DNA of 64,000 bases from a virus (taxonomy: Duplodnaviria > Caudoviricetes). The position numbers were made by a program, and so were the translations under genes. Each line of letters begins with the position of its first letter. The first letter of the stretch is position 1. Positions 1-64,000 of the stretch are shown here, piece by piece. The stretch lies in IMG/VR virus record IMGVR_UViG_3300050161_000042, positions 24,494 through 88,493 of that record; one strand, 5' to 3'. The notes under the pieces were generated by a model. It made no database searches. It was not told where the DNA came from and was given only the letters and a program-made list of their open reading frames with translations.

Positions 1-228
1 AAGAAAGAAGAAGACAAGAAAGACGCTAAGGCTGCTGATGACAAGAAAGAAGACAAGAAGAAAGAAGATAAGTCAGAAGCGTCTGACTCTACTTTCGAAG
101 ACGTTAAAGCCAAGGCTAGTCTAGCTGATGTTGAAACTGACACAGTTTCGCAGAACAGAAAGGCTCTAGCTGGTTGGTACGAAAGCATGATTGGTGTAAA
201 ACAAGAAACAAGCGGAGATAGCAAATAA
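1..228 (+). CDS. C-terminal fragment of upstream gene, probable capsid scaffold/prohead protein (5' truncated)
   Basis: Frame 1 is open from base 1 (KKEEDKKDAKAADDKKEDKK...YESMIGVKQETSGDSK*). It is K/E/D-rich and low-complexity. Its TAA (226-228) overlaps the next ATG (TAATG), and it lies just upstream of the decoration and capsid genes. Confidence 0.55.
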   Translation, partial: KKEEDKKDAKAADDKKEDKKKEDKSEASDSTFEDVKAKASLADVETDTVSQNRKALAGWYESMIGVKQETSGDSK

Positions 229-701
229 TGGCACTAAAAGCAGATAGATATGAAGCAAGAACAGATATTAGCTTCTACTACAATCAAGGTGTTGCTGACA
301 GGGGTGGTGTTGTAGTTCATGGAGCTACAGCAGGTTCCGGTGGAGCAATGGACCAGGGAGCAAACCTCGTTAGATACAAGACAGCAGCGAGCGGTGACGT
401 TCCAGTTGGTATCTTGATGAACGACGTTGTAGACAAAGACCTAACAAGAACTCACCTTAACGTTTATAAGGACGAAGTTCAGTTAGGAAACAAAGTAACT
501 GTCCTTAGAGGTGGTTATGTCGTAACTAACAAACTTGACAATGTTACTGTTGTTGCTGGACAAATTGCTTATGCAAGTCCTGTAAACGCAGGAAACATCA
601 CTAATACCGGAGTACTACCTCATGCTGTTGGAAGATTCCTATCTTCTAAAGATGCTGACGGGTATGCAAAGGTTGAAGTTAATCTTCCTCTAGTAGGCTA
701 A
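228..701 (+). CDS. Capsid decoration/cement protein (putative)
   Basis: 157-aa beta-rich protein between scaffold and major capsid, the usual size and position of head decoration proteins. Ends with the typical GYAKVEVNLP-like strand. Confidence 0.6.
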   Translation: MALKADRYEARTDISFYYNQGVADRGGVVVHGATAGSGGAMDQGANLVRYKTAASGDVPVGILMNDVVDKDLTRTHLNVYKDEVQLGNKVTVLRGGYVVTNKLDNVTVVAGQIAYASPVNAGNITNTGVLPHAVGRFLSSKDADGYAKVEVNLPLVG

Positions 702-718
702 TTGGAGTATAATAGAAA

Positions 719-1729
719 ATGAAACTTAAATTTGAAAGACCTGATGACTCAGTTATCAGCCTGTTAAAAGAAACAGGGAACAATGATATGCAGAAAGCTT
801 GTGCGGCTCAACATGAGTTTGCCAAGGCTATGCAAATGCCTCTAAGAAAGGCTGTACTTATTGGAAGTATTATCGAAAATATTTTCCAACAAATTCCTCT
901 AGAGCCAGGTGCTACTGCGGAATATCCTCTAGATCTTATCGCCCCAGGAATGGAAGGTGAGCACGTAGCTTACACTAACCCTGGTCACGGTAGAATCCCT
1001 GAAAGAGCGGTTGAAAGCGATTATGTAGCGATTCCTACATACAATATTGCTTCTTCAATCGACTGGTTGCTTAGATATTCTAAGGAAGCCAAGTGGGACG
1101 TAGCTGGTAGAGCTATGGAAGTGATGAGAGCCGGTTTCACAAAGAAGATGAACGACGATGGTTGGCACACTCTTCTTGCTGCTGGTGTAGACAGAAACAT
1201 TCTTGTTTACGATGCTGATGCTCCTGCCGGTATGTTCACAAAGAGATTGGTTTCCACTCTCCAGAACACAATGAGAAGAAATTCTGGTGGTAACACTGGA
1301 TCGGCTGGAAGAGGAAGACTGACTGACCTATACGTTAGTCCAGAAGCCCTTCAAGACGTAAGAGGTTGGGGATTGGATCAAGTAGACGAAATCACTAGAA
1401 GAGAAATCTACGTTGCTACCGAAAACGGTGCTCCGATTACTAGAATCTTCGGTGTTAATCTACACGACCTTGATGAACTTGGCGAAGGTCAAGAATATCA
1501 ACAGTTCTTCCTAACTCAACTTGGTGGTGAACTAGAAGCTTCGGACAAGGAACTTGTAATTGGTCTGGACCTATCCTCAACAGATAGTTTCGTGATGCCA
1601 GTTAAGGCTCCAATCGAAATCTTCGAAGACCCAACAATGCACAGACAACAAAGAGTTGGTTTCTACGGATGGACAGAAATTGGTTTCGGTGTTCTAGACA
1701 ATAGAAGAATTATCCTAGGATCGTTCTAA
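719..1729 (+). CDS. Major capsid protein (HK97-like fold)
   Basis: 336 aa, strong codon bias, GGAG upstream, followed by a strong terminator. Position after scaffold/decoration and a C-terminal GFYGWTEIGFGVLDNRRII segment fit HK97-fold capsids. Confidence 0.8.
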   Translation: MKLKFERPDDSVISLLKETGNNDMQKACAAQHEFAKAMQMPLRKAVLIGSIIENIFQQIPLEPGATAEYPLDLIAPGMEGEHVAYTNPGHGRIPERAVESDYVAIPTYNIASSIDWLLRYSKEAKWDVAGRAMEVMRAGFTKKMNDDGWHTLLAAGVDRNILVYDADAPAGMFTKRLVSTLQNTMRRNSGGNTGSAGRGRLTDLYVSPEALQDVRGWGLDQVDEITRREIYVATENGAPITRIFGVNLHDLDELGEGQEYQQFFLTQLGGELEASDKELVIGLDLSSTDSFVMPVKAPIEIFEDPTMHRQQRVGFYGWTEIGFGVLDNRRIILGSF

Positions 1730-1761
1730 TCGAAAACTAAGTACAAATAGACTATAATAAG

Positions 1762-1793
1762 ATGGGAGTCACCACAAATGACTCCCATTTTTT
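1762..1793 (+). terminator. Rho-independent terminator after major capsid gene
   Basis: Perfect 10-bp stem ATGGGAGTCA / TGACTCCCAT with a 7-nt loop, followed by a T-run. Confidence 0.9.
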
Positions 1794-1828
1794 ATTGAAT
1801 TCATAGTAAAACTAAGGATTTTCTTTTC

Positions 1829-1837
1829 GTGTATAAT
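1829..1837 (+). promoter_or_regulatory. Putative late promoter motif GTGTATAAT
   Basis: Exact 9-mer right after the capsid terminator, ~30 nt upstream of the 1870 start. Recurs at other gene junctions. Confidence 0.65.
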
Positions 1838-1869
1838 AGGGTATCAACCAAGGAAAATAGGAGTACAAT

Positions 1870-2334
1870 ATGTCGGCATTATCTGATTACTTAGAGTCTG
1901 GTGTTCTTAACAGCATTTTTAGGGGCGTTTCATTCACGCCACCATCTAGAATAGCTATTGCCTTAACCAGAGGCGTTCCTACACAAAACCAAAATGGTAC
2001 TACCATTGATGAAGTTTTACCAACTGGTGTTGGTGGAGTGGACAATGGGTACACTAGAGTTTTGGTAAGTGTTAGTAATAACAATAGTCAAAAATGGTCT
2101 TATAGACCAGAAAATCACACAAACGAAAGTGGCGTTATTCAAAACGCAAACAACGTAGTATTTAATACAGCCCTGGCAGACTGGGGAACTGTTTCTGGAA
2201 TTGCCATTCTTGATAATGAAGTAAGAGGTTCTGGAAACCTACTATTCTTTGCTGAACTAGAGCAACCAAGAACTGTCTATACTGGAGACAACGTAAAGTT
2301 TAATACAAATGAACTAAGAATTATGTTGCAATAA
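1870..2334 (+). CDS. Conserved phage virion protein (MSALSDYLE...WGTVSGIAILD...GNLLF family)
   Basis: Motifs SDYLE, Y.RV, N..VFNTA..DWGTV.GIAI.D...GNLLFF match a widespread small tail/fibre-associated virion family. GGAG RBS. Confidence 0.6.
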   Translation: MSALSDYLESGVLNSIFRGVSFTPPSRIAIALTRGVPTQNQNGTTIDEVLPTGVGGVDNGYTRVLVSVSNNNSQKWSYRPENHTNESGVIQNANNVVFNTALADWGTVSGIAILDNEVRGSGNLLFFAELEQPRTVYTGDNVKFNTNELRIMLQ

Positions 2335-2347
2335 TCCAGGTTTCTAG

Positions 2348-5300
2348 ATGACACAAAAAACAAAAGCAGAACTAGTTAACAGTATCAACACGGATATTGT
2401 TTCAAACAGCGAGAAAAGGGTTACACCAGAAGACATTAGGAGAAACATGATCGATATAGTCGATTCTATTTCTATATTGTCTACTGATGAGTATATCGTT
2501 TCTGCTAATATTTCTACGCCTATAACTAGAAATACCAGAGTTGGTATTGAAGCTCTAGATAAAGCTGGAGTTGTTCCTGGTTATAATAGTAATGATAATA
2601 CCGCTGGTGGTTTTCATGCCCTATATGCAAACTACAATGGTGATGGTAATTCTGCTTGGGGTTCTTATGCCCTTGGTTGTAACATCTATGGCGAAGAAAA
2701 TACTGCCATTGGATGGTATACTCTTTCGGTAAATCAAGATGGTGATAAGAATGTCGCCCTTGGTTCTCATGCCCTTAAGAATCTAAAACATGGTAATAAC
2801 AATATAGGTATTGGCTCATATGCCGGATACTATATTGGTGAAAGTGATAACTTTAAATTCTTCTTAGGTTCCCATGACCTAACGCCGCAAGAAACATGTG
2901 ATAATCCATCAGGTAGTGGAATTACTCCACTTATGTATGGTGATCTTCTAAATAACGTTCTTGTTATTGGTTATACTCAACTTCATAACGAAGGAAAGCT
3001 ACAGGTTAATGGATCTGTTACTCCAGCGAGAATGATTAGTGAGGTTTCAGAGCCAGGAAATCTTGGTAGTACAAACTATCCCTGGAATAAAGTATATCTA
3101 AGAGAAATCAACAGCGATTTGCCCTATGTATCTGTTAATAACAACCTGATCCCAACAGAAGATGGTGTGTTTACTCTGGGCGATCAAACTCATAGATGGA
3201 ATACTGCCTATATCAACAATATTGTTGTTAACGGGTCTGCTGCTATCAATGACTTACAATACAATCAAATAACAGAATCACAGTATCTTAATAGAACACT
3301 CTATCTAGCATCTAGTGGAGTAAACTCTATGAGTAGTGCTCCACTTCCTTATTTAACAGATGAAGGTATTGATGGTGGAGGTGTTGTTATTCAATCTTCT
3401 GGAGTTAGTTACAGAAGAAACTATTCAATGCTCTATAGAGCACCTAATCTAACTTGGACATATGCTAATACAGCTTTTGCTAAATCAAGTTGGGAATCTA
3501 ACATCAGCTTTGTTGTACAACCAGACTGTTTTATAAAGACAGACAGACTGATTGGTAGAAGCAAACTTCTCATCAGTAATGATACACCCACAAGAAACGG
3601 TTTCACTGTTGATGACCATATAGTAATTGGTAAAGAAAGTCTTAGAGATGAATACTACGGTTGGGAATTTGGTGGTCAGTTTAACCACATAGTAGATAGC
3701 GGAGTTTCAATATACTCTCAAAACGTATTTGCCAAGGGTTCTGGTATATCTATTGAGAGCAATGAGCTATCTAGATACGATGGAACTTTAGATGAAATAT
3801 ATGGATTCTCTTCGACGTATGATGATAAGAACGGAAAAATCAAGAAAAGATTTATTGGATATGCTGGCAGTCCAAGCGGAACTTGTTCATTTGCAATTGA
3901 TGCCCTAAATGGTAAAGCTGGTTTCTCTAATAGAAATATAGACTTTGATCCAATTACTACTTTCAATATCTTCGGAAGTGGAAATTCAGTATTAAGAAAC
4001 TCATCCGTAAATAAAGCCTCGATACAGCTTTCTGTTGATGATAATAACTTAGTAAAGGGATTAGATATTTCTCACTCGGCGGCGGATAACAAAACGAGGG
4101 TTAGTATCTATAGGGCAGCTTCTCTATATGAAGTGTTTAACTTCGCAGAAAGTGGATTTGCCCACAATACTCCTGTATCTATATTAGAAACAAGCGGTAC
4201 AGTAGTAGCACAAGAAGGTTACGGTACTCTTATCGTAAGACCTAACTCAAGCCCAACTAGATCACAATCTATCTTCTTACAAGATGATGAAGGTAGAGAG
4301 TTTGATCTTCTAGCAGATGGTGGAGACATCTTTGGTGATGATTTCGTATACCATGATGCAAAAAGAAATACATTACTAGGATATTTTGATACAGATACAA
4401 AGGAAAAGATTTATGCAAGCGGTGGATATGAAAATACAGCCATTGGTCACGAAGCTCTTGATGGTTTGGTTACTGGTAGCGGCAATATTGCTTTGGGTTA
4501 CAGATCAGGATATGGAATTAAGTCAGGAAAGAACAATGTTCTAATTGGACATTCTCTTGCTACTACAGACTTATCTAATGCCCTACTTATTGGTAATGGA
4601 ACTAATGTAATAGTTTATGGGGAAATTCCCACAAGTTCTGGTGCTGGATTCTTTGGCGTTGATGAAAAGTTTGAAATCACTAAGAAAGATGCAACCGACA
4701 AGGTTGAGATAGTACAAGAAAATCGTGATACTATCATCAGAAAGGTTAGTAAGGGTAAAAATCTACAGACAGAAATTGTTGATGAACTTGGCGGATTTAT
4801 GGGAAGCAAACCCACATCTAGCCTATTCTTTGATTTTGTAGGTACTACGACACATAGATTGCTTGAGCTTAATGCTTCTGGTAATTTAAATTCTTCATAT
4901 GTTTTTACAAATACAAGACCATATGCAACACTTAAGGGCGATTTGAATCTATACGGCGATCTTAGATTCCCAGATGGAAGTGCTATTACATCAGCTAGCG
5001 GATTACAGATAACCGCCGGTACTGGTATTGCTATAAATTCTATTTCGGGCGTTAAAGAGATCTCGTTTAGTATTAGCAATATTCCAACCTATGGTGGTCC
5101 TATAGCTAGTGTTGATTCTAATCTAGTAGTAGAAACAAGCGGTGTTGTTAAGAGATGCCCAGTATCTCAACTGATGCAGTATGTTAATCATACTAATCCA
5201 CAAATGTACTTTAACTGTCCAGGCGGATATAACTTAGTACTATCTAATAACTCAGCTATCTATCATAATCAAAATTGCAATACAATATTTGGTGGTAATG

Positions 5301-6088
5301 AAGCTGGCGATGATGCGGAAGGATTCACTAATAGCGTTGTATTGGGTACGCAAGCTGGACAAGAAGCTTACTTTAATAATTCTTCGCTAACTATAGATAC
5401 TGCCGCAGTATTCATTGGATACAATGCTGGTAGAAAATCTAGAAATGCTGATAACTCAATCTTTATTGGACCTTCTGCTGGTCAACATTCTGTAAATACA
5501 GATAATTCTATTTTCATCGGTAACTCTGCTGGAGAAAGTTCTAAGTCTTCTAAATCTATTTCGATTGGTGATAATACCCTTGAAACAGTAGAGGGAGAAA
5601 ACAATATAGAAATAGTTGGCAACAGAGAAGACTTTAATAGAATTCTTGGCGGAAGAATAGACCACAAGATGAGTCTTGGTGCCGTTGTTGCTGCCGATAC
5701 ATGTGTTGGTAGAGTATCTGTTGGTGGTGCTGCTAGAGTATTCCCAACAGCCTCTGTAGAATCATCATCTAAGTTTGGTGATAATGCTGTTCCTGTTCAC
5801 AAGTGGTTTAATGCTGCTGGTGATTTAGTAGCATATTTAGATCAACAGGGCAATATGGTTCTTAAGGGAGCCGTAATGACATCATCTTATATGAACGAAT
5901 CAAATCTTGTTCCTGGGGTTATGCCTACCGGATTACCATGTGGAAATCAGAATATATCTGGTAACACACCAACTGTTGTTCTACCAAATACTGGTGGAGA
6001 CAATGGAGATAATGGTAGCGGTGGAAATACTGATCTACCTCCTAGCGGATACATGTTAGGTTACACTCCAATCTACAATGAAATATAG
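2348..6088 (+). CDS. Large virion fibre/adhesin-like protein with Gly-containing beta-roll repeats
   Basis: 1246 aa with three clusters of ~14-aa N.A.G..AL/AG repeats resembling YadA-head beta-rolls. N-terminus is similar to that of the 9871 ORF. Confidence 0.55.
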   Translation: MTQKTKAELVNSINTDIVSNSEKRVTPEDIRRNMIDIVDSISILSTDEYIVSANISTPITRNTRVGIEALDKAGVVPGYNSNDNTAGGFHALYANYNGDGNSAWGSYALGCNIYGEENTAIGWYTLSVNQDGDKNVALGSHALKNLKHGNNNIGIGSYAGYYIGESDNFKFFLGSHDLTPQETCDNPSGSGITPLMYGDLLNNVLVIGYTQLHNEGKLQVNGSVTPARMISEVSEPGNLGSTNYPWNKVYLREINSDLPYVSVNNNLIPTEDGVFTLGDQTHRWNTAYINNIVVNGSAAINDLQYNQITESQYLNRTLYLASSGVNSMSSAPLPYLTDEGIDGGGVVIQSSGVSYRRNYSMLYRAPNLTWTYANTAFAKSSWESNISFVVQPDCFIKTDRLIGRSKLLISNDTPTRNGFTVDDHIVIGKESLRDEYYGWEFGGQFNHIVDSGVSIYSQNVFAKGSGISIESNELSRYDGTLDEIYGFSSTYDDKNGKIKKRFIGYAGSPSGTCSFAIDALNGKAGFSNRNIDFDPITTFNIFGSGNSVLRNSSVNKASIQLSVDDNNLVKGLDISHSAADNKTRVSIYRAASLYEVFNFAESGFAHNTPVSILETSGTVVAQEGYGTLIVRPNSSPTRSQSIFLQDDEGREFDLLADGGDIFGDDFVYHDAKRNTLLGYFDTDTKEKIYASGGYENTAIGHEALDGLVTGSGNIALGYRSGYGIKSGKNNVLIGHSLATTDLSNALLIGNGTNVIVYGEIPTSSGAGFFGVDEKFEITKKDATDKVEIVQENRDTIIRKVSKGKNLQTEIVDELGGFMGSKPTSSLFFDFVGTTTHRLLELNASGNLNSSYVFTNTRPYATLKGDLNLYGDLRFPDGSAITSASGLQITAGTGIAINSISGVKEISFSISNIPTYGGPIASVDSNLVVETSGVVKRCPVSQLMQYVNHTNPQMYFNCPGGYNLVLSNNSAIYHNQNCNTIFGGNEAGDDAEGFTNSVVLGTQAGQEAYFNNSSLTIDTAAVFIGYNAGRKSRNADNSIFIGPSAGQHSVNTDNSIFIGNSAGESSKSSKSISIGDNTLETVEGENNIEIVGNREDFNRILGGRIDHKMSLGAVVAADTCVGRVSVGGAARVFPTASVESSSKFGDNAVPVHKWFNAAGDLVAYLDQQGNMVLKGAVMTSSYMNESNLVPGVMPTGLPCGNQNISGNTPTVVLPNTGGDNGDNGSGGNTDLPPSGYMLGYTPIYNEI

Positions 6089-6096
6089 GAAATAAT

Positions 6097-7584
6097 ATGG
6101 GAAGCTTTACAAAAACAATCAATCCTACAAACTTTAATCTTGGTAATGGTCTAATATCATCTACTAATATTTTTCAACCATTGAATTACAATACAAATTT
6201 TAATGGAACTTTCGTTGATAGCGTTGATTATGGTTTGATATTAGGATTAAGTACTTATGCATATTCTGGAACAAAACCGATCCATCTTGATCTTTATGGG
6301 GTTTCTTATTTTAATCAAGACTATTTAGCTGGACCTTATGTAAATAATATAGCACCAGTAAATCATCAGTCAGCAAGTAGTCCATTTGCAAGGTTTAAAT
6401 TAACACCAGGAGATCTATATTTAGTTGGTGGAATGTATGTTCCTTGCAACGGAAGCATTTCTTTAACAAATGTAAATAACTACTTTGTAGAGAAAACAAT
6501 ATCTATAGCTTCTAGTCCTCAGTCTAAACTAAAGATGTTTTTAAACTTTAGTACTGTTAGTACTCAGTCTATTTATTATAGACCTTCTACAAACTTTTTC
6601 AATCTTTATGCCGGTACTTATTGGCAGGGAACAAACTTGACAATAAATGACCCAGATAGTCAACCGACTTCTAAGGTTTGTTTTAGAATTCTAGCTAATA
6701 ATGTTGTTGTATTTGATCTTAGAAATAACTTCGTTGGCAACATTGATGTCACTATTCCTCCTGGCACAACAAGTATTAAATTTGAAACATATGATGAAGC
6801 GTTTCCGACAGGAACTCCGACTAACTACTTCAAGAATGCAGATTACTATGTAATTTACAATAATCTTAGAATTAACGTAGAAGGACAACCAAGTAGACCA
6901 ATTGGTAATGATACTAGATTGGGAACTGGTTATTCATATCTAGAGGCTATTAGATCATCTTCACTTAGCGTTACAGATGTTGATAATAATGGATATCACG
7001 ATATTATTCTTGGTCAGTCTGAATCAGATAGACCAGTTAGTTATTATGTAGTAGGTGATGACTGGAAAGATCCAAACTTTAGACCATTGAATACAAATAG
7101 AAATGTTTGTCTAGAGTTTCCTAATATAGATTTTAGTGATATTGATGAAGATGAAAGAATTGAATTAGTTCTAGATGTTATTGATATTAATACAGACGAA
7201 GCAGAAGAACAATATGACCACCTAGGAATTTCAAAACCTATTACTAGAGAATTCTACAAGTTTGGAGATAATGCTACTGATTCGCCTCCAAATACTAGAA
7301 GGGCTAGAATGAATTGCTCTGTAGCTAGAGCAGATTTTGTTGATACAGTTGTTGCAATATCTACTGGTCCTAGTAATCATACTGTTGCCCCTAAAGTTGC
7401 TATAAAGGGCGGTATACTTATCTATGATATCACAGATGCAGTAAAAGACTCTATAATAGCTGGTAGACAGAAGATAGTTGTGTGGTTAACATACGATGAA
7501 GGAACTAGGGATAAGTATGTTACCTTTAGAATAGGTAATACAGAACAAAACAAACCAAGGATAAGATTCAAGCCTAAACCATGA
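6097..7584 (+). CDS. Hypothetical, probably virion-associated beta-rich protein
   Basis: 495-aa ORF containing DVDNNGYHDIILG (FG-GAP/VCBS-type Ca-binding loop-like) and DIDEDERIELVL. Confidence 0.45.
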   Translation: MGSFTKTINPTNFNLGNGLISSTNIFQPLNYNTNFNGTFVDSVDYGLILGLSTYAYSGTKPIHLDLYGVSYFNQDYLAGPYVNNIAPVNHQSASSPFARFKLTPGDLYLVGGMYVPCNGSISLTNVNNYFVEKTISIASSPQSKLKMFLNFSTVSTQSIYYRPSTNFFNLYAGTYWQGTNLTINDPDSQPTSKVCFRILANNVVVFDLRNNFVGNIDVTIPPGTTSIKFETYDEAFPTGTPTNYFKNADYYVIYNNLRINVEGQPSRPIGNDTRLGTGYSYLEAIRSSSLSVTDVDNNGYHDIILGQSESDRPVSYYVVGDDWKDPNFRPLNTNRNVCLEFPNIDFSDIDEDERIELVLDVIDINTDEAEEQYDHLGISKPITREFYKFGDNATDSPPNTRRARMNCSVARADFVDTVVAISTGPSNHTVAPKVAIKGGILIYDITDAVKDSIIAGRQKIVVWLTYDEGTRDKYVTFRIGNTEQNKPRIRFKPKP

Positions 7585-8261
7585 AAGTAGCGGTAATAAG
7601 TAGATACAAAGAAGATTGTAGTTGGGTTAAACATTTGGAAGTAGATCATGTGTTTATTTACAACAAGGGAAAAAAGATAGAAATAAAATTCGGCCCTAAT
7701 GTATCTATTGAAGACTTGCCTAATACCGGAAGAGAAGCTCATACTTGGGCTTATCACTTTTTAAAGAATTATGATGATCTAGCTGATAATACATTTTTAC
7801 TACAGGGCGATCCATTCGAACACTCTGGGGATTTGTATAGCAGACTAAAACATGATTACATCGAGCCAACCTCGTTGACCAGTCAGTATAAGTCCAATTG
7901 GCCCCCTCCAGACTTTAAAAGAAAAGAAAAGACAATTTATCCATTCGGACACACGGTAAGACTCGGACATATTTCCTGCTATAGCGGTGGGTTCATTGAC
8001 GACACAAGAGCTTGGTTTAAGGAAAGATGGGAATTCATATTCGAGGGCGATGCCCCTAAAGAATTTTACTATCCATATGGTGCGATGTGGGCTGTTCCTA
8101 GAAAAACAGTTCTAATAAGAGACAAGAGTTTCTGGTTTATACTAGAGATGCTTTTAAGAAACTTCAAAACAGCAAAAATGTCGGATACAATAATTGACCC
8201 CTGGGCGATGGAAGCTCTATGGCCCGCAGTATTTGATTCACAGTATAGGACTAAGTTTTAA
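7581..8261 (+). CDS. DUF3431-family protein (putative glycosyltransferase-like)
   Basis: Signature motifs VISRYKEDCSW, IYNKG, LPNTGREAHT..YH...NYDDL.D.TFLLQGDPFEH. ATGA overlap with the upstream gene. Confidence 0.75.
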   Translation: MKVAVISRYKEDCSWVKHLEVDHVFIYNKGKKIEIKFGPNVSIEDLPNTGREAHTWAYHFLKNYDDLADNTFLLQGDPFEHSGDLYSRLKHDYIEPTSLTSQYKSNWPPPDFKRKEKTIYPFGHTVRLGHISCYSGGFIDDTRAWFKERWEFIFEGDAPKEFYYPYGAMWAVPRKTVLIRDKSFWFILEMLLRNFKTAKMSDTIIDPWAMEALWPAVFDSQYRTKF

Positions 8262-9334
8262 TGTACGATTACATGGTTGTTGGTTGCGGATTATTTGGTT
8301 CTGTGTTTTCGAATATAGTTGCAGATAAAGGCAAAAAAGTACTACTGATTGATAAAAGGACTCACATAGCCGGTAATTGCTACACTGAGCAGATCGAGGG
8401 AATCGAGGTTCATAAATACGGCCCACATATATTCCATACAAATTCCAAAGATATTTGGGACTATGTAAACCGATTTGCAGAATTCAATAACTTTGTACTT
8501 AATACGAAAGCTAAGTATGATGACAAGATATACTCACTTCCTATTAACATGAATACATTCTATGAACTTTGGGGAGTTACTGAGCCTAAAGAAGCTAGAA
8601 AGATACTTGAAACTTCAAAAGTTAAAATAGACAACCCAAAGAACCTAGAAGAATATGCACTGTCTCAACTTGGTACAGAAATATACGATAAGTTCTTCTA
8701 TGGCTACACCAAGAAACAATGGGGAACTGATCCTAAGAATTTGCCCGCAAGTATAATCAAAAGATTGCCTATCAGATATACTTACGATAACAACTATTTT
8801 AATGATAAATACCAGGGCATTCCTGTCGGTGGTTATACAAGAATGGTTGGTAACATGATAGATCACCCTAACATAGAAATAAAGCTAGGAGCCGAGTTTA
8901 ACTGGGAAGGTTTGGCTAGGAATATTGTTTATACTGGCGGGATCGATACTCTGTTTAATTATCAATTTGGAGAGTTAGAGTATAGATCACTTAGATTTGA
9001 GCATTCAATAAAAGATGGAGATATTCAGGGATGTGCAGTATTAAACCATACAGAAGCTTATATTCCCTATACTAGGACAATTGAGCACAAGCATTTTGAG
9101 AAGAAGATTACAGATAAAAGTGTAATTACTAGAGAATACCCACAGTCATGGGATAAAGACAAAGAAGCCTATTATCCTGTTTCAAACGAATCTAGTAGTA
9201 ACTTATACAATAGATATTTAGAGCTTTCAAAAGGTCTAGATAACATGTTTATAGGTGGAAGATTGGGTTCTTATAAATATTGGGATATGGATCAAACAAT
9301 TGGTTCTTCAATGAAGTTGGCTAAAAGTGTATAA
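8261..9334 (+). CDS. glf: UDP-galactopyranose mutase
   Basis: FAD-binding VVGCGLFG, IDKRTHIAGNCY, HKYGPHIFHT, GYTKKQWG, YQGIP..GYT, YTR..EHKHF, YYP and GRLGSYKYWDMDQ: the full Glf motif set in 357 aa. Confidence 0.97.
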   Translation: MYDYMVVGCGLFGSVFSNIVADKGKKVLLIDKRTHIAGNCYTEQIEGIEVHKYGPHIFHTNSKDIWDYVNRFAEFNNFVLNTKAKYDDKIYSLPINMNTFYELWGVTEPKEARKILETSKVKIDNPKNLEEYALSQLGTEIYDKFFYGYTKKQWGTDPKNLPASIIKRLPIRYTYDNNYFNDKYQGIPVGGYTRMVGNMIDHPNIEIKLGAEFNWEGLARNIVYTGGIDTLFNYQFGELEYRSLRFEHSIKDGDIQGCAVLNHTEAYIPYTRTIEHKHFEKKITDKSVITREYPQSWDKDKEAYYPVSNESSSNLYNRYLELSKGLDNMFIGGRLGSYKYWDMDQTIGSSMKLAKSV

Positions 9335-9336
9335 AT
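9327..9336 (+). promoter_or_regulatory. Variant late promoter motif GTGTATAAAT
   Basis: Overlaps the glf stop codon, ~20 nt upstream of the 9357 start. One mismatch to GTGTATAAT. Confidence 0.45.
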
Positions 9337-9356
9337 TCTTATAGAGGTAACAAAAA

Positions 9357-9860
9357 ATGAGTTGGAAATTGAAAGTTGTTCCCGTAATAAGAACACTCGT
9401 AAGCGATCTAGAATATGCCCAGTATGACGATGACAGAATTCTCATGAATTTTATGTTTGCGGCTAATTTTGTCTCTTTTGATGTTAAGAAGTGGAGTTAT
9501 GAGATAGATACCTCCGCTGTAGAAATTACTCCAGATCCATCCGATGACCAAAATTTTATTACATTATCATGTCTCAAATGTGCCTGTATGATGTTGAATA
9601 GTGAGCTTAAAACAAAGCTTGCTACAACGGGAAGAAAGGTAACCATGAAAGACGGTCCATCTGAAATAACTATGGACAGAAGCTCAGAGCTAGCTTCATT
9701 AAAAGAATTCGCTAAAAGTGCTTGTGACAAATACGAAGAAGCCCTATTTCAGTTTAATGCCGGTAACTCAATTGGTATATCGATAACTGGACCACAAACA
9801 TGGGGAGTAGCAGACACACAAGGTTCAACAACATACCCAGAAGAAAGAAATGTATTCTAA
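9357..9860 (+). CDS. Putative head-tail adaptor/connector protein
   Basis: 167 aa, largely helical, with a hairpin segment (KVTMKDGPSEITMD). Position and size fit adaptor proteins. GAGG RBS. Confidence 0.45.
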   Translation: MSWKLKVVPVIRTLVSDLEYAQYDDDRILMNFMFAANFVSFDVKKWSYEIDTSAVEITPDPSDDQNFITLSCLKCACMMLNSELKTKLATTGRKVTMKDGPSEITMDRSSELASLKEFAKSACDKYEEALFQFNAGNSIGISITGPQTWGVADTQGSTTYPEERNVF

Positions 9861-9870
9861 GGAATAAAAA

Positions 9871-10806
9871 ATGCCAACACTAAGAACAAAAACACAACTG
9901 ATTAACAAAGCAAATATTGACCTAGCGGATAATAATGCAGGTTCTATTTCTGCCCAAGATATTAGAGAAAACATTACTGACTTTTGTTACTCAACAAACC
10001 TTCTTGTTGGAAGTGGAGACCACGATGTAGAGTTTCCATTTGTTAACAACGTTAGGGCATCTAAGATTACCGGAAATGGTTTCTTTATTGCCGAGTCTGG
10101 GATTAACTTTCCAAATAGCCCAGGTGCCGTAAATCAATACGAAGCTTATCCTGGTGCTGCAAATATAGAACACGATCAACTAAAGAATAGACACGTTAGC
10201 ATTGATGCTCACAGACAGTATCTTGCGGTTAACGGAACAAGACCTATGGAAGAAAATCTTCCTATGGGTGCCAACTGGATTAATTCATCTGGGGCAAGTT
10301 TCGATAACAGAGGTCTAAAGTTTGAATACACACCAAGCGGAGATAACATCAAAGTTGGTGCTGGAAGCCAATTTGTATTTTCAGATAACTCTAAGATGGC
10401 TAGTGCTAGAGGCATAGCCAAAGCTTGGATGATCTTTGATGGTAGCGGAACTGGTACATATGGTACTCCAGTTGTAAAAGCTTACCACAATATTGAATCA
10501 GTTCAATACTTAGATCCAGGTAAATACAAAGTGATATTACCATCTGGGGCAGTTAAGAATGCAAACTGCGTAGCTATTGGTACTTCTAACTCAAGAACAA
10601 CAGCGGCAAGCCAAGAAGATTTTGATAGAAATACTGTTGGTATTACACAGAGAAGCATCGATGGTCAGGGTAGACTTAACCTAACATTCCTAGTTCTTAA
10701 TGATGCTGGACAATATGTCGATGCTGAACTTAATGAACTGATTGTTTATGGAAATGACGCTGGCGAAGGTGCTCAAACATCTCCACTTATAATTCCTAAA
10801 TCATAA
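9871..10806 (+). CDS. Virion fibre-type protein
   Basis: C-terminal AKAWMIFDG...VKAYHNIESV...GKYKV.L matches a common fibre C-terminal domain. N-terminus is shared with the 2348 ORF. Confidence 0.55.
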   Translation: MPTLRTKTQLINKANIDLADNNAGSISAQDIRENITDFCYSTNLLVGSGDHDVEFPFVNNVRASKITGNGFFIAESGINFPNSPGAVNQYEAYPGAANIEHDQLKNRHVSIDAHRQYLAVNGTRPMEENLPMGANWINSSGASFDNRGLKFEYTPSGDNIKVGAGSQFVFSDNSKMASARGIAKAWMIFDGSGTGTYGTPVVKAYHNIESVQYLDPGKYKVILPSGAVKNANCVAIGTSNSRTTAASQEDFDRNTVGITQRSIDGQGRLNLTFLVLNDAGQYVDAELNELIVYGNDAGEGAQTSPLIIPKS

Positions 10807-10815
10807 GGTGATTAA

Positions 10816-11205
10816 ATGCCTAGTACACAAAAAACAGAAATTGGAACTAGGGCCGCTCAGAAACCAATCTACGTTAAGCAAGGTTCGGACTGGTTCGCAA
10901 AATTTAAGATTCAAAATCCAGACAAGACATTTGTTGATCTAACAGGTAGTTCTTTCTCTGGAAAAGTAAGAAGAAATAAACTTTCAAGCATTATAGAAGC
11001 TCAGTTTACTTTTTCAGTAAATACAGGAACAAGAGAAGTTTCAGTTTCCTTGCCTAAAGAAGTAAGTGCAGCTATGAAGGCTGGCGAAAAAGAAACAGAT
11101 ATGCTTTCTAAGTATGTGTATGATTGGGAGTGGACTAAGCCAAATGGCGAAGTAGACAGATTTCAAGAAGGCTCTTTTATATTAAGTGCTGAGGTTACAA
11201 AATAA
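10816..11205 (+). CDS. Small virion protein, BppU-N-like fibre attachment domain (putative)
   Basis: QGSDW..KF.I.NPD...VDLTG....KVR and YVYD.E.T.PNG.V.R..EG.F pattern typical of this family. Confidence 0.5.
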   Translation: MPSTQKTEIGTRAAQKPIYVKQGSDWFAKFKIQNPDKTFVDLTGSSFSGKVRRNKLSSIIEAQFTFSVNTGTREVSVSLPKEVSAAMKAGEKETDMLSKYVYDWEWTKPNGEVDRFQEGSFILSAEVTK

Positions 11206-11483
11206 TGGATAGCTACAACATTATAGTGAATGATGCTCCTTCCTATAATATTGTGTTTAACCAACCGGAAGAACAGTACACAATAGTTTTAGAGAATGGA
11301 CAAGGAGCAAATGGTGCCAAAGGAGACCAGGGCGATCAAGGAGAACAGGGAATACAAGGTATACCTGGACCTCCTGGTGAAATACAACTATCGAATACAA
11401 CAACAAGTACATTAACTGGTTACATAATTGGTAATGGCTCAACAATATCAGCAGACCCAAGAATAGATGGGGGTAATTTTTAA
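11205..11483 (+). CDS. Short collagen-like (Gly-X-Y) fibre protein
   Basis: GQGANGAKGDQGDQGEQGIQGIPGPPGE triplets. Ends IDGGNF. Confidence 0.65.
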   Translation: MDSYNIIVNDAPSYNIVFNQPEEQYTIVLENGQGANGAKGDQGDQGEQGIQGIPGPPGEIQLSNTTTSTLTGYIIGNGSTISADPRIDGGNF

Positions 11484-11488
11484 ATATT

Positions 11489-12910
11489 ATGACAATAAGA
11501 ATTAGAAGAAGAACTAGCGGTGGATCAGGTGCCCCATCGTCATTGGAAAATGCTGAGTTAGCATACAACGAAGTAGATAATATTCTTTACTACGGTAAGG
11601 GAACTGGTGGTGCTGGTGGTAGTGCTACTACTATCGAAGCTATTGCTGGTGCTGGTTTCGTTGTATCACTAACTGGTGCTCAATCGATTGATGGCGTTAA
11701 GACATTTACATCTAGTCCAGTTGGACCAACACCTACTGGTGGTGATAGCTCTACAAAGTTAGCTACTACAGCGTTCGTTGCTGCTGCCGTTACTGCTGGA
11801 ACAATTGCAGACGGTGATAAGGGTGATATTGTTGTCTCTGGTACTGGATCGATATTTACTATTGATACCAACGTAGTATCTAACACTAAGCTTGCCCAGA
11901 TGGGTGCTAATACTCTTAAGGGTAATAATACTGGCTCTACAGCTAATGCTGCTGACTTAAGCGTTGCCCAAGTTAAGACAATGTTAGCATTAAACAATGT
12001 TGATAATACTTCAGATGCTACAAAGTTTACAAATACAGCTTTGACTGGTGTTCCAACAGCCGCTACTGCGGCTGCTGACACTAATACAACTCAAATTGCT
12101 ACTACGGCATTTGTTATTGGACAAGCTTCTGCTTTAACTCCGGTTGTAAACGGAACTGCTGCTATTGGTACTTCTCTTAAATTTGCTAGAGCAGACCACG
12201 TTCACGGTACAGATACTACAAGAGCACCTCTTGCTAGCCCAACATTTACTGGTCTAGTAACTGCTCCTGCTGGTTCAACATCACAAGCTGGTGGTTTAAA
12301 GCTTACTTCTGGTGCCCTAAAGACTACACCAATTGCTGGTGATTCTGGAAGTTTGGAATACGCTGGTTCTACAATGAGCATTATTAATAGCTCTGGTACT
12401 AGAAAAGTATTTGCTTACACAGATGACGTATACTCTGGAACGTTAACAAGCGGTCAAATCACAACCGCCCTAACATTCACACCATACAATGCGACTAATC
12501 CTGCCGGTTATATCACTTCATCGGCCTTAAGTACATATGCTCCTTTAGCAAGCCCTGCATTAACTGGTACTCCAACAGCACCAAACGTTACTGATGGTGA
12601 TAGCTCAACTAAAATTGCTAATACTGCATTCGTATCAACAGCCGTAGCTAACTTAGTTGCTTCTGCTCCTGGTACGCTTGATACTCTTAATGAACTAGCT
12701 TTAGCTTTAGGAAATGACCCTAACTTTGCTACAACACTTACTACATCATTAAGCGGTAAAGCTGACTTAGTTCTATCTAATCTTAGCAATACTGGTACTG
12801 CCAGAACTAACTTAGGTCTAGGTTCTATTGCTACACAAAATGCTAATGCCGTTGCTTTAACTGGTGGAACTATAAGTGCCGCTGTTGTTATTGACGGAGG
12901 TACGTTCTAG
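11489..12910 (+). CDS. Tail/collar fibre protein
   Basis: N-terminal IRIRR...AELAYNEVDNILY anchor. P2-H-like segments TQIATTAFV and APGTLDTLNELA.ALGNDPNFA. ADHVH motif. Ends IDGGTF. Confidence 0.75.
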   Translation: MTIRIRRRTSGGSGAPSSLENAELAYNEVDNILYYGKGTGGAGGSATTIEAIAGAGFVVSLTGAQSIDGVKTFTSSPVGPTPTGGDSSTKLATTAFVAAAVTAGTIADGDKGDIVVSGTGSIFTIDTNVVSNTKLAQMGANTLKGNNTGSTANAADLSVAQVKTMLALNNVDNTSDATKFTNTALTGVPTAATAAADTNTTQIATTAFVIGQASALTPVVNGTAAIGTSLKFARADHVHGTDTTRAPLASPTFTGLVTAPAGSTSQAGGLKLTSGALKTTPIAGDSGSLEYAGSTMSIINSSGTRKVFAYTDDVYSGTLTSGQITTALTFTPYNATNPAGYITSSALSTYAPLASPALTGTPTAPNVTDGDSSTKIANTAFVSTAVANLVASAPGTLDTLNELALALGNDPNFATTLTTSLSGKADLVLSNLSNTGTARTNLGLGSIATQNANAVALTGGTISAAVVIDGGTF

Positions 12911-13344
12911 TGCCTATCCAGATTCTAAGATCTTCTACTACTGGTGTTGTTCCTAATCCCTCTACTTTAGTAGTAGGGGAATTGGCGGTTAATACTGCTG
13001 ATGCTAAGCTATGGACAAAACACACAAATGGAGCATTAGTAGACCTCACAGCAGGAGGTGGTGGTGGAACCACTGTATATTCGACTACAATAGAGGTAGA
13101 CTTTGGTACAGAAGAAGGTGGAGTTGCATCAGTAAGCGTTTCAGCTACATGGGCAACTTCAACATCAAAAATTACAATAACACCATCTGGAATAGCTACA
13201 ACAGATCATGATCCAGAAGATTATGCCCTAGAGGGTATTTTTGCTATTCCTATAGATATAGTTGATGGTGTTGGTTTTACATTATTAGCAGGATGTAGAG
13301 AATCAACATTCGGCAAATACAAATTTAATATATTAGGAGTTTAA
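12910..13344 (+). CDS. Short fibre-associated protein (GTG start)
   Basis: N-terminus IQILRSSTT...LVVGELAVNTADAKLW is homologous to the 11489 anchor. TAGTG overlap with the previous stop. Confidence 0.6.
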   Translation: MPIQILRSSTTGVVPNPSTLVVGELAVNTADAKLWTKHTNGALVDLTAGGGGGTTVYSTTIEVDFGTEEGGVASVSVSATWATSTSKITITPSGIATTDHDPEDYALEGIFAIPIDIVDGVGFTLLAGCRESTFGKYKFNILGV

Positions 13345-13348
13345 AAGG

Positions 13349-14764
13349 ATGTCAGTTATAATTAAGAGCGGTGCAAGTAGTGATGTTTTAACAGTTGATC
13401 CTACAAGCAAGGCAGCTAGAGTTACACTTTATGATGCACAGGGTAATCCATTAACATATGCAGACGGTGATTCGCCAACAATCGCAAGAGGTATCTTACA
13501 TCTTGGAGTAAATGATAAAAACGTTTTAGCTGCAAGAATGGATAGACTTGGAAATACAGGTACAACACTTCACACTTTGTTACTAAGTGAATCTTTTGAA
13601 GCAACTACTACAAATCCACAAAGATGGCTTATTACAAATTCCACTATGGCAGCAACTCAAGCTACTATTAGCGGATTTTTATTCAATTCTGCTGCAATAA
13701 CAACTATCAATAGCGGTTATAGCTTAAAGTCTACTATGCTTTTTGCCAAGATGCAAAAAACCCCATTACAGATGAAGTTTAGGGCGAGATTAGCTCATCA
13801 AAATAATTCAGTAATTGAAATTGGTTTTGGTGATGCTTCTACATTTAATGGTGCCAATACAACTGGTGCTTATTGGCAGGTTACTTCATCTGGAGTTTTG
13901 CAGCCTGTTGTAACATTTAACGGTGTAGATCAAACCGGAACTCCAGTAACTTTCTCTACAACAAACTATTATACTTTTGACGTTATAGTTGATGATAATT
14001 CTGCTACATTTATATGCCAAGATACAAGTACTGGAAATTTAGTATCTAAACAAACAATAAATTTAGCATTAAGTGGACAAAGATTATTTAGTGCTACTCA
14101 GTTAGGGATAATTGCTAGATTATATAATACAGCGGTTGCTCCTGCGACTGCTCCTCAATTAATGCTAACAGACGTATATGTTTTAGCTTTAGATAACGCA
14201 GAAACAAAACCTTGGCCTATTGTTAATGCGTGTAATCAAAAAGGAACTCCAACTCATCCGTTCACTGGTGCTCAATTAACTAACTTTGCTAACTCTACCT
14301 CTCCTGCTTCCGCGACATTATCTAATACAGCCGCTGGTTATACTACTCTTGGTGGATTATGGCAATTTGCTGCTGTTGCTGGTGCTGTGACTGATTATGC
14401 TCTATTTGGATTTACAGTTCCTTTAAATTCTAATTTTGTAATTACTGGTATTGATATTGAAGCATGGAATACGGTTGTAGCTGTTGCTACTACTCCCACT
14501 CTATTGATGTGGGGTCTTGCTGTTGGTTCTACTGCTGTTTCACTAGCTACCGTTACTGTAAATAGAATAGCTTTAGGGTCTCAAAGCTTTCCAATTGGTG
14601 CTGTTCCTGGTGCTAATGCTCAAAGAATTTCAAAACAGTTTACAACACCTTTGGTTTGTCCATCCGGTAGATTCGTACATGTTATTCTAAGAATGCCAGT
14701 AGCTACTGCTACCGCTACTGAAATATTTCAAGGTCTAGTTAATATTGAAGGATACTTCGAATAA
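13349..14764 (+). CDS. Virion beta-sandwich (lectin-like) protein, putative
   Basis: 471 aa, Thr/Ala-rich with beta-strand patterning, inside the fibre island. Confidence 0.45.
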   Translation: MSVIIKSGASSDVLTVDPTSKAARVTLYDAQGNPLTYADGDSPTIARGILHLGVNDKNVLAARMDRLGNTGTTLHTLLLSESFEATTTNPQRWLITNSTMAATQATISGFLFNSAAITTINSGYSLKSTMLFAKMQKTPLQMKFRARLAHQNNSVIEIGFGDASTFNGANTTGAYWQVTSSGVLQPVVTFNGVDQTGTPVTFSTTNYYTFDVIVDDNSATFICQDTSTGNLVSKQTINLALSGQRLFSATQLGIIARLYNTAVAPATAPQLMLTDVYVLALDNAETKPWPIVNACNQKGTPTHPFTGAQLTNFANSTSPASATLSNTAAGYTTLGGLWQFAAVAGAVTDYALFGFTVPLNSNFVITGIDIEAWNTVVAVATTPTLLMWGLAVGSTAVSLATVTVNRIALGSQSFPIGAVPGANAQRISKQFTTPLVCPSGRFVHVILRMPVATATATEIFQGLVNIEGYFE

Positions 14765-14774
14765 GGAGATAAGA

Positions 14775-15104
14775 ATGTTTGATATACATAATTTAGAATC
14801 AGAAAATGAAGCAAATAGAATTTTGAGAACAGGAAATGAAATGTTCAAATATTTGCTTGATTTTCATAAAGAACAAAAAAATAGTTTTTGGTTAAATAAC
14901 GGTATATCAAGAAGTAAAGAAGAATTACAAGCAATTTGTAATGTTATGGACTCAGTGAGGACTGGTCAGTCGGCAGAAGCATTTAATTTTGGTGCAATGA
15001 TTCTTAGTATTCTTTTAACAATAGATCCAGCCTGTTTACAACCAGAAGAATATACATCTCCTTATCCCTTTACTATTGTAAACGGTTGTGTGTTATTTAC
15101 ATAA
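14775..15104 (+). CDS. Hypothetical protein (possible fibre chaperone)
   Basis: ORF track starts at 14745, but AAGGAG precedes the in-frame ATG at 14775. Confidence 0.5.
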   Translation: MFDIHNLESENEANRILRTGNEMFKYLLDFHKEQKNSFWLNNGISRSKEELQAICNVMDSVRTGQSAEAFNFGAMILSILLTIDPACLQPEEYTSPYPFTIVNGCVLFT

Positions 15105-15126
15105 AGCTTAATTAAGAGTAATCCTA

Positions 15127-17283
15127 ATGTTTAAAATCAACGATAGAATAAAAGAAAAAACATACAGTGTTGGTTCTGGGAATTTAGACTTCTCAGGGCC
15201 GACTCCTGCATATAGTGCATTCTCTTCTGTTTATAACAGTGGAGATACCTTCTTCTATTGTATTACGAATGACGTTGATTACGAAATTGGTATGGGTAGA
15301 TATAGCCCCAACAGATTAGAAAGAACTCAGGTATTTAAGTCTAGTAAACCATCAAACGCCATAGTAAATTGGCCTGTTGGTTTAAAAGAAGTTTATGTGA
15401 CATATCCTGCTGAAAATTCTGTTTATCAAGTTAATAATATTGATTCTCAGAATGCACCACTATCTAAGAACTTTACATACTGGTCTAGTGCAAACTCGGT
15501 TTCGGACGTTGAAGGTTTAAGCTTTGATAGCGGTAGAGTTGTTTCTTCCCTAGAGTTTTCTTTCTCTAATGTAATCAGATTTAGTGGATATGCCCTAACT
15601 CAAAACTCTCCATTTCAAAAAGATGAGCTTATTACATCTACCTTGATCGATGAAGTTATCTATCAGTCTGGTGAAGTAAATCAATATAAAGGATTTAAGA
15701 AACAAAGATCAGGTACGGTTCTAGCTGGACCTTTAGATAATTGTGGTTCTGGAACATGCCCTAGTGGCTATCCAATGTTCAGACCTTTATCGGAAGAAGA
15801 TATTCCTGTATTAGATGCAGAGAATATATCCTATACTCCAGCAAATCCTGGTAACTGGTCTTCTGTTCCTACCAACGTAGAAGTTGCCCTAGACCTATTA
15901 GCTTTAGGTGGAAGCGGAAGTGGCCCTACTAGTATAAACTGGACTAACATAACAAATAAGCCCTTAACTTTTAATCCTACTTTACCAATTCCTGCAACTG
16001 GTATTACTGGACTTGGTGCCCTACTTACATTAGGCGAAACATCAACTACAGCATATAGGGGAGACAGAGGTAAGATAGCTTACGATCACTCGCAAACTTC
16101 GGGTAATCCTCATAATCTTGTTAAAGCAGACATAGGGCTTTCTAATGTAGATAATACAACAGACCTTAACAAGCCTATTTCTACGCTGACACAGACTGCA
16201 TTAAACGGCAAATCTAACGTTGGACACACGCACACGTTTTCAGAAGTCTCTGGCAGTATTCCAGCACATACGCATACATTCTCAGATATTACGGGTAACA
16301 TTCCTATATCTAAGTTTAATGCTGGAAGTGGTGCTAGTATAACTTCAGTATGGAGAGGTGATGGTACTTGGGCTGAATTTGACTTTAATCCAACTCTAAA
16401 TAATTTAGGATATGGAATGATAGTTGGAAGAGAAAACACGACAAGCCCTGGAACAGGAAGCCTTTCTAACGTAGCTATTATTGGTAGAAATAACGCTTTC
16501 ACAAGAGATGGTTCGGTTACAAGTTCTTGCTCTAATATTTTTGGTTCTGGTAATCAACATATATTGGCATCAACTTCCTATTCATCTGGTAAAAATACAT
16601 TAGTTGGAAACAACAATTATTCATATGGAAACAATCAAATATTTGGAAGTGACAATAGTGTAACTGGTGTTGGAAATACATCAATTGGGCAAAATGTCTC
16701 TATATCGGCAGACGCTGGTATTCCTTATGCTAATAGCAATACAGTTGTCGGAAATAGTATAACTCATGTTGGTCAAGGTTGCTCTATATTTGGAAATTCA
16801 ATTAATGCTAATACAAGTTTAGGTACATATGGAAGTTTACTTACTGGTCAATATAATCTACAAGCTGTAATATTTGGACAAAATTGTACATTAAGTGCTG
16901 AGGAAATAGCTCCAACAGGAAGTCCATTTGGATTGTCATTTTTTGGAGAACCATCAGTGCTAATTGGTCATGGTATAAATCACCAGTATAGTAGTATAAT
17001 TGAAATAGGAAATATGACAGATGTTACAGAAAAGGCAGTAATAAGAATTGGATATGGTGGATGGAAACAAGTCTCTTCTCAGTGGAATAGAACAAAACCC
17101 TTTGCTATGTTTCCAATATCAGATTTAGGTACTATACTTTCTAGTTCAAATATACATTCAAGTGTCCCAACAGAAAATATACCAAGCGGAATGATGACAT
17201 TCAGAAGATCTGGGGCTTCCATTTTCATAGACATAAACATAAGCGGAACAACAAAAACGCTATCTCTCGGAACAGCGACATAG
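15127..17283 (+). CDS. Tail fibre protein
   Basis: N-terminal DRIKE...YEIG.G...EVYVTYPAE domain, GLSNVDNT.D.NKP.ST.TQ.ALN repeat, HTH metal-binding motifs, and C-terminal Gly-Asn beta-roll repeats. Confidence 0.7.
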   Translation: MFKINDRIKEKTYSVGSGNLDFSGPTPAYSAFSSVYNSGDTFFYCITNDVDYEIGMGRYSPNRLERTQVFKSSKPSNAIVNWPVGLKEVYVTYPAENSVYQVNNIDSQNAPLSKNFTYWSSANSVSDVEGLSFDSGRVVSSLEFSFSNVIRFSGYALTQNSPFQKDELITSTLIDEVIYQSGEVNQYKGFKKQRSGTVLAGPLDNCGSGTCPSGYPMFRPLSEEDIPVLDAENISYTPANPGNWSSVPTNVEVALDLLALGGSGSGPTSINWTNITNKPLTFNPTLPIPATGITGLGALLTLGETSTTAYRGDRGKIAYDHSQTSGNPHNLVKADIGLSNVDNTTDLNKPISTLTQTALNGKSNVGHTHTFSEVSGSIPAHTHTFSDITGNIPISKFNAGSGASITSVWRGDGTWAEFDFNPTLNNLGYGMIVGRENTTSPGTGSLSNVAIIGRNNAFTRDGSVTSSCSNIFGSGNQHILASTSYSSGKNTLVGNNNYSYGNNQIFGSDNSVTGVGNTSIGQNVSISADAGIPYANSNTVVGNSITHVGQGCSIFGNSINANTSLGTYGSLLTGQYNLQAVIFGQNCTLSAEEIAPTGSPFGLSFFGEPSVLIGHGINHQYSSIIEIGNMTDVTEKAVIRIGYGGWKQVSSQWNRTKPFAMFPISDLGTILSSSNIHSSVPTENIPSGMMTFRRSGASIFIDINISGTTKTLSLGTAT

Positions 17284-17290
17284 CAATATA

Positions 17291-17299
17291 GTGTATAAT
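17291..17299 (+). promoter_or_regulatory. Putative late promoter motif GTGTATAAT
   Basis: Exact 9-mer in the 48-nt gap before the 17332 ORF. Confidence 0.65.
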
Positions 17300-17331
17300 T
17301 TATTGAAGATTTAATTCAAAAGGAACAAAAA

Positions 17332-17640
17332 ATGGCAGTAGAACAAAAAACAGTAACGTTGCAATTTCCACTAGAATATTGGAAAAATGTGACAGAAGCT
17401 TTTGCAGAAAGCCCATATGTAAACATCATGGTCCCAAGACCAATGGTAGAGATGGGGCAAGACCCTAAACCAGTAGACAAAGAAGAAATAACAATTGATT
17501 CAATTCTGGACTTCATTAGGGTAAAAACCAAAGAATACGTGAAAAGAAAAAGAACAGAAGAATTGTTAAGAGAACTAGAAGCTGATACAGAATTAGAGTC
17601 TAACCAGAATACAAATGCCGTACAAGTAAAAACAGTTTAA
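17332..17640 (+). CDS. Hypothetical protein
   Basis: 102 aa, AAGGA RBS, preceded by the promoter motif. Charged, helical C-terminus. Confidence 0.6.
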   Translation: MAVEQKTVTLQFPLEYWKNVTEAFAESPYVNIMVPRPMVEMGQDPKPVDKEEITIDSILDFIRVKTKEYVKRKRTEELLRELEADTELESNQNTNAVQVKTV

Positions 17641-17662
17641 AAGTTAAATATGGAGGTATTCT

Positions 17663-18478
17663 GTGTTTAAGATACATAACAGAGTAAAAGAAAAGACCTC
17701 TACTATCGGAACTGGACCATTATCACTCTTCGGCTCAAGCCCTGGGTTTATTACCTTTTCCTCGTTTTACGACGATAACGATCAGCTTTTTTATTGTACA
17801 ATTAATGGGTTTGATTTTGAAATTGGTGTAGGTACTTACTTTAATAACTCAATTACAAGAAATAGAGTACTTAGTAGCTCGAATGCTAATCAGTTAGTGC
17901 ATTGGCCTCCTGGCGACAAAGAAATTTATGTCACATATCCAGCAGAAAATGCTGTATACCAACCAGAGGGGATTAATAGTGCGACTGCACCAGAACCAGA
18001 AGCATTAGCTTACTGGATAGACAAAAATACCATATCAAGTATTGCCCACACATACTATCGTGATAACACAATTGTATCAGAGGCAGATTTTAACATAGGT
18101 GTTCTTACTAACAAGTTTGAACATATAGACCCAGTTACAGCTAACATACCAGTTGGTTCTGCTAGACTGATTAAGGGTTTAGACGGAAAGATTCAAGTTT
18201 GGGTTAATGACAATGGCAACATAAGACCTATGGACGGTGGTTCTGGGTCTGTCTCATTTAATCTAATATTTAACGAGACACCAACTGGCGTAATGAATGG
18301 TGTAAACAGAACTTTTAATTCAGCTTTTAACTTTGCGAGTGCTACGCTGTCTGTTCATTTGAACGGTCTAAGACAAAGACTTACATCTGACTACCAAATA
18401 GTAAATAGCAACACAATTATGTTAAACGTTGCCCCAAGTTCAACAGAAAATTTATCAATCGATTATCAAAAATTATAG
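17663..18478 (+). CDS. Short fibre/adaptor protein (GTG start)
   Basis: GGAGG RBS. N-terminal ~130 aa paralogous to the 15127 ORF; C-terminal ~70 aa paralogous to the end of the 18490 ORF. Confidence 0.65.
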   Translation: MFKIHNRVKEKTSTIGTGPLSLFGSSPGFITFSSFYDDNDQLFYCTINGFDFEIGVGTYFNNSITRNRVLSSSNANQLVHWPPGDKEIYVTYPAENAVYQPEGINSATAPEPEALAYWIDKNTISSIAHTYYRDNTIVSEADFNIGVLTNKFEHIDPVTANIPVGSARLIKGLDGKIQVWVNDNGNIRPMDGGSGSVSFNLIFNETPTGVMNGVNRTFNSAFNFASATLSVHLNGLRQRLTSDYQIVNSNTIMLNVAPSSTENLSIDYQKL

Positions 18479-18489
18479 AGAATTAAAAA

Positions 18490-20760
18490 ATGGCTGCAAC
18501 AGTATTATATACAAGACAAATAGGTGATGGTCAGATTACAGCGGTTAAAATTGCTGCTGCTGCTGGTATTGAAACATCAAAATTAGCAGATGGTTCAAAC
18601 TTTATTCAAAGAAATGGTTCTGTAGCATTTACAGCTAACCAATCTATGGGTACGTTTAAACTTACTAATCTTGGTGCTGGTACTGCTGCATCTAATGATG
18701 CCGCTAGAATGGCAGACTTGACAAATTTTGCTGTAACAACTGGTACTTTAGCTCAGTTTGCTGCTACTACATCAGCACAACTTGCTGGTATTATTTCAGA
18801 CGAAACTGGTACAGGATCGCTAGTATTTAGTGCTTCTCCTACCTTTACCGGAACTCCGTTAGCTCCAACTGCCGCTGCCGCTACAAATACAACTCAGATT
18901 GCTACAACTGCGTTCGTAAGGACAGAAGTTTCTAACTTAATCAATGGTGCCCCAGGTGCCCTTGATACTCTAGTTGAACTAGCAACAGCACTAGGTAATG
19001 ATCCTAATTTTGCTTCAACTATTACAACAAGCTTAGCTGGTAAAGAGCCAACCATTACTGCTGGTACTACAGCACAATATTGGAGAGGTGATAAAACTTG
19101 GCAGACACTTGATAAGACTGCCGTTGGACTTGGTAACGTTGATAATACTTCTGACGTTAATAAGCCAGTTAGTACTGCAACACAGAATGCCCTAAACTTA
19201 GTAACAGCAAAAGCTGTAGTTGCTACTACTACTTCTGCTAATATTACATTATCTGGTGAACAAACAATTAATGGATTTTTAACATCAGCTTCTAGAATTC
19301 TGGTTAAAGACCAAACAACAGCTACACAAAATGGTATTTATGTTACTGGTGCTGGTGCTTGGACAAGAGCTACAGACTTTGATGCATGGACTGAAATTCC
19401 TGGTGCTACAGTTTGGGTTGTTGGTGGTACATTAGCTAATACTGGTTGGGTTAATACAAATACAACTGGTGGTACTTTAGGTAGCACTAACATTACATTC
19501 GCCCAAAGTGCTGGTACTGGAACATATGAACCAGTTATCACAGCGGGAACTACATCTCAGTACTGGAGAGGGGATAAGACATTCCAAACCCTTAACACCG
19601 CTGCTGTAGCTGAATCGTCTAACCTTTACTTTACTAATGCAAGAGCTATTACTTCAACATTAACAGGCTATACTTCGGGTGCTGGTACAATCTCTGCATC
19701 AGATACAATCATTGGGGCGATTCAAAAGCTAAATGGTAACGTAACTGCCCTGACAACAACAAACGTTGCAGAAGGAACTAACCTTTACTTTACAACAGCT
19801 AGAGTTCTAGCAACCGCCCTAACTGGTTATACAGTTGGTGCTAATTCTGCTTTAGCAGCAACAGATACTGTACTTGGTGCCTTTGGTAAAGTACAAGGAC
19901 AAATCAATGCTAAAGAAGGTACAATCACTTCCGGTACTACAAGCCAGTATTGGAGAGGTGACAAGACTTTCGTTACTCTGGATAGTTCGGTTGTAACAGA
20001 AAATACTAATCTATACTTTACAAACGCTAGGGCAATTGGTTCAACCCTTACTGGATATACATCCGGTGCTGGAACGATCACATCGTCAGATACAGTACTT
20101 TCAGCTATTCAAAAGTTAAACGGTAATACAGCCGCTCTTTCTACTACAAACGTGAGTGAAGGTACAAATCTTTACTTTACTACTGCTAGAGTATTAGCGA
20201 CTGCCCTAACAGGTTTTGCTGTTGGATCAAACGCTACAATTGCTGCTACTGACACTGTTCTTGGAGCTTTCGGTAAAACTCAGGCTCAGATCAACGCTAA
20301 AGAAAACACTATAACAGCAGGTACTACGGCTCAATACTGGAGAGGAGATAAATCTTTCCAAACATTGGATACATCAGCAGTTCCAGAAAACGGTAATCTA
20401 TACTTTACAAATGCTAGAGCTATAGGTGCTACATTAACTGGTTATACATCTGGTGCTGGTACAGTTGCTGCTACAGATAGCATACTTCAAGCTATTCAGA
20501 AGTTAAATGGTAATATCGCAGGTATTATTGCTTCTTCTACAGTTTTCGTAACTAGAGAAACACCATCTGGTTCGGTTAACGGTTCAAATACAACGTTTAC
20601 GTTAGCCTTCACTCCTATAGCGGGGTCGGAAGAATTGTACTTAAATGGCATGATGATGGAACCAGGAGCAGGAAATGATTATACCATATCTGGGGCGACT
20701 ATAACTATGTTAACAGCACCAACAACAGGTGAAAAGATTAGAGTTAACTACAGAAGATAA
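18490..20760 (+). CDS. Long tail fibre protein with internal tandem repeats
   Basis: TQIATTAFV / LDTL.ELA.ALGNDPNFA and GLGNVDNTSD fibre repeats, 129-aa tandem units, and a C-terminal ETPSG.VNG.N..F...LYLNG...DY domain. Confidence 0.75.
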   Translation: MAATVLYTRQIGDGQITAVKIAAAAGIETSKLADGSNFIQRNGSVAFTANQSMGTFKLTNLGAGTAASNDAARMADLTNFAVTTGTLAQFAATTSAQLAGIISDETGTGSLVFSASPTFTGTPLAPTAAAATNTTQIATTAFVRTEVSNLINGAPGALDTLVELATALGNDPNFASTITTSLAGKEPTITAGTTAQYWRGDKTWQTLDKTAVGLGNVDNTSDVNKPVSTATQNALNLVTAKAVVATTTSANITLSGEQTINGFLTSASRILVKDQTTATQNGIYVTGAGAWTRATDFDAWTEIPGATVWVVGGTLANTGWVNTNTTGGTLGSTNITFAQSAGTGTYEPVITAGTTSQYWRGDKTFQTLNTAAVAESSNLYFTNARAITSTLTGYTSGAGTISASDTIIGAIQKLNGNVTALTTTNVAEGTNLYFTTARVLATALTGYTVGANSALAATDTVLGAFGKVQGQINAKEGTITSGTTSQYWRGDKTFVTLDSSVVTENTNLYFTNARAIGSTLTGYTSGAGTITSSDTVLSAIQKLNGNTAALSTTNVSEGTNLYFTTARVLATALTGFAVGSNATIAATDTVLGAFGKTQAQINAKENTITAGTTAQYWRGDKSFQTLDTSAVPENGNLYFTNARAIGATLTGYTSGAGTVAATDSILQAIQKLNGNIAGIIASSTVFVTRETPSGSVNGSNTTFTLAFTPIAGSEELYLNGMMMEPGAGNDYTISGATITMLTAPTTGEKIRVNYRR
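19546..20514 (+). repeat. Intragenic tandem repeat, 387-bp (129-aa) period, ~2.5 copies
   Basis: The YWRGDK tyrosine codons fall at 19561, 19948 and 20335 (exact 387-bp spacing). A short partial copy lies near 19063. Confidence 0.9.
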
Positions 20761-20763
20761 TAG

Positions 20764-23253
20764 ATGCCAGCAACACTGTTTCAAACAAGACAACTAACAG
20801 ACAACTTGATTATAAATACCAAGTTGTCTGATATGGTTTCACAGACAATAAAAGGAAGAGTAACAGCAGGAACAGGAGATCCAGAAGATCTTACTTCTAC
20901 GCAAGTTCGCTCTATTCTTGGTTTATCTACAACTGATGTTGTACAGTTTGGAAATCTAAATAGTAAAAATTTTAGTATTGCTGTTCCTACTACTATAAAT
21001 GATGGTATTGATATTTGTACAATTACTAATGGTAATTATGCAACTTGTATAAATATTGATTTCTGTGTTCATGATAGCGGATTTGCTATCTCTAAAAAGT
21101 ACACATTTGCAGCGTTCTACAATGATACTAATAATGTTTGGTTTAAGCTTGTTCCTATAAGTTCTAGTGGTGCTTATGGTGGAAATGATTGTGAACTAGA
21201 TATAAAAACTAGTACTAATACAACAACAATCAGATTTAGAAGAACAGCAGGATCTGGTGGAGGAACTGGTAGATTTTCTGTTTCTGTGGGTGGAGATCCT
21301 TCTGGTACAACAATAGCAAGTTCTAGCACAACATATACAGCTATTAGTGGTTTATCAGATTACAATCAAACTGCCACAACAACTTTAGGTGGTAATGTAG
21401 GAATTGGAATTGGTGTTCCTACCTCAAAGTTACATGTTGTTGGAACAACTTCTACATCAACTTTATTTTGCCCTGGCAATAATAGTTACATAAATACAGC
21501 AGACGATAATTACCTAGGTGGAGTTACTTATTTTCGTAGTAAAGGTGGCGGCGGTAATAAACTTAGTATAGATGGACCAACTGGTAACTTAAATTCCGCA
21601 GGAGCTTTTTTAGTAGTAGGAAATATAGTATCTTTAGCAACAGTACAGGGTGCTATAGGATACTTTACTGGTGCTGACAGTACATATGTGGGAAAGTTTT
21701 CTGGGACTTCATACGGATTAAGAATGCTTTCCGTAGCAAGTACTGGATTTTATGTCGAGGCTGTTGATCCCACATTCGCTTCTACATATCAACCACTTAT
21801 TCTTGGTGGTTCTGCGATTACTTTAAATCAAAATACTACGATTGTTGGAACAATAAAAAATACATCTGCTTCTAGTGCTTTAAATAATGGATATAGAGCA
21901 GCATTTGGGATAGCAGCAAGAATTATTGGCACTACAGCACCAGAGTTTGAACTCTGGCATGATGGTCAAAGCGTAGGGCAATTTAAGTATGATACAGGCG
22001 TATTGAAATATGGAACACACGGAGGAGGTGGTACTCCTAGTTTTACAATGCTTTCGGTTGCTCCAACTGCATTGGTGTTTAATCACTATGGACAAAGCGG
22101 TGCTATTGAAATAAGTACTGGTGGTATTGCTGGTACTGTGGCGTCTCCTTTAAATATGGAATTGTTATTTAGAGGATACGGAACACCTAAAGCTAAAATA
22201 AGTTGCCCAGAAGTATCTGGTAATTATGGAACGACACACTTAGCTTTCTTTGTTGAAAATTCTTCTAATGTTTTGACTGAATCACTTAGACTTGCTAGAC
22301 TAACTGGTAATCTATTAGTACAAACAGTAGCAGACGCTGGAAATTCCCTAAGTGTTGCAACATATGGCAGTGCTTCAACTAATAAAAAACTTGTTTACTT
22401 TAGACAAGCAGACGATAGTGGATATACGTGGAACTTAGATACTAGTACAACTGGTGATATGTTTCTTAGGGCGGTTAATACTGGTTCAGAAAACTCAACG
22501 CCGATGATGACGTTTTCAAGAGCAAACAATAATGTAAAAATACAAGAGCTTATTGTTGGATCAACTGTAAAAATAATAACTTCTGGATCTGGGGCTGTTC
22601 TTCGTAGTAGTACCACAAATATTTTAGAAGTAAGAAATAGCACAAATACAGCTATGGGAGATATGTATTGTGGTCGTGCTGTAGTTAATTACCTAGATGT
22701 AGAATATAGAAATTTTACTTTAATAGATCCAGCTAATGATGAAGTAACTACAATTGAAATAGATGATGGAGCTTTAACGGTTAATCAAACAACTTATGGT
22801 TTGAGAACTATAAGTTATGTTGGTCACACTCATACACTATCTAACTTAACTCAATCTGGAGCTACATCAAACCAAGTTCCACAATGGAATGGTTCAGCTT
22901 GGGTTCCTGTAACATTATCTAGTGGTGGTTTAACATGGACTATAGTTACAGCAGATGGTGCTATGTCACCTTCTAATGGATATATAGCTAATAAGGGTAC
23001 ATTACTAACAATGTCACTTCCTACAACTTGTGCGACGGGAACTATCATAAGACTGTCTGGTATGAATGCTGGTCTATGGAAAATTTCACAAGCAGCGGGG
23101 CAATCTATTAAGTTCGGAAATCAGTCAACAACAGCAGGAACTGGTGGATATCTAGCTAGTGTATTAACTTATGACGCAGTAGAATTGATCTGTATTGTAG
23201 CGAATACTACATGGATGGTAATTTCATCCGTAGGTAATATTACGGTGGTGTAA
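20764..23253 (+). CDS. Tail fibre protein
   Basis: TKLSDMVSQTIKGRVTAGTGDPEDLT shaft repeat, GNVGIG fibre motif, GHTH, and a C-terminal SNGYIAN...LP...G beta domain. Confidence 0.7.
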   Translation: MPATLFQTRQLTDNLIINTKLSDMVSQTIKGRVTAGTGDPEDLTSTQVRSILGLSTTDVVQFGNLNSKNFSIAVPTTINDGIDICTITNGNYATCINIDFCVHDSGFAISKKYTFAAFYNDTNNVWFKLVPISSSGAYGGNDCELDIKTSTNTTTIRFRRTAGSGGGTGRFSVSVGGDPSGTTIASSSTTYTAISGLSDYNQTATTTLGGNVGIGIGVPTSKLHVVGTTSTSTLFCPGNNSYINTADDNYLGGVTYFRSKGGGGNKLSIDGPTGNLNSAGAFLVVGNIVSLATVQGAIGYFTGADSTYVGKFSGTSYGLRMLSVASTGFYVEAVDPTFASTYQPLILGGSAITLNQNTTIVGTIKNTSASSALNNGYRAAFGIAARIIGTTAPEFELWHDGQSVGQFKYDTGVLKYGTHGGGGTPSFTMLSVAPTALVFNHYGQSGAIEISTGGIAGTVASPLNMELLFRGYGTPKAKISCPEVSGNYGTTHLAFFVENSSNVLTESLRLARLTGNLLVQTVADAGNSLSVATYGSASTNKKLVYFRQADDSGYTWNLDTSTTGDMFLRAVNTGSENSTPMMTFSRANNNVKIQELIVGSTVKIITSGSGAVLRSSTTNILEVRNSTNTAMGDMYCGRAVVNYLDVEYRNFTLIDPANDEVTTIEIDDGALTVNQTTYGLRTISYVGHTHTLSNLTQSGATSNQVPQWNGSAWVPVTLSSGGLTWTIVTADGAMSPSNGYIANKGTLLTMSLPTTCATGTIIRLSGMNAGLWKISQAAGQSIKFGNQSTTAGTGGYLASVLTYDAVELICIVANTTWMVISSVGNITVV

Positions 23254-23957
23254 TGGGATCATTTACAGGATCATCAATTACTGGAGTTTCTAGTATTTAT
23301 TTTTGTGATATGCCTAATATAGATGGCTTAGTGCTTAAATTAGATGCTAGTAGTATTTCGGCAAATGATGGAGACGCATTAACTGTTTGGAAAGATGTTA
23401 GTGGTAATGCTTATAATGCTACACCAGTTACTGGTTCGCCTGTTTACAAAACAAATATATTGAATGGTAAACCAATAGTAAGATTTACAGCCTCAAATAC
23501 AGATGGTATGAGATCTATTGTTCCCGTTTCAAGTACATATACATTATTTTCTGTGGCTAGGATGAGAGACTTATCAAGCCCAGGAAGAATCATAGCTTCT
23601 ATCTATCCAGAAAAAGCTAACTACTTAGCTGGATGGTGGGGAGGATACGAAAGCACTTTTTATGCAGAAGGTTGGGTAAAAAGTGGTACTGTCTCAGTTA
23701 CAACTAACTGGCATCAATATACTACAAAGGGCGATGGTACTACAAGTACGTTTTATGAATCTGGTACATCACTAGCTTCAAATACTGCTGGAGTAAGTAG
23801 CCCAAATGGTGGTATTGCCCTATCAGGTTATGCTCTTGCTTCAAGTACAGAAATGTCAAATTGTGATATAGCGGAAGTAATCCTTTATAATAGGGTACTT
23901 TCAGATACAGAAAGAGGATCAATAGAATCTTACTTATTAAGTAAATACGGACTATAA
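23253..23957 (+). CDS. Concanavalin A-like/LamG domain protein
   Basis: GLVLKLDAS...W.DVSGN...P.Y..NILNG.PIVRF and IAEVILYNRVLSD.ER..IE.YL..KYG, a typical LamG-like virion lectin. Confidence 0.75.
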   Translation: MGSFTGSSITGVSSIYFCDMPNIDGLVLKLDASSISANDGDALTVWKDVSGNAYNATPVTGSPVYKTNILNGKPIVRFTASNTDGMRSIVPVSSTYTLFSVARMRDLSSPGRIIASIYPEKANYLAGWWGGYESTFYAEGWVKSGTVSVTTNWHQYTTKGDGTTSTFYESGTSLASNTAGVSSPNGGIALSGYALASSTEMSNCDIAEVILYNRVLSDTERGSIESYLLSKYGL

Positions 23958-23958
23958 C

Positions 23959-26900
23959 ATGGCTCAGAATTCAGTAAATTTAAAAGCAACAAATAACTCA
24001 GACGGTTTTGATGTAGCTGGTGGAACAACAACCAGAAAGCTTACAATAACTGGGGGCGATTCTACGTTAAATGGTTCTGGATCAGCTACGCATACTTTTC
24101 CTAGTACATCTTCTACTCTAGCTAGAATTGATGCTGGTCAAACATTTACCGGAACTCAAATATTTTCTAGCGTTATTACTGGATCGATAAGCGGTAATGC
24201 TGGAACAGCAACTACACTACAAACTGCAAGAGCAATATACGGGAATAATTTTGATGGTAGTGCTGCCCTAGCTCAAATCATAGCTAGTACATTTGGTGGA
24301 ACTGGTAATGGTTTTACTAAGTTTGCAGGTCCAACAACAGCAGAAAAAACTAAGACACTAAGAGATGCAAATGATACAATTCTTGAATTAGGTGGATCAT
24401 ACACGCCGACTGGAACTTGGACATCTTTAACTCTAGTTACTCCAGTACTTGGAACGCCAGTATCTGGTAACTTTTCTACTGGTACATTTACTTGGCCCAC
24501 ATTTAATCAAAGCACTACTGGTAATGCAGCAACTGCAACAGCTTTACAAACCGCTAGAACTATCAATGGAGTATCATTTAATGGTACTGCTAATATAACA
24601 GTACCCGCTGCCGGTTCTACTCTTACAGATACTGTTCCTGTAGGTAAAGGAGGAACTGGCTTAACCGCCATAGGAACTTCGCTACAAGTATTAAGAACTA
24701 ATTCAACTGCTACAGGTTTAGAGTGGGCAACAATATCTTCTGGTAGCGGTACTGTTACATCTATTACACTTACACAACCAGCCGCTGGTTTAACAATTAC
24801 TGGAACTGGTACTGCAATAACATCTACTGGTACTCCTACTTTTGCTCTAGCTAACGATTTAGCTGCCGTGGAAGGATTAGCTACTACAGGTATTGTAAGA
24901 AGAACTGCTACAGATACATGGACAGCAGGAACGGCGGTTTCGTTATCAACAGAAGTAACTGGAAATCTACCTGTTACTAATCTAGGATCTGGTACTGGTG
25001 CTTCTTCTTCTACATTCTGGAGAGGAGACGGAACTTGGGCTACTCCTGGTGGTGGAGGAAACGTATCTAACTCTGGTACTCCTACAGCAGGACAAGCAGC
25101 AGAATGGACTAGCTCTACAGTTATACAAGGCGTTGCCGTAACTGGTACTGGTAACTATGTAAAAGCTACTTCTCCAACACTTACTACTCCTACTTTAGGT
25201 GTTGCTTCTGCTACTACAATAAATAAAGTCACGATAACGGCCCCAACTACTTCTGCTACATTAACAATAGCTGACGGTGCAACACTTACTGCATCTGCTA
25301 CTGCGTCAGTAAGTGGAACCAACACTGGTGATAATGCCGTAAACAGTTTATACTCAGGTCTTGTAAGTAATGCGACACACACAGGAGATGCGACTGGTGC
25401 TACAGCTTTAACTGTTGTTAGAATCAATGGAGTTGCCCTAAGTGGTCTAGCTACAGGTCTTCTTAAGAATACAACAAGTACTGGCGTTCCTAGTATAGCT
25501 GTAGCTGGTACTGATTACATAGTTCCAGGTGGTGCTTTAGGTACTCCTTCAAGTGGTACTTTAACAAACGTAAGTGGACTTCCTATATCAGGAATTTCTG
25601 GTTTAGGTACTGGTGTAGCTACAGCTTTAGCCGCAGCAGTAACTGGTTCTGGTGGTATTGTTTTAGCTACAAGTCCAACACTAACTACTCCAGTGCTTGG
25701 TGTTGCTTCTGCTACTACAATTAATAAAGTAACTATTACTGCTCCAGCAACTGGATCAACCTTAACTATAGTAGATGGTGCAACATTAACCGCATCAGCT
25801 ACTGCTTCAGTAAGCGGCACAAACACAGGAGATCAAACTACGGTTTCTGGAAATGCAGGTACGGCAACAGCCCTACAAACAGCAAGAACTATAAATGGTG
25901 TTTCGTTTAATGGAACAGCAAATATAACAGTTCCAGCGGCTGGTTCAACACTCACTGATACAGTTACTGTAGCAAAAGGAGGAACTGGATTAACAGCCCT
26001 CGGTACTTCACTTCAAGTCTTAAGAACAAATGCAGCAGCAACAGCTATGGAATGGGCTACTGTAGGTGGAAGTGGAACTGTTACATCAATAACACTAACT
26101 CAACCAGCGGCTGGATTGACTATAACTGGTACAGGTACAGCTATTACCACAACAGGTACTCCAACATTCGCCCTAGCTAATGACTTAGCCGCTGTCGAAG
26201 GATTGGCTACTACTGGTATAGTAAGAAGAACAGCAACAGATACATGGTCTGCTGGTACTGCCGTATCACTTGCTACAGAAGTTACAGGCAATCTTCCAGT
26301 AACTAATCTAAACTCTGGGACATCAGCATCATCTACGACATTCTGGTGTGGTAATGGTACATGGGCAACACCATCTGGAGGTAGCGGTGGTGTTACTAAA
26401 GTTATTAACGTGTTTACATCTTCTGGTACTTGGACAAAGCCAGCTAATGCTAAGCTTGTACATATTGAAGTTATAACCCCAGGGCAAAGTGGGTATGGTG
26501 GTGGTAGATACAAAAATAATCCACTAGGGACAAATTCATACGATGGAGGAAGAGGTGGAGTTCCAGGTTCTATTCTAAGAATGATGAATTTGGACGCTAC
26601 AGCTTTGGGATCGACTGAAACAGTAACTGTTGGTGCTTCAAGTACTCCAGGGGCAGCTAATGCTACAACAGCTAATCCTAGTGCCCCAACAAATCCAGGT
26701 AATTCATCTTTTGGTGTTTATAGAGCTTTATTCAATACAGAGCCAGGAGCACAGTTAGCTGGATCATTATATGCAGCAGACAAATCTGGTAATGGTGGAA
26801 GTGGTGTTAATAGCTTATCAGGTTTAGGTGGTGCTGGAAGCAGTAGTGCTGGACCAGGAAATACTCCAGTTACAAGTCTAAGATTTGCATCATCCGGTGG

Positions 26901-27279
26901 TGGTGGTGGTGCTGGAGTAACAGGTTCTGCCGCAGCAAATGGTGGTGCTGGTGGAATCATAGCAACAGCTTGTGGTGCAGATCCAACTGGTGCTTTTGTT
27001 AATGAAAGATTTTTAAACAGTAATGCCGCAGGCGGTACTACTGGTGGAACTAAAACAGGATCTAATGGGACACAGGTGGCAGGAATGTATATTGGTTATG
27101 GTGGTGGTGGTGGAGCTTCTTCATTCGGGTCAGCAGCGGGTGCTGGTGGTAATGGTGGAGGATATGGATCAGGCGGTGGTGGTGGTGGAGCTTGTGCTGG
27201 TACTGGAACTTATAATTCTGGTGCTGGTGGACAAGGCGGACCTGGGATAGTGGTCGTAATCACGGAGTCATGGACATAA
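23959..27279 (+). CDS. Long tail fibre with internal duplications and glycine-rich tip
   Basis: LQTARTINGVSFNGTANIT fibre repeats, duplicated 176-aa and 56-aa blocks, then VFTSSGTWTKP followed by GGGGG-rich C-terminal domain. Confidence 0.8.
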   Translation: MAQNSVNLKATNNSDGFDVAGGTTTRKLTITGGDSTLNGSGSATHTFPSTSSTLARIDAGQTFTGTQIFSSVITGSISGNAGTATTLQTARAIYGNNFDGSAALAQIIASTFGGTGNGFTKFAGPTTAEKTKTLRDANDTILELGGSYTPTGTWTSLTLVTPVLGTPVSGNFSTGTFTWPTFNQSTTGNAATATALQTARTINGVSFNGTANITVPAAGSTLTDTVPVGKGGTGLTAIGTSLQVLRTNSTATGLEWATISSGSGTVTSITLTQPAAGLTITGTGTAITSTGTPTFALANDLAAVEGLATTGIVRRTATDTWTAGTAVSLSTEVTGNLPVTNLGSGTGASSSTFWRGDGTWATPGGGGNVSNSGTPTAGQAAEWTSSTVIQGVAVTGTGNYVKATSPTLTTPTLGVASATTINKVTITAPTTSATLTIADGATLTASATASVSGTNTGDNAVNSLYSGLVSNATHTGDATGATALTVVRINGVALSGLATGLLKNTTSTGVPSIAVAGTDYIVPGGALGTPSSGTLTNVSGLPISGISGLGTGVATALAAAVTGSGGIVLATSPTLTTPVLGVASATTINKVTITAPATGSTLTIVDGATLTASATASVSGTNTGDQTTVSGNAGTATALQTARTINGVSFNGTANITVPAAGSTLTDTVTVAKGGTGLTALGTSLQVLRTNAAATAMEWATVGGSGTVTSITLTQPAAGLTITGTGTAITTTGTPTFALANDLAAVEGLATTGIVRRTATDTWSAGTAVSLATEVTGNLPVTNLNSGTSASSTTFWCGNGTWATPSGGSGGVTKVINVFTSSGTWTKPANAKLVHIEVITPGQSGYGGGRYKNNPLGTNSYDGGRGGVPGSILRMMNLDATALGSTETVTVGASSTPGAANATTANPSAPTNPGNSSFGVYRALFNTEPGAQLAGSLYAADKSGNGGSGVNSLSGLGGAGSSSAGPGNTPVTSLRFASSGGGGGAGVTGSAAANGGAGGIIATACGADPTGAFVNERFLNSNAAGGTTGGTKTGSNGTQVAGMYIGYGGGGGASSFGSAAGAGGNGGGYGSGGGGGGACAGTGTYNSGAGGQGGPGIVVVITESWT
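24520..26373 (+). repeat. Dispersed intragenic duplication (~176 aa at 24520-25047 and ~25849-26373; 56-aa pair at 25165 and 25666)
   Basis: Near-identical peptide copies offset by ~1329 bp; the second pair is offset by 501 bp. Confidence 0.9.
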
Positions 27280-27965
27280 TGAAACTATTAGTAGTAACTC
27301 CGTACCATAGAAATATCTGCGAAGAAACAGAAAACCTTTTAAAATATTTAGAAACTAAGTACACTGTCTGGAGGGCAAGCAATTGTTCGGCTATAGATAT
27401 GTGTAGGTCAATGATTGCCAGTTTCGCCCTAGATAATCACTATGATGCAATTCTCTGGATAGATAGTGATATAGAAGTTTCAAATGAAGATATAGACGAA
27501 TTTATCTTGAACTATGAAAGCCTAGGAAGATATAGTTTCTTCTTTGCTCCATATTTAAGAAAAGATGCAAACTTTGCCGCTCTCACACTAACAGAAAACG
27601 GATACAAACATCAATATTTAAAAAATTATAGATATTGTGATACAGAGGGATGTGGATTTGGGTGTACATTATTAGGTGTAGATGTATTGAATACAATCAA
27701 AGATACATACAAAATGAAAAGATGTATGTCTGCTGATTACACTTGTTTCCTACCTTTCTTTATTCCTATGGTTATAGAGAAGAATATTGATGGAGTAGAA
27801 GTACCAGGGACATATTTTACCGAAGACTACGCTTTTTGTCATAGGGCAAAATCCTGCGGAATAAATATTACTACTGACAGAAAACCAAAGGTGATACATA
27901 TTGGAGAGACCAAACTTGTCTTACCAAAAATTGACGATTTTTATGGATTACAAAGTGAAGTATGA
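27279..27965 (+). CDS. Glycosyltransferase, GT-A/GT2-like
   Basis: LLVVTP N-terminal strand, R..I...L...YD.ILWIDSDI (DxD), GFGCTLL, EDYAFCHRAK..G..I..D....HIG. Start 27279 (TAATG overlap) preferred over 27270. Confidence 0.8.
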   Translation: MKLLVVTPYHRNICEETENLLKYLETKYTVWRASNCSAIDMCRSMIASFALDNHYDAILWIDSDIEVSNEDIDEFILNYESLGRYSFFFAPYLRKDANFAALTLTENGYKHQYLKNYRYCDTEGCGFGCTLLGVDVLNTIKDTYKMKRCMSADYTCFLPFFIPMVIEKNIDGVEVPGTYFTEDYAFCHRAKSCGINITTDRKPKVIHIGETKLVLPKIDDFYGLQSEV

Positions 27966-28354
27966 TTTACTCAATAGTTAAAGATGGAAAAACCATAAAC
28001 ATAATTGAATGGGATGGAGTTACAGAGCTTAAGCTACCAGAAGGGGAAACTCTAGTTCCACAAGATCAAGCTCCAGAATATTCGCCCAAAGTAGAAAATT
28101 ATCATATTCCTAGTACAATTACTCCTGCTCAATTAAGAATTTGGCTAGTGAGAAATGGGCTAAGTATGAATACTATTGAGATGTTACTTAATAGTATGAA
28201 GGATGAAAAGAAACGTGAGGAAGCTAAGATTAGATGGGAATTTGGACTAAGTATTGGTATTGAGGATCAAATTTTTAAATTGCTTGGTGGCTTTATGATC
28301 TTAACAGATGCTCAAAAAGAACAGATAATGATAGAAGCGTCAAGAATAGTTTAA
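27962..28354 (+). CDS. Tail-fibre assembly/chaperone-like protein
   Basis: ITPAQLRIWL..NGL...A.IRWE...L..LTD.Q...I..EA pattern seen in small proteins downstream of fibre genes. Confidence 0.5.
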   Translation: MIYSIVKDGKTINIIEWDGVTELKLPEGETLVPQDQAPEYSPKVENYHIPSTITPAQLRIWLVRNGLSMNTIEMLLNSMKDEKKREEAKIRWEFGLSIGIEDQIFKLLGGFMILTDAQKEQIMIEASRIV

Positions 28355-28355
28355 A

Positions 28356-28364
28356 GTGTATAGT
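28356..28364 (+). promoter_or_regulatory. Variant late promoter motif GTGTATAGT
   Basis: One mismatch to the consensus, in the 42-nt gap before 28397. Confidence 0.5.
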
Positions 28365-28396
28365 AGTTTTAGATTATAATGACTAAGAGGTAAATT

Positions 28397-28612
28397 ATGA
28401 GCCAAAAATTCGCAAAAAACCAAACTGCACACCCAACTAGCTATAACAAGACTTTTAATGGTTCTATTGTTATTGGTTCTGGTAAAGGCAGAAACGTAGT
28501 AGATCAATTTTCAGACGAGAAAGTTGTAGCACATCCAAAAACAAATTCGCCCATTGCCACATCGACTAGACCAGTTTCTATTCCTGCCGGTAGTGGAGTG
28601 TATCTCGTATAG
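28397..28612 (+). CDS. Small hypothetical protein
   Basis: 71 aa, GAGG RBS, promoter motif upstream. Confidence 0.6.
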   Translation: MSQKFAKNQTAHPTSYNKTFNGSIVIGSGKGRNVVDQFSDEKVVAHPKTNSPIATSTRPVSIPAGSGVYLV

Positions 28613-28782
28613 AATCTATTAGATTCACTTGATAACAACGGTTATATCCTTGATAGAACCGCTCTTGTATCGAAGTTCAATCCAATTGATTCTTGGGACT
28701 TCCAACCTAACATGTCTTATTTATAGCAGAAAGTTGCCCCAAAAGTAATTCCAATTTATTCTTTCTTTAAAAGATTTGAAAA

Positions 28783-29268
28783 ATGACCAGAATACCAGAC
28801 GACACAGTTCAAGAGCTATTCGATGAATGGAAAGAACTCGCTGACCAGACATACGAGTTGTTCGGCGTAGAGTGTTCCGTCTTTTATCCTAAAAAAGTTT
28901 CGGTTTCCGCCCCACAGTTGAACCAGAACACATTTCCTTTAAATTCAATAAACGGCAAACGAACGAACGGAAACCCCTCTAGCTATCAGGGGCAGGTTTT
29001 CAATGAAGAACAGGTCAAAGATTGCATAAGGGTCAAGTTATATTGGAATCCAAGAGAATGGACAAAGATATTCGGATTGACCGCCATACCTGATGGTAGC
29101 ATTGTTGTACTGTGTAAGATGGAAGATGCCATAAAGATCAACAGTGCAGAAAGAATAGAGTACAACGATCAAACTAACACACACACTTTTTCTAGAACAG
29201 GAAGAGTGATACCATACGGATTCAAAAAGAAAGACTATGGTTATTGCATATGGAAACTTGAATCGTGA
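28783..29268 (+). CDS. Putative head-closure/stopper (neck) protein
   Basis: 161 aa; first of three genes before the tail tube. Beta-rich pattern fits neck proteins. Call is positional. Confidence 0.4.
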   Translation: MTRIPDDTVQELFDEWKELADQTYELFGVECSVFYPKKVSVSAPQLNQNTFPLNSINGKRTNGNPSSYQGQVFNEEQVKDCIRVKLYWNPREWTKIFGLTAIPDGSIVVLCKMEDAIKINSAERIEYNDQTNTHTFSRTGRVIPYGFKKKDYGYCIWKLES

Positions 29269-29909
29269 AAATAACCGTAAAAGTAAAGACAACCCAACGT
29301 GTTATTATAGATAAAATCAAAGAGTCTATTGCCTCTTTTTTCAATAAAAAATTTGCCCGTAAAAATTCCGCTATTAAGTCAAAAGTTAAGATTCTTATTT
29401 ATGGTTGGGTTAAACAACAACCAGAAATGCAAGACATATTAGAAGGAAGATATGGAAGACTTGGACCACAGTTCGGTATTCCAGATGGAAGCAATGATGA
29501 GATAGTAGAAGCTATTTGCCGAGCAGCATCAGAATCTTTCTCGATAGAAGTAAATAGTGTCAACAAGAATTTAGTGGGCGGGGTTTACTTAAACTTCATA
29601 CCAGATGATTTTGAAAGGTTTTTGGGGATTCCCGAAGGTCACGTTTATACGGAAAACGGTGGAGATCTTCACTGGTTAGATTGGTTGCTTACAAAAGGTT
29701 ATGCAACAGTTATTGATGGATACAGTTTCTTATTAAAACTTGATGCCCCTGGAAGTAGATCTAAGGGTGGTATTATGATAGAAAGAGGCGTATGGAGAGT
29801 TCCTCCAGAATTTGCCGGAACTGCTGAAAATAATTTTATTACTAGGGCGATTACATCCCCAGGTAACGAATCAGAACTTAAACGTATCTTAGAAGAGTAT
29901 TTAGACTAA
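29265..29909 (+). CDS. Putative neck/tail-completion protein (GTG start)
   Basis: 214 aa between the putative stopper and terminator. Call is positional. Confidence 0.4.
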   Translation: MKITVKVKTTQRVIIDKIKESIASFFNKKFARKNSAIKSKVKILIYGWVKQQPEMQDILEGRYGRLGPQFGIPDGSNDEIVEAICRAASESFSIEVNSVNKNLVGGVYLNFIPDDFERFLGIPEGHVYTENGGDLHWLDWLLTKGYATVIDGYSFLLKLDAPGSRSKGGIMIERGVWRVPPEFAGTAENNFITRAITSPGNESELKRILEEYLD

Positions 29910-30808
29910 TGTTAGGCGAAAGTGTTTTCAACTTGAAAGGTTTTAGTAGTGTTTTTAACACAACAATAACCAACGAAATCGCTGATAACTTGGTTGAGTT
30001 TTTTGATTGGGGATTGCTTAACAAGGGCAACTTCTTCAATGTAAATCTCAATGAAGATGATAGTCTTTTAAAAGTTGTTGAAAATCCTAATTTTGTATAT
30101 GGTCAAGTTTGGAGAGGTAATCATCCTAACTGGATTTGGCAGAGCGGAGTAGATTTCAACGGAGCTTCTCCCTTGTTAGTAACTGGTATTTATGTAGATG
30201 ATGTATTCTATCCTTCGAATACAACTGGTACTTATAGTCATTACATAGATTATAGAAATGGGTGCGTGATATTCAATGACGCAATTAACTCGACTAGTAA
30301 AGTTCAGGTAGAACACAGCTATAAATGGATCAATGTGGAATACTCAGAATCTAACTATTTGAGAACTATAACGGCAAACCCAAACGAAGAAAATTTTCCC
30401 GAACTTATAGCTAAACTGCCCATTATAGCTATAGAGCCATTAGCTGATAGAAAGCATTCTGGATATCAACTTGGTGGTGGACAAATACTAAAAACAACAG
30501 TTTTGTTCCATTGTATTGCAGAAAATGATACAACCGGAAACATATTGTTGGATATAGTCTCCTTTCAGAATGACAAATCTATCTACTTTTTCAACAGTAC
30601 ACAGATAGCCCAAAACGGTGATTTCCCTATAGATTATAGGGGTATGCCGATTCCTGGGGCTTTAAATTACAAGGAATTAGTAACGCAGTATCCTAGCTAC
30701 CTAGCTAGATTCAGTAATGTTTCATTAACAAAGAGTCAAACAAAAAACAATTCGATTTTTGCCGGTGTCGTAAAGTTTACCGTCGAGCTTGTCAAGCTAA
30801 GTATTTAA
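29909..30808 (+). CDS. Putative tail terminator protein
   Basis: 299 aa immediately before the tail tube. LPIIAIE...GYQLGG...VLFHCIAE...NILLDI pattern resembles tail terminators. Confidence 0.45.
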   Translation: MLGESVFNLKGFSSVFNTTITNEIADNLVEFFDWGLLNKGNFFNVNLNEDDSLLKVVENPNFVYGQVWRGNHPNWIWQSGVDFNGASPLLVTGIYVDDVFYPSNTTGTYSHYIDYRNGCVIFNDAINSTSKVQVEHSYKWINVEYSESNYLRTITANPNEENFPELIAKLPIIAIEPLADRKHSGYQLGGGQILKTTVLFHCIAENDTTGNILLDIVSFQNDKSIYFFNSTQIAQNGDFPIDYRGMPIPGALNYKELVTQYPSYLARFSNVSLTKSQTKNNSIFAGVVKFTVELVKLSI

Positions 30809-30816
30809 CGTTTTTT

Positions 30817-30825
30817 GTGTATAAT
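30817..30825 (+). promoter_or_regulatory. Putative late promoter motif GTGTATAAT
   Basis: Exact 9-mer in the gap before the tail tube gene, whose GGGAG RBS follows. Confidence 0.7.
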
Positions 30826-30859
30826 TAATTGATGTAAGTAAATCTAAGGGAGATAAAAA

Positions 30860-32050
30860 ATGTCTGAAAACAATAGAATATATTATGCTTGTCAAGTTGT
30901 TGGTATCAAACCATGCTTAACGGCAGCCGCAGTTACACCAGTTCACGGTGTACAGAATATCGGTATCAATACAAGTTTCAATCTAGAACAAGCTTTTGAG
31001 CTTGGTATGGTTCAAATCTACGAAAACATCGAAAATCTTCCAGAAGTAGAAGTTACTATGGAAAAGGTTTTAGATGGATATCCACTTCTTTACCACTTGG
31101 CAACACCAACAGCTTCAAACGCTGGTCTTGTTTCTAGATCGAAAGAAAAGTGCTGCATAAGTCTTGGGATTTACCCAGAAGATAAAGACGCAGTTAGTGG
31201 TATTGCTCCTGTAGAAGTTTATCTTTCTGGAATGTATGTAAGTCAACTTTCTTATACAATGCCTGTAGAAGGAAATTGCACAGAGTCTATTACTGTAATT
31301 GGTAACAACAAGAGATGGTTTACAGAAGCAAGCGGAAACCCAGTTGGGTTTACTGGTGCTTCGATTGACTTGGTTAGTGAATTCAAGATCGATCCAGACA
31401 CTGGTGCTGGTGGAGATTATCCTCTTGCTCTTGATACTGGTGCTGGTGGAACTATAGCCTTTAGAGGCGGTATCCAAAGAAGAGAAAATGTTAGACTTGA
31501 TAAGTCAGTTCTCCCAACTTCTATTTACGGTGTAAGTGGTGGTGGTTCTGGTAATGCTTATATCGGAGTTTATGGTTCTGGTGGTGCTCCAAGAGTACAC
31601 TTACAGAATATCTCGATCTCTACAAGCACAGGAAGAGAAGACTTGCTAGAACTTGGAAGCAAAGGTCCATACTACAAGGCTGCTACTTTCCCAATTGAAG
31701 TATCTACAGAAATCGAAGCTATTTCGACATCCGGAGACTTTATCAATGCTTACCAATACGGTGACCCCGCCCTAAGAGGTACTAAGGACGTAGGTAACAA
31801 CACAAGAGAAGAAAAGATTTTCATCAGAATCAATGATGGTACTTGCTTCGACCTTGGAAGAAGAAACAGACTACAATCAGTAAACTACGGTGGTGGTGAT
31901 GCTGGTGGTGGTAATGTGAGTCTAAAGTATAGCTATGTTAACTATAATGATCTTAGAGTATTGCATCCAGAAGATCCTGCTCTTGGAAACTACACAGCAG
32001 CAGAAACTGCCCTTGTAGATGTAACAAGCCTAGGCGATACAAAAGAATAA
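30860..32050 (+). CDS. Major tail (tube) protein
   Basis: GVQNIGINTSFNLEQAFELG...YENIE.LPEVEVT.EK tube-type hairpin. Capsid-like codon bias. Lies upstream of chaperones and tape measure. Confidence 0.7.
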   Translation: MSENNRIYYACQVVGIKPCLTAAAVTPVHGVQNIGINTSFNLEQAFELGMVQIYENIENLPEVEVTMEKVLDGYPLLYHLATPTASNAGLVSRSKEKCCISLGIYPEDKDAVSGIAPVEVYLSGMYVSQLSYTMPVEGNCTESITVIGNNKRWFTEASGNPVGFTGASIDLVSEFKIDPDTGAGGDYPLALDTGAGGTIAFRGGIQRRENVRLDKSVLPTSIYGVSGGGSGNAYIGVYGSGGAPRVHLQNISISTSTGREDLLELGSKGPYYKAATFPIEVSTEIEAISTSGDFINAYQYGDPALRGTKDVGNNTREEKIFIRINDGTCFDLGRRNRLQSVNYGGGDAGGGNVSLKYSYVNYNDLRVLHPEDPALGNYTAAETALVDVTSLGDTKE

Positions 32051-32119
32051 TTAGGTTAATAGGATATTTAAAAGGACTCAAAAATATGAAACAAAAACAA
32101 CTCCCTTTTGAGGTTTATT

Positions 32120-33142
32120 ATGGACCATAACGAAAGGGAGTTTTTTCTTTATAGGATCATGTCGGGCGTTGCAAAGTGTTCTGTATTTGGAAGAGAATTA
32201 CTTGTATTTCCGCCCACAAAAGAAATTTATAGAGATGCATGTGAACACTATCAAACTGTCTATATGGAATTTATGAATGAGTCTGTAATGACCCAAGAAG
32301 AAATGCTAGAAAAGATGATGGAATTGGATATGTGGTCATGGAATCAAGATAAAGACATGGAGAATGTAAAAACATTTATTGATGATACAAAACTTCTAGC
32401 TTATGAAAATAGATCAGACAGATCAAAGCTTAGACAGTTAAAAAACTCTATATTTTTAGCTACCGAAAGATATGAAGAATATCACAAGAAAAAACACATA
32501 TACTTTCATAAAACATGTGAGGGCATGGCGAGCAAAGAGAAATTGCTATACATCATAAAAAGATGCACGTATACAAGAAGCAATAAGAAATTCTTATTTA
32601 AATCTATCTCCCCAAGTCAGCTTATTTATGATTACAATCAGTTTCACTCAATAGATGAATCGGTCATTAGAGACTTAGCAAGAAATGAACCCTGGAGACT
32701 AAATTGGTCTATTAGGGAAAATTCTAACAAACCGCTTATTTTCTATCCAGACCTAGAATTGACCAATAATCAGAAATCTTTGATAGCTTGGTCCCAAACA
32801 TATGACAATGTGTATGAATCTATAGATGCTCCACACGAAGACGTAGTACAAGATGATGTTCTCTTGGACGGTTGGTTTATTAAACAATCGAAGACAAGAA
32901 AGCAAAAAGCTGGTCAGGAAGACCTAGATAAATCGATTGTAAATTCAAAAATCAGAAATTCACAAGAGATTTACAAAGTAGTTGGAAACGACAGAGAGGC
33001 TGCAAAGAAGGTAGAAAGCCTTAATAGCCCATTCGCTTCCATGATAAAGAAACAAAGAGAAAGTCTTATTAATTCAAGAGGCTCAATAGAGCAACAAGAC
33101 TTACTAGATGAAAGATTAAAAGCTTCACAACAAGTTAAATAG
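32120..33142 (+). CDS. Tail assembly chaperone-like protein A
   Basis: ATG at 32120 follows GAGG (ORF track uses TTG 32108). Lies between tube and tape measure. N-half is paralogous to the 33517 ORF. Confidence 0.5.
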   Translation: MDHNEREFFLYRIMSGVAKCSVFGRELLVFPPTKEIYRDACEHYQTVYMEFMNESVMTQEEMLEKMMELDMWSWNQDKDMENVKTFIDDTKLLAYENRSDRSKLRQLKNSIFLATERYEEYHKKKHIYFHKTCEGMASKEKLLYIIKRCTYTRSNKKFLFKSISPSQLIYDYNQFHSIDESVIRDLARNEPWRLNWSIRENSNKPLIFYPDLELTNNQKSLIAWSQTYDNVYESIDAPHEDVVQDDVLLDGWFIKQSKTRKQKAGQEDLDKSIVNSKIRNSQEIYKVVGNDREAAKKVESLNSPFASMIKKQRESLINSRGSIEQQDLLDERLKASQQVK

Positions 33143-33155
33143 AGGAAATGACGGA

Positions 33156-33524
33156 ATGGACGATTTTGAAAAAAATAGAGAGATTCTTGGTGACTACAAG
33201 AATCGAAGAGAAGAAGTCCTAAAGAATGATGGTCAGAAAAGTTTATCAGACACTATTGTAAAGAAACTCAAAACAACCATGATTGGGTCTATAAGTTCTA
33301 TAGAGAACCATCTTGGATTTTTATGGGGTCACGATAGCGATCAAGAACTTACAGAAGACCAATTGATTCTTAAGGATCTTTTTCAACAAGTCAGAACAGA
33401 GATTTTGGATAAGGGTAATGCACAATCAAGAAACATAGATTCTGAATTGGCCCAATACGAAATAAAGAAGAAGAGATTTAATTTAGTTTTACCAGTTAAG
33501 ATAGGAAAAAAAGGAAATGAGTAA
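33156..33524 (+). CDS. Hypothetical protein
   Basis: 122-aa helical ORF with GAGGA upstream, overlapping the next start. Confidence 0.6.
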   Translation: MDDFEKNREILGDYKNRREEVLKNDGQKSLSDTIVKKLKTTMIGSISSIENHLGFLWGHDSDQELTEDQLILKDLFQQVRTEILDKGNAQSRNIDSELAQYEIKKKRFNLVLPVKIGKKGNE

Positions 33525-34371
33525 AGTAGAAATTGTTGTAAACGATAAGAAGTACATTGTAAGAACACCAAACGACAGAGTAATCAGAGAAGCGGACTCA
33601 ATCGAGTCGGTAGAATTTACTAAGTGCGTTGACAATGATGTTAAGACAAAAGTTCAAATGAAAGACCTTCTAAAAGCCAAAGGTATTTGGACCGACGCAA
33701 AAGAGAACAAAGAAAAGGAGATAGTAAAAGAAATCAATAGGATTGAACTATCTCTATACAAGGGCGATGGAAGTGGTAAGAAAACAACCATCAAAGAGGG
33801 CGTAGATAAAGCTCTTAAGATCAAGGATCTAAGAGATGAATACATGGCTCTAATCAGAGAAAGACAAAGCTATGAAGCTAATACGGCAGAATCTATCGCG
33901 AGCAACGCAAGGTTTGATTACTTTGTTGCTAGCTGTGTGTTTAATGAGAATGGCACAAGAGTATACAAGAGCTACGACGACTATCAAGAAAAATCATCTG
34001 ATGACGTTGCGTTTAAGGCAGCAGAAGCGTTAGCTAAGTTGCTCTATTCTATTGAAGAAGACTTCGCCAAGAAACTTCCCGAAAATGTATGGCTATCTAG
34101 ATTTGGTCTTGTTGATGACAAGCTAAGGCTTATCGATAAGAAGGGTAAATTCCTTGTCGATAGAGATGGCAAAAGGGTTAATGAACTTGGTCACTACATT
34201 GACGATCAAGGAAACAGAACAGATAGAGACGGAAACCCTCTGGACGCAGACGGAAACTACACTATCGAAGCACTATATGTAGATGAAGATGGGAATGACG
34301 TTCTTCCTGTAGTAGAAGAAAAGAAAGAAGAAACTACAGATAAGCAAGAAGAAGTTCCCGTAGAAGATTAA
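33517..34371 (+). CDS. Tail assembly chaperone-like protein B
   Basis: 284 aa directly before the tape measure. Helical, with C-terminal D.DG hairpin repeats and an acidic tail. Confidence 0.55.
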   Translation: MSKVEIVVNDKKYIVRTPNDRVIREADSIESVEFTKCVDNDVKTKVQMKDLLKAKGIWTDAKENKEKEIVKEINRIELSLYKGDGSGKKTTIKEGVDKALKIKDLRDEYMALIRERQSYEANTAESIASNARFDYFVASCVFNENGTRVYKSYDDYQEKSSDDVAFKAAEALAKLLYSIEEDFAKKLPENVWLSRFGLVDDKLRLIDKKGKFLVDRDGKRVNELGHYIDDQGNRTDRDGNPLDADGNYTIEALYVDEDGNDVLPVVEEKKEETTDKQEEVPVED

Positions 34372-34395
34372 TCTTTTTTCTTTCGAGAGTTTTAA

Positions 34396-37300
34396 ATGGC
34401 AAAATTTGTCTATAGCTTACAATTACAAATGAGAGAACCAGCGGAACTGGGCAAGATAGTTAGAAATATCGAGTCCCAGTTTTCTGGCATTGATGCTACT
34501 GTAAAAGTAAATGTAAAATCTCAGGGCGTTGCCTCTACAATAAGACAAGTAAAGGAATTGAAACAAGCTACCGCAGAAGCTAATAACACTGCGGAAGCTT
34601 TAGCTAAAACCTTTGCTATCTCGTTTAAGAGATTCGTAACGTTCTCGTTAGCTACTAGAACCGTAGGTGCATTTACCTCTGGTCTATCTAGTGCTTTCAA
34701 TGAAGCTATAGACTTTGAAAAGCAAATGGTTAGAGTATCTCAGGTTACAGGGAAAACTCTTCCTGATTTACGAGACCTTAATAAAGAAATTACAAGACTA
34801 GCAGTTGGTCTTGGGGTTTCATCTAAGACTCTTTTGGATGTATCTTTAACTTTAGCTCAAGCGGGTTTTAGTGCAAACGATACTAAAGTCGCCCTTGAAG
34901 CTTTAGCTAAAACAGAACTAGCTCCAACATTCACAGATATCAAGAAGACTACAGAAGGTGCTATTGCCCTTTTCAATCAGTTTGGTGAAGGTGCTGGTGC
35001 CCTAGCTGGACAGTTGGGTGCTATTAATAAAGTGTCTGCCGACTTCGCGGTAGAATCTGATGACTTAATTGACGTAGTTAGAAGAGTAGGTGGTGTTTTC
35101 AAAGCTTCGGGTGGTAGTCTAAATGAACTATTAGCTATCTTCACATCTGTAAGAGCTACAACAAGAGAATCTGCTGAATCTATTGGTACAGCTTTAAAGA
35201 CCATTTTTGTTAGAATTCAAAGACCTCAAACACTTGAGTATCTAAAGAAACTTGGTGTTGATCTAAAAGACGTAGAAGGTAAGTTCGTCGGCCCGCTGAA
35301 AGCCACTCAATTACTTAATGAAGCTTTTGGTAAGTTAGAGCAGGGTGATCCTAAGTTCATTCAGATTGCCGAAGAACTTGGTGGATACAGACAGATTGGT
35401 AAAGTTATTCCTTTGCTACAGCAATATGCTATTGCCGAAAAGGCATTACAGTCTGCTAAGAAGGGTGCCGGAAGCTTAGACTCTGATGCTGCTAAGGCTC
35501 AAGAAACATTAGCGAACAAGATTGTTAAAGTAAAAGAAGAGTTCGAAGCCCTTGTTAGATCTATCTATGAAAGCCCAGTCTTCCAGACTATGGCTAATTC
35601 TTCTCTACAGTTTGCCTCTTCTCTATTAAAGGTAGCTAGTGCCCTTAAAGATATTATTCCACTTATAGGGATTTTTGCGACACTTAAGATTGCAAAGACC
35701 GCAGGTTCATTCTTAGGAAGCTTTGGTAGAAATCTAAAGAATCCACAAGGATTTGCCGAAGGTGGTCCTGTTCCTGGGGCTGGAAATAAAGACTCAGTAC
35801 CAGCTATGCTTATGCCTGGGGAGTTTGTTCTTAATAAGAAAGCCGTTTCTAAGATAGGAATGGGCAGACTTAACTCTATGAATAACGGCGGAACACCAGA
35901 TACAAAAGATGGAGTTCAATACTTCGCAGATGGTGGTTTCGTAACTAACAAGAAAAAGAGAGTCGGTGGATTCTTCTTGGCTGGAACTAAATCTGGTAAA
36001 GCTAGTTCAAACTATGTCTTTGATAATGATATTGTTAGAAAAGATAAAGATAAACAAACTCATAGACTTTTTGCCGGTTCTGATATAGACACATTCGTAT
36101 TATCAAGAGACGATGTTCAAAAAAATGAGAACATTGTTGGTATGATAAAAGATGACGTAAAGCAAAATGTTTTACCTATGGTAAATGCTATTACTAAAAC
36201 TTTGTCTAAACAACTTAATATGAAACCTATCATAACACCAGATACGGCTGAGATGTTAGGTGTAGAAAAGAATCTAGTAAATGACTCTGGCTTAATCTCT
36301 ACTATCACTGGATATATGACAGAAGGGGCGTATCACGCTCTTACAGGATTACCAAGACAGGGTGGTAATTCTACTTTTGACTTTTTGTTCAAAGATATTT
36401 CTAGTGAGACAAAAGAAAAACTAGCTGAACTTTTCTCAGAGCCAGTATCTAAATTTGACAACCTAACTCACATTGATGCTAAGCCATATCTTGATGCTAA
36501 GCAAACAAAAGAGATAGGGCAAAAAATGATTAGATCAGCTACTGATGAAGCTGGTAAAGCTGAAAGTGTTATAAGCACTGGTACATTGACATTCAAAAAA
36601 GACAGAGCTAATTCAGATCCGGCTTCTTTACTTCCTTATTCTAGAGATATTAAGGAAAAGCCTAAAAATACTCAAGGCGATCTTAGATCAAAGCTTGAGT
36701 CAAAAGGTCTTGGAGCAAGAGAAATCAATACTGTTCTGTCTAGATTAGAAAACAAAGACACTTCATATTCTAAAACATTGAATTCCGCCCTAAAAAGATT
36801 GGGTGTTAGTTCTATAAATGATGTTCTTAATTTCAATACTGGTGGTTCTGTTCCTGGTGTTGGAAATAAAGACAGCGTTCCTGCTATGTTAACTCCTGGT
36901 GAGTTTGTATTAAATAAGAAAGCCGTAAAAAAATACGGTATGTCTAAACTTATGCAAATGAATGGTGGAGCTATAGGCAAGAGTAAAGATGGTATTCAAC
37001 ATTTTTCTACTGGTGGTCCAGTAGATCCATTTAGTGCTTTCAAAGTTACTGAAAAGAAAGAAGAAAAGTCGTCTGGTGGATTGTTAGGTGGTGAAGTAAG
37101 TAAGACTACACAAGCTTTGTTTGGATTAGGAGCAACAGCTTCTGTTCTTTCACAGTCTCTTAGTGCTGTTATCGATCCAGCTAGTGCATTAGGGCAAGGT
37201 TTGTCAGTAGCTTCGACATTAGCTATTCAGTTTGGTACTAGCTTTGGTCTATTCAAAATTGGTCTAGAAAAAGCTAAGGGTGGTATTCAGCAATTTACTG

Positions 37301-39606
37301 AATTTATGGAAGCTAATAAATCAGAAGCTCCATCTGTTAAAGGCTCTGGAATATTCGGAACTTCCACAAAGAAAGATATCGAACAAGCAGAAGCTAAAAA
37401 AGCAAAATATCAAAAAGCAAACGAGAGAAAAAAGAAAGACTATTTTGATGCCGAAATTAAAGCTAGAGACTTCGAATTAGATCCAAACAACGAAGGAAAG
37501 AAAAAGAGCGGTGATAAAGATTATTTTGCTGAGCAAAAGAGACTTAGAGGCATAGCTAGAAGAGAAAGATACGACTTTGAAGCATCTAGCCAAAAATTAG
37601 AAAAGGTTACAACTAACGCAGAATTAGTTAAGGGCAATACCTTAAAAGGTAGAGTTACATCTAATCCTCTTGTGAGCAAAGGAATCTCTGGTATAAAGAG
37701 TCTTGGTTTATCTCCAGGTGCTTTAGCTGGTGCTGCCGGATTTGCTGTTGGTTCTGGTCTAGATACATTTGCAGAAAACAGAAAAGAAGTTGCTAACAAA
37801 CAATTAGAGAATGGCGAATACTCTAAATTCAAATCAAACTCACAGTTATCTATTGGGGCAAGTGCCCTAGGTGGTGCTGCTAAGGGTGCTGGTACTGGTG
37901 CGGCTATTGGTAGTTTGTTCGGCCCTATAGGTACTGCCGCTGGTGCTGCCGCTGGCGGATTGATTGGATTCGTTGCTGCGACCGCAGACGCTTCTAAGCA
38001 ATTAAAAGATATGAATCTAAAGATCTTTGATGCAACAATGGAGCAGTCAGCAAAAGCAGTAAAGAACTTTGAAAACGGCGTTTTAAACATCACTCAATAT
38101 CTAGACAAGAGAGAAGATGCATTTAATGCAGCTAATGATTCTAGAAGAGACGCTGGAGTAAAAGAAAGCGAAGAAAAAGCTGGATACTTTGGCACTGGTG
38201 GATACTTTGATAGATCGATTAATGGATCGCTAGATTCAAGGGCAAATACAGAAGCTAGATTTGGTAAAGGTATAGCCGGAAGAACAGCCAAGGGTGCCGA
38301 TGATTTCTTTAGTAATAGCAGTGGTCTTAAAGCCTTAACGGGTTATAATATTTCTGACTACGTTGGCTCTTACACCGATAGTAAAGAAACAAAAGAAAAG
38401 GGTAGAAACCTTGGATACGCTAACGCCCTAGCTGGAAAGAGTAAAGTCGATCTAGAAAAGGATGCAGAAACATTCCAAAAGCAACAAGGCTCAGAAGGAA
38501 CTAATCTATCTAACATTATTGGAAACAAGAAGTTTAGTAAGGCTAACCAAAGACTCGCCCTAGAAGGTGGTAAAGATGAAAAGGGTAAGGCTGTAGTTGG
38601 TAGAAAGCAAGAGCTAGAAATCCTAAACAAAGAGTTAGAATCTACAAAGAACATATTAAAAGAACAAGGCAAACTTAATGGCGAAGTAGAAAAAAATATT
38701 TCCGCTAAACAAGAAATCCTTAGAGTCCAAAAGCAACAGTTTGATATTCTTACTGCTCAATTGAATCTTGAAGAAAAACTTTCTAAGCTAGAATCTGTTA
38801 GAATGAAAGTTCTATCTAGTTTCAGAGGGGCAGAGCTTAATGCTAGCCAGAAAGAAAGCGATCTAACATCTGGATCAACTAGTCAAGAAAGAGTACAGCA
38901 AGACTTTGAGTTCTCTTCTAAGAATATTGGAAGGTTGCCTCAAGCTCTAGAATCTATCAAGAAAGCCTCAGAAGAACAAATAGCTTTATCGGGCGGTGCT
39001 AATTCAGAAAAAGGTAAGTACATCCAAGAATCCGCCGACACTCTTTCAAGTACTTTAAGTAACTTTGAAAAGATTAGAACTAATGGATTTGATCTTAACA
39101 AAAATGATGGAAGTAGCGAAAAGATTCAAAGCATTAAAGACCAAATTGAAAAAGGCTTTAACGGTAATGAAATAGGTAAACTACTTGCTGAAAAAGTTAG
39201 TGTTGACGATGGTATCTTAACAAACGGTAAAGACGAAGAAATCTTCAAGGCTGTTTTAGAGAGTCTAGAAAAGACATTCGATGAGAACAAAGATAAGTTA
39301 GGTGGTGTTATTCTTGATTCCGCTAAGGTTCTTGGCGATCAACAAAGAAAACAAGCTGAGCTTATCCTAAAGGTAAACTCTGCCTATGAACAACAACTTA
39401 ATAGTTTGAAGCAAGGTGTTGACTTAAGAAGAGAAGGTGCCCAATTCAGAGCAGAAGGTTCTGGAAGAATAGCTTCTCCTGGTGAGTCATACGGTTTCGA
39501 TGTACAAAAAGCTAATCTAGAACTATCTAGAGTTGACGACACATTCAATGGTAATGGAGTCGTGAGGTTTGTCTGTTGGTACTGGTTCTTCGAGAGAAAT
39601 AGTTGA
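34396..39606 (+). CDS. Tail tape measure protein (N-terminal part)
   Basis: TP901-type core (DFEKQMVRVSQVTG...LAQAGFSA...LAAIFTSVRATTRESAESIGTALKT), Ala/Gly-rich amphipathic segments, and F..GG.VPG.GNKDSVPAML motifs. Confidence 0.9.
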   Translation: MAKFVYSLQLQMREPAELGKIVRNIESQFSGIDATVKVNVKSQGVASTIRQVKELKQATAEANNTAEALAKTFAISFKRFVTFSLATRTVGAFTSGLSSAFNEAIDFEKQMVRVSQVTGKTLPDLRDLNKEITRLAVGLGVSSKTLLDVSLTLAQAGFSANDTKVALEALAKTELAPTFTDIKKTTEGAIALFNQFGEGAGALAGQLGAINKVSADFAVESDDLIDVVRRVGGVFKASGGSLNELLAIFTSVRATTRESAESIGTALKTIFVRIQRPQTLEYLKKLGVDLKDVEGKFVGPLKATQLLNEAFGKLEQGDPKFIQIAEELGGYRQIGKVIPLLQQYAIAEKALQSAKKGAGSLDSDAAKAQETLANKIVKVKEEFEALVRSIYESPVFQTMANSSLQFASSLLKVASALKDIIPLIGIFATLKIAKTAGSFLGSFGRNLKNPQGFAEGGPVPGAGNKDSVPAMLMPGEFVLNKKAVSKIGMGRLNSMNNGGTPDTKDGVQYFADGGFVTNKKKRVGGFFLAGTKSGKASSNYVFDNDIVRKDKDKQTHRLFAGSDIDTFVLSRDDVQKNENIVGMIKDDVKQNVLPMVNAITKTLSKQLNMKPIITPDTAEMLGVEKNLVNDSGLISTITGYMTEGAYHALTGLPRQGGNSTFDFLFKDISSETKEKLAELFSEPVSKFDNLTHIDAKPYLDAKQTKEIGQKMIRSATDEAGKAESVISTGTLTFKKDRANSDPASLLPYSRDIKEKPKNTQGDLRSKLESKGLGAREINTVLSRLENKDTSYSKTLNSALKRLGVSSINDVLNFNTGGSVPGVGNKDSVPAMLTPGEFVLNKKAVKKYGMSKLMQMNGGAIGKSKDGIQHFSTGGPVDPFSAFKVTEKKEEKSSGGLLGGEVSKTTQALFGLGATASVLSQSLSAVIDPASALGQGLSVASTLAIQFGTSFGLFKIGLEKAKGGIQQFTEFMEANKSEAPSVKGSGIFGTSTKKDIEQAEAKKAKYQKANERKKKDYFDAEIKARDFELDPNNEGKKKSGDKDYFAEQKRLRGIARRERYDFEASSQKLEKVTTNAELVKGNTLKGRVTSNPLVSKGISGIKSLGLSPGALAGAAGFAVGSGLDTFAENRKEVANKQLENGEYSKFKSNSQLSIGASALGGAAKGAGTGAAIGSLFGPIGTAAGAAAGGLIGFVAATADASKQLKDMNLKIFDATMEQSAKAVKNFENGVLNITQYLDKREDAFNAANDSRRDAGVKESEEKAGYFGTGGYFDRSINGSLDSRANTEARFGKGIAGRTAKGADDFFSNSSGLKALTGYNISDYVGSYTDSKETKEKGRNLGYANALAGKSKVDLEKDAETFQKQQGSEGTNLSNIIGNKKFSKANQRLALEGGKDEKGKAVVGRKQELEILNKELESTKNILKEQGKLNGEVEKNISAKQEILRVQKQQFDILTAQLNLEEKLSKLESVRMKVLSSFRGAELNASQKESDLTSGSTSQERVQQDFEFSSKNIGRLPQALESIKKASEEQIALSGGANSEKGKYIQESADTLSSTLSNFEKIRTNGFDLNKNDGSSEKIQSIKDQIEKGFNGNEIGKLLAEKVSVDDGILTNGKDEEIFKAVLESLEKTFDENKDKLGGVILDSAKVLGDQQRKQAELILKVNSAYEQQLNSLKQGVDLRREGAQFRAEGSGRIASPGESYGFDVQKANLELSRVDDTFNGNGVVRFVCWYWFFERNS
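35749..37020 (+). repeat. Two copies of a ~60-aa module in the tape measure (GG.VPG.GNKDSVPAML.PGEFVLNKKAV), 1080 bp apart
   Basis: Copies begin at 35761 and 36841. Confidence 0.9.
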
Positions 39607-40636
39607 TGCTGGAAATGAACTAGCTAAGAAATTCAAAGAGAGCCAAGACAAACTTAACCAAGGCGGATTGAATCCAGAAGAAAGAACTCAGACTTCTGCT
39701 AATCAAGATAAACTTGCGGCATCATTAACAACCCTTATTGATCTTAACAGACAACAAGCAGATGCTATCAAGAAGAATATTGATATAATCGAAAAGAAGA
39801 ACGAACTAGATAAAGCAAGTATCAAAGATTTACTTAATGGTGACGTATTCTCGTTCATTAAGAAGCAACAAGCTAAGGGTGCCCAGGCAGCAATCGCTAG
39901 TGGTGATACTAGATTAACTAGATCATTTGGTGCTGAGGCTATTGGTGGAGCTTTACAAAACGCAGAAGAACAAAAGGCTTTAGGTGCTACAAACATATAT
40001 GGTAAGGATATTAACAAATTTATCCAAGCCGGAACTGAACAAGGTCTATCGTTAAGAGGTGCTGACCCAGAGTTGGCCGCTGCTTATACTGGTCAAAGTC
40101 CAGAACTTCTTCAACAGAAGAGAAAACTTTCGGAAGTTGGTAACACAAGCAATTCATTAGCAAATAATTTAGATTCTTTAGCTAACAGCAAATTTAGTGA
40201 ATCTACAAATCTCTTTGCTGAAACAGTAAGAGTATTTAGAGAAACCCTAGCTGGAAACAACGCTAATGTACCAGTTGGAGGTCCAGGGCAAATTGCAGCC
40301 GCTGCACAAGCCGCGAATGTTAAGCCACAGGGTCAAATTGCCGCTAATATAAACAATGGGGCCGGTCCTCAAGTTGCTGGTGGTCCAGCTATGTCAGAGA
40401 AAGATTTATCTAATCTGGCTACCTTTAGTTCATCGGTTAAAGAGTTATCTGCTGCTGTTGAAAAATTATCACAATCTAAGATTCAGCTTAGCCTAGCTCC
40501 GACTCAGCATACGGTGAATATCACTGGTGCAGACGTACTTGCAGCAATAGGACCAAAGGTTGAAGAATTAGTGTATACAAAAATAGCAGAAAGATTTAAA
40601 ACCTTTAAAGAAGAACTAAATAGAGGAAGAGTTTAG
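39569..40636 (+). CDS. Tape measure C-terminal segment in +1 frame (split gene or separate TTG-start gene)
   Basis: Helical Q/A/K-rich sequence continuing tape-measure character. Overlaps the upstream ORF by 38 nt. Its frame is open only from 39566. Confidence 0.6.
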   Translation: MSVGTGSSREIVDAGNELAKKFKESQDKLNQGGLNPEERTQTSANQDKLAASLTTLIDLNRQQADAIKKNIDIIEKKNELDKASIKDLLNGDVFSFIKKQQAKGAQAAIASGDTRLTRSFGAEAIGGALQNAEEQKALGATNIYGKDINKFIQAGTEQGLSLRGADPELAAAYTGQSPELLQQKRKLSEVGNTSNSLANNLDSLANSKFSESTNLFAETVRVFRETLAGNNANVPVGGPGQIAAAAQAANVKPQGQIAANINNGAGPQVAGGPAMSEKDLSNLATFSSSVKELSAAVEKLSQSKIQLSLAPTQHTVNITGADVLAAIGPKVEELVYTKIAERFKTFKEELNRGRV

Positions 40637-40637
40637 G

Positions 40638-43600
40638 ATGGGATGCGACAATTGCGAAAATGTTCTATCTGTTAAGATAAAGTCCATATCAAAAGTAAAA
40701 GCTAGACTTACGGCAAGATTCGCTCCTTCCGTATCTGTAGTGGGCGATTCTACGCTCAAACTCAATAGCGTATCAAACTTTATTGATATGAGCGGTACTT
40801 TCAAGGGTATCTCTAAATTTAAATCTAAATTAAACCTAGAGGCAAGGAATACTCAGACATTCACTGGGGAAGCTAGGGTAAGACAAAAGAACAACATGAA
40901 CTTTAGCATGATGCCTAAAGTTACCGTAAATGGAGAAGTTGTTACTAATCTTGATAAATTCGTTGGATCATTCAGTGATACCACAAATTACGAAAAGCTT
41001 TATCCAGACTTTGACTACAGCAGTTTCATGTATTTCCCTAATAGTGGGGTTAGACTTACTGACGTAGTTGATGAAGGTGTCTACTCTGGCCCATACCACG
41101 TTAATGGTGTTCCTTCTCAGATTTACTTCGATGACTCAAATTACATCTACAGCAACAATAGAAACGGCGGTAATGTAGTATTCGGTCTATCTAGTCCTAC
41201 TAAGTCCTTTAAAGAAAGCAAGGCTATCATTAGGGCTTCTTCTAACTCTGCCTACAAAATTCACGATATAGAATTTAAAGATCCTATCGGTAGAACTATA
41301 TGCAAATATGAAGACATAATAGTTTCGGGCGATGAGTCTTTCACTACATACTCAAGCAATCCAGTAATTGATAATGGAACTAAGTATAGTTGGGATGAAG
41401 ACTTTATCACTTTAGATCAAGATGTCGGCCCAGGTAATACTGGTGTATTCTATGATAACTTTAACATCTATGGTTTGCTACAATACAGTATTCAGAACAC
41501 AGCCTACTTTACACTGAACTTTAAAACTTCTGTATTAAATGAAGATAGATTTAGTTCATTCGATAATGGTTTTGATGACTTCTTTGATGATAGCGATTTC
41601 GGTTCTAGATACATAAGAGTATCTGCAACAGAAGTTTCTAACAGTGGAGACTTCGGGTTCTTCAAAGATGAGTTCCTACCTTTCTATATTGGCGTACAAG
41701 AAAAAGGATTAAGAATCCAGAAATCTATCAAGCCACAGAAATTCTATGCCGATGATAAAGTTCAGCCACTAGTTAATTCCGTATGGACAGGAACTTATGG
41801 CTATACAAACCAAAACGAAACAGGTAGAGTTAATCTAGGTAGTCAGCTAGCAGAATCATACGATTTCTCTAATGCTGTATTAACATCTGGATCGGCTGGT
41901 TTTGGTGATCTAAAACTACAGTTCGGTCTACAAGACGATTCATACTCATTCTCTTACAAGAATGGAGAGTTCGCTTTTGCTTTTGACGAAAGAGAATTCC
42001 CTGTAGCTAAACTAAGTAAAGACTTCACAGACAAGTCATGGTTCATCGTAGATGAAATCTTCCTTAAAGTAAGAGCAAGAAAAGCTACTGGAGGTAGCGA
42101 TTTCGCCCTAGACGTTGTTGGTTATACTGATGATGGTCTTCTAAATATTTCTACTCCTTTCAATTTCTTAGACAATAGATCTATTGGTTCTGGTACAACA
42201 CCGCTTGGAAGTGGTTGGAACAATCTTGATAATGAATCAATAGCTGGTGAAGCTATCTCTGATCTATCAGAATATTTCGAAGGTGCCCCTCAAGGTTCTA
42301 ACCACTATCAAATAACTGATGATGTAGTTGTAAACTCTGAAACATTCCAAGAATACTTAGTGCCCCTAAGAATCTTGAAGAAAGATGGTATCGGTGAGCC
42401 AAAAGATTACTCACAGCTTCCTTCTTTTGAAAAGCTATTCGTTGATATCTATCCAATCCCAGTGGGTGCGGCTTTCTCTAGTGTTGAACTAGTTGTTACA
42501 TACAAGCCATCTAATGCCCTATCACTTTCAGTACTTGGTGGAAATCTAGCTAGAATTGAAAAGACTAGATCAGAAAGTTCCCTAAAACCAATCGCTCAAG
42601 GCGTAAATGATGATATAGTAAACAATGGATCAGGTCTTCACTCCCTAATAGAAAATATCCCTCACGGATTTAAAACTCCAGCGACCCTAAAGACAAACTA
42701 TGCTAGAAGATGGGCTGGTGTAGAAGGTTCCGTTGTATCTGGACCTTTCAATCCTTATGAATTCGACTTTGGTTTTAGTAATCCTCAACTAAGTACTCCT
42801 TTTATAAATGGGTACTATGACTTCTCTCTTTCTTCTGGTAATTATGTTTTGCCCAAGAAAGAAAAATACTCATTGGCTCAACCAATACAATTTTCTTCCC
42901 TTACAAGGTTAAAAAATGTTGGACTAAGACAGGGAACCAAGACAATACTATTAGATTCTCCACATGCTTATGAATCAGTAGCTACAGAAGAAGTTTTAGC
43001 GGCAGACGCATATGACACAGTTCTATTAAATAGACCTAGTGCTACTCTTCCTTTGAATTCTGTTGGATTCTCTATCTATCTTAAGTTTACTCTACAAGAT
43101 TATTCTCCTGCTAATATACTTACGGCGACTGGATTAAGTTTAGATACAACTTCATCTTCGTTTAGATTGACAGTAGGATCAAGTAATATCTCTGTTCCTT
43201 ACTTCCAAAACAAACAGTTTCCTTACTATTTGATTTTAACTTACAATGAACACAATAATGGTAAGTTGTCTCTATATGGAAAACACGATTCAGAAGAAAC
43301 TATCTACAAAGCAGATATAGCTTTTGCGGGCGGCATTAATACTGCAATCCTAAACGCTAATTTCCATCTACATGAGTTAGGGCTTTCTAATAATAATATA
43401 ATCGATGGAGATATCTATACTCCTAATCTGTTAGCTAAAGAGCTTACTGTTCAGAGTTTCTTAGACGGAAAATCTATGTACTGGTCACAACCAGGAGATT
43501 CTGCCGAAGATAACCAATATTCTTTACCGTCATATATCGATGAATCAACTCTAGACTTTGATCTTGGTGCTTTCAGAAGTAATCAGTTCACTAGTGAATT

Positions 43601-46600
43601 CGATATGTTTACAAAAAGAGTCGGAAAAGACTTTATTGGATTCAATCTAAATGGGAGTGGAGCATACAATACACAACTAGAAAATGACTTCTTGAGATTT
43701 AACCTTTCTGATACGGCGGAAAACTTCTATTCTACAACAGTTAGAATCGAAAAGGGTCTTACAGAAGGATATATCTTTAATAAGAGAGCTATCGTTGCAG
43801 AAACTGTAGTAGATTACTCGCAAGAAGGTTCTGTGGTTTGGTCTGACGGAAAAGTCGGTCCTAAGCTTATAGTATCTCTTTATACTAAAAACAGCTACAC
43901 TCAAGAAATGTATCCAGATATTGCTTCCGTTAGTGGAGATATCTGTTTAGTAAATAGAAAAGAATTCTATCTTGATCCTTGGATGTCGTGGGAAAGACTT
44001 GATTGCACATTCGATCCAGAAACATATTGGGGATACAACAAACCTCACGTATTTGACGCTGAGTTTGACCACAAATATTTCCCTAAGAATCTAGATACAA
44101 TGTTCCTACAGTACGATCTAGAAGTTCCATCTGGAAATCAGTACAGTATCAATCTTAACATTCACGCTGCCACGGTAGTTCTTGATGACGCAATAGTGAA
44201 AGCTACAGAAGTATTTAACTCTGTAAACATTCACTCAATCGCTGAGTTCATGGAACCAGGAAGTTTGCCCCTAGTAATAGATGTACTTGAGACACTTGAT
44301 GATTCTTTAATACTTCACTCTGTATCTGATAATCCACCATCAGAAAATGAATCTGTTAATTTAATTGCGTTAGGTGGTACTTGGTCAAACGGATCACTAA
44401 GCCTATTAACTATTGCTAGTGTAACATTATCTTCGGATGTATTATTACATACAAACTGTCAGTTTGATTATGCGATGCTAAATCTATTAGCGTTCAACGA
44501 TCAAGAGACTGTGCCATTTAATGTATTCTTGCCTATGGTTACAGACTGTGCTTTCGATAGCACAGTTAGATCGGCGTTTAATCTGACATGCTTTAGCTCA
44601 ATAGTTTCACCAAGACAAGTATATGATGGATCAGAAACTTTACCTCTTTATGTGACTGTACAGTCTCCAACAGAATCTTCATTTAGATCATCTGCTATCA
44701 ACCTTTATGTTCCAGGTCCAAAGATTGGTGTAGAAAATCTTAATCTATTTATGAATGGTATAGATTTAGATCCAATGAAAGCTAGTGGGCAACTTAATCT
44801 GCACACAATTGCTTATCCATTAATTTACTTAAATGGAAGCGGTACACCTCTTATCTCTTGGAATACAAACAACGTAGGAAGAGGAACAGAAGAATTTGAT
44901 GAAACTTCCTTATCTATTCCAGCAAGTGCTGATATTAGAGACCAACAGGGAATTTGTTGGGGTGATTGTTCAGGTTCTGGGACTTGCCAAGAATTAGAAG
45001 TAGAGACACACGGAACAGTATGGTATGAAGCTGAGTGTGTACAGGGCGGTATCTTAAGACCTTATAGACTGAACAACCAAGATCAAAACCCAGACTATTA
45101 TGAGGGCGGATTCTACGGTGCTAGAAAGTACACTGGATTATTCCCCAATTCTGCTTATGACATTACAATGTCAATCAAGACTGGATCGACAGATTCTTAC
45201 GATGTTCCTAATGTATTCGAAGAATGGGAATACGGAAGACTTGGAGATATTCAATACAGCGGTGTTAAACTAGTAGCAGAGCAAAGATTTGTACACGACA
45301 ACTATGGTAAAGTAGTTAAGACTAAGGGCGACCTTACAGCCGTATCTGCCCCTGGTAGAGTTGTTGGTGGATATGACAAAGCTGGATCAGTTTTCTTATA
45401 CAGAAGACAAGCAGAAGTCGCCGGTAGAAAAGCCGCTTGGTCACTAGAAGAAGAATTAACTCTTCCTAGTGGATTCATCAATGATTACTATTATGAAGTA
45501 CCAGGAAGAATAACAATCCCAACAATTGGAACAATCCCAGAAAGACAATGGCAGATTGGACAAGAAGGAAGGGAATTTGGTCACTCTATTGATTTGGCAA
45601 AGACAGAAGACAGAGAACTATTAGTGGTTGGTGGTCCAGGTGCTAAGTGGTCAAGAACATTCGATAACATTGAAACATCTGGTGTAAACTTTGCCCTATT
45701 CATTTTCAGTGATGAATTTGATGCAAACACATACTACTTCGATAAACTGTTTGAAAAGCTAGAAATCAATAATTTCTTGTTTAAGTACTTTGCTGAACCA
45801 GCCGTACACATCAACATGAAGGTTATCAATATCTTCCCAACCGGAATCTTCAATGTAGCAGACGGAAGAAATGATACAGAAGTTGTAGTTCCTAAATACA
45901 ACAATCCAAATGTAATTGTACAGACAATCCCAAGAACTATACTTAACCAACCCATCAATGAGGAAACTCAAGAGATAATGGTTAGTGGTATGAAGAATGC
46001 CCTACAAAGAGCTTATCCTTTCAATTCTGGTGAGATTGATAATAACATTCCTCCACTTGTTGGATTCTATGTAGATAATAGCAGATCGCTTGGAAGACAA
46101 GCCGTAGAACCAGCTATCGATAGATTCTTTAACTTCTACCAAGATTACGCTTTCCAAAGCGGTGTTAAAGATTTCTATGGAGTTCCAAGTAGTGGATTCC
46201 TATATGAAAAAGAATTAACAAGACAAGATGATGGAGAATCACATTTTGCCCTATCTAGTGCCCTAATAGATGAGATTCTTGATACTGGAAGGCTTATGCT
46301 ATCTGGTAATGTTAGTTTATTAACTTCTGGAGTTGGACTAGAGTTTGCTAATAATTCGGCCCTAGAGTTCAATCTAGTGCCAGATAGTGGCGGTAGAGTT
46401 TATGTATTTGAAAAGTATGGACAGACATGGGATCTGATACAACAAATCAATTCACCAGATAATGCCGCTACTAAGCTTCCAAATAGATTTGGTCACTCTG
46501 TATCTATTAGTGAAAGCGGAAACGTTATTGCTGTTGGATCGCCCTACATCAGAGAATCTTGCTCAGTATACGAACTTGATAAGAACGAAAGAAATAGACT

Positions 46601-49600
46601 ATATGGCTCTATTGGTCAGTGGTTGAAGTTCAGAGACGAATCTTCTTCTACTCAGGGACAATACTACGAAAAGCTTGCTAGATTCAAGACACTAGAAGAA
46701 GCATCTGGAACAGTTGAAGCTGGAACACAGCTTTATGACGAACTTACACCTAGCGATAAGTTTAAGGCAAGATCGGATAAAGACTTCTGGAGAAATAATG
46801 ACATTAAAGAGTTCAAGAAAGTATATTCATACGGAATGGATGATATTGAAGCTGGTCTAAAGGGCCAATTCCTTAATGTACCAAGAAGAGGTGCCCCTAA
46901 CCCAAGACTTGGATTCAGTTCAAGTATAAACAATGATGGGACAGTTATTGCTTTCGGTTCTCCTACTGACAGTTTAGGTGTTCACGATAATGCTGACTTC
47001 TACTTCAAACATGAATTCTACTTTGATCCAGAGAATCCAACACTTACGTTACCACAAGATGGTACATGGGCATCTAATGTTAATGCTGGTGCTGTTAGAA
47101 TCTTTGAAAGAGAAAGATTAGTTATTCCAACAAGTCCAACATTAGTTCTTGAATACAACAAGTTTGGTAATCTAAGTAATACCCTAAACGGTACAGAAGG
47201 TTATGACGAATTTGGTAATGAAACCAATACTACAGAAATAAGCCAAAACGGCGGATATGATAAGACAGATTTCTCAGACTTTAGAATTCCTGATGAAGCT
47301 GGTGCTATATTCATTGTAACTCCAGAAGTGGATGCTGCTAATGATGAAATCATTGCTGAAATCAAGAGATGGCTAGCCCTTGGAGACAGAAGATTAGTTT
47401 TAGTTGGTGATGATCCTGTTTGGGAAAAGAATGGAGCTTATGCCCAGTCAAACGCAATCATCAATAAGATTCTAGATAGATTAGACTCAAGAATGAGACT
47501 TAATCCAGCTAGAAACGAATACGAAGCTCTTTTAACTAATAACAACTACGACGCTGGCGACCAGTTTAAAACAAACGTAATTAAATCATTTGTTCCTGCG
47601 GGAAGTAACGATACAAGTGTTGAAATCAATAATAATCTAAACGCCTTCGGTGTTGCTGACATTAGATTTTACGCACCAGACATTACATTCACAGATAACA
47701 ACTGGGGCAAGGATGATAAAGTTGTTAATGGAAGAAAGTATGGGCTTTGCAGATTCTACAATCCTCTGTGCGGACCATTCATCGGAGACGGTGGAGACCT
47801 AAGAGCAGAATGGACAGAAAGAGAACTTAAACACCCAGAGCCAGAAGACGATTCTGATCCATATACATATTGGAAGAGAAATCTACCATTTGAATATTTC
47901 AGCAACGGATTGCCTCCAGTTCTTCCTAGAGAAGCTATTAAGATTGCTAAAGATATCAATATCAATAACAAGGGTCTACAACCTAGACCACTTATGGTTG
48001 CCGCTGAATTTAAGGGTATGAGCGGAATTATTCCTGCTGTACCAGAAATTCTTGGTAGAGAACCTATTTATGGCGATGTTGAAGTTGCCGTTGGTCAAGA
48101 ATACTTCTTATTTACAGAAAGTGGATATGACGATGTAGCTTTCAGATGGAAAGATGGCAGCGGAATACTTAACTATGTAAACATGAATCTTACTAACAAC
48201 CCAAGTCTTGGCTTATTCTATAATCCGCCTGAAGACTTTGGTAAGAATCCTCTTTTACAGGCTAGGGGCACAATTTCTACAGTTGGCACAATAGATGAAT
48301 CATATCAAAAAATACATCTAGATAATCATCTAAACTTTGCTTCAAGACAAAGATTTGATGAATCAGAAATCTATTTGATTGCCGGTATTGATTCTGAAAA
48401 TTATAAGAACATAGCTGATTCAAGAGATCATAACATTTCGTTCTACGATAATTTAGTTAAGACTGAATGCGGAACTTCTTTCATCCTACAACTTGGTGGA
48501 TGGACTGGTAGAAATTCATTCAAAGATGCCTTTGTTGGTAAAGAATTTACATCATTACTTCCAGAGATTTTCACTAGTCTTGGTCATACAGTAGAAGAAG
48601 GATGGAACGCCGGATTTATTCCTGCTACTAAAGATGTTCTTTGGATTGCTAATTCATCTGGTGTTCCTACACAGGGCGATGCCGATATTATCTTAGATTG
48701 GTTAAGACTTGGTAATAAGAAACTTGTAATAACATATGATGGAACTCAAGAAAGTGCTTTCACTGCATATCAAATTTGCAATAAGTTAAATACAAGCATC
48801 AGACCTTGGTTCTTGCCAGAAGAAAATGCTATGGCTATGTGGAGCGATAAGAACGCCGTTAAGTCAACAGGTGTTAATTTCACTAACGTAGCAGAATCAG
48901 CCATAATAGGATGTGATCCAGAAAACGCTCAAAAGGTAGAACAATTTAGTTTTATTAGCAAGTTCTGTCCAATACAGACTCAAGAAGGATTCAATATAAT
49001 CTATAACAGCGGTGAAGTTTATGACAGAAAGCTAAACATTGCCGAAGATTATGAAAACCTTATCAAGATGAATACTGGTGTTACTAAGGTACAATTCCCA
49101 GCTATTCCTGGTTCTGGATATAGAATTCACTACAGATGGTACTCAGACTTCCCTGGTGAAAGCCAAGAGATGGATTTATACTGTGGTAATGTTCACTATA
49201 AAGATTCTCCAGAAACAAGGGCGAAAGATCCTCTTACAATTACTGGACAAGAACCTGAATCAATCTACGACTATGATGCAGATGGAGATTTGGTCCTTGC
49301 TGAAAAAGCCTCTGTTAAGAAGACAGTAAAGTCTGTTTCTTTCGGAGAGTCAATTGAAGAAGGGTTTATCGATGTTCAAGTTCCATTTGACAGAGACTTT
49401 ATTAATTTCTTTGCCTGTGGAAATAGATCAAATGTAATCGCTGGAAACACACAAATACCAAGAACATGCAAGCTTCTTGATGTATCTGGAGTTTTACTAC
49501 CTATTGAAAAGAAGGTAGAAACACACAGCTATACCCAAAGAACAATAATTGGATACAGAGATATTGTTATTCAAGAATATGTTCCACCAAGTTCCGTAAT

Positions 49601-51578
49601 ACTACCACCAATCATAAGACCTATTATGACTGATAACACAAAGTATTGTGTTGATGGAGATTCTTGTGGTGGTAAACTAGTTGCAGATGGACCAGTTGTT
49701 ATTGCCGAAGAACCAGAAACATTCTCAAACTTTGTAACAGGAAAGAACAGATCAACTGTTGTACTTATCTCTGACTCTTCATTAGTTAATGGAAGATCAA
49801 ATAAGGATCAATATGGATCATCAGCTTCTGGCGATGCCGTATTTATGCCTGTTTCAGAAAGCAAGCAAAGAATCCAAGATTTAATCAATAGTCTAACATC
49901 TATTAAAACATCTAGTTCAGATAGTAATGATAGAGCAAATAAAGTTTACTCTATGACCCAAAAGATAGTTTCACCAGAAACTGGAGATTGCGGTGTTTAC
50001 TCTCTTGCTAATACTGGAGTAGTTGGAAGATTCAACGGAACTAACGCAACAAGAACATTAGCAAACTTCACAAACGAATCTAACTTCAAAGAATCTAAGA
50101 TCGTACCACATATTTGGCCCGTTCCACCTAAGAAGAAAGAAACATGGGAAGAAGCAGACAAGAGAGTTTCAGGTGAATTTGATGGAAGTATGGGAGCTAT
50201 AGGTTTCCACTCTAAATTCAAGTATACAATTGATGGAACAGTTTATGAAGACTCTCCATTGATGGGCGATCCGTTCTCTAAGCTTCTTGTAGAAAAGGGT
50301 GTTGACTTTATAGATGAACAAATGATAGCTTCGGGCGGATACCCTGGGGATTTATTCGGGTACAGCGTTTCTATATCCGGCCCTAAAGGTAAAGAAAAAG
50401 TATTCGTTGGAACACCATTTAATGCCTGGAAAGGTAGTACATCTATTAACTATAGTGGTGTTAATAACCTAACACAACTAGAAGTTGGAACTGACGGTGG
50501 TGCTGGATCAGCTTATCTATTCAAGAAAGATAACGAACAAGGCTGGTTAAGTACTAACAAATTCAAGCCAGAAACTCTCGGTGTATCAAACTCTAACAGA
50601 TTCGGTTACAGTTTAGATTCAGATGGAGATTTCTTGGTTGTTGGTGCCCCATGCCATGACTATGGAGTTGCCGTTACCGAAGCTTCTGGTGCTTTTGTTA
50701 GAAAAGAATTTGATGCAGAATTTGATATTGGAAGTAGAGACGTAATAGATTTAGAGTCTGGTGCTAGTTATTTAGATGCTGGAGCTACTTACACATTTGA
50801 AAACAAACTATATGATTGGTCAACAAGATCAAAAGCTTGGGTTTTTGCAGAAAAGCTTACAGCTAATGGAATTGGATATAACGAAACAAACGTGAACTTT
50901 GGAAGATCGGTATCTATTTCAAGAAATCATAGATTAGATAGTGACTACTCTGTTGCTCATGGATCTAGAAATAGCTATCCAAATTCGGGTGTATCTGTAC
51001 AAAAAGCTGGTGCTGCTTATATCAACGATGGAATGCTAAGGGGTCAACCACCATCTGTTGTTGATGATAGCTCTTGGTTCTCAGCTAACGTGTTTGGTTC
51101 AAACAAGCCACTAAACTTTGTAAGATCAGATTTAACAAACTTGAGAAACAGAGACGAAGAATATGTTCGTGTAAGTGGAACTGTATACAGTGACTCAAGA
51201 GGGCAAATAATTCTAGAAGCTTCTGGGCAAGACCCAAGAGAATTTAGTTTCATAACACAAAGACCTTACATTGAAAGAATAGAAGGTGTGATTGTTAGGG
51301 GAACTCCAGCAGAAGAAAGTATTATACTACATACGGTGTCTGACCCATTAAGAACGACAAATTCCGTTAATTTACATACAGTTGGTCCAGATTCTGATAC
51401 GGTGTATAATAGTCTGAATATGGTATCCATGTCGGCCCATGATGCAAGTGAAAGCGGGTTGACTCTAGTTTCTGTTGGTGTTAATCCAGAACTAATCGAT
51501 ACCAGCGGAATTATTCTACATACAAACGGAATAGGAATCTTGAATCCAACACTAGATTTGAGAGTTAGAGGAAAATAA
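40638..51578 (+). CDS. Giant tail-tip/baseplate protein with FG-GAP propeller repeats, LamG-like and GATase-like domains
   Basis: 3646 aa directly after the tape measure, with seven FG(H/Y)SV.I...V.G.P...AG..Y-type repeats. Confidence 0.7.
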   Translation: MGCDNCENVLSVKIKSISKVKARLTARFAPSVSVVGDSTLKLNSVSNFIDMSGTFKGISKFKSKLNLEARNTQTFTGEARVRQKNNMNFSMMPKVTVNGEVVTNLDKFVGSFSDTTNYEKLYPDFDYSSFMYFPNSGVRLTDVVDEGVYSGPYHVNGVPSQIYFDDSNYIYSNNRNGGNVVFGLSSPTKSFKESKAIIRASSNSAYKIHDIEFKDPIGRTICKYEDIIVSGDESFTTYSSNPVIDNGTKYSWDEDFITLDQDVGPGNTGVFYDNFNIYGLLQYSIQNTAYFTLNFKTSVLNEDRFSSFDNGFDDFFDDSDFGSRYIRVSATEVSNSGDFGFFKDEFLPFYIGVQEKGLRIQKSIKPQKFYADDKVQPLVNSVWTGTYGYTNQNETGRVNLGSQLAESYDFSNAVLTSGSAGFGDLKLQFGLQDDSYSFSYKNGEFAFAFDEREFPVAKLSKDFTDKSWFIVDEIFLKVRARKATGGSDFALDVVGYTDDGLLNISTPFNFLDNRSIGSGTTPLGSGWNNLDNESIAGEAISDLSEYFEGAPQGSNHYQITDDVVVNSETFQEYLVPLRILKKDGIGEPKDYSQLPSFEKLFVDIYPIPVGAAFSSVELVVTYKPSNALSLSVLGGNLARIEKTRSESSLKPIAQGVNDDIVNNGSGLHSLIENIPHGFKTPATLKTNYARRWAGVEGSVVSGPFNPYEFDFGFSNPQLSTPFINGYYDFSLSSGNYVLPKKEKYSLAQPIQFSSLTRLKNVGLRQGTKTILLDSPHAYESVATEEVLAADAYDTVLLNRPSATLPLNSVGFSIYLKFTLQDYSPANILTATGLSLDTTSSSFRLTVGSSNISVPYFQNKQFPYYLILTYNEHNNGKLSLYGKHDSEETIYKADIAFAGGINTAILNANFHLHELGLSNNNIIDGDIYTPNLLAKELTVQSFLDGKSMYWSQPGDSAEDNQYSLPSYIDESTLDFDLGAFRSNQFTSEFDMFTKRVGKDFIGFNLNGSGAYNTQLENDFLRFNLSDTAENFYSTTVRIEKGLTEGYIFNKRAIVAETVVDYSQEGSVVWSDGKVGPKLIVSLYTKNSYTQEMYPDIASVSGDICLVNRKEFYLDPWMSWERLDCTFDPETYWGYNKPHVFDAEFDHKYFPKNLDTMFLQYDLEVPSGNQYSINLNIHAATVVLDDAIVKATEVFNSVNIHSIAEFMEPGSLPLVIDVLETLDDSLILHSVSDNPPSENESVNLIALGGTWSNGSLSLLTIASVTLSSDVLLHTNCQFDYAMLNLLAFNDQETVPFNVFLPMVTDCAFDSTVRSAFNLTCFSSIVSPRQVYDGSETLPLYVTVQSPTESSFRSSAINLYVPGPKIGVENLNLFMNGIDLDPMKASGQLNLHTIAYPLIYLNGSGTPLISWNTNNVGRGTEEFDETSLSIPASADIRDQQGICWGDCSGSGTCQELEVETHGTVWYEAECVQGGILRPYRLNNQDQNPDYYEGGFYGARKYTGLFPNSAYDITMSIKTGSTDSYDVPNVFEEWEYGRLGDIQYSGVKLVAEQRFVHDNYGKVVKTKGDLTAVSAPGRVVGGYDKAGSVFLYRRQAEVAGRKAAWSLEEELTLPSGFINDYYYEVPGRITIPTIGTIPERQWQIGQEGREFGHSIDLAKTEDRELLVVGGPGAKWSRTFDNIETSGVNFALFIFSDEFDANTYYFDKLFEKLEINNFLFKYFAEPAVHINMKVINIFPTGIFNVADGRNDTEVVVPKYNNPNVIVQTIPRTILNQPINEETQEIMVSGMKNALQRAYPFNSGEIDNNIPPLVGFYVDNSRSLGRQAVEPAIDRFFNFYQDYAFQSGVKDFYGVPSSGFLYEKELTRQDDGESHFALSSALIDEILDTGRLMLSGNVSLLTSGVGLEFANNSALEFNLVPDSGGRVYVFEKYGQTWDLIQQINSPDNAATKLPNRFGHSVSISESGNVIAVGSPYIRESCSVYELDKNERNRLYGSIGQWLKFRDESSSTQGQYYEKLARFKTLEEASGTVEAGTQLYDELTPSDKFKARSDKDFWRNNDIKEFKKVYSYGMDDIEAGLKGQFLNVPRRGAPNPRLGFSSSINNDGTVIAFGSPTDSLGVHDNADFYFKHEFYFDPENPTLTLPQDGTWASNVNAGAVRIFERERLVIPTSPTLVLEYNKFGNLSNTLNGTEGYDEFGNETNTTEISQNGGYDKTDFSDFRIPDEAGAIFIVTPEVDAANDEIIAEIKRWLALGDRRLVLVGDDPVWEKNGAYAQSNAIINKILDRLDSRMRLNPARNEYEALLTNNNYDAGDQFKTNVIKSFVPAGSNDTSVEINNNLNAFGVADIRFYAPDITFTDNNWGKDDKVVNGRKYGLCRFYNPLCGPFIGDGGDLRAEWTERELKHPEPEDDSDPYTYWKRNLPFEYFSNGLPPVLPREAIKIAKDININNKGLQPRPLMVAAEFKGMSGIIPAVPEILGREPIYGDVEVAVGQEYFLFTESGYDDVAFRWKDGSGILNYVNMNLTNNPSLGLFYNPPEDFGKNPLLQARGTISTVGTIDESYQKIHLDNHLNFASRQRFDESEIYLIAGIDSENYKNIADSRDHNISFYDNLVKTECGTSFILQLGGWTGRNSFKDAFVGKEFTSLLPEIFTSLGHTVEEGWNAGFIPATKDVLWIANSSGVPTQGDADIILDWLRLGNKKLVITYDGTQESAFTAYQICNKLNTSIRPWFLPEENAMAMWSDKNAVKSTGVNFTNVAESAIIGCDPENAQKVEQFSFISKFCPIQTQEGFNIIYNSGEVYDRKLNIAEDYENLIKMNTGVTKVQFPAIPGSGYRIHYRWYSDFPGESQEMDLYCGNVHYKDSPETRAKDPLTITGQEPESIYDYDADGDLVLAEKASVKKTVKSVSFGESIEEGFIDVQVPFDRDFINFFACGNRSNVIAGNTQIPRTCKLLDVSGVLLPIEKKVETHSYTQRTIIGYRDIVIQEYVPPSSVILPPIIRPIMTDNTKYCVDGDSCGGKLVADGPVVIAEEPETFSNFVTGKNRSTVVLISDSSLVNGRSNKDQYGSSASGDAVFMPVSESKQRIQDLINSLTSIKTSSSDSNDRANKVYSMTQKIVSPETGDCGVYSLANTGVVGRFNGTNATRTLANFTNESNFKESKIVPHIWPVPPKKKETWEEADKRVSGEFDGSMGAIGFHSKFKYTIDGTVYEDSPLMGDPFSKLLVEKGVDFIDEQMIASGGYPGDLFGYSVSISGPKGKEKVFVGTPFNAWKGSTSINYSGVNNLTQLEVGTDGGAGSAYLFKKDNEQGWLSTNKFKPETLGVSNSNRFGYSLDSDGDFLVVGAPCHDYGVAVTEASGAFVRKEFDAEFDIGSRDVIDLESGASYLDAGATYTFENKLYDWSTRSKAWVFAEKLTANGIGYNETNVNFGRSVSISRNHRLDSDYSVAHGSRNSYPNSGVSVQKAGAAYINDGMLRGQPPSVVDDSSWFSANVFGSNKPLNFVRSDLTNLRNRDEEYVRVSGTVYSDSRGQIILEASGQDPREFSFITQRPYIERIEGVIVRGTPAEESIILHTVSDPLRTTNSVNLHTVGPDSDTVYNSLNMVSMSAHDASESGLTLVSVGVNPELIDTSGIILHTNGIGILNPTLDLRVRGK
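51402..51410 (+). promoter_or_regulatory. Putative internal late promoter GTGTATAAT
   Basis: Exact 9-mer inside the 3' end of the giant gene, ~170 nt before the 51578 start. Confidence 0.45.
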
Positions 51579-53350
51579 TGCCTATATCAATAAGATACAA
51601 GAACGACCCACTACAAGATTGCGTTATAAGACCAGCCCCACTAGTCTCTATATCAGATCAGGTGTTGAGAAATAATGAGGGTAGTTTCGGTAAGACATAC
51701 ACAATAACCTTAACAGGTTACATTATTGTAGATTTAGGTTTTCCTCTAGCTAGAGACTCTAGAACCGGAGAATTATTTCCGTACTACAACAATAGTTCAG
51801 CTTCTGCTAATGCTGGTCCATACGTTTGTTTTGATACTACACAAAGTCACAACTTTTCTGAAAGTCCAGAGATAGACAATAGACCAGATAGACAGCACGT
51901 TCCATATGAATGTGCCGTTGATGCTATGTTCTTTAAACAAAAAGCCCTTAGAGAACTATTCAATAGAGATGGTCAAAGATTAGAAATAATCCCTATTCAT
52001 ACAGATGAATCTACTGTTATCTGCTATCCAAGATTTGTAAACATAAATTTTGAAGATGGTATCTATACAGACTATTGCAAATATACTGTACAATTAGAAT
52101 GTGATGTTCTCTTAGATAAAAACAACGATGTTGATGTAGATGGTATTCTAATAGGCAAAGACGGAAACCAAGTAGCTACTTTATCTATTACAGAAGATGA
52201 AATGGTTGCTATGAGTGGTAGATTCATTCAGGCTTACACCGATACTTGGTCTGTTGATGCTAGCGATTCTCTTGGTGAGACCGTTGGTAATACCACAATT
52301 GCAAGAAGCTATACCATCACAAGAAATATTAGTGCTACTGGTAAAGATCACTATGGCCCTTTAGACTTAAATCTTGATGGTACAAGAAGTACCCATAAGA
52401 AAAAAGCCTGGGAACAAGCCAGAGACTTCGTACACTTTAGGTTACAAAATGCCCCAGTTGCTTCTGGTTATCCTAATTTTAGGGGAATTATTGGTAGCGG
52501 TATTTTCAACTTAGTAAGTGCCTATCAGGGTTTTAACCACACTAGAAATGAAAGTATTGACATTTCAGAAGGAAACTACTCTGTAACTGAAACATGGTTA
52601 TTATCAAGCGGAATAGCTTATGAGAACTATAATAGTTCTGTAAACGTAAGTACTGATAGTCCGTTCATCAATGTATCTATGCAGGGAGAAATTAAAGGCT
52701 TAAGTAGTGCCCCAAGTAGCGGAACTATTTTTGGTGGTGATTTTCCAGTAAGTCCTAGCTCAACATACGAAAACGCCCTAACTAAATACTATCAGGTATC
52801 TAACAGTGGTAAATTCGGCGTAGGATGCGACCTGTTTAAAAGGGCTAATAACTTAGTTGGTCCAGAGCTAAATGCTCAACCTAAATCAGTTTCTATTAGT
52901 TATAATCAGAACCTAGGCGAAATCAATTACTCGCTTGAGTTCGATAATAGACCTACAAACATTCTTCCAGGTGTTCTTTCTGAAAACATTGCTGTTACAG
53001 ACACATACCCAGGAGACGTATTCGCTTCTATTCCTGTACTAGGAAGAAAGACTGGACCTATCCTTCAGTCTATTGGTACAAGAACAGAATACAAGAGAGA
53101 CTTGACTATAGATTTCATCGTTGACTATACAGACATTCCATATGGATCAGGAAGAAGTTCATTGCTTCTACAGAAGCCTAGCTTAGTAGAACCAGTTAGA
53201 TCACAACTTATGAATCTAATAAACGAATTTAGTCCAGAAAGAGAATATGGAATTAGAAAATGGTATGTTAATGCACCAGTAGAAAATTGGAATCCTAAGA
53301 GCGGAAACTACAGTTTACAACTTTCTTGGGTTTATGAGCTAGCAAAATAA
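51578..53350 (+). CDS. Putative distal-tail/baseplate protein
   Basis: 590 aa with repeated tube-like strands (YTITLTG, SYTITRNISATG, YSVTETW, INYSLEFD). TAATG coupling. Confidence 0.45.
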   Translation: MPISIRYKNDPLQDCVIRPAPLVSISDQVLRNNEGSFGKTYTITLTGYIIVDLGFPLARDSRTGELFPYYNNSSASANAGPYVCFDTTQSHNFSESPEIDNRPDRQHVPYECAVDAMFFKQKALRELFNRDGQRLEIIPIHTDESTVICYPRFVNINFEDGIYTDYCKYTVQLECDVLLDKNNDVDVDGILIGKDGNQVATLSITEDEMVAMSGRFIQAYTDTWSVDASDSLGETVGNTTIARSYTITRNISATGKDHYGPLDLNLDGTRSTHKKKAWEQARDFVHFRLQNAPVASGYPNFRGIIGSGIFNLVSAYQGFNHTRNESIDISEGNYSVTETWLLSSGIAYENYNSSVNVSTDSPFINVSMQGEIKGLSSAPSSGTIFGGDFPVSPSSTYENALTKYYQVSNSGKFGVGCDLFKRANNLVGPELNAQPKSVSISYNQNLGEINYSLEFDNRPTNILPGVLSENIAVTDTYPGDVFASIPVLGRKTGPILQSIGTRTEYKRDLTIDFIVDYTDIPYGSGRSSLLLQKPSLVEPVRSQLMNLINEFSPEREYGIRKWYVNAPVENWNPKSGNYSLQLSWVYELAK

Positions 53351-53835
53351 TGTTTAATCCAGAAAATGCATATCAAGATTTGACAGATGAACAAAAGAAA
53401 GTAAGTGATACAGCCATCATTTTACCTTCGGGCGAGGCTCATTTTGATGGTTTCAATTCTGGAGACAATAAAAATCAGATTCCTCACCCTACATCTGGCA
53501 TTAATGCTATTTACGATGTTGGTCCAAGTTCTGGGAATTTAGAACTAATACATAAAAATCAGACTACACAGTTTGGTAATCCAAATCCAAGCGGTATACT
53601 TAGTAGCAGGCTTGCTCCACTTTTTGGGTATAGTGAGTTATCTTCTTCTGAGCAATCTAGAAATAGAACTCCAAGAGTATCGATGGCAAACCTTAATCCC
53701 TACATACACTATTATCCAATAGTCACTACAAATCAATCATCGTTATACAACTCGGCCCAAGAAGTTCAAGCAGCCTTTAACATACAATACAATACAGAAT
53801 TCGACAGATCTATAAAGTATAACCCATATAACTAG
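53350..53835 (+). CDS. Hypothetical protein
   Basis: 161-aa ORF coupled by TAATG within the tail-tip cluster. Confidence 0.55.
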   Translation: MFNPENAYQDLTDEQKKVSDTAIILPSGEAHFDGFNSGDNKNQIPHPTSGINAIYDVGPSSGNLELIHKNQTTQFGNPNPSGILSSRLAPLFGYSELSSSEQSRNRTPRVSMANLNPYIHYYPIVTTNQSSLYNSAQEVQAAFNIQYNTEFDRSIKYNPYN

Positions 53836-53844
53836 GAAAAGAAA

Positions 53845-56800
53845 ATGGAAGACCCAGGAATAAACCCATCAAGACTGTTCTACGGAGACAATTGGCCTAC
53901 TCAACCAGCGGTTCCAGATCAGTTTTCGTCTGCCGAATGGACAATAGATGCTAGTCAAGACCCACTACACCCAAACGGACCAAGAAGACTAACAAGACCA
54001 TTTGTTCAACAAACGTTCTTGGGTTGTACGGTTATTGACTTTAACGTTAATGGTGGATTCGGTGACAGTAGTTCTAGTCTTAGTATTTCCCTAATTCAAG
54101 ATGAATACAATAAATCTGACGGTTTCGCCCTAGGTGTTGGTGATGACCAGTATCACAATGGTCTATTTGATCTTTTTAGAGCACCTCCTGTAGGTTCACC
54201 TGTCTTCTTTAAGTTTGGTCCAAACCATGCTACTATTCCTCAAGCTTGGATTAAGACGCTGGATGATCTTTATAGCTACAATACAATAGGTTCAGTTCAA
54301 AGAACTTCAAGAGTAGTAAACAGAATAACTTCTCTTAGAGAAGGTGAAGAGTTTGTAGATATTGATCTATCTAATACCCCACAACAAAAAGACTACGTTG
54401 TATGGGATTACGGCGATCTAGATAATATCAATAACAATTACAGAGGTGCTGAGCATTTCGTATTTGGTGGTATTCTACAAAATTATTCTCAAGATTCAAG
54501 CAGCGGTGGAGACCCTAAGTATTCTGTATCTGTTACAGACCCAAGGGAAATCTTGTCTAATACGACAATGATTCTGAATAACTACTCTAACTCTACGTTT
54601 GATCTTCCAAACCTATTTAATGTTTTTGGTTTCCTAGAATATAATCCAACAAAGGGACTTAGAGAAACTATTGATGGTTTTTATGGACCTAATAAGTTCA
54701 TGTTTAGTAAAATCGTTAATGCTGATGGAAGTACAACTTACAGAGGTGGATATGACGTAAGTAGAAACATAAGCTATCCTATGTTCACAGACGCTTATGT
54801 TACAAATAGCTTGCTATCGTATCTCGCCCTAAGTAACTCTGATCCTTCTAGAAACAATCCTCCCTCCCTAGGTCTATTCCCTAATGTATTTCCATATACT
54901 GGAACTTCTTATTCAAGAAGAACAGACAGGGGGATTCCTATGTATAGAGTTGTTCAAGCAATGAACTCTATGATGGGGTTCTATGGAAAGCTTCCAGAGG
55001 AATACGAACTAAAGAAATTCGGTAAACTTATTAACTTTAGAGGGTTTAATTACGTTGTTGACTTCGGTGGACTTCCTATTAATAAGATTCCCCCATCTTA
55101 CTGTCTAGACTTCGACCAGATGAATCTTCTGGAGTTCTGTCAAGAAATTTGTGACGTTACAAGCCATGATTTCTATGTATCTCTACTCCCAGTAATAGAT
55201 CACCCTGCTCTCTATAATATTCACCAATACAATGTAGAGAAAATCCAAGAAGGTAAGCTTTCTGATGTCGTTGTTGGTGTTATAAGAATAGACTCGGTTG
55301 ATAGATCAAAGAAACCAAACTATGGTGTTATATCTACATTCATAGAGAACCTAAAGGTTATGGGTTCTGAGATAATCTCATCAAAAGAAGGTTTTGAACT
55401 TTCTAATGTACCTACCGATAAGTTCGTAGTTGGTGCCCAAGAAGTTGAGATGTATTTCTTCACAGGTAATGGTGATAGAGACTTAATATACGTTAGAAAA
55501 CAAAAAGGCTCTCAGTTTGTAATCGATAGATTATCTGAGAAGCTAAAGGAGCAATGGTTCCTGTCTGACTCATTGAGACAACAGATTCTACCATTCTATG
55601 GATTCTTAGGTAAAGACTGTGTTACAATCCCAAGAGGATACGGATCATTCCAGCAAATACTACTAGACTCTTCAAGTCTAAATGCTAATGGAGTTGGTAA
55701 CTATTACATAGCTACAGAACTAGAGCTTAGGGCCGCTGCTGTATCTTATCAATCTTGGAAAGATTTCTTAATGCAGTACAATAATCTGTATATGGAATCT
55801 ATGGATGATGATGATGCCCTACAAGGTGCAGTATTACAAACATCTACAGTACCAACACAACTAGAAGCTTCAATGGCTCCATACTCATTCTCTGAGAAAT
55901 ATGGTGTTACAGTTCCTAGATGCGTATTTAGATCAGATAAAAATTACGTTAAAGACAATGGAGTTCCTTTTAGTCCATGCAGTCCTCCTTATGGATATCC
56001 ATTGTACTATAAAAGAGCCACAAGTATTGGTCTACCAGAAGCTGGAATCGCAGGATTCTCTGCCGCTGTTGCTAACCTATTAGATAACCTTGAAACATTC
56101 AAGAACAAAGACGATCAGAACTTTAAAGAAGTAATGAATTCGTTCTGGAGCAAGAAACTTGAAGATAGTCAGCTTATCGGGGCCGATCCTAAAGAAATAG
56201 AAATAATCAATTATATCAAAGATAGGCTAAACAACGCTAATCAAAATGATATTCCTAGTATTATTAGCTTAGTAGAAGAAAAAGTTAAACAAGAAAAAGC
56301 CCTATACAAAGACATTGCCAAGACAGCAGAAGAACAAGACGAAAATGCTCAAAGGGTATATGACTTTGTTAAGTCTGCCGCTAATAACATAGGCACTAAG
56401 TTCCTTGTTAAAATCCCTAAAGAATCTAATCCATTCTTTGATAAGAATATTACTCTTAAGTCATCGGTTGGTGTTCTGGGTGCAGATGAAGAAATATTTG
56501 AAATTGATAAAGGTCCATTTGGATTTAAACCAAGATCTATTTCTAGCGATATTGACTATTCTAAATCTCAAGGCTTTATAACTAAAGTAGAAGAGGCTAG
56601 ATCTTATGTTAATGGCAATCCTCACAACAAGTTTAATGTCATATTAGGATACGGAACAAAGAAGACTGGACTATCATCTTTAGATCTAGGGGCAGATAGT
56701 ATAACAGAAGGTATTGGCGGAAGTGGTCTATTTGATTTGACGTATGGTGCGTTAAAGTCAGAGTATGATGCTATTTCTAATACTCATATATTCAACTATG

Positions 56801-58758
56801 AACCTGAGCCACAGGGCGGATTCTTTAACTACAATTTATACAAGAATAAACTATCGTTAGATAACATCAATTCAATTCTGAATAAGAATGTAAGACCTCC
56901 AGTTATTAAGAATATGATGTTTCCTATTGATCCAACTAATTTCATGAGAGATAATAGAATCTCTTCGTATGTTAGATTTGACAATAGTGAATTGTTAGAC
57001 TTTTCTTCTATTCCTTCTGACTCATTTTATCAAATGGCTATTACAGAAGCTGGATTAGTTCCTGGTACTACTCTAGATTTAGCTAATACTACCCCTGATA
57101 AATTTACTACGTTCTCTCCAAACTCTGAAACACATAAAGAGCTTGACAAAAGACCTACAAGCGTTGCGTTTGTTAGATGTGAGCTTGATGGTAAATTCTA
57201 TTTAGCTCCAAAAATTAAAGTATCTAGAGAAGTAGTTCACGGAAGAAATGTAGTACAGCACCACAAAGTAAAACCATCTAAGAGAACTTGGGATGTTGAA
57301 ACACAAAAAGAAGTGTTTACACTACCAGTATATGAAGCTAACTTTGTTCCAGAAACAAAATCTATCTATAACGAATTACAAGAAGACTTTGAAAGAAAAT
57401 CTTATCTTGAAGATGGTACAGAAGCTAGTGGAGCATTAGTACCAGACTACAAGAAGGGAACACTTATTGATGGAAATGGTCGTACAGTAATTGGAGAATT
57501 GATTAAGACCGATGTTCAAGATCAAGACCAAAACCATGTTTATGCTTTGATAACTTTACCTGGGGCTATTAGATCAAGAATCGATCAAAGATTTGCTGAT
57601 GGTATGTTTAAAACTAATCAGGGTGCTACTATTAGCCACATTCTAACAGAAGATGTGGTTAAGAATATTCCTGGTTTTGAAGAACCAGCATTTAAGACCG
57701 GCCCTGATGCTATAGTTTTCAATACAACCCCGCTTACTGAAAACAGTGTAGACAAGCTCAAGAATATGTTTAAGGTTCCAGATGATAAAGTATCTTCTGC
57801 TGCCAATGCGTACAAAGCTGCCATGAAAGCTATGCAGTATTCGATGAATAATGTATTGAATATTTCTATGCCTTCTCCTAAGTATCCAGACATGGTTGCC
57901 TTACCCCTTATGTCTAAAGAAAGATGCTATGGACCTTGGATTTCATCTTATTCTAACCCAGAAGCTATAAGCTACAAAAACATTCCAGGGAAAGTTGAGT
58001 TCATTAAAGACGAATCCCTGTCGCCCTGGACCTATAATGGATATGATCTAATGAATGAGGCTGGACTTCTACAAGCCCAGTTCTCTAATAGTTTGATGCT
58101 ATTCTCAGAAAATGGAAATATTTCCTTTATGGGATTGCCTTCTGGTAACTGTTTACTAAAGCCACTTATGAATGGTGGTCCGTTAGTAACTAGTATAGAT
58201 ATCAGTATTGATTCATCTAATGGTGTGTCTACAAACTATAATATGGCTACATATACTCCTAGATTTGGAAACTTACAGAAACAAAAGAGCGATTTGATTT
58301 CTAAGATTTCTAGAGAGACACAAAGAATAAGAGACGAAAAGAATAACATAATCAGAAAGGGACTAAAAAGAACTACTGATTACGAATCAAGAAACGCTAC
58401 TTATGAAAATATTAACAACGCAGGTAAGTTTATTCAGGGTCTTAGTGATTATGCAAGGACAATGCAAGAGTCACAAGAACTTACACACGTACCAGTATTC
58501 GCTTCTCAGGATGTTATGAACACTGAGAACAATCAACTTATTACACATACAGAAGTTCACTCATCTACTAAAATTGAAAACAGCAAGAAGAAGACAATCA
58601 CGCTCGCTACCGACGCAAGACAGCAGATTAACAAAAATCTTTACACAACACACGGTATACCAATGGAAGGTGTATCAAAAGATATGAACGTATTTATTCC
58701 AAATTTTGTTAGCAAGAAAGAAAGCCCACTAGAAGATATAGACGAACTATTTACATAG
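53845..58758 (+). CDS. Putative baseplate hub / tail-tip protein
   Basis: 1637 aa. FLG.TV..F.V.GG....S.L.I.L and FGGILQNY.Q...Y.VSVTDPREIL resemble hub proteins; C-terminal coiled segment. Confidence 0.5.
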   Translation: MEDPGINPSRLFYGDNWPTQPAVPDQFSSAEWTIDASQDPLHPNGPRRLTRPFVQQTFLGCTVIDFNVNGGFGDSSSSLSISLIQDEYNKSDGFALGVGDDQYHNGLFDLFRAPPVGSPVFFKFGPNHATIPQAWIKTLDDLYSYNTIGSVQRTSRVVNRITSLREGEEFVDIDLSNTPQQKDYVVWDYGDLDNINNNYRGAEHFVFGGILQNYSQDSSSGGDPKYSVSVTDPREILSNTTMILNNYSNSTFDLPNLFNVFGFLEYNPTKGLRETIDGFYGPNKFMFSKIVNADGSTTYRGGYDVSRNISYPMFTDAYVTNSLLSYLALSNSDPSRNNPPSLGLFPNVFPYTGTSYSRRTDRGIPMYRVVQAMNSMMGFYGKLPEEYELKKFGKLINFRGFNYVVDFGGLPINKIPPSYCLDFDQMNLLEFCQEICDVTSHDFYVSLLPVIDHPALYNIHQYNVEKIQEGKLSDVVVGVIRIDSVDRSKKPNYGVISTFIENLKVMGSEIISSKEGFELSNVPTDKFVVGAQEVEMYFFTGNGDRDLIYVRKQKGSQFVIDRLSEKLKEQWFLSDSLRQQILPFYGFLGKDCVTIPRGYGSFQQILLDSSSLNANGVGNYYIATELELRAAAVSYQSWKDFLMQYNNLYMESMDDDDALQGAVLQTSTVPTQLEASMAPYSFSEKYGVTVPRCVFRSDKNYVKDNGVPFSPCSPPYGYPLYYKRATSIGLPEAGIAGFSAAVANLLDNLETFKNKDDQNFKEVMNSFWSKKLEDSQLIGADPKEIEIINYIKDRLNNANQNDIPSIISLVEEKVKQEKALYKDIAKTAEEQDENAQRVYDFVKSAANNIGTKFLVKIPKESNPFFDKNITLKSSVGVLGADEEIFEIDKGPFGFKPRSISSDIDYSKSQGFITKVEEARSYVNGNPHNKFNVILGYGTKKTGLSSLDLGADSITEGIGGSGLFDLTYGALKSEYDAISNTHIFNYEPEPQGGFFNYNLYKNKLSLDNINSILNKNVRPPVIKNMMFPIDPTNFMRDNRISSYVRFDNSELLDFSSIPSDSFYQMAITEAGLVPGTTLDLANTTPDKFTTFSPNSETHKELDKRPTSVAFVRCELDGKFYLAPKIKVSREVVHGRNVVQHHKVKPSKRTWDVETQKEVFTLPVYEANFVPETKSIYNELQEDFERKSYLEDGTEASGALVPDYKKGTLIDGNGRTVIGELIKTDVQDQDQNHVYALITLPGAIRSRIDQRFADGMFKTNQGATISHILTEDVVKNIPGFEEPAFKTGPDAIVFNTTPLTENSVDKLKNMFKVPDDKVSSAANAYKAAMKAMQYSMNNVLNISMPSPKYPDMVALPLMSKERCYGPWISSYSNPEAISYKNIPGKVEFIKDESLSPWTYNGYDLMNEAGLLQAQFSNSLMLFSENGNISFMGLPSGNCLLKPLMNGGPLVTSIDISIDSSNGVSTNYNMATYTPRFGNLQKQKSDLISKISRETQRIRDEKNNIIRKGLKRTTDYESRNATYENINNAGKFIQGLSDYARTMQESQELTHVPVFASQDVMNTENNQLITHTEVHSSTKIENSKKKTITLATDARQQINKNLYTTHGIPMEGVSKDMNVFIPNFVSKKESPLEDIDELFT

Positions 58759-58768
58759 GATAAAGGAC

Positions 58769-61700
58769 ATGGGATCAAATTATAATCACGTATTTTTCAC
58801 AGACAATAAGATAATGAAGGAAGTTGGTCTATCTAGATTTACTCTAGAAGAACTAACAAACTACTGTCAGTCTTATGGTAAAAACCTAGAGAACGTAGAT
58901 TTCATTACTAGTGGTGGATCAACGCCAGATCCTAGTGGTCTGTATAAAGCTCTAACTGGGAATGGTACGCTGATACAAAAGCCTGCCCTATTAGCTTGGA
59001 ATCCAGATTCTTCTAACTACAAGTACAGAGAACTAACAGACTATAGATTTATGTTCTCTTCTTCTTCAACGAAGCAGATAGATACTGTCATAGAAGCAAA
59101 TAGAAGATATCTACAGACTAAACACAAGAGAGATAATGATACAAATGATTACTACTCTGGGGTCTCATATACACACGACAAGAATACTAAGTTTATTAAT
59201 CAGATAAACACAAGTGCTTCTGGATGTATTACATTTAAGCCAACCCTTAAATACTTTTTATCAACTTCACAAAATGGTCAAAGTATAGAGTTCTCTCCTG
59301 TAATCAGATTATACCTAAGAGACCCAGAATCTGATCTATCACCTGAAAATGAGATGGCTTTAAAAACGCCAATAATTTCCGACATACCTAGCACGAAGGG
59401 CGGAATGGATTACGGTTATTCTGTAAGTAAATTCTATGAGGTTCAGGACGGTATTGCGTCAGTAAGGTCTCCAATCAATGGTGGTATCGACAACTTGGAT
59501 AACAAAGTTGCCGGATATCTAGACACATACTTTAATGAAAACACCGGACTGTTTGAAGCTGGTACAAAGATAATGCTAGTTAAGCTACTTGCTGATCTTC
59601 CTGGTATTGAAATTCCAGGTGTAGATGTAGAAACTATCAATGATTCAAGCTTCTTAGATTTCTACGGAGATAACGCAGAACAAAATCAAGCTGGTAATTT
59701 TGATCCAGCAACACACATTGTAGATGCCCTATGTTTATATGTCCACAATGGGAACAAAAGATTCTTTGGCCCTATGTTCATAGATAAGGACAATGAGACA
59801 AACAAAAAAGAAATCATTCGTATTACTAATAGAACTCCCTCTAACTTTTCAGTAAATGAAATTGTATTTGTTGCTAATATAGATGGTGAGTGGATTCCAC
59901 TAAAATTTGGCTCTGGTTCTGGTGGTTCTGCTTCCGCTAAGGTTGAGAACTGGAGCTTCACTAAGCTTATAGCTGATTCAGATTCATACTTTAGAGACGA
60001 TAGATACTATAGGGCAATGAAGATCTATGGAAATACAGATAGTCTTCCTCAATATGCAAAAGGTATTATTTCTTCTGAGTCTTACACTCAAAAGATAAGA
60101 AACAAATACTATAAAGATTTACATTCTATCAATCCACAAATAGCTGAATTAAATATAGACGCTTCTATTTTAAATGATCCTGTTCAATACGATATTGTCC
60201 CAAGTAAAAGATACAGTCAATCTACGGTGTTCGATCAACTAGGGACTTTTATGGGTGGTAAAAATCCTAAGAATCTTATTGCTAGATCTAATTTTGATAA
60301 TGCCCCAGATGGTAGCTTATACGATGTCGAAAATCAGCACGATGAACAGTTCCTGGGTTTTTGGGGTCCACAATTTATAGATGGATACAAATCAAACGAA
60401 GTACAAAAACTTTTAGATAAAAAGAATTCATTAGTGATGGATTTAGCTGGTGGTGATCCAACTTCGTTCTTTTCGCCATATATTGGCTCCTCTTCTGCTC
60501 CTGCTGTAACAGACATAGGTGCTGGTTCAAGAAACATATCGTTATCTTATTCAAGCCCAAGTGGTATGTTTGGTGATGGTTTAGATAAGGTTGCTAAGAA
60601 TCTTCCAGCAGAAGTAGCTACAAACGCCCCAATCACCCCTAAAGGTTTTGGTTCGCCCATAGAAGATATAAGATATATTATGAATGCCCTTGATGGCACT
60701 AGTAATCTGGTAACTTCCACAAAGAGCTTACTTGCTAAGAATCAGTATGGTTTTCAGCCTAGATTTAACTGGTTATACCAACCATCTGCTGATAGTGGTA
60801 TTTACAATCCTGTATACAACTTAACGCCCATTAATCCCGCTAAGGTTGATTTCTTCTCCCTAACGGCAGAAATGATATCTAGCACAGACTATGATGGATA
60901 TAATGGTAACATAAGAAATCATGGGAATCCAGAGCTTATGAGGATGTTCTTCAATAGTCCCACATACGGCAAACACCTATTTGGTGATGACTTTTTCTTC
61001 CTAAGAAATTCATCCTTTGAAGATATGTTTAGTATGGGATTTAGAAAACATGGAAACTTTGGCCCTGTTGGTCAAGTAATAAAGGTAATTCCCTATGACA
61101 AATATGTTCTTAAAAAGTCAAGTGGTGATGTGGGCGATTTCTTCCTTCCAAACACATGGGAAGATGAAACTGGTGATGCTGTTGGTGTAATCTCTTCAAG
61201 ATGTAGAATTAAACTAAGCGGAACAAACCAAATCAAATTGAAATGTACCCAACAGTTTGGAATTCCTGCTAGAAATTGGACACAGATAATAGATGGTCAG
61301 TTCTTCCAAAGAAAAGATCCAAGATGGGGAGGATTATCTGATAGACCTCAAGACTTCAATACAACCGCCCTACATGTTAAGGTATATGATTCTTGGCCCG
61401 TAGAACAGACAATCTTTGACTCAAGATATTTCGCCGTATTTCACTTCAATCCTGGTATAGAAATGCCCGCAGAGGTGGATGATGCTGGTATCGATAAGGC
61501 AACAGAAACTGTAGATTTTAGAGAACCAACACTTGTTAATAATTCATTAATGGGTCTTGGATCGTTTGACCTTAGTACAGCTATGGCATTACCTCAAAAC
61601 TGGAGGGTAAATACCTCAAGTAGGGGTAAAATGTTAACCTTGGGTGGATATACACACATCAGAAAAGTATCTGGAATTGATCCTTCTACGGTAAATATTA

Positions 61701-62188
61701 TCAATGGTGGAGAAAATTATGTCGTAGGAGACAAGCTTAAAGGCTCTGGTATTGGGCAAAAAGTAGAAGTAGAAGTCACCTCTGTTGGGTCAAACGGTAT
61801 CATTACGGGGATTAACGTAACAGATAAAGGTGTAAATGTTCTAGCTTCCGAGCTTGAAAATGGAGTCTTGATAGGTGGTTCTGGTAGAAATTCTGAGATA
61901 AGATTTACCGGCGGTCTAGTGTATGAAAGAGTTTTTACAGATCTTGGACCACAAGAAAGAGTTACTACAACAAGACTTACAGATCCAAGTAATCAAGGAC
62001 AAGGAAATAATAACGATTGGACTGTTACAGGAATTAAGCAACAATTGTTACTTATAGAAGAACCTAACAGCAATGGAAAGTATGATTTATTCTTTCATTA
62101 TCACAATGATATCACGCATACTGTCCAATCTGCCAATTCTTTTATTGGTAAGGTACAGAGAGTTTTACTAGAAATAACTGTGGAATAA
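58769..62188 (+). CDS. Large virion structural protein (tail-tip associated)
   Basis: 1139 aa. C-terminal IINGGENYVVGD...VTSVGSNGIITGINVTDKG is a recurrent virion beta-module. Confidence 0.5.
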   Translation: MGSNYNHVFFTDNKIMKEVGLSRFTLEELTNYCQSYGKNLENVDFITSGGSTPDPSGLYKALTGNGTLIQKPALLAWNPDSSNYKYRELTDYRFMFSSSSTKQIDTVIEANRRYLQTKHKRDNDTNDYYSGVSYTHDKNTKFINQINTSASGCITFKPTLKYFLSTSQNGQSIEFSPVIRLYLRDPESDLSPENEMALKTPIISDIPSTKGGMDYGYSVSKFYEVQDGIASVRSPINGGIDNLDNKVAGYLDTYFNENTGLFEAGTKIMLVKLLADLPGIEIPGVDVETINDSSFLDFYGDNAEQNQAGNFDPATHIVDALCLYVHNGNKRFFGPMFIDKDNETNKKEIIRITNRTPSNFSVNEIVFVANIDGEWIPLKFGSGSGGSASAKVENWSFTKLIADSDSYFRDDRYYRAMKIYGNTDSLPQYAKGIISSESYTQKIRNKYYKDLHSINPQIAELNIDASILNDPVQYDIVPSKRYSQSTVFDQLGTFMGGKNPKNLIARSNFDNAPDGSLYDVENQHDEQFLGFWGPQFIDGYKSNEVQKLLDKKNSLVMDLAGGDPTSFFSPYIGSSSAPAVTDIGAGSRNISLSYSSPSGMFGDGLDKVAKNLPAEVATNAPITPKGFGSPIEDIRYIMNALDGTSNLVTSTKSLLAKNQYGFQPRFNWLYQPSADSGIYNPVYNLTPINPAKVDFFSLTAEMISSTDYDGYNGNIRNHGNPELMRMFFNSPTYGKHLFGDDFFFLRNSSFEDMFSMGFRKHGNFGPVGQVIKVIPYDKYVLKKSSGDVGDFFLPNTWEDETGDAVGVISSRCRIKLSGTNQIKLKCTQQFGIPARNWTQIIDGQFFQRKDPRWGGLSDRPQDFNTTALHVKVYDSWPVEQTIFDSRYFAVFHFNPGIEMPAEVDDAGIDKATETVDFREPTLVNNSLMGLGSFDLSTAMALPQNWRVNTSSRGKMLTLGGYTHIRKVSGIDPSTVNIINGGENYVVGDKLKGSGIGQKVEVEVTSVGSNGIITGINVTDKGVNVLASELENGVLIGGSGRNSEIRFTGGLVYERVFTDLGPQERVTTTRLTDPSNQGQGNNNDWTVTGIKQQLLLIEEPNSNGKYDLFFHYHNDITHTVQSANSFIGKVQRVLLEITVE

Positions 62189-62189
62189 G

Positions 62190-62198
62190 GTGTATAAT
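62190..62198 (+). promoter_or_regulatory. Putative late promoter motif GTGTATAAT
   Basis: Exact 9-mer immediately after the 62188 stop, ~33 nt before 62232. Confidence 0.7.
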
Positions 62199-62231
62199 AC
62201 ATCGACCCTACTATAATGGAGAATATAAATA

Positions 62232-62930
62232 ATGCCTTCAATAAAATTTTACGCAACAGAATATAACTCGTCTAATTTGGGTGGAACAATAATTCCACAC
62301 GAAGCTGGATCGGGATTAGGTTTCTATGGTGCTGGTTATGGAGTTTCTGTGCCAATCGGTGGCAGACAGGATACTACATGGTTGACCAACTCTAATGGAA
62401 CAGCTACAGAAAGAATCCAACTTAACAACTCGAAATATGCTGGAACGAATCTAGTTTCCCTAAATGGCTCATCGGCTATTACTGTAGATAAGATTCCTAA
62501 CAACAAGTGCCCTCTGAATATCAGATTTGAGCATGATGAACCAGTTAGAGTACAGAATGTAAAAGCAAGATCGTTTAATAGAAATGATATTGCTCAACAT
62601 GCTAGTGGAGTTTCTACATTCCTTTACGAAGCTAGACACCCATCTAATAACCAAGCTTTAGATGATCTACAGTTTAAGGGTAGAAATGAAGCTACTTGGT
62701 TTGAATTCGACCCCGCAGAACCAATGTCAGATATGCCTATGACTAATTCCCCAGGAATGAGTGGATGCAATTCTGATACAAATGAAACTAATCCGGCACT
62801 TGGATACACAAGTACACAGGGGCCAGATCACGTTTCCAGAAGACACGATTGGTATGTTGCGATGTCGGTTGAACCACACACAATCGGATCGAAGCTATTC
62901 GGGCTGTATTTCAGTTGCGAATACCTCTAG
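62232..62930 (+). CDS. Hypothetical, probably virion protein
   Basis: 232 aa with GGAG RBS, its own promoter motif and a terminator. Confidence 0.6.
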   Translation: MPSIKFYATEYNSSNLGGTIIPHEAGSGLGFYGAGYGVSVPIGGRQDTTWLTNSNGTATERIQLNNSKYAGTNLVSLNGSSAITVDKIPNNKCPLNIRFEHDEPVRVQNVKARSFNRNDIAQHASGVSTFLYEARHPSNNQALDDLQFKGRNEATWFEFDPAEPMSDMPMTNSPGMSGCNSDTNETNPALGYTSTQGPDHVSRRHDWYVAMSVEPHTIGSKLFGLYFSCEYL

Positions 62931-62949
62931 GATTTAAAATAAAATAAAT

Positions 62950-62981
62950 AAAAAAGGGGAGCGTATTCTGCTCCCCTTTTT
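62950..62981. terminator. Bidirectional Rho-independent terminator
   Basis: AAAAAGGGGAGC-gtattct-GCTCCCCTTTTT perfect inverted repeat with A/T tracts on both sides, between convergent genes. Confidence 0.9.
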
Positions 62982-63004
62982 CGTTTTAGTAGTTAAGAAA
63001 CGAT

Positions 63005-63340
63005 TTACTCGTCCTTCTCTGGCTTTTGTCCAGGCTTCCAAATGGTCCATCCCTTGTTATCAAGGTACTTACCTTCTTTATCTTTCCTCTTAGGGAATAG
63101 ACTTCCACCCTTCTTATTTACGCCGAACGCGAGTCTGGCACCACAATCTAAGCATCTTAGTTCGTAGTACTCGTTATCGTCTACATTTCTAACGACGAAC
63201 CTTAGATTCTTACTGCCGCATTTACCGCAAGCAGTTTCTCCAAATACTTCCTGAAAGGATGCGATCTGACCGAATAGGTCTTTTTGTGAATCTCCATCGA
63301 ATTCTACAGAAAATGGTCCGTTGGTGTAGTTTAACTTCAT
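63005..63340 (-). CDS. Small zinc-ribbon protein
   Basis: CGKC...CLDC (two CxxC motifs) in 111 aa. Confidence 0.6.
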   Translation of the reverse strand: MKLNYTNGPFSVEFDGDSQKDLFGQIASFQEVFGETACGKCGSKNLRFVVRNVDDNEYYELRCLDCGARLAFGVNKKGGSLFPKRKDKEGKYLDNKGWTIWKPGQKPEKDE

Positions 63341-63347
63341 ATCTCAA

Positions 63348-64000
63348 TTACCTCTTAATAGAATCAGGTGTATTCAACGTTTGATTCGCATAACCATTCA
63401 GCAAGTCAATGGCTTCGCTAGCGATTCTCTTTGTCAATTTACCTGGATTCGTGACTTTTAATACCGTACTAATAAATTTGTCTCTATCAATACCTGCTCT
63501 ATCACAGAGAGTATTGATAAAGTTATCTTGCCTATCGCTTAGAGTTTCATCACTAGTATTTCCATCAGTAGGCTTTGTGCTAACAGCATTATTGATAGCC
63601 TGTCTGGATACTTCTGCGGTGTCTACTCTAGTTAGTTCTTCTGCTGCTGCATTCTTGATTCTTAGGGCTTTTCTTAATGCTCTAGCTTCTGCTCTGGTAC
63701 TTGCCATAGCGGAAGTAAATGGTAAGAATACCTGATCTGTATTTCCTAGCCAACAGTCGGCAACTTCTGCATATGTGAATTCTGAGAATTCTACTCTATA
63801 CACAACAGTCGCCCTACCTGGAATATCTGATTCTGTAGGTGGAAATACTTGTACTGGACCACTAAATACTGGTTCCCCAAATAGCAATGCAGATACTCTT
63901 CTGAGTCCATGAACATAAGGGAACTTTTTACCCTCTTCTTCTTTAAGTTCATCTTCTGTGAAAAGACTCATTACATAATCATTCCATGCTGGATCTGTTC
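63348..64000 (-). CDS. Putative ssDNA-annealing/recombination-type protein (5' truncated)
   Basis: The frame stays open beyond ATG 63971 to the window edge (TDPAWNDYVMSLF...). AMASTRAEARALRKAL.I...EE resembles Rad52/Sak-like annealing proteins. C-terminal LSDRQ...I..L...AS..ID helix motif. Confidence 0.4.
   Translation of the reverse strand, partial: TDPAWNDYVMSLFTEDELKEEEGKKFPYVHGLRRVSALLFGEPVFSGPVQVFPPTESDIPGRATVVYRVEFSEFTYAEVADCWLGNTDQVFLPFTSAMASTRAEARALRKALRIKNAAAEELTRVDTAEVSRQAINNAVSTKPTDGNTSDETLSDRQDNFINTLCDRAGIDRDKFISTVLKVTNPGKLTKRIASEAIDLLNGYANQTLNTPDSIKR

Follow-up and report, generated by a model that had tools for sequence, protein, structure and literature searches.

Does this phage decorate its own particle with galactofuranose (Galf)? 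The question is raised by two adjacent genes, a DUF3431 gene and glf, which lie among virion genes and on their strand in the 64,000-nucleotide stretch of DNA analysed here (the window), part of a phage record (G000) that is 53% complete. As listed in Table 1, the two are flanked by virion genes and directly abut each other. The DUF3431 gene starts with an ATG at 7581 that shares bases with the TGA stop of the 495-aa ORF before it (ATGA), and the ATG of glf (8261-8263) overlaps the TAA of the DUF3431 gene (8259-8261; TAATG). In a Pfam search the DUF3431 ORF matches PF11913 with E 1.5e-10 and 41.6 bits (cut-off 25). The original prediction had described this intact, translationally coupled pair among structural genes correctly, and its interpretation of the cassette as a virion glycosylation system is supported in part.

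Table 1. Features of the cassette, its operon and the fibre island (window positions)
Feature	Position	Strand	Size and place	Assignment or match
Major capsid protein	719..1729	+	336 aa	phmmer against PDB: 6WKK, Gp27 major capsid protein, E 4.3e-6
Exact GTGTATAAT promoter motif	1829..1837	+	32 nt before the Gp80-like gene	
Gp80-type small podophage fibre monomer	1870..2334	+	154 aa, first gene of the unit	PF23140, E 1.1e-28
Virion protein	2348..6088	+	1246 aa	PHROG virion structural and tail-spike families, residues 57-191
495-aa protein	6097..7584	+	495 aa, stop overlaps DUF3431 start	Family not assigned
DUF3431 gene	7581..8261	+	226 aa	PF11913; GT-A-fold predicted glycosyltransferase, proposed UDP-Galf-dependent transferase
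glf	8261..9334	+	357 aa	UDP-galactopyranose mutase, predicted maker of the Galf donor
GTGTATAAA, one-mismatch promoter-like variant	9327..9335	+	Overlaps glf stop	
Virion-module protein, downstream border of the variable slot	9357..9860	+	167 aa	Conserved
Conserved protein after the 167-aa gene	9871..10806	+	311 aa	phrog_11355 tail fibre, 1.2e-6
GT-A transferase with DXD	27270..27965	+	231 aa, overlaps end of 1106-aa fibre gene	

By its sequence, Glf is a bona fide UDP-galactopyranose (UDP-Galp) mutase equivalog, predicted to interconvert UDP-Galp and UDP-Galf. It matches PF03275 (GLF; E 2e-75) and NAD_binding_8 (5.8e-18) in the Pfam search, and over residues 1-355 it scores 386 bits against the equivalog family TIGR00031, whose cut-off is 303.75. 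Alignments with the C. jejuni enzyme (4MO2, E 1.9e-124) and with E. coli Glf (1I8T, E 6.6e-121) run end to end, which bears out the earlier claim of an intact gene of this type. Motifs conserved in the alignment are VVGCGLFG (the N-terminal GxGxxG), IIKRLPIRY, YTRTIEHKHF, YYP, and GGRLGSYKYWDM. In UGM structures the GxGxxG is the FAD-binding motif and the Arg/Tyr motifs bind the substrate. At two aligned positions where C. jejuni UNGM has Arg, the phage protein has His and Lys, like E. coli Glf, and we take these positions to have a role in GalNAc specificity. In phages glf is rare (90 of 50,697 GenBank records). A homolog with about 43% identity is the Glf of Rhizobium phage RL38J1.

DUF3431 is rarely named in the literature: a full-text search gave only four papers, and the three that it listed are, by their titles and abstracts, on other subjects. 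In its AlphaFold (AF2) model (pLDDT 94.8) the phage protein has a GT-A glycosyltransferase fold that lacks DXD. The want of any GT-like fold had been set beforehand as a possible refutation of the glycosylation reading, and the model contains one. Foldseek gives probabilities of 0.96-1.0 for the top eight matches (GT6, GlfT2, GNPTAB), with 1.0 for both GT6 and the galactofuranosyltransferase GlfT2, and GtrB is also among the matches. In VIA-align the best partner is 2BO4 (Z 9.3, 170 residues aligned, rmsd 4.0). Nearly all of the top 20 VIA-align matches are GT-A transferases (Z 9.3-7.9, about 155-170 residues aligned), MGS, ArnC, ColGalT1, TarS, and SpsA being found at Z 9.3-8; against a stated background of Z 7-8, a Z of about 9 is moderately higher only. 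The conserved residues of the family (RYxEDxxW, YNKG, NxGREAH, and QGxPxxH) come directly after beta1 to beta4, together with E211xxW214. Since the residues after these strands form the nucleotide-sugar site of GT-A enzymes, their conservation supports the transferase reading. No DXD is conserved after beta4, where the phage protein has QGDPFEH. Q75, G76, and H81 are conserved there, and homologs have N, H, R, or S in place of D77. Some GT-A families are also without DXD; therefore, its absence does not exclude transferase activity. Some family members have an N-terminal hydrophobic segment, like membrane-anchored transferases.

No sequence similarity is detectable between DUF3431 and bacterial or mycobacterial galactofuranosyltransferases. 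GlfT2 (GT2; PDB 4FIX, 9DTP) has the GT-A fold in common with DUF3431 (VIA-align Z 7.8), and its donor, UDP-Galf, is the one proposed for DUF3431. DUF3431 differs in consisting of one minimal domain of 226 aa that has no DXD and neither the additional domains nor the membrane association of GlfT2. The link to Galf comes from gene neighbourhoods. Among 50%-identity representatives DUF3431 has 2808 relatives at E <= 1e-3, and 41 of 105 loci have glf at most 8 kb from DUF3431; after 80% de-duplication the count is 21 of 49 for viral clusters and 9 of 26 for bacterial loci. The gap is shorter than 100 nt in 17 pairs. The pairs occur in both orders and both orientations with differing spacers, and DUF3431 and Glf show no co-divergence (Spearman -0.13), implying that the link has formed repeatedly. 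The fold and this linkage probably point to the function of DUF3431, a candidate new galactofuranosyltransferase family. It is fairly likely that DUF3431 acts as a Galf (or Galf-1-phosphate) transferase. A Glf is present in only 13 of the 25 bacterial genomes that carry DUF3431, so dependence on Galf is not uniform across the wider family.

The head module, marked by the major capsid gene, lies directly upstream of the cassette operon. A terminator-like hairpin is present at 1762-1788, after the capsid gene. The GTGTATAAT copy that follows is the probable start of a transcription unit ending with DUF3431 and glf. Exact copies number 5 in the window, 7 in G000, and 25 in a sister phage, G001, and they occupy orthologous places in the two phages, the site upstream of the gp80 homolog included. 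The gp80-like proteins of GP4 build chain-like podophage fibres (PMC13730344). Homologs of the 1246-aa virion protein were found by tblastn in 52 of 80 related loci, and also in G001, with 27-38% identity in the clade. A hypervariable slot begins at the 3' end of its gene. The 495-aa protein matches no Pfam or PHROG family above threshold, has no homolog among the relatives, and gives a weak CBM96 lead in the ESM Atlas (score 0.85). It is a candidate structural or carbohydrate-binding protein and a candidate acceptor. Cassette and virion genes have one strand, stop/start overlaps, and a common conserved promoter motif, and this operon structure with its clade-specific promoter argues for a putative co-expression, as had been proposed.

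Other details of the proposed setting did not hold. The late-promoter-like motif right after glf is GTGTATAAA, which has one mismatch to GTGTATAAT, lacks the final T, and has a shorter distance to the start codon than exact copies have. Sites with one mismatch show no enrichment in the window, with 15 observed against 24.8 expected, and GTGTATAAA may be where the next unit starts weakly. G001 has an exact copy after glf plus one 104-aa ORF. The 167-aa protein had been called a head-tail adaptor; it has no Pfam, PHROG, or PDB-profile match. It is 47% identical in G001 and 29% identical (E 6e-20) to the ORF directly after the 1246-aa homolog in a related locus (L038). The 311-aa protein is 60% identical in G001 and 48% in L037/L038. 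Fibre-like ORFs span 11489 to 27279. Their description as very Thr/Ser-rich was overstated: S+T is 21-29%, with a 60-aa maximum of 0.43, and there are no mucin-like tracts in the fibre ORFs of the window.

G001 is a complete 176-kb record of a deeply diverged phage. A tree of the 503-aa head-module protein encoded beside the portal gene makes it the sister of G000 (SH-like support 99), and its major capsid protein is 72% identical. In G001-G003 the DUF3431-glf pair occupies the equivalent slot of this fibre operon with its gene order unchanged, so its place is not random among relatives, as had been expected. Identity to the sister phages is 40% for DUF3431, 53.5% for Glf, and 38-72% for the flanking proteins. 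The other relatives in which the slot is visible all lack the cassette (22 of 22), which means that it is dispensable for the virion plan. Glf is likewise missing from the loci related to this phage (0 of 80); together with its rarity in phage records, this gives a low background for the linkage of glf to DUF3431.

A further possibility is that the pair has no dedicated target. It might be a moron, carried as a passenger in a hot-spot of recombination; alternatively, DUF3431 might be some other nucleotide-sugar-binding or hydrolysing protein, or a stealth-type Galf-1-phosphate transferase. This would suit the hypervariability of the slot after the 1246-aa gene, the missing DXD, the presence of Glf in only about half of the DUF3431-bearing bacteria, and the fold matches of DUF3431 to nucleotidyltransferases and to the phosphotransferases GNPTAB and CpsY. 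Yet both genes are retained intact in the same place at identities like those of their neighbours, which argues for selection; linkage to glf arose repeatedly and independently; and the expected active site of DUF3431 has nearly invariant polar residues. We consider these readings, taken together, quite improbable.

The reading that we prefer is decoration of the virion. Glf would convert host UDP-galactopyranose to UDP-galactofuranose, and DUF3431, translationally coupled to glf, would be a soluble GT-A-fold transferase using it. The transcription unit would run from the GTGTATAAT promoter through the Gp80-type fibre monomer, the 1246-aa virion protein, and the variable protein to DUF3431 and Glf. 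As the pair forms the 3' end of this unit, the enzymes and the fibre proteins would be produced side by side in the cytoplasm, the site of virion assembly. The likeliest acceptor would be a fibre or decoration protein from the same unit, probably a virion fibre protein, and the product a Galf-decorated particle. The full chain from Glf through DUF3431 to Galf on a virion protein, for which we infer the use of the donor by DUF3431, the timing of expression, and most of all the acceptor, is a serious possibility that falls short of probable. More doubtful is the broader view that the DUF3431 family of phages, giant viruses, bacteria, and fungi consists of DXD-less GT-A galactofuranosyl (or Galf-1-phosphate) transferases, here coating virion fibres with Galf from the phage Glf. 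Several observations count against this reading: the usual DUF3431-glf context elsewhere is a glycan island, the window fibres are without mucin-like acceptor tracts, the cassette is absent from the 22 other relatives, DUF3431 has no conserved DXD and a fold match of moderate Z, many DUF3431-bearing bacteria have no Glf, and a published proposal ties a phage Glf to DNA modification.

These islands bear on another possible target, the host envelope, which had been named as the alternative from the beginning. The usual viral setting of the pairs is an island rich in glycosyltransferase and methyltransferase genes, not a structural operon. Among 150 ORFs scanned near the pairs, the commonest families are GT2 (9), GT1/4 (5), GT25 (4), and GT11 (3), with GT6 (2), GT47 (2), and FkbM methyltransferases (4) also found. 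In bacteria, too, the neighbours of DUF3431 and glf are GT2, GT25, and methyltransferase genes of the kind usual at surface-glycan loci. Such glycan-enzyme neighbours also lend indirect support to sugar transfer by DUF3431. DUF3431 is also present on giant-virus contigs, some of which have glf as well. Known bacterial Galf transferases act on lipid-linked glycans. Galf might here be added to, or UDP-Gal diverted from, a lipid-linked host glycan (LPS, capsule, or teichoic acid), and masking of receptors might reduce the progeny lost on debris and block superinfection. However, a place in the fibre operon behind the virion-gene class of promoter would put expression close to lysis, a late stage for turnover of the envelope, and the unit has no membrane segment, flippase, or polymerase partner. 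The pair has stayed in its slot over deep divergence, whereas other genes of the slot have been exchanged, and in contrast to seroconverting prophages this appears to be a large lytic phage. Envelope remodelling is an unlikely reading.

The third possible target, which the original prediction had not considered, is DNA. Glf would supply UDP-Galf, and DUF3431 or another phage transferase would place Galf on a modified base before packaging as a coat against restriction. A donor role of this kind has already been proposed for the Glf of RL38J1, whose DNA has a galactose-first glycan on 5-hydroxycytosine (PMC13326640). As in RL38J1 and Pootjesviridae, a phage Glf here could feed UDP-Galf to phage transferases, and late expression would fit modification before packaging. 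The RL38J1 pathway also includes a D169N thymidylate-synthase-like 5hodCMP synthase, a nucleotide kinase, and DNA transferases (PMC13326640). In contrast, the only thymidylate synthase homolog of the complete sister G001 is canonical at W80, Y94, L143, C146, H147, D169, and N177, so that both the 5hoC and the 5hmC synthase signatures are missing (criteria from PMC13326640); the partner of Glf here is DUF3431. Neither a C5-cytosine methyltransferase nor ParB was found in the complete G001 genome. A Tet/JBP search of G001 was empty with its control likewise silent, and with this reservation G001 has no enzyme for making an acceptor base, whether thymidylate-synthase-like or C5-MT plus 5mYOX.

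A pattern of R...DxD...EDY is reported for phage DNA GT-A enzymes (Pyle et al.). DUF3431 is without it (R...DDD...EDY), and GT-A genes of this kind are found elsewhere: the transferase at 27270 in G000 has it, and in G001 a GT-A gene with R...DDD...GED motifs adjoins the thymidylate synthase homolog. Both genes would favour DNA as the target. Against it, the pair is in the fibre operon, away from replication and nucleotide genes, and its neighbours elsewhere are polysaccharide-type enzymes without nucleotide-metabolism genes; bacterial DUF3431 stands beside GT2 and methyltransferase genes, and some members have the hydrophobic segment mentioned above. DNA modification is a quite improbable reading.

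The transferase at 27270 had been predicted as a GT-A enzyme closing the fibre island at 27279, and model and sequence agree with this: it combines a GT-A fold, a DXD, and an ED(Y/F) motif, and its homologs show no variation in WIDSDI and EDYAFCHRA. The AF2 model (pLDDT 73) has as its top VIA-align match the STIV viral transferase A197 (Z 12.9), followed by BcsA, MGS, and SpsA (Z 12.2-11). Pfam matches to GT21 and GT2 are below threshold, and its look-alikes in the Atlas are viral GT2-like clusters. The gene is absent from G001-G003 and particular to the enlarged fibre island of this phage. Of the proposed system of glf, DUF3431, and a transferase, the slot of the pair is kept in G001, and the third gene is not; a conserved three-enzyme unit is contradicted by its absence from the cassette-bearing sister phage.

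Virion decoration has its nearest parallel in the O-glycosylation of mycobacteriophage virions (Freeman et al. 2023, cited in PMC12619734). There, cytoplasmic phage glycosyltransferases reportedly decorate the phage's own structural proteins, and the genes are dispensable and patchy, as here. In contrast, the sugar here would be Galf, the donor phage-made, and the transferase DUF3431 instead of the families named for the mycobacteriophages; the genes are inside the fibre operon, and no C-terminal acceptor tail was identified. If true, Galf decoration of a phage particle would be seen here for the first time. The pair is a candidate for sugar decoration from the phage's own supply outside actinobacteriophages, and the clade that has it, of large and uncultured environmental phages, is abundant. 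The locus offers a clean test case for the question of what a phage Glf serves: particle, DNA, or host surface. The fold and the repeated independent linkage to glf also give the DUF3431 family, with its 2808 representatives, a directly testable function.

Mammals have no Galf, and in fungi, mycobacteria, and parasites it serves as a target for drugs and diagnostics. To our knowledge, several Galf transferases have still to be identified, and DUF3431 may be a lead to the missing fungal ones. Giant and archaeal viruses (PBCV-1, Mimivirus; STIV with A197) likewise combine virus-encoded donor synthesis with minimal GT-A transferases. Their capsid or fibril glycans are chemically defined, whereas the evidence here is from sequence. 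We know of no report of Galf in such systems. The phage clade also has a core Gmd, as does PBCV-1.

The glf of the cassette is intact; both E. coli Glf (1I8T) and the C. jejuni enzyme (4MO2) align with its product along its full length. The FAD- and substrate-binding motifs are kept. Where C. jejuni UNGM carries Arg at two positions, this Glf has His and Lys, as does E. coli Glf; from work on UNGM, we take these residues to indicate UDP-Gal rather than UDP-GalNAc. The gene overlaps of the cassette are confirmed: ATGA joins the 495-aa gene to the DUF3431 gene, and TAATG joins the latter to glf.

Features of G000 and of the sister phage G001 (window coordinates unless marked; L002, upstream locus of G000; L189 and L190, G001 loci)
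Feature	Position	Description
Sigma-like gene	L002:6640-7164	weak Sigma70_r2 match
Gmd-like gene	L002:8395-9609 (genome 16394-17608)	404 aa; PF16363 2.7e-103
ERCC4 nuclease		upstream of the window
ClpP-like prohead protease		upstream of the window
Large terminase		upstream of the window
Portal-sized gene		685 aa; upstream of the window
503-aa gene	L002:15211-16722	ends at window 228
157-aa virion protein		first in window order, before the major capsid protein
Major capsid protein	719-1729	336 aa; hairpin 3' of the gene
GTGTATAAT, exact copy	1829	before the Gp80-type gene
Gp80-type fibre monomer		after the 1829 motif; PF23140
1246-aa virion protein	2348-6088	
495-aa orphan	6097-7584	
DUF3431 gene	7581-8261	226 aa; PF11913, E 1.5e-10, above gathering score
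glf	8261-9334	357 aa, UDP-galactopyranose mutase; PF03275 2e-75; TIGR00031 386 bits (cut-off 303.75)
167-aa gene	9357-9860	conserved
311-aa gene		conserved; followed by a 16-kb island of fibre-like genes
GT-A transferase gene	27270-27965	after the fibre island; followed by conserved neck, tail and giant proteins
Neck/tail genes	28783-34371, 39569-40636	no PHROG matches
GTGTATAAT, other sites	17291, 30817, 51402, 62190; genome 21083	
Thymidylate synthase homolog (G001)	L189:1498-3267, L190:1258-2916	split by an insertion

An exhaustive search found 2808 DUF3431 relatives among 50%-identity representatives, and three homologs (P0001-P0003) are 79-92% identical to the G000 protein. Judging by title and abstract, the listed papers naming DUF3431 appear to concern subjects other than its function. 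A glycosyltransferase-like fold had been set beforehand as a check on the original prediction, and the AlphaFold model built from a 47-sequence alignment (pLDDT 94.8, pTM 0.91) is indeed GT-A-shaped. The best Foldseek matches in the PDB are GT6 alpha-1,3-galactosyltransferase, the galactofuranosyltransferase GlfT2, GNPTAB phosphotransferase, GtrB, and LgtC; their probabilities are 0.9-1.0, although TM scores are only about 0.4. In an independent VIA-align search, GT-A transferases (MGS, ArnC, ColGalT1, WrtF, GlcAT-P, TarS, SpsA, and DPMS) fill almost the whole top 20 (Z 9.3-7.9, about 155-170 residues aligned), and nucleotidyltransferases rank below them. DUF3431 as modelled is a GT-A fold. 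Its profile has no match among PDB sequences. The conserved residues (RYxEDxxW, YNKG, NxGREAH, and QGxPxxH) come directly after strands beta1 to beta4, plus E211xxW214, and a classical DXD is not conserved in the alignment. Some members have an N-terminal hydrophobic segment, as in membrane-anchored transferases. In long DUF3431 proteins the fusion partners are ankyrin repeats, DUF6171, or nothing recognisable, and are uninformative.

Because the 47-sequence alignment proved too diverse for a pattern scan, a 12-sequence alignment was used. It found 202 DUF3431 relatives in IMG/VR (79 loci were kept, giant-virus contigs included) and 26 relatives in GTDB genomes. In 41 of these 105 loci a glf homolog is no more than 8 kb from DUF3431, with a gap below 100 nt in 17 and below 1.5 kb in 35. 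After de-duplication at 80% identity, 21 of the 49 viral clusters show the linkage, as do 9 of the 26 bacterial loci. As background, glf is found in 0 of 80 related-phage loci and in 90 of 50,697 GenBank phage records. Both gene orders occur, and some pairs are on opposite strands or have intervening genes. In a mirror-tree comparison the pairwise identities of DUF3431 and Glf are uncorrelated (the local-identity measure is noisy), implying that the association formed repeatedly rather than spreading as one mobile cassette. Functional coupling would predict such repeated association; no searchable paper describes the link. The 150 ORFs scanned near the pairs of 20 viral loci encode mostly glycan enzymes, the commonest families being GT2 (9), GT1/4 (5), GT25 (4), GT11 (3), GT6 (2), and GT47 (2). 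FkbM and other methyltransferases, epimerases, and Gmd are also found there, and bacterial DUF3431 loci have GT2, GT25, and methyltransferases nearby. From fold and linkage together, DUF3431 is likely to be a Galf-using GT-A transferase. Co-occurrence in bacteria is modest: any Glf is present in 13 of 25 DUF3431-bearing genomes vs. 4 of 14 controls. Since only 13 of 25 have Glf, other donors are probably also used in the wider family.

In another arrangement, DUF3431 is part of a longer protein (421-634 aa) and a short Glf-like gene (about 30-35% identity) is directly 3' of it. It is found in Verrucomicrobiota (L182, L186, and L178) and in viral loci (L087, L151, and L154), and may represent a distinct subfamily of the pair.

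In one related locus (L038), the homolog of the 1246-aa gene is directly 5' of the 167-aa and 311-aa homologs with nothing between. The 495-aa gene, DUF3431, and glf can therefore be regarded as a 3.25-kb filling of a slot. The slot (6088-9357) and its equivalents in related loci (L003-L085) are hypervariable and hold unrelated proteins of 180-880 aa; L031, for example, has an unrelated 747-aa protein and a 265-aa protein of the F5/8-type-C (carbohydrate-binding domain) kind. The place of glf is not random among relatives. Three contigs (L083-L085) share the order Gp80-like gene, 1669-aa protein, 332-337-aa protein overlapping DUF3431, glf, orphans, and 167-aa and 311-aa homologs. The 332-aa protein has no detectable homology to the 495-aa protein of G000, and the proteins adjoining the cassette in G001 and L085 belong to no Pfam family. 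L083 is part of G001 (175,823 bp, rated 100% complete). The whole module is syntenic between G000 and G001 at 31-72% identity (DUF3431 40%, Glf 53.5%), and the two are sisters on the 503-aa protein tree (support 99, long branches). The simplest account of this synteny would be one acquisition of the cassette followed by long retention in the subclade.

The motif GTGTATAAT has seven copies in G000 and 25 in G001. Orthologous sites in the two precede the genes for the portal and for the Gp80-like, 396-aa, and 232-aa proteins; another falls within the end of the 3646-aa gene. This conservation supports GTGTATAAT as a putative clade-specific promoter used for virion genes, perhaps read with the phage sigma-like protein. 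The copy at 1829 is the nearest one upstream of the cassette, with none between, so that the Gp80 transcription unit probably ends with the cassette (the Gp80 fibre family is described in PMC13730344). Of the late-promoter-like motif noticed after glf, only the variant GTGTATAAA is present in G000; the exact GTGTATAAT is absent there. In G001 an exact copy is found downstream of both glf and a 104-aa ORF.

The whole chain leading to Galf on the virion, as first proposed, is the best-fitting reading, held tentatively at somewhat under an even chance. Besides the exact promoter after glf, two of its original details did not hold. The 167-aa protein, labelled a head-tail adaptor, has no family, PHROG, or PDB match, and that label is rejected. 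The fibres, described as very Thr/Ser-rich, are moderately Thr-rich (21-29% S+T) with no mucin-like tracts. Remodelling of the host envelope by the cassette enzymes agrees with the bacterial contexts of DUF3431. It is unlikely, however, being a poor fit both to the probable late co-expression in the fibre operon and to the lack of membrane partners.

The protein encoded at the end of the fibre island was correctly recognised as a GT-A glycosyltransferase. Its WIDSDI and EDYAFCHRA motifs are invariant, and the top structural match of its model (pLDDT 73) is STIV A197 (Z 12.9), ahead of other GT-A enzymes. Its Atlas look-alikes are viral GT2-like clusters, and a homolog (P0169, 92% identical) is on a 162,667-bp contig. 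Neither this transferase nor most of the fibre island is present in G001. The same motif pattern is also that of phage DNA GT-A enzymes (Pyle et al.). Glf could alternatively serve glycosylation of phage DNA, and PMC13326640 proposes that Glf of Rhizobium phage RL38J1 supplies UDP-Galf to a glycosylated 5-hydroxycytosine pathway. In G001, a GT-A gene (motifs R...DDD...GED) and a 150-aa ORF are immediately 5' of a thymidylate synthase homolog; in other cases, neighbourhoods like this one have been linked to DNA sugar hypermodification. This homolog, however, is the only one in the complete G001 and is canonical (D169, N177, and L143) despite a large insertion, and C5-methyltransferase and ParB were not found in G001. 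A Tet/JBP search there was uninformative, being empty with an equally silent control. Weighed together with the GT-A gene beside the synthase, these results leave a DNA target quite improbable. The insertion, of about 320 aa, may be an intein or a homing endonuclease.

The Gmd-like gene matches its family in three stretches and falls below the TIGR01472 cut-off, and so has an insertion. It is part of the core of the phage clade (33 related loci at 52-57% identity, G001 at 63%) and is always a few genes 5' of those for protease and terminase. Neither a reductase nor a transferase was identified as its partner.

The G000 record is 88,493 bp long, 53% complete by CheckV, and the window covers bases 24494-88493. 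GenBank phages include no close relative of it (by DNA, or with DUF3431 and 503-aa protein queries), and the terminase has only distant matches there, about 26-28% identical. Searching IMG/VR with single queries (DUF3431, the 495-aa protein, or the 311-aa protein) gave no relatives, and metagenome scans likewise gave none. The 503-aa protein matches nothing in Pfam, PHROG, or GenBank phages. It is Lys/Glu/Asp-rich, is encoded between the portal-sized and capsid genes, and may be scaffold-like; its assignment as capsid protein was dropped, as the 336-aa protein is the better candidate. At least 413 relatives of it occur in IMG/VR, and it can usefully mark this abundant environmental phage clade.
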